A DNA stretch of 24,000 nt from Gammaproteobacteria bacterium (lineage in GTDB: Bacteria; Pseudomonadota; Gammaproteobacteria; Pseudomonadales; JADFDG01), in contig JADFDG010000006.1 in the NCBI GenBank assembly GCA_018262975.1, positions 121,137-145,136 of the forward strand. Direction: 5' to 3'. How positions within the stretch are numbered: position 1 is the first letter of the stretch; every line of letters begins with the position of its first letter. A program made the translations under genes and the position numbers. Positions 1-24,000 of this stretch are shown piece after piece. Below the pieces are notes generated by a model. It worked only from the letters and a program-made list of their open reading frames with translations. It searched no databases and had not been told where the DNA came from.

Positions 1-1907
1 AGCGGGCGCATGCCCTTCAGCGTGCGCTCACCGGCCAGCGCGCCTTCCCAGTACGGCGGACGACGGATGTAGGTCGACATCGGGCGCCAGTCGTACTGCG
101 GCTTCTCGCGCGCCGCTGCGGCACCGCGCTGCTCGAACATCGGGATGTACACCTGGCGGAACTGGTCCGGCTTCACGCTGCGGGCCACGATGGCGTCGAT
201 CTCTTCGTCCGACGGCCACAGGTCCTTGAGCATGATCGGCTTGCCGTTCTTGTCGGTGCCGAACGAGTCCTTCTCGATGTCGAACCGCACGGTACCGGCC
301 AGCGCGTAGGCAACCACCAGCGGCGGCGACGCCAGGAACGCCTGCTTGGCGTACGGGTGGATACGGCCGTCGAAGTTGCGGTTGCCGGAAAGCACGGCGG
401 TCGCGTACAGGTCGCGGTCGATGATTTCCTGCTGGATCTTCGGATCCAGTGCACCGGACATGCCGTTGCAGGTGGTGCAGGCAAACGCCACGATGCCGAA
501 GCCCAGCTTCTCCAGGTCCTTCTTCAGGCCCGCTTCTTCCAGGTACAGCGCGACGGTCTTGGAGCCCGGCGCCAGCGAGCTCTTCACCCACGGCTTGCGG
601 GTGAGACCCAGCTCATTCGCCTTCTTCGCCAGCAGGCCGGCGGCGATGACGTTGCGCGGGTTGGAGGTGTTGGTGCAGCTGGTGATGGCGGCGATGATCA
701 CCGCGCCGTCCGGCATCAGGCCTTCGGCTTCCTGCTTGCGCGCGGCTTCCAGGTTGCCGGCGATGCCCTTGGCAGCCAGGTCGGCGGTCGCCAGGCGGGC
801 GTGCGGGTTCGACGGGCCGGCCATGTTGCGCACGACGCTGGACAGGTCGAACTCGAGGCCACGCTCGTACACGGCGCCCTTCAGCGCGTCGGCCCACAGG
901 CCGGCTTCCTTCGCGTAGGTCTCGACCAGCTTGACCTGCTCGTCGCTGCGGCCGGTCAGGCGCAGGTAGTCGAGCGTCTGGCCGTCGATGGCGAACATCG
1001 CGGCGGTGGCGCCGTATTCCGGGGCCATGTTGGAGATGGTCGCGCGGTCACCGATCGACAGCGAGGCGGCGCCTTCGCCGTAGAACTCCAGGTAAGAGCC
1101 GACCACTTTCGACTTGCGCAGGAACTCGGTGAGTGCCAGCACGATGTCGGTGGCGGTGATGCCCGGCTGGCGCTTGCCGGTCAGCTTCACGCCGACGATT
1201 TCCGGCAGGCGCATCCAGGAGGCGCGGCCCAGCATGACGTTCTCGGCCTCGAGGCCGCCCACGCCCACGGCGATCACGCCCAGCGCATCAACGTGCGGGG
1301 TGTGCGAGTCGGTACCGACGCAGGTATCCGGGAACGCGACGCCGTCCTGCACGTAGATCACCGGCGACATCTTCTCCAGGTTGATCTGGTGCATGATGCC
1401 GTTGCCGGCCGGGATCACGTCGACGTTGTCGAAGGCGCGCTTGGTCCATTCGATGAAGTGGAAGCGGTCTTCGTTGCGACGGTCCTCGATCGCGCGGTTC
1501 TTCTCGAACGCCTGCGGATCAAAACCACCGCACTCCACGGCCAGCGAGTGGTCGACGATCAGCTGCACCGGTACTACCGGGTTCACTTTCGCCGGGTCAC
1601 CGCCCTGGTCGGCGATGGCGTCACGCAGGCCGGCGAGATCCACCAGCGCGGTCTGGCCGAGAATGTCGTGGCACACCACGCGCGCCGGGAACCACGGGAA
1701 GTCGCGCTCGCGCTTGACCTCGATGATCTGCTCGAGGCACTCGTTGACGATGGCCGGATCGGCCTTGCGGACGATGTTCTCGGCATGTACGCGGGCCGTG
1801 TACGGGAGCTTGTCCCAGGCGCCCGGCTTGAGCGCATTGACGGCCTCACGCGCATCGAAGTAGTCGAGCGCGGTGCCGGACAGTTTCTTGCGGAATTTGC
1901 TGTTCAT
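1..1907 (-). CDS. acnD: Aconitase-family Fe/S-dependent 2-methylcitrate dehydratase AcnD (N-terminal ~635 codons; C-terminus lies beyond the left window edge)
   Basis: Absent from the ORF track because it has no stop inside the window. Manual minus-strand translation from ATG 1907-1905 gives MNSKFRKKLSGTALDYFDAREAVNALKPGAWDKLPYTARVHAENIV... and stays open to position 3. Aconitase signatures read directly: LIVDHSLAVE, CVGTDSHTPHVD, AAITSCTNTSNPRNV, FACTTCNGMSG. It lies immediately downstream of prpC, as in prpB-prpC-acnD operons. Confidence 0.9.
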   Translation of the reverse strand, partial: MNSKFRKKLSGTALDYFDAREAVNALKPGAWDKLPYTARVHAENIVRKADPAIVNECLEQIIEVKRERDFPWFPARVVCHDILGQTALVDLAGLRDAIADQGGDPAKVNPVVPVQLIVDHSLAVECGGFDPQAFEKNRAIEDRRNEDRFHFIEWTKRAFDNVDVIPAGNGIMHQINLEKMSPVIYVQDGVAFPDTCVGTDSHTPHVDALGVIAVGVGGLEAENVMLGRASWMRLPEIVGVKLTGKRQPGITATDIVLALTEFLRKSKVVGSYLEFYGEGAASLSIGDRATISNMAPEYGATAAMFAIDGQTLDYLRLTGRSDEQVKLVETYAKEAGLWADALKGAVYERGLEFDLSSVVRNMAGPSNPHARLATADLAAKGIAGNLEAARKQEAEGLMPDGAVIIAAITSCTNTSNPRNVIAAGLLAKKANELGLTRKPWVKSSLAPGSKTVALYLEEAGLKKDLEKLGFGIVAFACTTCNGMSGALDPKIQQEIIDRDLYATAVLSGNRNFDGRIHPYAKQAFLASPPLVVAYALAGTVRFDIEKDSFGTDKNGKPIMLKDLWPSDEEIDAIVARSVKPDQFRQVYIPMFEQRGAAAAREKPQYDWRPMSTYIRRPPYWEGALAGERTLKGMRP

Positions 1908-1926
1908 GATGCGTATCGACCCTTGA

Positions 1927-3084
1927 TTACTTGCGATCCTTGAGGGCGACGAACTTCTGGTCTTCCGGACCGGTGTAGTTCGCGCTCGGGCGGATGATCT
2001 TGCCGTCGATGCGCTGCTCGATCACGTGCGCGCTCCAGCCGGAGGTGCGGGCGATGACGAAGAGCGGAGTGAACATCGCGGTCGGAACGCCCATCATGTG
2101 GTAGCTGACGGCGCTGAACCAGTCGAGGTTCGGAAACATCTTCTTGATTTCCCACATGACCGACTCAAGGCGCTCGGCGATGTCGTACATCTTGGTGTTC
2201 TTCTCTTCCAGCGACAGCTGGCGAGCGACTTCCTTGATGACCTTGTTGCGCGGGTCGGCAACCGTGTAGACCGGGTGGCCGAAGCCGATCACGACTTCCT
2301 TGCGGCCCACGCGCTCGCGGATGTCCGCTTCTGCTTCGTTCGGGTTGTCGTAGCGCTTCTGGATCTCGAAGGCCACTTCGTTGGCGCCGCCGTGTTTCGG
2401 GCCACGCAGCGCGCCGATGGCGCCGGTGATGGCCGAGAACATGTCGGAGCCGGTGCCGGCGATGACGCGCGAGGTGAAGGTGGAGGCGTTGAACTCGTGC
2501 TCGGCGTACAGGATCAGCGAGGTGTGCATGGCGCGCACCCAGCTGTCACGCGGCTTTTCGCCGTGCAGCAGGTGCAGGAAGTGGCCACCGATCGAGTCGT
2601 CGTCGGTCTCGACGTCGATGCGCTTGCCGTTGTGGCTGAAGTGGTACCAGTACAGCAGCATCGAACCCAGCGATGCCATCAGCTTGTCGGCGATGTCACG
2701 CGCGCCCGGGTGGTTGTGGTCGTCCTTCTCCGGCGACAGGCAGCCCAGCACGGAAACGCCGGTGCGCATGACGTCCATCGGGTGGGCCGACGGCGCCAGC
2801 TGCTCGAGGGCGGCCTTGACGCCGGCCGGGATGCCGCGCAGCGACTTCAGCTTGGCCTTGTAGCCAGCCAGCTCGGCAACGGTCGGCAGCTTGCCGTGCA
2901 CCAGCAGGTGGGCAATTTCCTCGAACTCGCAGGTGGTGGCGACATCGAGGATGTCGTAGCCGCGGTAGTGCAGGTCGTTGCCGCTGCGGCCGACGGTGCA
3001 CAGCGCGGTGTTGCCGGCGGCGGTGCCGGACAGGGCAACGGATTTCTTCGGCTTCGGCAGGTTGGTTTGCTGGGTATCGCTCAT
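1927..3084 (-). CDS. prpC: 2-methylcitrate synthase
   Basis: Track ORF 1927..3102 starts at a TTG. Trimmed to ATG 3084, which is preceded by AAGGAGAG-AAAA (complement of 3085-3096). Citrate-synthase family motifs: [21 protein letters not shown]. It is flanked by prpB and acnD. Confidence 0.93.
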
Positions 3085-3106
3085 TTTTCTCTCCTTAAAC
3101 AATTCT

Positions 3107-3213
3107 GTAGAGAGGGGGCCATGCCCCCGACGCTCTTCGCTCTTCGTAGAGAAGGGGCCATGCCCCCGATACTCCTGAAGGGCAAAAGCGTCGGGGGCAT
3201 GGCCCCTCTCTAC
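3107..3213. repeat. REP cluster A: three GTAG-type REP units between prpC and prpB
   Basis: Units are 3107-3130 (GTAGAGAGGGGGCCATGCCCCCGA), 3146-3169 (GTAGAGAAGGGGCCATGCCCCCGA) and, inverted, 3191-3213 (TCGGGGGCATGGCCCCTCTCTAC). Each has a GGGGGC/GCCCCC 6-bp stem around a CAT/ATG loop. Two GCTCTTC heptamers (3132-3145) precede unit 2. Confidence 0.9.
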
Positions 3214-3225
3214 ATGGGGATGGGG

Positions 3226-4110
3226 TTACTTTTTCTTGCTGAACAGCTGGTCGATCTTGTCTTCGTACGAGTGGTAGTTCAGGAACTCGTACAGTTCCTT
3301 GCGCTTCTGCATCAGGTCGAGGACGTTGACCTGGGTGCCTTCCTTGCGCACGGCCTCATAGACGGCCAGCGCGGCCTTCTGCATGGCACGGGTGCCCGAC
3401 AGCGGGTACAGCACCATGGCGATGCCCTGCTCGCCCAGTTCCTTCGTGGTGTAGTACGGCGTGTCGCCGAACTCGGTGATGTTGGCCAGCACCGGCACCT
3501 TCACGGCGTCGCACACCTTGCGGTACATGGTGATGTCGGTCATGGCTTCGGCGAAGATCGCGTCGGCGCCAGCTTCCACGTAGGCGCTGATGCGATCGAC
3601 CACGCCATTCAGGCCTTCCTTCTGCAGCGAGTCGGTGCGGGCCATGACCACGAAATCAGCGTCGGTCTTGGCGTCAACGGCCGCCTTCACGCGGTCGACC
3701 ATCTCGTCAACGGAGACGATTTCCTTGTTCGGACGGTGGCCGCAGCGCTTCTGGGCGACCTGGTCCTCGATGTGCACCGCAGCGGCGCCGGCCTTGATCA
3801 TTTCCTTGATCGTGCGCGCGATGTTGAAGGCGCCGCCCCAACCGGTGTCGATGTCCACCAGCAGCGGGGTGTCGACAGAGGCCGTCACGCGACGCACGTC
3901 GGTCAGCACGTCCTCCAGCGAGGTGATGCCGAGGTCCGGCAGGCCGTAGGAATAGTTGGCGACGCCAGCGCCGGAGAGGTAGATGGCGCGGTAGCCGACC
4001 TTGGTGGCCATCATCGCCGCATAGGCGTTGACAGTGCCCATCACCTGCAACGGCTTCTCCTCGCGGATCGCCTGGCGGAAACGGCCGCCGGCGGTGAGTT
4101 TCTGCGTCAT
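3226..4110 (-). CDS. prpB: 2-methylisocitrate lyase
   Basis: Track ORF 3226..4227 begins inside REP units. Trimmed to ATG 4110 ([32 protein letters not shown]...), preceded by AAGGAGAG-AATAC (complement of 4111-4123). Isocitrate-lyase/PEP-mutase family signature: [13 protein letters not shown]. Confidence 0.93.
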
Positions 4111-4150
4111 GTATTCTCTCCTTCTGCGTTGGTGTTGCTTTAGTTTCTTC

Positions 4151-4171
4151 GCTCTTCGCTCTTCGCTCTTC
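4151..4171. repeat. Heptanucleotide tandem repeat (GCTCTTC)x3 abutting the GTAG end of a REP unit
   Basis: Copies at 4151-4157, 4158-4164 and 4165-4171 are identical. The same heptamer occurs x2 at 3132-3145, and x1 (as GAAGAGC) next to REP units at 17990-17996 and 21553-21559. Confidence 0.85.
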
Positions 4172-4241
4172 GTAGAGAGGGGGCCATGCCCCCTATCTCC
4201 CCGATGATTCAAAGAGCTCGGGGGCATGGCCCCCTCTCTAC
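4172..4241. repeat. REP cluster B: inverted pair of REP units between the GntR regulator gene and prpB
   Basis: 4172-4195 is GTAGAGAGGGGGCCATGCCCCCTA. 4218-4241 is TCGGGGGCATGGCCCCCTCTCTAC (inverted). Together they can form a long composite hairpin. Unit 2 overlaps the regulator's stop codon. Confidence 0.9.
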
Positions 4242-4951
4242 ATTGGCGTTTGTTCGTGTTCGTTCAGGTGGCGTTCGATGTTCTGGCGGGCGGAACTGAC
4301 GTGGCGGCGCATCAGCATCTCGGCCAGGTCGCCGTCGCGCGCCTCGATGGCTTCGACGATGCGCAGGTGCTCGCCGAAGGCCTTCTGCGGGCGGTTGGCG
4401 TAGGCGCTGAACTGCTGGCGGTACATGCGCACCAGGTGGTACAGCTCGCCGATCAACAGGTCGGTGAGCGCCCGGTTGTGCGAGCCCTTGATGATCCGGT
4501 AGTGGAAGTCGAGGTCGCCTTCCTGCTGGAAGTAGGCAGTGTCGGCCTGCAGCGCCTCGTCGCGCTCGTGCTCGGCGAGCAGGGCCCGCAGACCGGCGAC
4601 CTCCTCCGGCGTCATGTGCATGGCCGCCAGGCGTGCCGCCATGCCCTCGAGGGCTTCGCGGACGTAATAGATCTCGATGAGCGCCTCGTGGGTCAACGAG
4701 GCGATGCGGATGCCGACGTGGGGGGTGCGTTCGACCAGCTTGCGGGATTCGAGCCGGCGGAGGGCCTCCCGCAGGGGACCCCGGCTGGTGCCGAAGCGCT
4801 CGGCCAGTTCGGTCTCCCCTACCCTTGAGCCCGCCGGAATGTCGCCACGGATAATGGCCGACTGCAGGGCCTCGAAGACCCGGTCGGCCGCCGTGCGTGC
4901 GGTGCTCTCGTCAGGATCGAACTGGGTGGTCACTGGCTGGATTGTCGACAA
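4238..4951 (-). CDS. GntR/FadR-family (FCD-type) transcriptional regulator of the prp operon (PA0797/PmiR-like position)
   Basis: Track ORF of 237 aa. Winged-HTH region: [34 protein letters not shown]. All-helical C-terminal ligand domain. It sits directly upstream of and co-directional with prpB. The start is uncertain: the track start is a TTG (4951) lying inside a 12-bp palindrome with no SD, and GTG 4933 is an alternative. Confidence 0.85.
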
Positions 4952-4952
4952 T
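4941..4952. promoter_or_regulatory. Candidate GntR-type operator O2: perfect palindrome ATTGTCGACAAT
   Basis: Perfect 12-bp palindrome. It fits the FadR/GntR-subfamily operator shape TNGT-N(0-3)-ACNA. It overlaps the nominal TTG start of the regulator gene. Confidence 0.4.
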
Positions 4953-4970
4953 GGCCCGGGACGGGGCGCA

Positions 4971-4999
4971 ACCTTACCGGTGACCTGCGCTCAGGTCAA
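4971..4999 (-). promoter_or_regulatory. Candidate sigma70 promoter of the regulator/prp operon
   Basis: The minus strand reads TTGACC (4999-4994), a 17-nt spacer, then TAAGGT (4976-4971). The -35 lies in one arm of the inverted repeat TGACCTG-CGCT-CAGGTCA (4981-4998). The promoter is bracketed by the two ATTGT..ACAAT palindromes. Confidence 0.35.
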
Positions 5000-5003
5000 G
5001 GGC

Positions 5004-5015
5004 ATTGTCTACAAT
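5004..5015. promoter_or_regulatory. Candidate GntR-type operator O1: ATTGTCTACAAT
   Basis: The 5-bp arms ATTGT/ACAAT are the same as in O2, around a 2-nt centre. It lies 4 nt upstream of the -35-like TTGACC. Centre-to-centre distance to O2 is 63 bp. Confidence 0.4.
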
Positions 5016-5032
5016 CCTGCGGCCGTAAACAG

Positions 5033-6835
5033 CTAGATAGGACTGCACACCGAGGCATTGTCCACGGTCACCTGCCCGTAATAGGTGGGCACACGCCGGG
5101 CAGCATCCGCCGCCGCATCGACCAGGTCGTTCTCGACGATGTTCTTCAAGACGCTACCCAGGTAGGCCTCGTCGTCGAACCACTCAACCCGGTAGGGACA
5201 GGGGTCATCTTCCGGCCGGCAACTCTTGCTACGCAACTCGCCACGAGCAACGTCGTACACCACCGAACCCAGCGCGTCGCGGCCCAACGCCGGCGTCCCC
5301 AGCAGCAGGCCATAATCCGGGTGAGCCGGCTCGTAGATGGCCAGGCGCAGCGTCATGTAGGGGGTTTCCGCGCCCTCGGCGCCATCGAGGAATACGTTAC
5401 CAACCTGCCCGATATAGAACTCCGGCGTACCATCACCGTCGCGCAACTCACCACCCACCACCTGCACGTCTGAGCAGTCGAAGTCGACGTCACTGACAAT
5501 GTCCCCGGACGCCAGCATGCGGAAGAACATCGGTCGCGGCGTTTGCGCAGCCAGATAGGTCGAACTGGTGCGCTGCGTGTCGGTCACGAGATCTCCATCG
5601 GGATAACCCTTGTAGATCACGCCCACCGTCCGCGGCAGGAAACCGGACGGCAACAGCGACAGGTCGATGTCCGGCGTATTGAGATCGCGGGGTGCCAGGT
5701 AGGCATCACCCGAGAACTCGTTGCCGTTGAAGGTGAACATGCCCACGTGATCCGAATCGATCACGTATGTCGGGGGTACCCGGGAATTGTTGTCCGGATA
5801 CAGGTCCAGCAAGTTGCCGAACAACCAGTCGTTGACCAGATTGCCCGACACCATCAACTGGTCTCCGCCGTTCAGGTCGAAGCGCAAACCGCTGGTGGCC
5901 ACGACGCCATGCTGCAGCGCGCCAGCCGCCGTGATGGCACTGTAATCAGCCAGCGTGCCGACGTTCACGATCTTGGTCGCCGGATCCGTCGACTGGTCGA
6001 TGATGGTGTAAACCGCCAGACCGGCCAGATGCCCGGTGCGGGACATGGCCATGCTCGTGGCACCACTGAACAACCGGGTCTGGGTAAGGTCGGAGTCGAT
6101 CATCGACGTAGCGGTCCGATAGATACCAGAACGCGCCCGCAGCAACGAAGCATCGGTCAACTCCGCTGCCGCCAGCACATCCAGTACGGTGCCACCGCGA
6201 CGCAGTTGCTGGCCAACAGGTAACTCGATCTCCTCTACCACGGCCTCGAGTTCAAAGGCGAAGACCGAGGGCGAGTCGTCCAGCGACAACAGGTTTGCAT
6301 ACGCTGCGAACGCCAGGTCCACCTCGTCGCTGATCACCAGGACGTCACGCCCCCCGGAAGGCGGTGCCTCCAGCGAAATCAGCAAATTGAAGGTGTTGGT
6401 CGTCCGTTTGTCCGTGCTGTCCACGGTCGTGCCATTGAGGGTTCCGGGTGTCACCGTGACGTAGTTACGCGAGTCCTCCAGCGAACCATCTGTGCCAAAG
6501 ATCGACAGATCCACTTCACCCAATTTCAGTTCGCCCGGATAGCCCACGTAGAACGACACCGTGGTGCCGCGCGGGCAAACAAACCGGCCGTCGCCATCGG
6601 TTTCACCGGAAATTGGCAGTTGTCCGGTTTCCGAGCACAAGTACGACAGGCCAGCCACGGGCCGGTCAAGGTAGAAGTAGCCCGCGATATTGGTGTCGTC
6701 ATCGGGGTCCAGGTCGTTGCCCCCGCCGTCGTTCACCGGCGCGCCGGAGATGCGCTCCTCGGGGGCAATATCACACCCGGCCAGTCCCGCCGAAAGCAGC
6801 ACAGCCACCAGCAGCGGCACTACACGAAACTTCAT
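5033..6835 (-). CDS. Large lipoprotein, function unknown (last gene of the locus; FilF-like position and size)
   Basis: Track ORF 5033..6943 trimmed to ATG 6835, with GAGG 6 nt upstream. Lipoprotein signal: MKFRVVPLLVAVLLSAGLAG|C. ~600 aa, acidic, with several Cys pairs (YLCSE/FVCPRG, FDCSD, SKSC..DPCPY, VCSPI). It starts 8 nt after the upstream gene's stop. I recognise no catalytic motif. Confidence 0.8.
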   Translation of the reverse strand: MKFRVVPLLVAVLLSAGLAGCDIAPEERISGAPVNDGGGNDLDPDDDTNIAGYFYLDRPVAGLSYLCSETGQLPISGETDGDGRFVCPRGTTVSFYVGYPGELKLGEVDLSIFGTDGSLEDSRNYVTVTPGTLNGTTVDSTDKRTTNTFNLLISLEAPPSGGRDVLVISDEVDLAFAAYANLLSLDDSPSVFAFELEAVVEEIELPVGQQLRRGGTVLDVLAAAELTDASLLRARSGIYRTATSMIDSDLTQTRLFSGATSMAMSRTGHLAGLAVYTIIDQSTDPATKIVNVGTLADYSAITAAGALQHGVVATSGLRFDLNGGDQLMVSGNLVNDWLFGNLLDLYPDNNSRVPPTYVIDSDHVGMFTFNGNEFSGDAYLAPRDLNTPDIDLSLLPSGFLPRTVGVIYKGYPDGDLVTDTQRTSSTYLAAQTPRPMFFRMLASGDIVSDVDFDCSDVQVVGGELRDGDGTPEFYIGQVGNVFLDGAEGAETPYMTLRLAIYEPAHPDYGLLLGTPALGRDALGSVVYDVARGELRSKSCRPEDDPCPYRVEWFDDEAYLGSVLKNIVENDLVDAAADAARRVPTYYGQVTVDNASVCSPI

Positions 6836-6843
6836 TTCTGGCC

Positions 6844-7761
6844 TCATTTCGCCTGCAGGAATTCCAATGTGACATGGCCGCCCACCGCACTGCCGGACGG
6901 CTGGCCGGGACGACAGGCAGCAGGCAACGACTTGCGCGCCCACTCGCCCTCCACCACGACCACGCCGGCATCGCGCCCGAGCACCGGGGGAACAGCAATC
7001 TCCGTACTCACCCTAGCGTAGGCGAACAAGGTCTCGGGTATGGATTCGGTCGCAATGTTGTAAACAACGGACATCACGTGCCCGGCGCCGTCGAGCAGGG
7101 CCACTACCACGTCCGGCGGAGGCCCGCGCCGCCCCAGGGCCTGGACTCTCAGGCGTACCGTACCCACCGGCAAGGGCAAACGGTAACCGGCATAGCGCCG
7201 CGATTCCTGGAGGGACTCGCCCAGCACCGGGAATGCCAGTTCCTCGCGCCGCTGCGCCCCGCCTCGAGCCAGCAGGTGCCCCAGCGACACACCGCCCGGG
7301 CAAGCCAGCAGCCTGGCCGAAACCTGCCTGGCAGGCGCTGCTGGCACCCCGGCACTGGCGATTCCACTGTCACCCATCCCCAGTTCCGAGGCAGTGACCA
7401 CCCCTACCCCACCATCGGCACGCGGGATGGTATAGAAGCGCTCGCGATTGCGCTGTTCGACCGACTGCTCGAACGCGTCGACATCAGTGAATTGCTCGCC
7501 GCCAAAAACAGTCTGGGTGGGTGGGGAATCGGGGGTTGGAGACGTGGCCCCCTCACCGGGAGAAGTGGCCGGAGCAGAAGACGTTGCGGGCATGGCACCG
7601 TCGCCGCGCGCCGCGGGGACAGGGACGTCGAGAACCATGCGATTGCCGGCGGCATCGACGAAGACGACGGTGCCCGCCTCGCCCTGCCCGGCACCCGGCG
7701 ATTGGCAGCCGGGCAGGAACAAGGGCAGCAAAAGGATCGTGGCAAGGATACGCAGGTTCAC
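6844..7761 (-). CDS. Lipoprotein with Pro/Ser/Thr-rich linker, function unknown (FilE-like position)
   Basis: Track ORF 6844..7857 starts inside REP units. The best start is GTG 7761: (M)NLRILATILLLPLFLPG|C, with a lipobox. The alternative is ATG 7788, inside the loop of a REP unit (MAPSLQNRAVNLRIL...). Linker: SSAPATSPGEGATSPTPDSPPTQ. No clear SD. Confidence 0.7.
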   Translation of the reverse strand: MNLRILATILLLPLFLPGCQSPGAGQGEAGTVVFVDAAGNRMVLDVPVPAARGDGAMPATSSAPATSPGEGATSPTPDSPPTQTVFGGEQFTDVDAFEQSVEQRNRERFYTIPRADGGVGVVTASELGMGDSGIASAGVPAAPARQVSARLLACPGGVSLGHLLARGGAQRREELAFPVLGESLQESRRYAGYRLPLPVGTVRLRVQALGRRGPPPDVVVALLDGAGHVMSVVYNIATESIPETLFAYARVSTEIAVPPVLGRDAGVVVVEGEWARKSLPAACRPGQPSGSAVGGHVTLEFLQAK

Positions 7762-7772
7762 GGCGCGGTTCT

Positions 7773-7871
7773 GCAGAGAGGGGGCCATGCCCCCGATGCT
7801 GTTCGTAGAGAGGGGGCCATGCCCCCGATTTGAATGGCGAAAGAGCATCGGGGGCATGGCCCCCTCTCTAC
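7773..7871. repeat. REP cluster C: three REP units inside the locus, between the FadL-like gene and the next lipoprotein gene
   Basis: Units are 7773-7796 (GCAG variant: GCAGAGAGGGGGCCATGCCCCCGA), 7805-7828 (GTAGAGAGGGGGCCATGCCCCCGA) and, inverted, 7848-7871 (TCGGGGGCATGGCCCCCTCTCTAC). They fill most of the 114-nt gap 7762-7875. Confidence 0.9.
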
Positions 7872-7875
7872 AGAG

Positions 7876-9558
7876 TCACCAGGTGGTGCGGTAGGCGAAG
7901 CCGAAGTACATGATCTCGGCTTCGGTCTTGATGTCCAGGCCGCCGTAGGGGTTGTAGACAACATTGTCCAGGCCAGAGCAGTTGGCGTTGCAGCTAGTGT
8001 CCGCCGGGATGCTGTCCTTCGAGTGTACATACGAGAACGTGACGTCAACCTGCGAATCGCGATCCCACTTGTAGCCCAGGCCCAGACCATAGAGCACTGC
8101 CTCGTTGATCGGTACCAGCGGGCTGCGCTTGTCGTCAGGAATGGCTGACGCGCGCGGCTCGTAACCCAGGCGCAGCGTAAGACGATCCGTGAAATCCCAT
8201 TCCAGGCCCATGCCCAGGCTCCAGACGCTTTCGTAGCCCAGCGGCAGGCTCATGGAACTCTGGGTGACGCCCGGCGCCAGCAACCGCGCCAGGCCCAGCG
8301 CCGCAACGCTGCGGTCAAACTTGACGTTGAAGGCACTCCACTCGCTGAAGTCAGTCCAGCCGAGATCCATGTTGACCTTCCAGCGCGGCAGGAAACGGTA
8401 CTTGATACCGGTCTGCAGGTGCGCCGGGTACGTCAATTTCATCGACAACAGGCCGGTCTCCTCCTTCGGCACGAAACTCGGCATGCCGAGTACCGCAAGC
8501 GCGATCGCCCCGGTCGGCGATCCGCCAATGGAATTCAGCAGGTCGCGGGTGGGGTCCTCATAGGTGATGGTGTACTTGCCCTTGAGGTTCATCTTCGCTT
8601 CGGACTGCCACACCAGGCCCCAGGCAAAATTGTCGCTGGGCTCCCACAGCACGCCGAGGTTGTAGGTCGGCGACATGCGCTGTTCCATCGTGAGATCCAT
8701 CTTGGCGAGGCTCTCGAACGGATCCAGGCCCTCCTCTGCACCGCAGGCACCGAAGAGGAAGATGTCCAGCACGATATTCGACTCGCCGCGGAACGGCGCG
8801 CAGATGTCCTCATCGAGTACCCGCGCAAAACCGAGCAACTCGTTGGGCGTACGGAAATCCGTCTGCAGGGAAATCGCCATGTATGACAGGCCCACCGAGC
8901 CACCGACCGACCACCGGTCGTTGATCTGCCAGCCGAGCGACGGTGACAGGTAGGTGACGCGCTCAAGCGCAACCCGCTCACCGAGGAAGTTGCCGGGGTC
9001 GTCCGGCGCGCGGTGGAAACCGGCGATCATCGGCGCGTAGATGCCGTTGGCGAAGGTGAACTTGGAGCCAGCAGGCTTGATCGAGATGGCAGGCAGCGGG
9101 CCACCACCAACCGGACCCGGCGGCAGATCCACAACCTCGTCGATCACCGGCACGTACAACGAAACACCCTGCACGCTGCTGCGCCCGGTCTTGAACTCAC
9201 GGCAGTAGTCCGCGCCATCGTCGGACGGATCCGCGCATACCACCGGGTCATCGGAGAACCCGAATACCTCATACCCAGGCGGCGCGGTGAACTCCGAGTT
9301 CAGGGCAAAATCGGCCGCCAGAAACTGCAGGTCAATCCTGCGCCCTTCAAGCTTGGCAAGTCCCGCCGGGTTGAAGTGGATAGCGCTGATGCCCGGCGGG
9401 TCCGCGGTCACCGCGTTACCCAGCGCCATCGCGCGCGGATCCATCGCAATGTTGGTTGCCAGTTGTGCAGTGGCTGCCTGCGACACCAACAGTGTCGAGA
9501 GCACAGCCCACCGCAGACGCCCCTGCAAATTGATCATGCTCGGCCCTGTCCTATGCAT
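7876..9558 (-). CDS. Outer-membrane transport protein of the FadL/OMPP1/TodX family, enlarged (~555 aa) (FilD-like position)
   Basis: Track ORF of 560 aa; the alternative start is ATG 9537 (MINLQGRLRWAVLSTLLVSQAATA|QL signal peptide). FadL-type N-terminal hatch motif: ALGNAVTADPPGISAIHFNPAGLAKL. Beta-strand-rich sequence ending with the aromatic OMP terminus FGFAYRTTW. Confidence 0.85.
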   Translation of the reverse strand: MHRTGPSMINLQGRLRWAVLSTLLVSQAATAQLATNIAMDPRAMALGNAVTADPPGISAIHFNPAGLAKLEGRRIDLQFLAADFALNSEFTAPPGYEVFGFSDDPVVCADPSDDGADYCREFKTGRSSVQGVSLYVPVIDEVVDLPPGPVGGGPLPAISIKPAGSKFTFANGIYAPMIAGFHRAPDDPGNFLGERVALERVTYLSPSLGWQINDRWSVGGSVGLSYMAISLQTDFRTPNELLGFARVLDEDICAPFRGESNIVLDIFLFGACGAEEGLDPFESLAKMDLTMEQRMSPTYNLGVLWEPSDNFAWGLVWQSEAKMNLKGKYTITYEDPTRDLLNSIGGSPTGAIALAVLGMPSFVPKEETGLLSMKLTYPAHLQTGIKYRFLPRWKVNMDLGWTDFSEWSAFNVKFDRSVAALGLARLLAPGVTQSSMSLPLGYESVWSLGMGLEWDFTDRLTLRLGYEPRASAIPDDKRSPLVPINEAVLYGLGLGYKWDRDSQVDVTFSYVHSKDSIPADTSCNANCSGLDNVVYNPYGGLDIKTEAEIMYFGFAYRTTW

Positions 9559-9582
9559 CTTCGCCGGTGCCCGTGCGGAAGA

Positions 9583-10653
9583 TCACTTCTTGAGGCCGGA
9601 AATGTCGATCGGCAGCGAAATGCCGATAGTGACGTCCGAGGCCTCTTCGGTCAGGCCAAACCCGAAACCGACGTTGACGATACGCTTGGGCGACATCCGG
9701 ATGCCTACCGACGTACTGAAGGAGGCAGAGGTCGAATCCTCGGAGCCGACAAAGTCCCCGTTGCTGAACAGGTACTCGCTCTGGAAGGCATAGCTCTGCT
9801 GGTAAGACGCACTGACCGACAGGTCGTAGGACAGCGCGTAGGCCATGCCCATCGAAAAGCTGATGGAATCCCCCGGATGGAATTCGGTCAGGACGCGATC
9901 ACCGCGCGCCTGGTCCAGGTCGGTGACATCAAAACCCATGGTGTAGCTGACACTACCGAAGACCACCGCCGGGTCGATCACCTTGCTGACGGAGGCACCA
10001 ACGGAGCCCGCGTAATAGCCCTTGCCGGAGGAGAGATCGGTATTCGGGTTGATCTTGTAAGGGCTGTCACCGGTGGCGGTCGATGCCGTGGCGAACAGGG
10101 TGGTGACCGGCGCGCCGCGCTTGAGTGCGAACGGCTGCCAACGCATGCCAAACGACACGTCGCCCAGCGCCGCGCCGGAAACATCCTTGGCAGAGTCGTA
10201 CTTGAACACCAGCGGCAGGCGCACGTTGGCAGTCAGGTTGTTCCAGATACCGTAGTCGAACGAGAACGAGTTGGAGAATGAATGCTGCGCATCCTGCTCG
10301 ATCAGGAAGCGACTGATGCTGCCGCTGTCATTGAAGGCGATGTCGATGCGGTCGTTGCGGAAGTAGGAGTAATCGACCGAGAAATCCAGCGCCATCTCGC
10401 CGGACTTGAGCAGCGAATACTGCTTTTCGGCAGCCTGGAATACTTCCTCGAGGTTCTTCTCCGCGGTGACGTCGTCTTCCTTGGCAGTGAGTGCCTCCCG
10501 GGCCACGTCAGCGGTCGACGCGGGAGCCGCCGGCGTAGCGGCCGCCGGCGGGACTTCAGACGTCGCAGCCGGCGCGTCCTCGGCATGGACCGCGGGCACC
10601 ATGACAGCCATGACAAAGGCGGTCATCCACGAGGTACGGGCAAATGTCAGCAT
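9583..10653 (-). CDS. Secreted protein with Ala/Pro-rich linker, short predicted helix/coiled coil and C-terminal beta-barrel-like domain (putative OMP; FilC-like position, FapF-like architecture)
   Basis: Signal peptide: MLTFARTSWMTAFVMAVMVPAVHA|ED. Linker: APAATSEVPPAAATPAAPAST. Helical segment: EDDVTAEKNLEEVFQAAEKQYSLLKSGE. About 250 aa of alternating-hydrophobicity strands follow (SFSNSFSFDYGIW, SISFSMGMAYALSYDLSVSASY, IVNVGFGFGL). The C-terminus (ISGLKK) lacks the usual terminal aromatic residue, so OMP status is inferred. Confidence 0.7.
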   Translation of the reverse strand: MLTFARTSWMTAFVMAVMVPAVHAEDAPAATSEVPPAAATPAAPASTADVAREALTAKEDDVTAEKNLEEVFQAAEKQYSLLKSGEMALDFSVDYSYFRNDRIDIAFNDSGSISRFLIEQDAQHSFSNSFSFDYGIWNNLTANVRLPLVFKYDSAKDVSGAALGDVSFGMRWQPFALKRGAPVTTLFATASTATGDSPYKINPNTDLSSGKGYYAGSVGASVSKVIDPAVVFGSVSYTMGFDVTDLDQARGDRVLTEFHPGDSISFSMGMAYALSYDLSVSASYQQSYAFQSEYLFSNGDFVGSEDSTSASFSTSVGIRMSPKRIVNVGFGFGLTEEASDVTIGISLPIDISGLKK

Positions 10654-10718
10654 CTCTACGCGTCCTTCTTGTTGTTCTGTTGCATCACGCCGTCAACGGG
10701 CACCCGGCACACCACCGC

Positions 10719-11528
10719 TCAGTGGTTGTAGTAGGTGCGCAACGGCGCGTTGATGATTTCCAGCTTGCCTTCGGCATTCTCGACATAGATCGGCACCAGC
10801 GAGCTCGCGCGGTCGGCTTCCACTTCGCGCCCCGGCAGGAACACGTCCTGGGTAGCGAAGGCCAGGTGGCGAATGGTGCTCTCTTCCACGTAACGCAAGT
10901 CGGAGTCGGCGATATCCAGTTCACGCTTCGGCTCGAAGCCGTTGGGGAACACGATGAACAGCACGTTGTCGAGCCAGACTTCCTCGAAGCGTTCGATCGG
11001 GAAGGAAATATTGCCGAGCGCCGGATCTGCCACGAATACGCGGCCGTCGCGGAAGCCCTTAACCACGACAAAATGCTTGAAGCCGCCATAACCGATCGGC
11101 GCGATCGCCGGGTGGTCAAGCACGACGAGATCCTTGGTGGTAGCACGGAAGCCGCCACTGGGGTGACCGAGCGCGGTCACCAGACGCTTCATGTCGAGCA
11201 ACGAAAAACCACGGCGTTCGACGATCTTTTCGGTTTCACCAAAGCGCAACAGACCCTCCATGATCTGCCGTTCCTGGAACTGGCGACCGAGGTAACCGTT
11301 GAGCAAGGTGGTAAGGGCCGCGGAACCACAACTGTAGTCATATGCCTGACGAACAATGCCATGGTATTTAACGACACTGTCGGGCTTCACAGCGACATTG
11401 CGCTCGGGAATATCGACAAGGCGACCCGGATGATCGTAATGCACCACGCCTTCCGGCTGGTCCTCGACCACCGCGATATTGTTGATCGCCACGTAAAGCA
11501 TGATGGCGCCTGCCAAGACGGCAAACAT
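10719..11528 (-). CDS. Stand-alone, N-terminally membrane-anchored peptidase C39-like cysteine peptidase (FilB-like position)
   Basis: Track ORF of 269 aa. N-terminal hydrophobic anchor: MFAVLAGAIMLYVAI. C39 motifs: QAYDYSCGSAALTTLL (catalytic Cys context), GFKHFVVVKG (His), VFVADPALG (Asp). No ABC-transporter domain is fused or adjacent. Confidence 0.8.
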   Translation of the reverse strand: MFAVLAGAIMLYVAINNIAVVEDQPEGVVHYDHPGRLVDIPERNVAVKPDSVVKYHGIVRQAYDYSCGSAALTTLLNGYLGRQFQERQIMEGLLRFGETEKIVERRGFSLLDMKRLVTALGHPSGGFRATTKDLVVLDHPAIAPIGYGGFKHFVVVKGFRDGRVFVADPALGNISFPIERFEEVWLDNVLFIVFPNGFEPKRELDIADSDLRYVEESTIRHLAFATQDVFLPGREVEADRASSLVPIYVENAEGKLEIINAPLRTYYNH

Positions 11529-11676
11529 CGAACCCCCGGCCGTGGGAGGCTGCCTGCCCGGCCGGGCAAAACAGCCAATTTCTTGTTATGACGCGCTAGG
11601 TTAGCGACGGCAAGCATGGCGCCGCAACCCGGCCTGTGTAGACTTTTGTAATGCCAGATGTCGGGCACCACAATGC

Positions 11677-11704
11677 AAAAAGCCCGGCCGAAGCCGGGCT
11701 TTTT
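11677..11704 (-). terminator. Rho-independent terminator immediately after the first FilA-like gene (bidirectional shape)
   Basis: The minus-strand RNA reads AAAAAGCCCGGC-UUCG-GCCGGGCUUUUUG. That is a 7-bp GC stem, a UUCG tetraloop and a U5 tail, ~16 nt after the TAA at 11721-11723. Confidence 0.8.
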
Positions 11705-11720
11705 GTGGAGCAGGCGCGAA

Positions 11721-12584
11721 TTACGGCTTGCCGGAGATCGTGATCGTGGTGCCGTTCAGGTTCAGGCCCAGGATAGACACGTCGCCGATGACATCCGTGC
11801 TGGTGCCGAGGTACGCATCGGTCAGCAGCATGTCGATACCGGTCGCGCTACCCAGCGAGCCGACTTCGACCACCAGACCAGCGCCGGTCACGTTGATACC
11901 AACCGCACCAACGGCCAGCTGCGTGGTGGCGTTGTTGTTGTCGGCGATAAGGACGTTGGCGGCACCCAGCGAACCGGTGCTGTTAACGTCGTTCAGCGCG
12001 AAGTTGGCGATGCTGATACCACCGGTGATGGTGGTGCTGAGCGCGATCATGTGCGAGGTGCTGGCCGTGGCGGCACCGCCGGCGTCCTGCAGCTCGTTGC
12101 CCAGCTGGATGTTCAGGGTGGTGGCGCCCAGGGTGATGGTGGCAGAGTTCATCACGGTGGCGTTGAAGGCGGAATCCCAGTTCGACGTAACGTCGTCACG
12201 GCCGGAGTTGCCCACCTGGATGGCACCGGTGGTGATCGAAGTGCCCGTCGGGATGGACACGGCAACGTTCAACGTGGCGGTACCTGCGGCACCGGCCACG
12301 GTCTGGTCACCGGCATCGATGTTGATGCCGATACCGCCGACGCCGGTTACCAGCGCAAAGTTGTCGATGCGGATGGCACCGTCAGATGCCGCACCGGCAA
12401 AGCCGCCACGATCGTGGACGATGATGTCACCGCTGATTCCGGCAACCGGGGTGTCGATCTGGATCTGGATACCGTCCTGACCAGTCACGCCGGACAGGGT
12501 GGCGTCCTCGAGGGACTCAAGCGAGAAGCCGGCAACCGGAACGGAAGCGATCACGGCAGCAAGCGCCAGTTTCTTGAAGGTCAT
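11721..12584 (-). CDS. Secreted Gly/Thr/Ala/Asp-rich repeat-like protein, putative fibre subunit, paralogue 1 (FilA-like; I believe these are annotated DUF6160)
   Basis: Track ORF of 287 aa. GGAGAA SD 6 nt upstream. Signal peptide: MTFKKLALAAVIASVPVAGFS|LESL. Conserved block ESLEDATLSGVTGQDGI. No Cys. C-terminus: LNGTTITISGKP. Codon choice is rich in GGT/GTT/CGT by eye. Confidence 0.85.
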   Translation of the reverse strand: MTFKKLALAAVIASVPVAGFSLESLEDATLSGVTGQDGIQIQIDTPVAGISGDIIVHDRGGFAGAASDGAIRIDNFALVTGVGGIGINIDAGDQTVAGAAGTATLNVAVSIPTGTSITTGAIQVGNSGRDDVTSNWDSAFNATVMNSATITLGATTLNIQLGNELQDAGGAATASTSHMIALSTTITGGISIANFALNDVNSTGSLGAANVLIADNNNATTQLAVGAVGINVTGAGLVVEVGSLGSATGIDMLLTDAYLGTSTDVIGDVSILGLNLNGTTITISGKP

Positions 12585-12660
12585 TGTTGTTCTCCGAGTT
12601 TTACGATTCTGATTATTGTGCGTCGCAACAGCCGGTCACCACAGGTGAGCACGTGTCCGG

Positions 12661-12688
12661 AATCTAACACACTGGATACATTCCGCAA
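12661..12688 (-). promoter_or_regulatory. Candidate sigma70 promoter for FilA-like paralogue 1
   Basis: The minus strand reads TTGCGG (12688-12683), a 16-nt spacer, then TAGATT (12666-12661), ~75 nt upstream of ATG 12584. This is pattern match only; other AT-rich candidates exist nearer the start. Confidence 0.25.
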
Positions 12689-12772
12689 CAGCCCTGCAAC
12701 AACCGTCCGTCGTCGACCACTGGACATCGCTGCACCCCCCGGAACTCTCCAGAGGGCGCAACGCTCACTTCA

Positions 12773-13654
12773 TCACTTACCGGATACGAGGATCGTGCCG
12801 GTATTGATCTGCAGGCCCGCCATCTCGATGTCACCCACGTAACCCGGGGTGGTGGTGCCGAGGTAGACACGCTCCATGCGCACGTCCAGGCCATTGACCG
12901 CATCACCCACCTGGTTCAGGGTCACCAGCAGGCCGTCGGCAGTGCCCACGGTGTCGTCCTGGATGTCCACGCCAACGTCCACGGTCAGGTTCTCCGAACC
13001 GACGGCAAGGCCGCCGTCCGTCACGGTGATGGTGCCGGCACCGATGGCGCCGCCGCTGTTGGCGTCACGCACCGCGCCACCGGTAATGACCAGACCGCCA
13101 CCAATCTGGGTGTCGATCGAAATCATGTGGCCCTGCGGTTCGCTGGCCAGCTGGATGTTGACGGCGGTCTGGCCCAGGGTGACCGTCGCGCTGTCAACCA
13201 CTGCCGTCGGGTTGATGTTGTTGTAGCCCCACGCCGCGGCTTCGTCGCGGTTGGAGTTGGCAACCGAGATGGAACCGGTCTGCAGCACGGTGCCGTTGGG
13301 AATCTCCACGAACACGTTCAGCGTCGGGCCACCGGCGCCGCTGCTGTCCACCGAGTCGTCGCCGGCATCGATGTCAACCGCGATGGCGTTGCCACCGGTG
13401 TCCAGCCCAAAGCCCTGGATGACAATCGCGCCATCAAAGGTGTGGGTCGCGGCGGCCGCCACGCTGGCCAGGCCCGTCAGGCCGTCGGTGTCGTGCACGA
13501 TGAGGTTACTGGTCACATCGAGGTCGAGCTCGATGTGAATACCATCCTGGCCGGTCACGCCGGACAGGATGCCGTCGTCCAGCGACTCGACGGCGTAGGC
13601 GCCACTGGAAACAGCGGCGATGACGCTGGCAAGCACAAGCTTCTTGAAGGTCAT
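12773..13654 (-). CDS. Secreted Gly/Thr/Ala/Asp-rich repeat-like protein, putative fibre subunit, paralogue 2 (FilA-like)
   Basis: Track ORF 12773..13861 trimmed to ATG 13654, with GGAGAAG 6 nt upstream. Signal peptide: MTFKKLVLASVIAAVSSGAYA|VESL. Same conserved block (ESLDDGILSGVTGQDGI) and same C-terminal ending (INTGTILVSGK) as paralogue 1. Confidence 0.85.
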   Translation of the reverse strand: MTFKKLVLASVIAAVSSGAYAVESLDDGILSGVTGQDGIHIELDLDVTSNLIVHDTDGLTGLASVAAAATHTFDGAIVIQGFGLDTGGNAIAVDIDAGDDSVDSSGAGGPTLNVFVEIPNGTVLQTGSISVANSNRDEAAAWGYNNINPTAVVDSATVTLGQTAVNIQLASEPQGHMISIDTQIGGGLVITGGAVRDANSGGAIGAGTITVTDGGLAVGSENLTVDVGVDIQDDTVGTADGLLVTLNQVGDAVNGLDVRMERVYLGTTTPGYVGDIEMAGLQINTGTILVSGK

Positions 13655-13775
13655 GTTGTTCTTCTCCGTAGTGTTGTATTGAACCGGCAGCCGCTGCGCA
13701 TCCGCGACAACACCCCGGTTCCGGGGTAACGCAACCAAACACGCCAAGGTACTCCCCAGCCCCTGGCGCCCTCCG

Positions 13776-16553
13776 CTACCGGACGCGTCGCCGCAAGCCG
13801 GCCAGCAGAACCCACAGCATCGACAGGAGCGGCAGCGCACCGCCTGCAATCCCGCCAACACCCTTGATCGTTACCGCAGACACGTCGGTCACGCGGACCG
13901 GCGTCGCTACCGGCTGTACCGGGCCTGCGGGCCCGTCCACGTCGGCGTAGGAAACTGCCGACGCCTGCACGCGCACCGCGGCACTGATATCCAGCTTGGG
14001 CGGCTCGTTCATCTGCGGGAATTCCACCAGCACGTCCATGGTCACCGATTGACCGGGCTGCAACACGGTATCCATGAACTGGCAGCTGGCAGAGCGCTGG
14101 TCCTCACCCCGAGTGCAATCGGTCGAGTCAGGGCCAAAGAAGTTGAGTACGCGCAAGGGCAGGTCCACCGCCAGCGCAACAGTTGGCCGCTGCAACACGG
14201 TGGTGCCGGTATTGGTGAATGTCACCTGCCCGGTCAACTGCTGGCCGGCACCACCGACTTCCGGCAGGTCGACCTGTAACCCCGCCCCGTAACTGGAGAT
14301 GTCGTCATCAATAATCGCGACCGATGCCGTCCATGGTGTGCCAAGCACCACCGACGGGGTCGAGGGATTTGCCAGGACCACCAGCAGCGACTCGCGCGCC
14401 TCAATGACCGTGTCGTTGTACACAGCGAGGTTGACCGGAATGGCGGCAACACCAGGCTCGAAGGTGAGTGTACGGGCCGCCGACTCGTAATCACTACCGG
14501 CCACGGCCGAGCCAGGCCCATCCTGCAACTCGAGCGTGAAAGTTCCGGCCGCGTTCGGCGAATCGAGTACGACCATGAAGCGCGCCTGCGCCCCGATGGC
14601 GGCCTCGCCAACCTCGTCCACCAGCCGTACAACACTGACCTGGTGGGCCACCGTACACCGCAGGCCATAGCCCAGCTGCGGCAACAATGGATGCGTCGTG
14701 GTGACGAGTACGCGCGCCTCGAACGCACCGAACTCGCCCGGCTTGCAGCGAAAATCGAGATTGAAGGCCCCTGCCCCGTTGACCACCGTCGCCGGCAAGG
14801 CATCGACCAGCTCGAAGCGATCAGGGTTTGCACCGTCAATCACCACCGAGGTGATTTCCCAGTCAGCACCGGTGGTGTTGTAAAAGCTGATCGGCCTGAC
14901 AGCGCCGGCGCCATAGGAGACCGTACCGAACTCGAGGTAATTGCCATAAGCAGGGATGGACACACCCGTCGCGGTTTGCGCAGTCAGGTCCTCGAGCTGG
15001 ACACGCACTGTACCGCCACTGGCACCGACCAGCAGCGGGTCCCCGGAGACCACGCGCACGTCGAACTCGCATACGCGGAACTTGCGCTGCAGGGAAACAC
15101 CCCCGAAAAGCAACTGCGGGTCGACCATCCAGATTTGCTGGGTTTGCCCGGCAGCGAACTCGAACACCTGGTCGGGATACGCGCAATCCTCGCCGATGCC
15201 ACCGGCAAATCCATCCCCGTTGTCGCGCAGGCTGAGCACCACCGTGGTGGTCCTGTCCGGGGCGAACTGCAGGCCGAGGTACACGGTGTGCGGGGAGGAC
15301 GTGGTGTTCAGCGGCAACGACATGGGCGACAGGCCGAACAACGGCTTGACCGTCGCACCCATCTGGCAGGCCTGCAAGTCCGCGAGCTTGCGGCCATGCT
15401 GGTCGCCTTGGGCGCACAGCGCACCCGGCACCGCCAGGTACGGGTAAAAAACTTCGATCAGCGGATGCACACCGGTGGCAAAGGCACCGTATACCGTCTG
15501 GTTACGATCATAGAGGAACGAGGTACCGGGAATGGGAATATCGCTGCGCACCTGCAACTCGGCCGCCGCCAGGTCCACGCAACCACCGGGATGCTCGGCG
15601 AAGGAATACGTTGCAGCCAGCGACGAACCGGGCGCGCACGCGAGGTCGGTGCCCGCCACATCCAGGCCGTTGTCGGCCAGCACGGCGCCGGAGAGGCTCA
15701 GCGCGCCGGCCAGGTAAACACCCCCACCACTGGCGGCCTGCGAGCGGCCGACGGTGGTGAACGCCAGGCTTGCGCTGGCACCGGCAGACACGTACAGCGA
15801 ACCACCCAGGTCCGCGACAGCATTGTTGGCCAACGTGGACGCGCGCGCATCCAGAGTGCAGTCATCACAATAGATACCGCCGCCATCGGAACCATTGCCC
15901 AGCGCCTGGGCGAATGCCACTTCCGAACGCACGAGTGACAGGGAACTGCCCGGCGCAGCGTAGATCGCCGCACCGCGCACGTTTTCCACCAGCGGGGGCG
16001 CCTTGGCCAGCACCACTGCAGACTCGTCAAGCGTCACCGTAGCGCCCGCACCGATGCGCAGGCCACCACCCTCGGTTTGCGTGCTGCCGTTCTGCAGGCC
16101 AACGCCGCGCAGGTTCAGGATCACCCCCGGGGCGACATCAAGGATACGGCCAAGCCCTTGCGCGTCGATGACGGCCCACGGCGCGCCGCCCCACAGCGTG
16201 AGATCATCAGCAACGTCCAGGTCACCGACGGCGGCGCTGCTCTCGTCAGAAAAGTCGCTGCCGATTTTCACCCGCGTCTGCGGCAGGATGATCGTATCGG
16301 CGCCATTGCCCCGGGCACACTCGATCGAACCGCCGTAGGAATCGGTGTTGGCGTTGACCAGTGCTTCGCGAAGACTGCAGCCATCGCCGATCACCTGCGC
16401 GTCGGTTGCAGTCGAGACCACGATGGTCTCTGCCCGAACGGACGTGGAGAGCAGAAGGACCGAGGAAAAAGCCAGGACGAGGCCACCCCCGCACCGAAGG
16501 CGCGCGGACGTCCCGAAATACGAACGGAATAAGGAGCCCAACGACACACCCAT
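13776..16553 (-). CDS. Large secreted adhesin-like protein: CSLREA-type N-terminus + right-handed beta-helix (PbH1-like) repeats, Ig-like 'choice-of-anchor'-type region, Calx-beta domain, C-terminal Gly-rich/TM/Arg-cluster sorting-signal-like tail
   Basis: Track ORF 13776..16679 trimmed to ATG 16553 (MGVSLGSLFRSYFGTSARLRCGGGLVLAFSSVLLLSTSVRA|ETIV). GDGCSLREALVNANTD. Repeated GGG(L/I/V)Y...L motifs (GGGIYCDDCTL, GGSLYVSAGASASL, GGGVYLAGALSL). Calx-beta signature: GSAVAGSDYESAARTLTFEPGVAAIPVNLAVYNDTVIEARESLLVVL. Tail: KGVGGIAGGALPLLSMLWVLLAGLRRRVR*. Confidence 0.85.
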   Translation of the reverse strand: MGVSLGSLFRSYFGTSARLRCGGGLVLAFSSVLLLSTSVRAETIVVSTATDAQVIGDGCSLREALVNANTDSYGGSIECARGNGADTIILPQTRVKIGSDFSDESSAAVGDLDVADDLTLWGGAPWAVIDAQGLGRILDVAPGVILNLRGVGLQNGSTQTEGGGLRIGAGATVTLDESAVVLAKAPPLVENVRGAAIYAAPGSSLSLVRSEVAFAQALGNGSDGGGIYCDDCTLDARASTLANNAVADLGGSLYVSAGASASLAFTTVGRSQAASGGGVYLAGALSLSGAVLADNGLDVAGTDLACAPGSSLAATYSFAEHPGGCVDLAAAELQVRSDIPIPGTSFLYDRNQTVYGAFATGVHPLIEVFYPYLAVPGALCAQGDQHGRKLADLQACQMGATVKPLFGLSPMSLPLNTTSSPHTVYLGLQFAPDRTTTVVLSLRDNGDGFAGGIGEDCAYPDQVFEFAAGQTQQIWMVDPQLLFGGVSLQRKFRVCEFDVRVVSGDPLLVGASGGTVRVQLEDLTAQTATGVSIPAYGNYLEFGTVSYGAGAVRPISFYNTTGADWEITSVVIDGANPDRFELVDALPATVVNGAGAFNLDFRCKPGEFGAFEARVLVTTTHPLLPQLGYGLRCTVAHQVSVVRLVDEVGEAAIGAQARFMVVLDSPNAAGTFTLELQDGPGSAVAGSDYESAARTLTFEPGVAAIPVNLAVYNDTVIEARESLLVVLANPSTPSVVLGTPWTASVAIIDDDISSYGAGLQVDLPEVGGAGQQLTGQVTFTNTGTTVLQRPTVALAVDLPLRVLNFFGPDSTDCTRGEDQRSASCQFMDTVLQPGQSVTMDVLVEFPQMNEPPKLDISAAVRVQASAVSYADVDGPAGPVQPVATPVRVTDVSAVTIKGVGGIAGGALPLLSMLWVLLAGLRRRVR

Positions 16554-16641
16554 AAAGTTATTATTCTCTTTTGTTGTCGCAGCAGGCCCGGCCAACCCCG
16601 GCCAGATGCCCCAGTGCAGGCTGCGCACCAAACGGGTCCTT

Positions 16642-16679
16642 GCCGGTTGATCATAACCGGCAGGCCCACCTTGCCCCAA
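16642..16679. promoter_or_regulatory. Divergent control region between the adhesin gene and pabB: inverted repeat plus promoter-like hexamers
   Basis: Inverted repeat GCCGGTT-N6-AACCGGC at 16642-16661. The minus strand reads TTGGGG (16679-16674), an 18-nt spacer, then TATGAT (16655-16650); the -10-like element lies inside the inverted repeat. An AT-rich patch (GAGAATAATAACTTT) lies just before ATG 16553. Confidence 0.3.
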
Positions 16680-16726
16680 CTGTCGCAGATACCGGCTATC
16701 CGATCAATCGCCCGGGAATCAACGAG

Positions 16727-17914
16727 ATGACTCGCCACCCCGCCCTACCAGCCACCGGCAATGCTCCGGCCGGGAGCGCCCGTGTCAGGATACGCACCCG
16801 CGCCCCGGGGGAACCTGGCGGACCAGCCTTAACCCTGGTGGCGGAACGACCGGCAGCGCGCTGGGAAGCCAGCGACGCGCGGGAACTGATCGGCATGCTC
16901 CCGGAAGCCCTGGCTGCCTGCCGGTCCAGTGGCACCGGTGGACTGCTGGCTGGATTGCTGACCTACCCTGACCGCGGGTCGCGTGGCACGTGTCACCCCA
17001 CCCTGCTGCTGTTTGACCAGCACCAGGAGGTTCCTGCCGGATCGGCCGACCCTGGCATCGAGGCCAGGATCCCGTTCCACCTGCAGGGCCCCTTTACCGC
17101 CAGCGGGGCGCCTGGCAGCTACGAGGCGGGCGTAGTACGCATCCAGCAGTACCTGGCCGCCGGAGATGCCTATCAGGTCAACCTCGCCCAGCGGTTCTCC
17201 ACCCGATGCGCGGGCGACCCCTTTACCGCCTGGCAAGCACTTGATCGTCGCTTCCGGCCACCCTTTGGCGCCTATCTGGATCTGGATCACTGCCAGGTGC
17301 TGTGCTTGTCGCCGGAATCGTTCCTCGAAGTAGCCGGTGAGCGGGTCGTCACCCGCCCGATCAAGGGAACGCGGCCCCGCGGAAGGGACGAGGTTGAAGA
17401 CCTGCGACTTGCCGACGACCTGGCGACGCACCCGAAGGACCGCGCGGAGAACCTGATGATCGTCGATCTTCTGCGCAACGATCTCGGCAAGGTCTGCGTA
17501 CCCGGCTCGGTGCGCACCCCGGCACTGTTCCGCGTGGAGAGCCACCCCAACGTGCACCACCTGGTAAGCGAGGTGGAGGGCCGGCTCGCCGACCCCACGG
17601 ACCTGGCCGGCCTGCTGGATGCCTGCTTTCCCGGTGGGTCCATCACCGGGGCACCCAAAAGACGCGCCATGGAGATCATCGACGAGCTGGAGCCGCACCC
17701 GCGCGAGGCGTATTGCGGCTCGGTGTTCTGGGCGACGGCGGATGGCCGCTTTGGCAGCAACATCACCATCCGCACGTTCGTGGTATCGGAGGGGGAAATT
17801 CGCGGCTGGGCCGGTGCGGGCATCGTGGCGGATTCCGTGCCGGCGGACGAGCAGCAGGAGTGCCTGCACAAGTTGCTGCCGATGATGCGGGAGCTGGAGG
17901 AGAAGTTCTTGTAG
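16727..17914 (+). CDS. pabB: Aminodeoxychorismate synthase component I (chorismate-binding enzyme family)
   Basis: Track ORF 16571..17914 trimmed to ATG 16727 (MTRHPALPATG...). Motifs: GDAYQVNLAQRFS, LSPESFLEV, RAENLMIVDLLRNDLG, FPGGSITGAPKRRAMEIIDELE. The N-terminal region is short and divergent (395 aa in total). Confidence 0.85.
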   Translation: MTRHPALPATGNAPAGSARVRIRTRAPGEPGGPALTLVAERPAARWEASDARELIGMLPEALAACRSSGTGGLLAGLLTYPDRGSRGTCHPTLLLFDQHQEVPAGSADPGIEARIPFHLQGPFTASGAPGSYEAGVVRIQQYLAAGDAYQVNLAQRFSTRCAGDPFTAWQALDRRFRPPFGAYLDLDHCQVLCLSPESFLEVAGERVVTRPIKGTRPRGRDEVEDLRLADDLATHPKDRAENLMIVDLLRNDLGKVCVPGSVRTPALFRVESHPNVHHLVSEVEGRLADPTDLAGLLDACFPGGSITGAPKRRAMEIIDELEPHPREAYCGSVFWATADGRFGSNITIRTFVVSEGEIRGWAGAGIVADSVPADEQQECLHKLLPMMRELEEKFL

Positions 17915-17932
17915 CGGAAGGGGTTGGGGGAG

Positions 17933-18021
17933 TCGGGGGCATGGCCCCCTCTCTACAAGAGCGGTCGGGGGCGTAGCCCCCTCGCTACGAAGAGCGGTCG
18001 GGGGCGTGGCCCCCTCGCCAC
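17933..18021. repeat. REP cluster D: three same-orientation REP units in tandem (32-33 nt period), progressively degenerate
   Basis: Units are 17933-17956 (TCGGGGGCATGGCCCCCTCTCTAC), 17965-17988 (TCGGGGGCGTAGCCCCCTCGCTAC) and 17998-18021 (TCGGGGGCGTGGCCCCCTCGCCAC). Linkers are AAGAGCGG and GAAGAGCGG; the array begins 19 nt after the pabB TAG. Confidence 0.9.
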
Positions 18022-18030
18022 GAAAAGCGC

Positions 18031-18059
18031 GGGGGGGGGGGGGGGGGGGGGGGGGGGGG
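18031..18059. repeat. Homopolymeric G29 tract (C29 on the minus strand), abutting the thrH stop codon
   Basis: 29 consecutive G counted directly (18031-18059). It is preceded by GAAAAGCGC and followed by TCA (complement of the thrH TGA at 18060-18062). It lies between the convergent genes pabB and thrH. Confidence 0.9.
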
Positions 18060-18677
18060 TCAGGGGGTGATGGCGCGGGTGCTGGATCTGGCGATTTCGT
18101 TGCGCAGGTCTGCGTAGGTGTGCACGGCCGGGAACTGCGGGAACTCGCGGATCACGTTTTCCGGCGCGTGGAACAGGATGCCTGCATCCGCCTCGGCGAG
18201 CATGGTGGTGTCGTTGTAGGAGTCGCCGGCGGCGATCACCCGGTAGTTGAGGGACTTGAACGCCTTCACCGACTGCCGCTTGGGATCCTTCTGGCGCAGG
18301 GTGTAATCGGTGATGAAGCCCTGCCCGTCCACCACCAGCTTGTGGCACAGCAGGGTCGGGTTGCCCAGCTGGCGCATCAGCGGCTTGGCGAACTCGTAGA
18401 AGGTGTCCGACAGGATCACCACCTGGAAGTTGTCACGCGCCCAGTCCATGAAGTCCACGGCACCCGGCAGCGGCCCCATGCGGTCGATCACCTGCTGGAT
18501 GTCCGGCAGGCCCAGCTTCTTCTCGGCCAGGATGCGCAGGCGCTGCTTCATGAGCACGTCGTAGTCCGGGATGTCACGGGTGGTCGCCCGCAGTTCCGGG
18601 ATGCCGGTGAGCTCCGCGAAGTTGATCCAGATTTCAGGAACGAGGACCCCTTCGAGGTCGAGGGCGAGAATTTCCAC
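18060..18677 (-). CDS. thrH: Phosphoserine phosphatase / homoserine phosphotransferase bifunctional protein ThrH (HAD superfamily)
   Basis: Track ORF 18060..18731 trimmed to GTG 18677, giving (M)EILALDLEGVLVPEIWI..., 205 aa. Long blocks match P. aeruginosa ThrH as I remember it: TRDIPDYDVLMKQRLRIL, VILSDTFYEF, TLLCHKL, LRQKDPKRQSV, RVIAAGDSYNDTTML, GILFHAPENVIREFPQFPAVHTY. Confidence 0.88.
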   Translation of the reverse strand: MEILALDLEGVLVPEIWINFAELTGIPELRATTRDIPDYDVLMKQRLRILAEKKLGLPDIQQVIDRMGPLPGAVDFMDWARDNFQVVILSDTFYEFAKPLMRQLGNPTLLCHKLVVDGQGFITDYTLRQKDPKRQSVKAFKSLNYRVIAAGDSYNDTTMLAEADAGILFHAPENVIREFPQFPAVHTYADLRNEIARSSTRAITP

Positions 18678-18865
18678 GGCACACCTGGCAGCAAGGAGGA
18701 AGGATCCGGGAGCGATCCCGGCGCGGCGCACACTTTAGCGGCGCCCCGCCACCCCTGCAATGCAGTATCCCGCACGCGGCATAAGACCAGACCAGAACGT
18801 TCTTTGAGGCCAACCCGGGCCGTCGCTAAACTGCCAGCCCTGCCTGACGGCGCACGGATACGCAC

Positions 18866-19597
18866 ATGCCCACCTACAGCGACGACCAGGTCAAGACCTG
18901 GGCCCTGGAACTCGACCTCAAGACCCCGCAGGAAATCCTGCGCCACGCGCTCGCCCACCACGACAACATCGCCCTGTCGTTCAGCGGTGCGGAGGACGTG
19001 GTACTGGTGGACATGGCGGTGAAGCTCCGCCCCGACGTGCGCGTGTTCTGCCTGGACACCGGCCGCCTGCACCGCGAGACCTACGAGTTCCTCGAGAAGG
19101 TCCGCGACCACTACGGCATTGCGCTCGAGGTGATGTTCCCGGATGCCGGTGCCGTCGAGCAACTCGTTCGCGAAAAGGGCCTGTTCAGCTTCTACCGCGA
19201 CGACCACAAGGAATGCTGCGGCATCCGCAAGGTGGAGCCTCTGCGCCGGAAGCTCGCAACCCTGGAGGCCTGGATCACCGGGCAGCGCAAGGACCAGAGC
19301 CCCGGCACGCGCGCCGTGATCCCGGTGGTACAGGTCGATGGCGCGTCCACCGGCGCTTCCGGGGCGCTGGTGAAATACAACCCGCTGGCCAACTGGCGCT
19401 CCATCGACGTGTGGCGCTACATCCGCGGCAACAACGTGCCCTACAACGCACTGCACGAGCGCGGCTTCGTGAGCATCGGCTGCGACCCCTGCACCCGCGC
19501 CATCCTGCCCGGCCAGCACGAGCGCGAAGGGCGCTGGTGGTGGGAGGATTCCACCAAGAAGGAATGCGGGCTGCACATCACCAACATCGAATCCTGA
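18866..19597 (+). CDS. cysH: Adenylyl-sulfate (APS)/PAPS reductase, thioredoxin-dependent, Fe-S type
   Basis: Track ORF of 243 aa. PAPS_reduct motifs: [42 protein letters not shown]. The CC...CxxC cysteines are typical of the [4Fe-4S] APS-reductase class. Confidence 0.9.
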
Positions 19598-19600
19598 GCG

Positions 19601-19622
19601 CGCGCCGGCGGATGCCGGCGCG
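19601..19622. terminator. GC-rich stem-loop between the convergent genes cysH and cysB (possible bidirectional terminator, no U-tract)
   Basis: CGCGCCGGC-GGAT-GCCGGCGCG gives a 9-bp perfect stem. It lies 4 nt after the cysH TGA and 11 nt from the cysB stop. Confidence 0.4.
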
Positions 19623-19632
19623 GCCCGCTCGT

Positions 19633-20828
<1,196 letters not shown>

Positions 20829-20863
20829 CGCCCCGGTTACCCATCATTCTTTGGATGAGCATC

Positions 20864-21433
20864 ATGGCTACCAGCAAAGCCGCGAAAGCGAAGAGTCCGC
20901 TCAACGACCTGATCCAGCGCGTAGAGCAACTCACCGAGCGCGTCCGCAAGGAACGCGAGAAGCAGCTCGCCCGCCTCGACGACCAGATCGAAAAGGCCCG
21001 TGACCTGCTGAACAAGCAACTCGACAACCTCAACATCGAGAAGCTCAAGGACCTGCAGGAAAGCTATCGCGAGAAGGCCGAAGACGCCCTGCGCACCAGC
21101 GCCGACAACGTGAAGAAGGCCGTTGGCGACGCCGGCGAGCAGCTGCGCGAATCCCGCGCCGCGCACGCGATCCTCAAGGCAGAGCTCAACGCCCTGCAGT
21201 TTGCCACCAAGCAGGCCGAGGAAGTGGCGCGCGTGCTCGGCACCTACGAAAAGCAGGTGCAGAAGCAGCTGACCCAGGTCGAGCGCAACATCGGCAAGGC
21301 CACCAAGGCCGTGCGCAAGACGGTGAAGAAGGTCCCGGCCCGCAAGCCGGCGGCCAAGACCGCCGCCAAGCCCAAAGCGGCCAAGGCGAAGGTCGCCACC
21401 AAGGCGGCGAAGGGCAAGGCCGCCAAGGCCTGA
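20864..21433 (+). CDS. Coiled-coil protein with histone-H1-like Lys/Ala/Pro-rich C-terminal tail (PhaF/AlgP-like; possible phasin or nucleoid-associated protein)
   Basis: Track ORF 20729..21433 (TTG) trimmed to ATG 20864 (MATSKAAKAKSPLNDLIQRVEQLTERVRKEREKQLARL...); ATG 20855 is the alternative. Heptad-like charged helices are followed by the tail KKVPARKPAAKTAAKPKAAKAKVATKAAKGKAAKA*. A strong terminator follows. Confidence 0.7.
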   Translation: MATSKAAKAKSPLNDLIQRVEQLTERVRKEREKQLARLDDQIEKARDLLNKQLDNLNIEKLKDLQESYREKAEDALRTSADNVKKAVGDAGEQLRESRAAHAILKAELNALQFATKQAEEVARVLGTYEKQVQKQLTQVERNIGKATKAVRKTVKKVPARKPAAKTAAKPKAAKAKVATKAAKGKAAKA

Positions 21434-21452
21434 TCTTCCGCCGGACTGACAG

Positions 21453-21483
21453 ACGGCCCGCCTCGTGCGGGCCGTTTTGTTTT
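21453..21483 (+). terminator. Rho-independent terminator of the H1-like gene
   Basis: ACGGCCCGC-CTCGT-GCGGGCCGT followed by TTTGTTTT; 9-bp stem, 20 nt after the TGA at 21431-21433. Confidence 0.85.
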
Positions 21484-21526
21484 CGGGGCTGGCAGCTCGG
21501 ATATGATGGCGCCCTCGATGCGAAGG

Positions 21527-21584
21527 TCGGGGGCATGGCCCCCTCTCTACAGGAAGAGCAGTCGGGGGCAACGCCCCTCGCTGC
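21527..21584. repeat. REP cluster E: two same-orientation REP units upstream of the acyltransferase gene
   Basis: 21527-21550 is TCGGGGGCATGGCCCCCTCTCTAC. 21562-21584 is the degenerate TCGGGGGCAACGCCCCTCGCTGC. The linker AGGAAGAGCAG contains the GAAGAGC heptamer. Confidence 0.85.
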
Positions 21585-21596
21585 ACAGGGGCGGGC

Positions 21597-22409
21597 ATGG
21601 CGGAGCGCGGTTTCTGGCGGAAGCTGGTGGTCAACGAGGAACTGGAGGCGCTGCTGGCGTCCGCACCCAAACCGGTGGGCAGCCTCGACTACGACCCCTG
21701 GGGCTACAACAACGACATGGCGCGCCTCGCCATCGGCGCGTTCCGGCCGTTCTACGAGAAGTACTTCCGCGTCGAGGCGCACGGCCTGGAAAACATTCCG
21801 GCCAGCGGTCGCTGCCTGGTCATCGGCAACCACAGCGGGCAACTGCCGATTGACGCCATGATGGTTGGCTATGCACTGGCCACCAACCCGCACGGTCCGC
21901 GTGCAGCACGCGCGATGATGGAACGCTTCTTCCCCTCGGTGCCGTTCGTGGGCAACCTGCTCAACAGCGTCGGCGCCGTGGTGGGCGAGCCCACCAATTG
22001 CGCCAAGATGCTCGACAAGGACGAAGCCATCATCGTGTTTCCCGAGGGTATCCGCGGGGCCAGCAAGGTGTACCGCAAGCGCTACCAGTTGCAGCGCTTC
22101 GGCCACGGATTCATGCACCTGGCCATCAATCACCAGGCGCCGATCATCCCGGTGGGCATCGTCGGCTGCGAGGAAACCATCCCGGCGCTGGGCCACATCA
22201 AGCCGCTGGCGAAGCTGACCGGGCTGCCCTACGTGCCCGTGACCTTCCCGTTCATCCTGCCGGCGAAAGTGATCATGCATTTCGGCGAACCGATGCGCTT
22301 CGAGCCGGCCGGGTCAGAGGAAGAAATCCGCGAGAACGTGGAGGCGGTCAAGGCGCGCATCGATGCGCTGATCGCCACCGGCCTGGCTGAACGGAAGTCG
22401 ATTTTCTGA
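21597..22409 (+). CDS. Lysophospholipid/1-acyl-sn-glycerol-3-phosphate acyltransferase family protein (PlsC-like)
   Basis: Track ORF of 270 aa. Acyltransferase blocks: LVIGNHSGQLPIDAMM and IIVFPEGIRGASK. The stop overlaps the next start (TGATG at 22407-22411). Confidence 0.8.
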   Translation: MAERGFWRKLVVNEELEALLASAPKPVGSLDYDPWGYNNDMARLAIGAFRPFYEKYFRVEAHGLENIPASGRCLVIGNHSGQLPIDAMMVGYALATNPHGPRAARAMMERFFPSVPFVGNLLNSVGAVVGEPTNCAKMLDKDEAIIVFPEGIRGASKVYRKRYQLQRFGHGFMHLAINHQAPIIPVGIVGCEETIPALGHIKPLAKLTGLPYVPVTFPFILPAKVIMHFGEPMRFEPAGSEEEIRENVEAVKARIDALIATGLAERKSIF

Positions 22410-23419
22410 TGAACAGCGAAGCAAAGCCGCGCAAGAAAGCTGCGCGCAATACAGCCCCCTCCTCGCCTGCCAAGCCCGCGGCCGCGCGACCGGTGGTCAT
22501 GGTTACCGGTGCCGGCGGCGCCCTCGGCCAGCAGGTAGTCAGGCGCCTGCGCCGCGACTGCCAGGTGATCGCGGTGGACTTCCGGCACAAGCCGGAACTC
22601 GGCGGCGACGTGGTCGGCTACATGACCGATTTCAACAAGCGCGAGTTCGAGGACATCTTCCGCAAGCACCGGCCAATGGCGGTCATCCATCTCGGCCGCA
22701 TCCTCACCTCGCAGGCCAGCCGCGCCAGCCGCTACGCCGCCAATGTGCTCGGCACCCAGAAGCTGCTCGACCTGTCGGTAAAATACGGCGCGCGACAGGT
22801 GCTGGTGCTGTCCACCTTCCACGTCTATGGCGCACACCAGTACAACCCGGCGCTGATCGGCGAAGACGCGCCGCTGAAAGCCACGGAGATCGCCAGCGAC
22901 CTGGTGCACTCGGTGGAGCTGGAGAACCTGTCGGCCATCTACCTGTGGAAGCACCCGGAATTGCACATGACACTGTTGCGCCCCTGCAACGTCATCGGCC
23001 CCGGCGTGAACAACACCATGAGCCGGATCCTCGGCAACCGTCACGCACCCTGGCTGATCGGCTTCTCGCCGATCATGCAGTTCATGCACGTGGAGGACAT
23101 GGCCGACGCGGTGGAAGTGGCGTTCCGCAAGAACAAGCCCGGCATCTACAACGTGGCACCGGACGACTGGGTGGCCTACGACAGGGCACTGGCACGCTGC
23201 GGCTGCCGGAAGGTACCGATCCCCTCCGTGCCCGCCAACGTACCCAAGGCCATCAGCGCCGTGCTCGGCTGGAAATCCTTCCCCTTGTACCTGGTCAACT
23301 ACTTCAAGTTCCCGGTGGTGATCGACGGCTCGCTGTTCCGCGAGACCTTCGGCTTCACACCACGCTACAGCCTCGAGCAGATGTTCACGCACTACCGCGA
23401 GCAGAAGGAACAGATGTGA
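22409..23419 (+). CDS. NAD(P)-dependent epimerase/dehydratase-family (extended SDR) protein, apparently atypical
   Basis: Track ORF of 336 aa. Rossmann motif VMVTGAGGALGQQVVRRL; NVLGTQKLLDL; LSTFHVYGA. I cannot find a canonical YxxxK where expected (region ATEIASDLVHSVELE). It has a Lys/Ala/Pro-rich N-terminal extension. The start shares one nt with the upstream stop. Confidence 0.8.
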   Translation: MNSEAKPRKKAARNTAPSSPAKPAAARPVVMVTGAGGALGQQVVRRLRRDCQVIAVDFRHKPELGGDVVGYMTDFNKREFEDIFRKHRPMAVIHLGRILTSQASRASRYAANVLGTQKLLDLSVKYGARQVLVLSTFHVYGAHQYNPALIGEDAPLKATEIASDLVHSVELENLSAIYLWKHPELHMTLLRPCNVIGPGVNNTMSRILGNRHAPWLIGFSPIMQFMHVEDMADAVEVAFRKNKPGIYNVAPDDWVAYDRALARCGCRKVPIPSVPANVPKAISAVLGWKSFPLYLVNYFKFPVVIDGSLFRETFGFTPRYSLEQMFTHYREQKEQM

Positions 23420-24000
23420 GACTGCTTGCCGCCCTGGTTCTCGCCCTGCTCGTCGGCGGGAATGCCGCATTCGCCGCGGGCTTGCCCGATCTCGTGCCGG
23501 TGAGCGCCCGTTACCGCATCACCGTCAACGGCATCCCTGCCGGCACGCCGGCCTATGTGGATATCCGCCCGCAGGGCGGCGCGCGCCACGAAGCCAGCTT
23601 CCGGGTGGAGAACCGCTTCCTGCGTCACCACGAACTGTCGCACTTCGACTGGCACGCCTGCCAGGTGAAGGCCCACGACTACCAGCACGAGTTCCACGGG
23701 CTGGGCATAGAGCGGCAGAGCGCCATCACCTTCGACTGGGAGCGCCGCCTGGCCATCGAGTCACGCGGGGGAAAGCGGACAGAACTGGCTCTTGAGCCGG
23801 GGGTGTTTGACGGCCTGAACATGGCCATGCTGGCGCGCTGCCTGTTGCGCGACGGCGCCCGCAAGCTCGACCTGACCATCCTCTACCGCGGCGAGCGCAA
23901 GGACGTGCACTTCGTGGTCACCGGCCAGGAGAAAGTCGAAACCCCGCTCGGCACTTTCGATGCCTGGGTCGTCGAGCGCCGCTACCCGCAGAAATCCCGC
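23416..24000 (+). CDS. Secreted hypothetical protein, DUF3108-like (partial; continues beyond the right window edge)
   Basis: Not in the track (no stop in the window). The GTG at 23416 overlaps the SDR stop (GTGA). Manual translation: (M)RLLAALVLALLVGGNAAFA|AGLPDLVPVSARYRITVNGIPAGTPAYVDIRPQGG...TPLGTFDAWVVERRYPQKSR, open for 195 codons to the window end. The family assignment is from memory of the DUF3108 pattern. Confidence 0.65.
   Translation, partial: MRLLAALVLALLVGGNAAFAAGLPDLVPVSARYRITVNGIPAGTPAYVDIRPQGGARHEASFRVENRFLRHHELSHFDWHACQVKAHDYQHEFHGLGIERQSAITFDWERRLAIESRGGKRTELALEPGVFDGLNMAMLARCLLRDGARKLDLTILYRGERKDVHFVVTGQEKVETPLGTFDAWVVERRYPQKSR

Follow-up and report, generated by a model that had tools for sequence, protein, structure and literature searches.

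In the Fap pathway, FapF has an established role in exporting polypeptides and depends on FapD (PMC5557850). The Fil system is a named 'putative pilus' operon with an unexplained mechanism; because it is already modelled in NCBIfam (FilA-F) and Pfam (DUF6160, FilE_C), it is not an undescribed system. In Acinetobacter it is known from annotation, pellicle proteomics and vaccine work only. The A. baumannii orthologues, A1S_0690-0695, are over-produced in pellicles, FilF is reported from the outer membrane and from vesicles (PMC3203104, PMC4256060, PMC4751259), and immunisation with FilF gave 50% protection (PMC4751259). A first-pass annotation of the DNA studied here held that the mechanism of Fil assembly had not been described, and indeed none turned up in the searchable literature.

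The window, that is, the whole 24,000-nucleotide stretch of DNA analysed, carries a divergent copy of this operon in a host related to Alcanivoracaceae. Its seven co-directional minus-strand genes (5033-13654) are ordered filA1-filA2-filB-filC-filD-filE-filF, and all seven ORFs were found on the strand and at the positions given by the first-pass annotation. The neighbours of the locus in the window are a prp operon, a chorismate-binding enzyme and a LysR regulator. The features of the locus are as follows.

12773..13654, minus strand: filA1, 293 aa, Sec-exported, Cys-free, acidic (pI about 4), all-beta; candidate cargo or subunit
11721..12584, minus strand: filA2, 287 aa, paralogue of filA1, 46% identical
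11677..11704, minus strand: intrinsic-terminator-like hairpin directly 3' of filA2, AAAAAGCCCGGC-TTCG-GCCGGGCTTTTT, read from the sequence
10719..11528, minus strand: filB, membrane-anchored C39 cysteine peptidase, FapD-like
9583..10653, minus strand: filC, outer-membrane barrel resembling FapF, preceded by a Pro/Ala-rich tail and a conserved helical segment
7876..9558, minus strand: filD, 560-aa FadL/TodX-family outer-membrane barrel
7776..7868, no strand assigned: REP-like palindrome (GGGGGCATGGCCCCCTCTC) in three copies, which fill the 114-bp filD-filE spacer
6844..7761, minus strand: filE, 305-aa lipoprotein of the MalM-like FilE family
5033..6835, minus strand: filF, 600-aa lipoprotein with four conserved Cys besides the lipidated one

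The filA-filF identity suggested in the first-pass annotation was borne out by NCBIfam matches to FilA-D, by hold-out profiles for FilE and FilF, and by the identical gene order. The FilA-D matches are strong (E 1e-51 to 5e-238), but all NCBIfam scores of the locus are lower than the curated cut-offs require (195 vs 220, 291 vs 475, 377 vs 630, 791 vs 970 and 16 vs 390), and FilE and FilF were recognised only through the hold-out profiles (E 3.5e-15 and 2.3e-33, respectively) and position. Every product carries a signal or anchor, as had been claimed: a Sec signal, a lipobox or a hydrophobic anchor could be read from each translation. In line with the claim that the locus lacks an ATPase, neither Pfam nor NCBIfam placed any of the seven products or the flanking genes in an ATPase, chaperone-usher, type IV pilin, secretin, ABC/MFP or TPS family.

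We compared the locus with 80 related loci from Alcanivoracaceae, Moraxellaceae, Pseudomonas and Oleiphilaceae, a sample whose ranking favoured relatives of the query; it includes 29 loci from Alcanivoracaceae, 8 from Oleiphilaceae, and others from Agitococcus and from MAGs of diesel, oil and plastic enrichments. In 80/80 loci, wherever the contig reaches, filB-filC-filD are contiguous and in the same order. This conserved order, and the fact that each ORF has homologues, indicates that the ORFs are real genes and not chance. A FilE homologue is present in 74 of the loci and a FilF homologue in 51, and 64/80 have between one and five filA copies immediately upstream, several of the others being contigs that end before filB. 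Loci of Oleiphilaceae and Hahellaceae keep filBCDE and have no adjacent filA; FilF is missing from these versions and from those of Pseudomonas and Atopomonas, where filBCDE is likewise kept. An Oleiphilus locus also contains a convergent gene for a 1014-aa lipoprotein with a lipase-like GHSLG motif.

FilB begins with an uncleaved hydrophobic anchor, MFAVLAGAIMLYVAINNIAVV, read from the translation. It matched Pfam Peptidase_C39 (2e-16), NCBIfam FilB (9.2e-87), NCBIfam FapD (2e-29) and, in the PDB, the C39 domains of the PCAT and ComA transporters, and its catalytic residues Q61, C67, H152 and D168 are invariant across 76 sequences. FilC has a Sec signal (VPAVHA↓EDAP, also read from the translation; the arrow marks the predicted cut here and below) and matched NCBIfam FilC at 9.1e-113, NCBIfam FapF at 1.9e-18 and the PDB FapF sequence 5o67 at 8e-12. 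When the AlphaFold2 model of FilC was searched with Foldseek, FapF was the best match (E 8e-15, TM 0.66-0.74, 22-24% identity), followed by the COG4313 channel 4rl8 (E 1e-8, TM 0.60, 14% identity); many FilC homologues carry Pfam Phenol_MetA_deg. The description of FilC as a coiled-coil barrel is not supported, since the Pro/Ala-rich tail is followed by two short helices (pLDDT below 50) adjoining the barrel. These helices are placed at the position of the FapF plug helix, unlike the N-terminal coiled coil and long linker of FapF, and so low a pLDDT does not establish them as a plug or as a coiled coil. The proposal that the locus reuses the logic of Fap is supported by the FilB/FapD and FilC/FapF homology and not by a coiled coil.

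FilA1 (MTFKKLVLASVIAAVSSGAYA↓VESL) and FilA2 (MTFKKLALAAVIASVPVAGFS↓LESL) both have Sec signals, read from the translations. FilA1 matched Pfam DUF6160 at 3.1e-10, exceeding the gathering score, and NCBIfam FilA at 1.5e-57; the values for FilA2 were 1.7e-09 and 7.3e-51. The AlphaFold2 model of FilA1 (pLDDT 79, pTM 0.69) has about 22 strands and resembles no PDB or viral fold found in our comparison. The subunits had been described as unlike FapC or CsgA, in agreement with the lack of any match of FilA to FapC, CsgA or pilin families in Pfam, NCBIfam and PDB structure comparison. Their label as repeat proteins is unsupported at the sequence level, as internal repeats were not significant in FilA1 (z = -0.4) and weak in FilA2 (z = 3.8). 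Cys is absent from 205/213 FilA family members (96%), with K+R at 3%, D+E at 10% and Gly at 15%, and the family profile covers stand-alone proteins of 260-370 aa from end to end. Conservation peaks at G35 (97%), Q36 (95%), D37 (92%), G38 (99%), L/M at position 30 (98%) and G292 (98%). Directly after the signal peptide lies the near-invariant motif (M/V/L)ExLDDxxLSxVT-G-Q-D-G-I, and the C-terminal strand, GDVExxGLNLxGTTIxISG-H/K, is also conserved; of this length, Pseudomonas 'mini-FilA' proteins (143-155 aa) have kept just ~135 residues at the N-terminus and ~20 at the C-terminal end. Strong Shine-Dalgarno sequences (GGAGAA) stand ahead of the filA1 ATG and at filA2. Together with the hairpin after filA2, they are as expected for an abundant structural product. 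This hairpin is absent from the list of the automatic terminator scan; a crude scan found comparable hairpins between the last filA and filB in 18/72 related loci, including L045 and L041.

FilD has a Sec signal (SQAATA↓QLATN) and a C-terminus typical of barrels (AYRTTW). It matched NCBIfam FilD at 5.3e-238 and Pfam Toluene_X at 7.7e-68, and in the PDB 3dwo (2.6e-10), FadL (1e-6) and TodX (1.6e-4), the N-terminal NPA segment being included in the alignment. At 560 aa it is indeed oversized for a FadL barrel, compared with 421 model positions in Toluene_X and about 427 aa in the PDB chains of E. coli FadL. Its N-terminus shows a weak likeness to PorV/PorQ (2.4e-9), the PorV match being limited to about 38 residues in the generic hatch region. 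The REP-like palindrome in the spacer that follows occurs 11 times in the window, where chance would give 0.05. The ATG codons in the spacer are unlikely starts, which makes the GTG at 7761, the start assigned in the first-pass annotation, a reasonable one for filE. FilE (lipobox MNLRILATILLLPLFLPG↓C, read from the translation) had no direct match in Pfam or NCBIfam, and was matched at E 3.5e-15 by a hold-out profile of 68 positional homologues from which the clade of the window had been left out. The 74 loci with a FilE-type gene have one each, starting at a median of 3 nt past filD; family members match MalM (8/18), FilE_C (5/18) and NCBIfam FilE, and the FilE of Moraxellaceae and Pseudomonas is no lipoprotein but a plain secreted protein. 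FilF (lipobox LLSAGLAG↓C, read from the translation) reached only 0.005 with NCBIfam FilF, and a hold-out profile of 46 positional homologues matched it nearly full length at E 2.3e-33; Moraxellaceae positional homologues match NCBIfam FilF at up to 4.9e-115. Residues C21, C67, C87, C454 and C597 of FilF are invariant, its conserved Cys pairs imply folding in the periplasm, and no PDB relative was found.

As two of its parts are related to the Fap export machinery, the locus probably exports a protein of unknown fold to the surface without an ATPase. We rate an ATP-independent surface route with a core common to the Fap pathway and FilA as cargo as the most likely mechanism, with a probability somewhat better than even. 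FilA1 and FilA2 would cross the inner membrane via Sec and be kept unfolded. FilB, presumably tethered to the inner membrane so that its domain faces the periplasm, would act on FilA or on the machinery. The FilA motif after the signal peptide is the best candidate for its site: a cut after Gln36 (Q↓D) would place hydrophobic residues at -15/-12/-7/-4 and Gly at -2, as in a double-glycine leader. Against this site, Gln at -1 is not canonical, and no double-glycine-leader family scored on the seven products in the NCBIfam scan. FilC, as a FapF-type barrel, would carry FilA over the outer membrane, and FilA would fold outside into a surface structure, its N-terminal module and C-terminal strand perhaps serving as secretion, docking or subunit-contact elements. 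FilD, FilE (MalM-like, periplasmic) and FilF (large, disulfide-bonded) may be conserved accessory or anchoring parts with no Fap counterpart. That FilA might polymerise into a surface fibre is suggested only by the historical 'pilus' name and by over-production in Acinetobacter pellicles.

The export mechanism is favoured by the FilB/FapD and FilC/FapF homology, the invariant FilB residues, synteny and family assignments; by FilA family composition, column conservation, the full-length profile, mini-FilA and the filA Shine-Dalgarno and terminator signals; and by the A. baumannii pellicle and vesicle reports and the exporter status of FapF. Counting against it, the FilA model shows, at fair confidence, a folded monomer and not a FapC/CsgA-like solenoid, filBCDE occurs without adjacent filA in Oleiphilaceae and Hahellaceae, COG4313 is the second fold match of FilC, and FilD is a FadL-type uptake barrel. 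These last points would suit a module for uptake of, or contact with, hydrophobic substrates, which we consider unlikely. FilD and FilC would then be channels for hydrocarbons or lipids, FilE a partner of FilD as AupB is of AupA, and FilA a substrate binder or emulsifier rather than a fibre subunit. The strong Toluene_X match of FilD with its NPA hatch segment kept, 4rl8 and Phenol_MetA_deg for FilC and its homologues, and the Oleiphilus lipoprotein with its GHSLG motif all fit such a module, and the median 3-nt placement of filE past filD mirrors aupA-aupB, an interacting pair required for micellar alkane uptake (PMC5989066). However, a C39 peptidase needs a protein substrate, and FilC is far nearer FapF than COG4313. 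The 80 loci come largely from oil- or lipid-degrading groups, but this may mirror descent within Pseudomonadales sensu lato, and the ranking favoured the query's relatives. The locus has no alkane-degradation genes as neighbours in the window, and our literature search found no paper tying fil genes to hydrocarbons.

We see little probability in surface-lipoprotein display, with FilF (perhaps FilE) as the cargo moved to the outer leaflet by one barrel, through a lateral opening of FilD or a barrel-lipoprotein complex, and FilA as a coat or adaptor. Both FilE and FilF of the window are lipoproteins, the reported outer-membrane and vesicle location of A. baumannii FilF and the 50% protection would fit surface exposure (PMC4751259), and PorV/PorQ, which the FilD N-terminus weakly resembles, are FadL-like holders of type IX protein cargo. 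Yet FilF is lacking from the Pseudomonas, Atopomonas, Oleiphilaceae and Hahellaceae versions with filBCDE, FilE is not a lipoprotein in Moraxellaceae and Pseudomonas, the Cys pairs of FilF imply periplasmic folding, and the PorV match is confined to the generic hatch region. Even more improbable is FilA as a secreted toxin or bacteriocin-like effector, matured by the C39 peptidase and released by the barrel, with no adhesion or fibre role. Bacteriocin maturation is a classic C39 peptidase job, and the best, insignificant Foldseek matches of FilA were the beta-pore-forming toxins lysenin and leukocidin (E 0.14-1.5), but with TM 0.12 or less and probability 0.04 or less. No immunity gene is evident, the one to five filA paralogues, strong Shine-Dalgarno and terminator fit a bulk structural protein better, and the orthologues are made in pellicle biofilms (PMC3203104).

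Among known systems, curli (CsgA/B + CsgG/E/F) resembles the proposed Fil route in nucleotide-independent export of unfolded, Cys-free subunits and, by analogy only, in an N-terminal subunit segment that would be the targeting signal; its channel is of another type, and Pfam and NCBIfam showed no Csg or Curlin-repeat homology. AupA/AupB of Marinobacter hydrocarbonoclasticus (PMC5989066), which also occur in Alcanivorax and related oil degraders, are alike in arrangement, a FadL-family protein with a co-transcribed partner gene within a few nt, but form a stand-alone two-gene operon without a C39 peptidase, FapF-like barrel or FilA. The COG4313 channel (4rl8) and Phenol_MetA_deg belong to a broad barrel class common to FapF, with proposed uptake of small hydrophobic molecules and not polypeptide export. 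Fap (FapA-F) shares with Fil Sec dependence, the lack of an ATPase and paralogous secreted subunits encoded upstream of the machinery. It differs in that no FapA, FapB, FapC or FapE homologue was found at the fil locus by Pfam or NCBIfam; FilA is not a Q/N-rich imperfect-repeat amyloid and its model has no PDB match; FilC lacks FapF's N-terminal coiled coil and long disordered linker; and the FadL-type barrel, MalM-like protein and large lipoprotein are Fil extras. The Fap link is real but partial, with true homology for two parts, FilB and FilC. The Acinetobacter fil system differs from the present locus, which has two filA paralogues, very divergent FilE and FilF, an Alcanivoracaceae-related host and a lipoprotein FilE in place of the plain signal peptide of Moraxellaceae, and shares with it the same six gene families in identical order and orientation.

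We located seven co-directional minus-strand genes by ORF listing and translation, at exactly the coordinates that the first-pass annotation had assigned to them. Read directly, the N-termini of FilA1, FilA2, FilC and FilD are classical Sec signal peptides, the 305-aa and 600-aa proteins carry lipoboxes (LPG↓C and LAG↓C, respectively), and the FilB peptidase has an uncleaved hydrophobic segment at its start.

Genes of the fil locus and its flanks
13654-12773, minus strand: filA1, 293 aa
12584-11721, minus strand: filA2, 287 aa
11528-10719, minus strand: filB, 269 aa
10653-9583, minus strand: filC, 356 aa
9558-7876, minus strand: filD, 560 aa
7761-6844, minus strand: filE, 305 aa
6835-5033, minus strand: filF, 600 aa
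1927-4951, minus strand: GntR/FCD regulator, PEP-mutase/isocitrate-lyase-family (prpB-like) and citrate-synthase-family (prpC-like) genes, downstream of filF
13776-16553, minus strand: 925-aa secreted protein, immediately upstream of filA1 and in the same orientation
Upstream flank of the fil locus: chorismate-binding enzyme and LysR regulator

The description of the locus as fil-like was largely borne out, for FilA-D by NCBIfam matches and for FilE and FilF by position and profiles. FilA1 and FilA2 matched the NCBIfam FilA model over their full length (1.5e-57 and 7.3e-51), and Pfam DUF6160 was detected at both N-termini (40.6 and 38.3 bits, cut-off 27). FilB matched the NCBIfam models FilB (9.2e-87) and FapD (2e-29) as well as Pfam Peptidase_C39; FilC matched FilC (9.1e-113) and FapF (1.9e-18); and FilD matched FilD (5.3e-238), FadL (1.2e-10) and Pfam Toluene_X (7.7e-68; 229 bits, cut-off 29.7). 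The 600-aa lipoprotein matched FilF at 0.005 only, and the 305-aa lipoprotein had no direct match in Pfam or NCBIfam. The curated cut-off was reached for none of the five Fil models matched, which are typed 'exception' and have cut-offs far above the scores obtained here. The locus therefore represents a divergent lineage, whose relatives are named in their source records only 'DUF6160 family protein', 'transporter' or 'hypothetical protein'.

The two lipoproteins were identified by comparison with 80 related loci, drawn from species-representative genomes with the FilC alignment as query. As determined by tblastn, filB-filC-filD are adjacent and in unchanged order in 80/80 loci. ORF inspection revealed a secreted protein of 270-440 aa directly after filD in every locus, followed in Alcanivoracaceae and Moraxellaceae by a lipoprotein of 600-750 aa. 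In iterative profile searches within the 80 loci, 74 loci each had a single gene related to the 305-aa protein and 51 a single gene related to the 600-aa protein; median start distances from filD were 3 nt for the filE-type and about 950 nt for the filF-type genes. Hold-out profiles, built from these positional homologues without the window's own clade, recovered the 305-aa protein at E 3.5e-15 and the 600-aa protein at E 2.3e-33. Furthermore, the positional genes of Moraxellaceae matched NCBIfam FilE (1e-82) and FilF (up to 4.9e-115), and members of the FilE family matched Pfam MalM or FilE_C and NCBIfam FilE. Taken together, position, hold-out profiles and family matches identify the seven genes as filA1, filA2, filB, filC, filD, filE and filF. 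The locus is a divergent new member of an already named and modelled family.

The 80 loci derive from Alcanivoracaceae (29), Moraxellaceae (20; Agitococcus, Aquirhabdus, Fluviicoccus and MAGs), Pseudomonas and Atopomonas (10), Oleiphilaceae (8), Hahellaceae (1) and unclassified lineages (12). The number of filA copies per locus ranges from 0 to 5, the Oleiphilaceae and Hahellaceae loci having no adjoining filA. Their versions also lack FilF, as do those of Pseudomonas and Atopomonas, which leaves filB-filC-filD-filE as the invariant core. Several loci were recovered from oil, diesel or plastic enrichments, and a bias toward hydrocarbon and lipid degraders is suggestive, although both phylogeny and the way in which hits were ranked around the query confound it.

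Individual loci depart from the common layout. Alcanivorax sp. 1008 carries two separate fil loci in one genome (L032 and L038, on contigs 37 and 43). About 2 kb separate filA and filB in several Alcanivorax loci. In Alcanivorax sp. S6407 (L007) this gap encodes a 636-aa TPR and sulfotransferase protein (6986-8896; Sulfotransfer_3, 1.3e-40), and the FilA encoded beside it (5902-6912) has a poly-Thr/Asn insertion; a link to FilA modification is possible. In the Oleiphilus locus L075, no filA adjoins, filB has lon, hupB and ppiD upstream of it, and a 1014-aa lipoprotein gene (14380-17424, minus strand) is convergent with filE; its product combines a Big_5 domain with a GHSLG motif that resembles a lipase nucleophile elbow.

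The window's fil locus is flanked by housekeeping genes. Across Alcanivoracaceae loci the GntR/FCD regulator gene lies at an equal distance downstream of filF, an adjacency that appears to reflect synteny rather than function. The 925-aa protein encoded upstream of filA1 contains Calx-beta (9.7e-16) and choice-of-anchor D (3e-7) domains, a weak CSLREA match at its N-terminus and a Gly-rich, hydrophobic, Arg-rich C-terminal tail resembling a GlyGly-CTERM (rhombosortase-target) anchor. We rejected it as a core Fil part because it is kept upstream of filA in the five closest loci only (L001, L002, L004, L014 and L045; 32-38% identity).

A GGAGAA Shine-Dalgarno site precedes both filA1 and filA2, and reading of the sequence revealed a strong hairpin followed by a T-run after filA2 (11704-11677); a minority of the related loci have hairpins of this kind. 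These features are consistent with strong expression of the subunit genes and attenuated read-through into filB-filF. A promoter/terminator scan of the window gave counts not above shuffled controls and missed the clear hairpin after filA2, and a regulatory-RNA search of the window detected no tRNA or Rfam family. A REP-like palindrome, GGGGGCATGGCCCCCTCTC, is present in 11 copies in the window, compared with 0.05 expected by chance. All copies lie in intergenic spacers (3110-3167, 4175-4238, 7776-7868, 17935-18018 and 21529-21547), three of them between filD and filE. ATG codons inside the palindrome make ORFs such as filE and prpB look falsely extended at the N-terminus.

Kinship with the Pseudomonas functional-amyloid system Fap had been proposed from the sequence, and this proved largely right for FilB and FilC. 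The C39 catalytic set of FilB (Q61, C67, H152 and D168) is invariant in 76/76 aligned sequences. FilB is similar to the peptidase domains of PCAT and ComA transporters, and its score for the FapD model is below the equivalog cut-off of 330. FilC matched PDB FapF chains by sequence (8e-12). Its AlphaFold2 model (pLDDT 70 overall, 72-90 in the barrel) matched FapF best (E 8e-15, TM 0.66-0.74), followed by a COG4313 channel (1e-8) and then autotransporter barrels. The FilC barrel is preceded by a Pro/Ala-rich tail and then two conserved helices (47-57 and 62-79; pLDDT below 50), which occupy the position of FapF's plug helix. In FapF itself, a trimeric coiled coil at the N-terminus leads into a long disordered linker (PMC5557850, PMC6173795). 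By position, the FilC helices appear to match the plug rather than this arrangement, and the 'coiled-coil barrel' of the first-pass annotation is therefore not established.

By sequence, FilD is a divergent member of the FadL/TodX family of barrels. Its nearest solved relative is 3dwo (2.6e-10), whose hatch segment 'nNPAAMAFI' aligns to 'hfNPAGLAKL' of FilD, and it has about 130 extra residues. FilE and FilF profiles found no relative among PDB sequences. FilF has invariant cysteines besides the lipidated one, which point to disulfide bonds.

The presumed cargo, FilA, forms a family of 777 cluster representatives (E ≤ 1e-3) among 1.84 billion proteins. Nearly all members are stand-alone proteins of 260-370 aa that the profile covers end to end; they are acidic and rich in Gly, Val, Thr, Asp and Ala. 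Cysteine is absent from 205/213 members, which we take as a feature common to other cargoes of narrow outer-membrane channels. FilA had been called a repeat protein, a description that we reject for FilA1, which has no significant internal sequence repeat, and for which FilA2 gave a weak signal only. The AlphaFold2 model of FilA (pLDDT 79, pTM 0.69) is all-beta with ~22 strands. Foldseek found no match to it in PDB or BFVD (best E 0.14, TM ≤ 0.2), and searching PDB sequences with the family profile gave no hit even at E = 10. FilA therefore shows no recognisable kinship with FapC, CsgA, chaperone-usher pilins or type IV pilins, in agreement with the earlier impression that the subunits are unlike FapC and CsgA.

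Conservation in FilA is concentrated at both ends of the protein. Behind the signal peptide lies the motif (M/V/L)22-E-x-(L/M)25-D-D-x-x-(L/M)30-S-x-V33-T-G35-Q36-D37-G38-I39, with G35 in 97%, Q36 in 95%, D37 in 92% and G38 in 99% of sequences, and the extreme C-terminus reads G-D-V-E-x-x-G-L-N-L-x-G-T-T-I-x-I-S-G-(H/K) (G 98%). Double-glycine leaders of C39 substrates have hydrophobic residues at -15, -12, -7 and -4 and Gly at -2. A cut after Gln36 would place hydrophobic residues and Gly at these same positions, and the model has a short helix at residues 27-34. This spacing and the predicted helix make the motif the best candidate for a FilB cleavage site. The mini-FilA proteins of Pseudomonas and Atopomonas (143-155 aa; at about 8600-9100 in L048, L049, L050, L055, L058-L060, L062 and L063) consist of just the first ~135 and the last ~20 residues of FilA, and some long members have a repeated central part. 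We also observed that FilC (...PIDISGLKK, 9583-9620) and FilA (...ILVSGK or ...ITISGKP, 12773-12800) have similar endings, neither with the terminal aromatic residue typical of barrel proteins, in contrast to FilD (...YRTTW). The resemblance may reflect chance or a shared recognition element.

The proposal that the locus is ATPase-free held: Pfam and NCBIfam searches of the seven genes and their neighbours found no ATPase, usher/chaperone, pilin, secretin, ABC/MFP or TPS component. In the reading that we favour as probable, FilA would be exported by Sec and handled or cleaved by periplasmic FilB; unfolded FilA would then pass through the FapF-like FilC without nucleotide hydrolysis and fold or assemble outside the cell, with FilD, FilE and FilF as anchoring or accessory parts. 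The close pairing of filD with filE and the second-ranking COG4313 match of FilC could also be read as a module that takes up or contacts hydrophobic substrates; with FapF as the better match to FilC, we regard this as unlikely. Surface display of the FilF lipoprotein as the purpose of the system, which several lineages keep without FilF, is improbable, and a secreted toxin matured by the C39 peptidase is more improbable still.

A more specific version of FilC-mediated export is possible but, as a whole, unlikely. It supposes a distinct ATPase-free outer-membrane secretion and assembly pathway, a relative of Fap rather than a variant of it, in which a double-glycine-like second leader on a Sec-exported subunit would be removed in the periplasm by the anchored C39 peptidase, licensing export through the FapF-type barrel. 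The FadL-type barrel, the MalM-like protein and the lipoprotein would anchor or nucleate a non-amyloid beta-fibre of unseen fold, with which the cell would grip hydrophobic interfaces (oil-water or air-water pellicles, for instance).

Fil and Fap have a peptidase and an export barrel in common, and the presumed Fil cargo is without known fold. The core module is spread over Alcanivoracaceae, Moraxellaceae, Pseudomonas and Oleiphilaceae, and Acinetobacter baumannii has a conserved Fil operon. If the favoured reading is true, C39-plus-barrel export would be a recurring pathway and not a peculiarity of Fap, and the surface structure might be tied to life at oil-water or air-water interfaces.

In the open-access literature, Fil appears in three roles only: it bears the annotation 'putative type III pili' (A1S_0690-0695); the proteins are over-produced in A. 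baumannii pellicles, and FilF is a vaccine antigen found in the outer membrane and vesicles (PMC3203104, PMC4256060, PMC5376624, PMC4751259). We found there no assembly mechanism, no experimental demonstration of a Fil pilus or fibre, Acinetobacter included, and nothing linking Fil with hydrocarbons or with Fap, the Fap papers being silent on Fil. The surface fibre of the first-pass annotation is still a putative one.

Among known systems, curli, chaperone-usher pili, type IV pili, T1SS and TPS are set apart by diagnostic components (CsgG/E/F; usher and chaperone; pilin, ATPase and secretin; ABC and MFP; TpsB partner, respectively) that Pfam and NCBIfam searches found absent from the fil locus and its flanks. 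With FadL/TodX transporters, FilD shares the Toluene_X domain and the N-terminal hatch/NPA segment. In Marinobacter, the FadL-like outer-membrane protein AupA and its adjacent interacting partner AupB are both needed for micellar alkane uptake, and the pair is widespread in Alcanivorax (PMC5989066); by analogy of gene arrangement, it is a possibly relevant precedent for filD-filE. Fap differs in that no Fap subunit (FapB/FapC) or accessory (FapA, FapE) family scored for the seven Fil proteins, and in having no counterpart to three conserved Fil parts, the FadL barrel, the MalM-like protein and the big lipoprotein. What the two systems share, on the evidence of profiles and models, is a FapD-type C39 peptidase, FilB, and a FapF-type export barrel, FilC.

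Follow-up and report, generated by a model that had tools for sequence, protein, structure and literature searches.

The closest described system is the Fil pilus of Acinetobacter, whose subunit FilA reportedly forms part of the surface fibers of Acinetobacter sp. Tol 5 (PMC11784438). Although this pilus has been named and annotated, our literature search found neither a structure nor an assembly mechanism for it. A second system of interest is Fap, in which FapD is a periplasmic C39 peptidase; its active-site Cys is needed for the secretion of FapC, and the suspected substrates are FapE or FapF and not the fiber subunit (PMC5557850). We found no later paper in the literature that defines a FapD substrate. 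Known C39 substrates carry Gly, Ala or Ser at position −1 of the leader, while Glu at −8 is dispensable (PMC6363468), and for LahT150 the last 13 leader residues suffice.

The window, a 24,000-nt stretch of DNA, contains two filA-like genes on the minus strand, where a first-pass annotation of the same DNA had placed two ORFs: gene B, of the first-copy type (12773–13654, 293 aa), and gene A, of the second-copy type (11721–12584, 287 aa). Each gene is preceded by a GGAGAA ribosome-binding site. The start codon of B is an ATG nested in a longer GTG ORF, and the resulting MTFKKL start is backed by 48 aligned homologs as well as by the ribosome-binding site. Both proteins match the NCBIfam FilA model NF050077 over the full length (B, E = 1.5e-57, 195 bits; A, E = 7.3e-51, 173 bits) below its curated cut-off of 220 bits, which is tuned to Acinetobacter, and both exceed the gathering score of 27 for Pfam DUF6160 (B, 40.6 bits; A, 38.3 bits). 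Since all NCBIfam Fil matches in the cluster lie under the curated cut-offs, it is synteny, together with the E-values, that supports orthology with the Acinetobacter system. As far as sequence can tell, A and B are very probably FilA-family pilus subunits encoded in a Fil operon. They are distant members of FilA (DUF6160), a family that is already known but little studied, and do not represent a new kind of protein. This membership, together with the reported role of FilA in Tol 5, supports the earlier reading of the pair as secreted fiber subunits. The FilA profile found no match among PDB sequences at E ≤ 1, and neither protein gave a FapC, FapB or CsgA family match (Fap subunit profiles, E ≤ 0.01). 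Two other fiber types were considered and rejected: curli, as A and B have no repeats and family profile searches found no curli families among the cluster proteins, and chaperone-usher pili, as no cluster protein matched a PapD-like chaperone or a PapC-like usher.

The gene order in the window is filA-filB-filC-filD followed by two lipoprotein genes, all on the minus strand. The filB-like gene (10719–11528; NF050078, E = 9e-87) encodes a stand-alone C39 cysteine peptidase of 269 aa with a hydrophobic N-terminal anchor, which matches FapD (E = 2e-29), Pfam Peptidase_C39 (60.5 bits) and the solved C39 domains of LahT150 and PCAT1 in the PDB. The catalytic Gln/Cys/His/Asp set of this FapD relative is intact, with Q61, C67, H152 and D168 at least 97% conserved among 73 homologs. 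The hydrophobic N-terminus of FilB, which has no charged n-region, suggests a periplasmic location. The filC-like gene (9583–10653; NF050079, E = 9e-113) encodes an outer-membrane barrel related to FapF (NF058560, E = 1.9e-18; PDB 5o67, E = 7.9e-12) with a Pro/Ala-rich N-terminal linker. Since the FapD and FapF matches are far under the equivalog cut-offs, FilB and FilC are homologs and not orthologs of the Fap proteins. The comparison with Fap drawn in the first-pass annotation is supported at the level of the machinery. The filD-like gene (7876–9558; NF050080, E = 5e-238) encodes a FadL/OmpP1-family outer-membrane protein (Pfam Toluene_X, 229 bits) with an N-terminal PorV/PorQ match (E = 2.4e-9).

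The lipoprotein in the filE position (6844–7857, with an uncertain start at 7857 or 7788; lipobox LPGCQS) is placed as Acinetobacter FilE and shows weak similarity to it (pairwise E = 0.026). The filF-like lipoprotein (5033–6838; MKFRV...LAGCD) matches FilF NF050081 weakly (E = 0.0056), and its N-terminal domain is 37% identical to A. gerneri FilF over 63 aa (E = 2e-5). Both lipoproteins are conserved in the five closest loci (L001–L005), which are also the only loci to encode, upstream of filA, a 967-aa surface protein (13776–16679, minus strand). Family profiles identify in this protein a CSLREA-like N-terminus, choice-of-anchor D, Calx-beta and a GlyGly-CTERM-like tail, and its link to Fil is uncertain. 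The order filA (one to four copies)-filB-filC-filD is kept in all of the related loci that were long enough for gene order to be read (80/80; Alcanivoracaceae, Moraxellaceae and related MAGs). No ABC transporter was found in the cluster by family profile searches. Directly after gene A lies an intrinsic terminator (11677–11704, minus strand) composed of an A-tract, GCCCGGC-UUCG-GCCGGGC and U5, which escaped the automatic scan, was recognized by eye in the sequence and was then confirmed by its predicted fold; the region 11665–11722 folds with −32.5 kcal/mol (z = −5.3), and 0 of 200 shuffles were as stable. The terminator is consistent with a high ratio of subunit to machinery expression. In the Tol 5 proteome, FilA exceeds FilC ~8-fold and FilD ~50-fold (PMC11784438, Table S1).

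A and B are clear paralogs (BLASTP, 133 identities in 311 columns, 43%, E = 5e-60; global alignment, 133 identical of 268 aligned residue pairs, 50%); the first-pass annotation had recognized the paralogy, and its figure of roughly a third identity was somewhat too low. The identity amounts to 67% in residues 1–39 and 47% in the remainder, and all the shared islands quoted earlier reappear in the pairwise and homolog alignments. Since codon identity at identical residues is not raised in the N-terminus (58%, compared with 62% elsewhere), the shared head is due to selection, and recent gene conversion is ruled out as its source. The composition described before was also found: neither protein contains Cys (1.2% in the neighboring proteins), each has three Lys, of which the signal peptide holds two and the C-terminus one, and three to four Arg, and G/T/A/V/I/D/N make up 69–74% of the residues. 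Both are acidic. The C-terminus of B is ...SGK as annotated, whereas A ends in ...ISGKP, with one Pro beyond the Lys. In the tree, A and B fall in two clades of FilA-like proteins, B grouping with the first filA copy of L001–L005 and A with copies 2–4, while most related loci, such as most of those in Acinetobacter and Alcanivorax, have a single filA. We propose that A and B are two old subunit types that share their signals for export and assembly. The placement of the paralogs in two old clades makes two roles plausible, for example a major subunit and a nucleator; the single filA of most Acinetobacter and Alcanivorax loci, and the like head and tail of the two window copies, speak against such a division.

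Both proteins begin with a predicted Sec-type signal peptide of 21 residues, consisting of a KK n-region, a hydrophobic core and an AxA-type site (B, MTFKKLVLASVIAAVSSGAYA, 13592–13654; A, same layout, 12522–12584; minus strand). Small residues are conserved family-wide at −1 and −3 of the signal-peptidase site, and cleavage would be expected after residue 21 in both A and B. The following residues, 22–36, form a candidate propeptide (B, VESLDDGILSGVTGQ, followed by an invariant DG, 13547–13591; A, LESLEDATLSGVTGQ, in the same register, 12477–12521; minus strand). Among 48 homologs, G35, Q36, D37 and G38 are invariant, and the mean top-residue frequency is 0.79 in the block from 22 to 39 compared with 0.56 in the body, so that the conservation greatly exceeds chance expectation. 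A second conserved island at ~157–178, TLG..LNIQLGNEPQG.MI, reaches 0.81. The signal-peptidase site and GQ↓DG are separated by a fixed spacing of 15 residues. The motif [ST]GQ[DN]G is present in 104 of 110 FilA-like ORFs, the other six varying only at −3, −1 or +1, and in the related loci it is confined to FilA-like proteins, among them extra copies that have diverged strongly. Counting from the candidate cut, Gly occupies −2 in every one of the 110 ORFs, M or L is found at −12 in 92 of 95 proteins, L at −7 in 91 of 95, and T or V at −4 in 85 of 95 (mostly Thr in Acinetobacter); at −1, Gln is present in all 48 aligned homologs and Arg in two others. At the opposite end, the C-terminal residue of the family is His (63), Lys (30) or Arg (12), and A and B share the family-wide layout of a signal peptide, an L..DD..L...TGQDG block and, as the last strand, one with G-[H/K/R] at its end. 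In view of this variability of the last residue, we rejected Gln-Lys isopeptide cross-linking, a transglutaminase-like head-to-tail reaction considered for the papain-fold FilB.

The block aligns in register with a double-glycine leader, matching its hydrophobic positions (−12, −7, −4) and its Gly at −2, and departs from it at −1, where Gln takes the place of Gly, Ala or Ser, and at the dispensable Glu of −8. The first-pass annotation had described the block as not alignable to such a leader, which does not hold for the four matching positions. A double-glycine leader is Sec-free and served by the peptidase of an ABC exporter, whereas the block lies behind a Sec-type signal peptide. The register match and the fixed 15-residue spacing strengthen the case, made earlier, for the block as a candidate C39 site. 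Against it, any amphipathic helix yields a −15/−12/−7/−4 pattern, −1 is Gln, −4 is mostly Thr in Acinetobacter, and the substrates suspected for FapD do not include the fiber subunit. Regarding the mature FilA N-terminus, we found no experimental or mass-spectrometry datum in the literature, and the Tol 5 proteome supplement gives protein-level values only, without N-terminal peptides (PMC11784438). On the sequence evidence, we tentatively suggest, at slightly less than even odds, that FilB cleaves FilA at the candidate GQ↓DG block. It is likewise conceivable, with the balance tilting against it, that periplasmic C39 peptidases of the FapD type would gain in FilA their first identified substrate; the propeptide behind the Sec signal peptide would be double-glycine-like, with Gly-Gln for Gly-Gly, and its removal by FilB in the periplasm would license export through the FapF-like pore and head-to-tail polymerization.

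A different role of the block, which we consider possible but rather unlikely, is that of an uncleaved outer-membrane targeting signal read by FilC or FilD in the periplasm, with FilB cutting a component of the machinery, for instance the linker of FilC or the protein in the FilE position. Curli offer a parallel, mature CsgA carrying an uncleaved outer-membrane targeting signal in its first 22 residues. Gln at −1 is atypical for C39 peptidases, the Pro/Ala-rich linker of FilC is in keeping with such a target, and for Fap, Rouse et al. favored FapE/FapF as the targets of FapD and saw FapC peptides along the whole length of the protein (PMC5557850). However, this explanation would make the match to the C39 helix register and the invariant Gly at −2 coincidental, and the fixed distance from the signal-peptidase site suits a short propeptide. 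It is improbable that the block is instead a structural N-terminal extension of the mature subunit, which would dock unprocessed on the C-terminal strand of the neighboring subunit in a head-to-tail or donor-strand-like manner. Conservation of both head and tail would fit such docking, and so would a possible pairing of the C-terminal H/K/R with D27/D37, the invariant acidic residues; yet the AF2 model shows the block of B as a low-confidence helix (27–37) detached from the β core, the core is modeled better without the block (pLDDT 84.2, compared with 78.6 with the block), and the universally linked C39 peptidase would be left without a role.

The AF2 model of A residues 37–287 is all-β (pLDDT 84.2, pTM 0.75), and the models of A and B are confident single-domain folds with hairpin-spaced strands of 8–12 residues joined by turns of 2–5 residues. 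These models bear on the β-solenoid or stacked-strand fiber proposed in the first-pass annotation, here taken as a β-solenoid or cross-β amyloid whose paralogs would divide into major subunit and nucleator on the pattern of CsgA/CsgB or FapC/FapB, a reading that we now regard as very improbable. The homology of the machinery to FapD and FapF, the two old paralog clades and the G/T/A/V/I/D/N-rich composition speak for it. Against it, hhalign self-comparison found no internal repeats in A or B (best off-diagonal probability 0.3%), Q and N together amount to 9–10% of each protein, there is no FapC/FapB/CsgA family match as described above, and a single filA suffices in most related loci. Furthermore, Foldseek, run with both models on the PDB and with one on BFVD, returned no significant match and no solenoid; the lack of repeats, the long hairpin-spaced strands and this Foldseek result argue against a β-solenoid. 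Finally, we give little credence to FilA being no fiber subunit but a secreted or surface carrier of hydrophobic ligands, from which FilD, as a FadL-type protein, would receive alkanes or lipids: the high hydrophobicity of the mature proteins (GRAVY +0.25 to +0.44), the FadL homology of FilD, the concentration of Fil-type loci in hydrocarbon-degrading, surface-adhering Gammaproteobacteria (Alcanivorax, Alkanindiges, Acinetobacter) and the best Foldseek hits of both models, TULIP-type lipid binders (Der f 7, beta-carotene-binding protein, Takeout, JHBP and the Vps13 N-terminus), would agree with it, but the hits are all non-significant (E > 0.2, TM ≤ 0.27) and were treated as local sheet similarity only, and FilA was reported in Tol 5 surface fibers at high abundance (PMC11784438).

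The best explanation as a whole, to which we assign a probability of roughly 0.6, is that A and B are two FilA subunit types of a Fil pilus, the cleavage step being its weakest link. In the proposed mechanism, FilA would cross the inner membrane via Sec, and signal peptidase I would cut after residue 21, so that an acidic, amphipathic propeptide of 15 residues would remain, [MLV][QE]x[ML][DE]DxxL[SG]x[TV]TGQ. Membrane-anchored periplasmic FilB would bind this propeptide as double-glycine C39 proteases bind their leaders, contacting the hydrophobic knobs at −12, −7 and −4 and the Gly at −2, and would cut at or next to GQ↓DG. The subunit, still largely unfolded, would then exit through the FapF-like FilC pore; dependence of FilA export on FilB and FilC is probable. 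Outside the cell, FilA would fold into an elongated, all-β, very hydrophobic and acidic unit, and the units would polymerize non-covalently, likely through two conserved strands, DG-I-x-I-x-L at the new N-terminus and T-I-x-I-S-G-[K/H/R]-COOH at the end of the chain. The strong terminator after gene A would keep the subunits expressed much more strongly than the machinery. As the family is concentrated in bacteria that degrade hydrocarbons and adhere to surfaces, the very hydrophobic subunit may matter for attachment to oil and abiotic surfaces.

Compared with known systems, the proposed scheme resembles the type V pili of Bacteroidota (FimA/Mfa1) in concept only. In those pili, polymerization via terminal strands is licensed once a dedicated protease has cut off an N-terminal segment, and the subunits are lipoproteins processed by gingipains; we found no sequence or fold relationship between FilA and type V pilus subunits. 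The double-glycine leaders of PCAT/AMS transporters (LahT150, PDB 6MPZ) are like the FilA block in the hydrophobic −12/−7/−4 positions and the Gly at −2, and also in the short helix, predicted for the block, and in a recognition unit of 13–15 residues. Unlike these leaders, the block has Gln at −1, is preceded by a Sec signal peptide and is not accompanied by an ABC transporter, and the candidate cut would take place in the periplasm on a cargo protein of 250 residues. The Fil system of Acinetobacter (FilA–FilF; NF050077–NF050081) has in common with the window the filA-filB-filC-filD series with two lipoprotein genes behind it, the TGQDG block and the C-terminal G-[H/K/R] ending. The window differs in that its FilA proteins are only ~30% identical to Acinetobacter FilA, two filA types stand in tandem in place of one, the FilE and FilF counterparts are barely recognizable, and the 967-aa CSLREA/Calx-beta protein is added upstream. 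Pseudomonas Fap shares with the window the homologous machinery of a periplasmic-type C39 peptidase (FapD) and a FapF-family barrel, Sec entry of the substrates and duplicated subunit genes. However, FilA has no similarity to FapC/FapB and lacks their imperfect repeats and Q/N richness, no FapA or FapE homolog was detected in the window cluster, and Fil adds a FadL/PorV-like barrel and lipoproteins. The window locus and its relatives show that Fil and Pseudomonas amyloid secretion have the C39 peptidase and the FapF-type pore in common and export quite different cargoes. The invariant leader-like block of FilA is a concrete candidate site for FapD-type periplasmic peptidases, whose targets have been in question since 2017. 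If the proposal is true, Fil would represent a protease-primed class of pili in Gammaproteobacteria and would hint at what FapD recognizes in Fap.

The two filA-like genes lie in tandem on the minus strand of the window, gene A at 11721-12584 (287 aa) and gene B at 12773-13654 (293 aa), as the first-pass annotation had placed them. The MTFKKL start of B lies within a longer GTG ORF and is the start in all homologues of our 48-sequence alignment, and each filA gene is preceded by a GGAGAA ribosome-binding site. BLASTP aligned A and B with 43% identity across 311 columns (E = 5e-60); aligned globally, they were identical at 133 of 268 residue pairs (50%), with 67% identity over residues 1-39 and 47% in the remainder. 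Both proteins gave full-length matches to the NCBIfam model 'putative pilus system protein FilA' (A, E = 7e-51, 173 bits; B, E = 1.5e-57, 195 bits; curated cut-off, 220 bits), and both exceeded the gathering score of Pfam DUF6160. FilA has been reported as the subunit of the Fil pilus of Acinetobacter sp. Tol 5, where a proteome table gives its abundance as ~8-fold that of FilC and ~50-fold that of FilD (PMC11784438). Our literature search on the Fil system found almost nothing beyond work on FilF as a vaccine candidate, and no paper on mechanism. The window pair adds a divergent member to the known, barely characterised Fil/DUF6160 family; it is not a new kind of system.

A word-indexed search returned 67 FilA homologues. 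When 1.84 billion cluster representatives were searched exhaustively with a profile, 793 matched at E <= 1e-3, 204 of them at E <= 1e-30. Scanning species-representative genomes confirmed 121 relatives, the closest only 52% identical, and 80 of these 121 loci were retrieved, all from Alcanivoracaceae, Moraxellaceae (Acinetobacter, Alkanindiges, Aquirhabdus) and unclassified Pseudomonadota/Pseudomonadales MAGs. Many of them bear oil or hydrocarbon sample names. The order filA (one to four copies)-filB-filC-filD was present in all loci long enough to show it. The five loci closest to the window (L001-L005) have its full layout: a 967-aa protein found upstream of filA in these five only, one B-type filA, one to three A-type filA, filB, filC, filD and two lipoprotein genes. 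Neighbour-joining placed B with the first copies of these five loci and A with the later copies; therefore, the filA duplication is older than these lineages, and the second type was duplicated again. A single filA is present in most loci of Acinetobacter and Alcanivorax, so the system can do without the second type. In several Alcanivorax loci, ~2 kb separate filA and filB (L011; also L008, L010, L012, L015, L017, L019 and L049). The L011 gap encodes a 638-aa protein (10958-12874) in whose translation we read TPR repeats and a sulfotransferase-like P-loop (LPRSGSTLLEQ), a hint that the subunit may be modified in that Alcanivorax lineage.

The RNA between the two filA genes (12640-12775, minus strand) is predicted to fold stably (-58.6 kcal/mol, z = -3.3); the fold contains a long GC-rich hairpin but no U-tract. 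A sigma-70-like promoter match lies upstream of filA-A at 12639-12612. The hairpin and promoter match may reflect separate or processed transcripts. A strong intrinsic terminator follows filA-A, before filB (11677-11704, minus strand; -32.5 kcal/mol, z = -5.3). The 967-aa protein, directly upstream of the pair (13776-16679, minus strand), shows a CSLREA-like motif at its N-terminus (18.2 bits against a cut-off of 25) and ends in a GlyGly-CTERM-like tail, GGALPLLSMLWVLLAGLRRRVR (13.5 bits against 15.5); it also contains Calx-beta and choice-of-anchor D domains. Its appearance is that of a rhombosortase-type surface protein. In the Fil cluster (about 5033-16679) we saw neither signs of mobile elements nor a deviation in GC. 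Housekeeping genes flank the cluster at 1927-4951 and 16571-20823: one flank holds prpC, prpB and a GntR-family regulator, the other pabB, thrH and cysB.

Downstream of the filA pair, on the same strand, lie filB, filC, filD and two lipoprotein genes. FilB (10719-11528, minus strand) is a C39 peptidase (E = 9e-87; second-best match FapD, E = 2e-29) that also matches the solved double-glycine C39 protease domains of LahT150 (6mpz) and PCAT1. Its Gln61, Cys67, His152 and Asp168 are each retained by at least 97% of 73 homologues, and it begins directly with a conserved hydrophobic segment, MFAVLAGAIMLYVA..., without a charged n-region. A conserved C-terminal extension of ~70 residues runs past the C39 domain (L204, D210, R212, D239, R264, Y266). 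FilC (E = 9e-113) has FapF as second-best match (E = 1.9e-18) and matches the solved FapF barrel (PDB 5o67, E = 7.9e-12). FilD (7876-9558, minus strand), the most conserved protein of the operon, is a FadL/OmpP1-family barrel (E = 5e-238) with an N-terminal match to PorV/PorQ (E = 2.4e-9). In the T9SS, PorV acts as the cargo shuttle, and this likeness suggests that FilD might hold cargo rather than take up lipid. The lipoprotein genes occupy the filE and filF positions; the second product matches FilF weakly (E = 0.0056), and its N-terminal domain is 37% identical to A. gerneri FilF over 63 aa (E = 2e-5).

The conserved block after the signal peptide resembles a processing site. G35, Q36, D37 and G38 were invariant in the 48-sequence alignment, and [ST]GQ[DN]G was present in 104 of 110 FilA-like ORFs of the retrieved loci; the others read TGRDG (two), TGQEG (two) and NGQDG (one), and one sequence was available only to before the motif. 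Anchoring 95 unique sequences on the Gln (-1) gave a gap-free consensus: A/G at -18, A/S at -16 (the signal-peptidase site), M/L/V at -15, Q/E at -14, M/L at -12, D/E at -11, D at -10 (93/95), L at -7 (91/95), T/V at -4, T at -3, G at -2, Q at -1, D and G at +1 and +2, I/L/V at +3 and +5, and I/L at +7. From the predicted signal-peptidase cut to GQ|DG there are thus exactly 15 residues. FilA would be exported by Sec and cleaved by signal peptidase I, and a membrane-anchored periplasmic FilB would then recognise the 15-residue propeptide and cut at or near GQ|DG. In the main rival to FilB cleavage of FilA, the block would stay on the protein as a targeting signal, and FilB would cut a component of the machinery instead. 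A lesser possibility is that the block is a structural docking element. Within the retrieved loci, the motif is confined to FilA-like proteins, very divergent Moraxellaceae paralogues without the usual C-terminal ending included. In the AF2 model of B the block forms a low-confidence helix (residues 27-37) apart from the beta core.

AF2 models built from the 48-sequence alignment (full-length B, pLDDT 78.6, pTM 0.68; A residues 37-287, pLDDT 84.2, pTM 0.75) are all-beta past the N-terminal region: turns of 2-5 residues connect numerous strands of 8-12 residues. Foldseek found nothing significant in the PDB for either model (best E = 0.2, TM <= 0.27), and neither a BFVD structure search with one model nor a profile search of PDB sequences gave a match; the FilA fold appears, from these models, to have no solved relative. 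The composition noted in the first-pass annotation agrees with the computed values: no Cys (versus 1.2% in neighbouring proteins), three Lys each (two in the signal peptide, one at the C-terminus), three to four Arg, a G/T/A/V/I/D/N share of 69-74%, and acidic, unusually hydrophobic chains (mature GRAVY +0.25 to +0.44). The beta-solenoid fold proposed there, and likewise an amyloid-repeat fold, found no support because of the strand layout, the lack of solenoids among Foldseek matches, no internal repeat by hhalign self-comparison and a Q+N content of only 9-10%. The same properties speak against the lesser rival that Fil fibres are true amyloid, in whose favour stands the homology of FilB and FilC to FapD and FapF. 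That FilA is instead a hydrophobic-ligand carrier is likewise a lesser rival. TULIP-type lipid binders recurred among the weak, non-significant top Foldseek matches.

Across the family the C-terminus is an alternating hydrophobic strand ending in G-[H/K/R] (H 63, K 30, R 12) at or beside the very end; the SGK ending ascribed to both window proteins holds for B, and A ends ISGKP. A Gln-Lys isopeptide was ruled out because the C-terminal residue varies among H, K and R. Conservation equal to that of the N-terminal block is seen in a second, internal island, at about residues 157-178. Some Moraxellaceae loci carry additional FilA-like genes whose very divergent products keep the TGQDG block (L021 11847-12887, L022 11885-12910, L023 11904-12917, L037 11859-12857, L044 12012-12860, L058 11020-12021, L062 3067-3864); the C-termini seen, those of L021-L023, are RGL, KGM and RGM in place of G-[H/K/R], and these proteins are candidate tip or anchor subunits. 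In the polymerisation that we propose, FilA would pass the FapF-type FilC, a putative pore by homology, fold outside the cell and polymerise non-covalently through its new N-terminal strand and conserved C-terminal strand, while FilD and the lipoproteins might, more speculatively, serve as surface assembly or anchoring factors.

For LahT150, a double-glycine C39 protease, the final 13 residues of the leader suffice; the enzyme also processes a V-4T leader and does not require Glu-8 or Glu-5 (PMC6363468). The FilA block fits the same recognition register and is mismatched at -1, with Gln instead of Gly/Ala/Ser; it can be aligned with a double-glycine leader, which the first-pass annotation had not managed. 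The closest characterised relative of FilB, FapD, is a periplasmic C39 peptidase; FapC secretion depends on its catalytic Cys, and its target was not established (PMC5557850). We found no later paper that resolves the target. The leader-like GQ|DG block, at a fixed spacing from the signal-peptidase site, offers periplasmic C39 peptidases a candidate substrate site that can be tested. Of interest, too, is the explicit link to the Fap machinery: FilB and FilC are homologous to FapD and FapF, whereas the Fil cargo looks non-amyloid.
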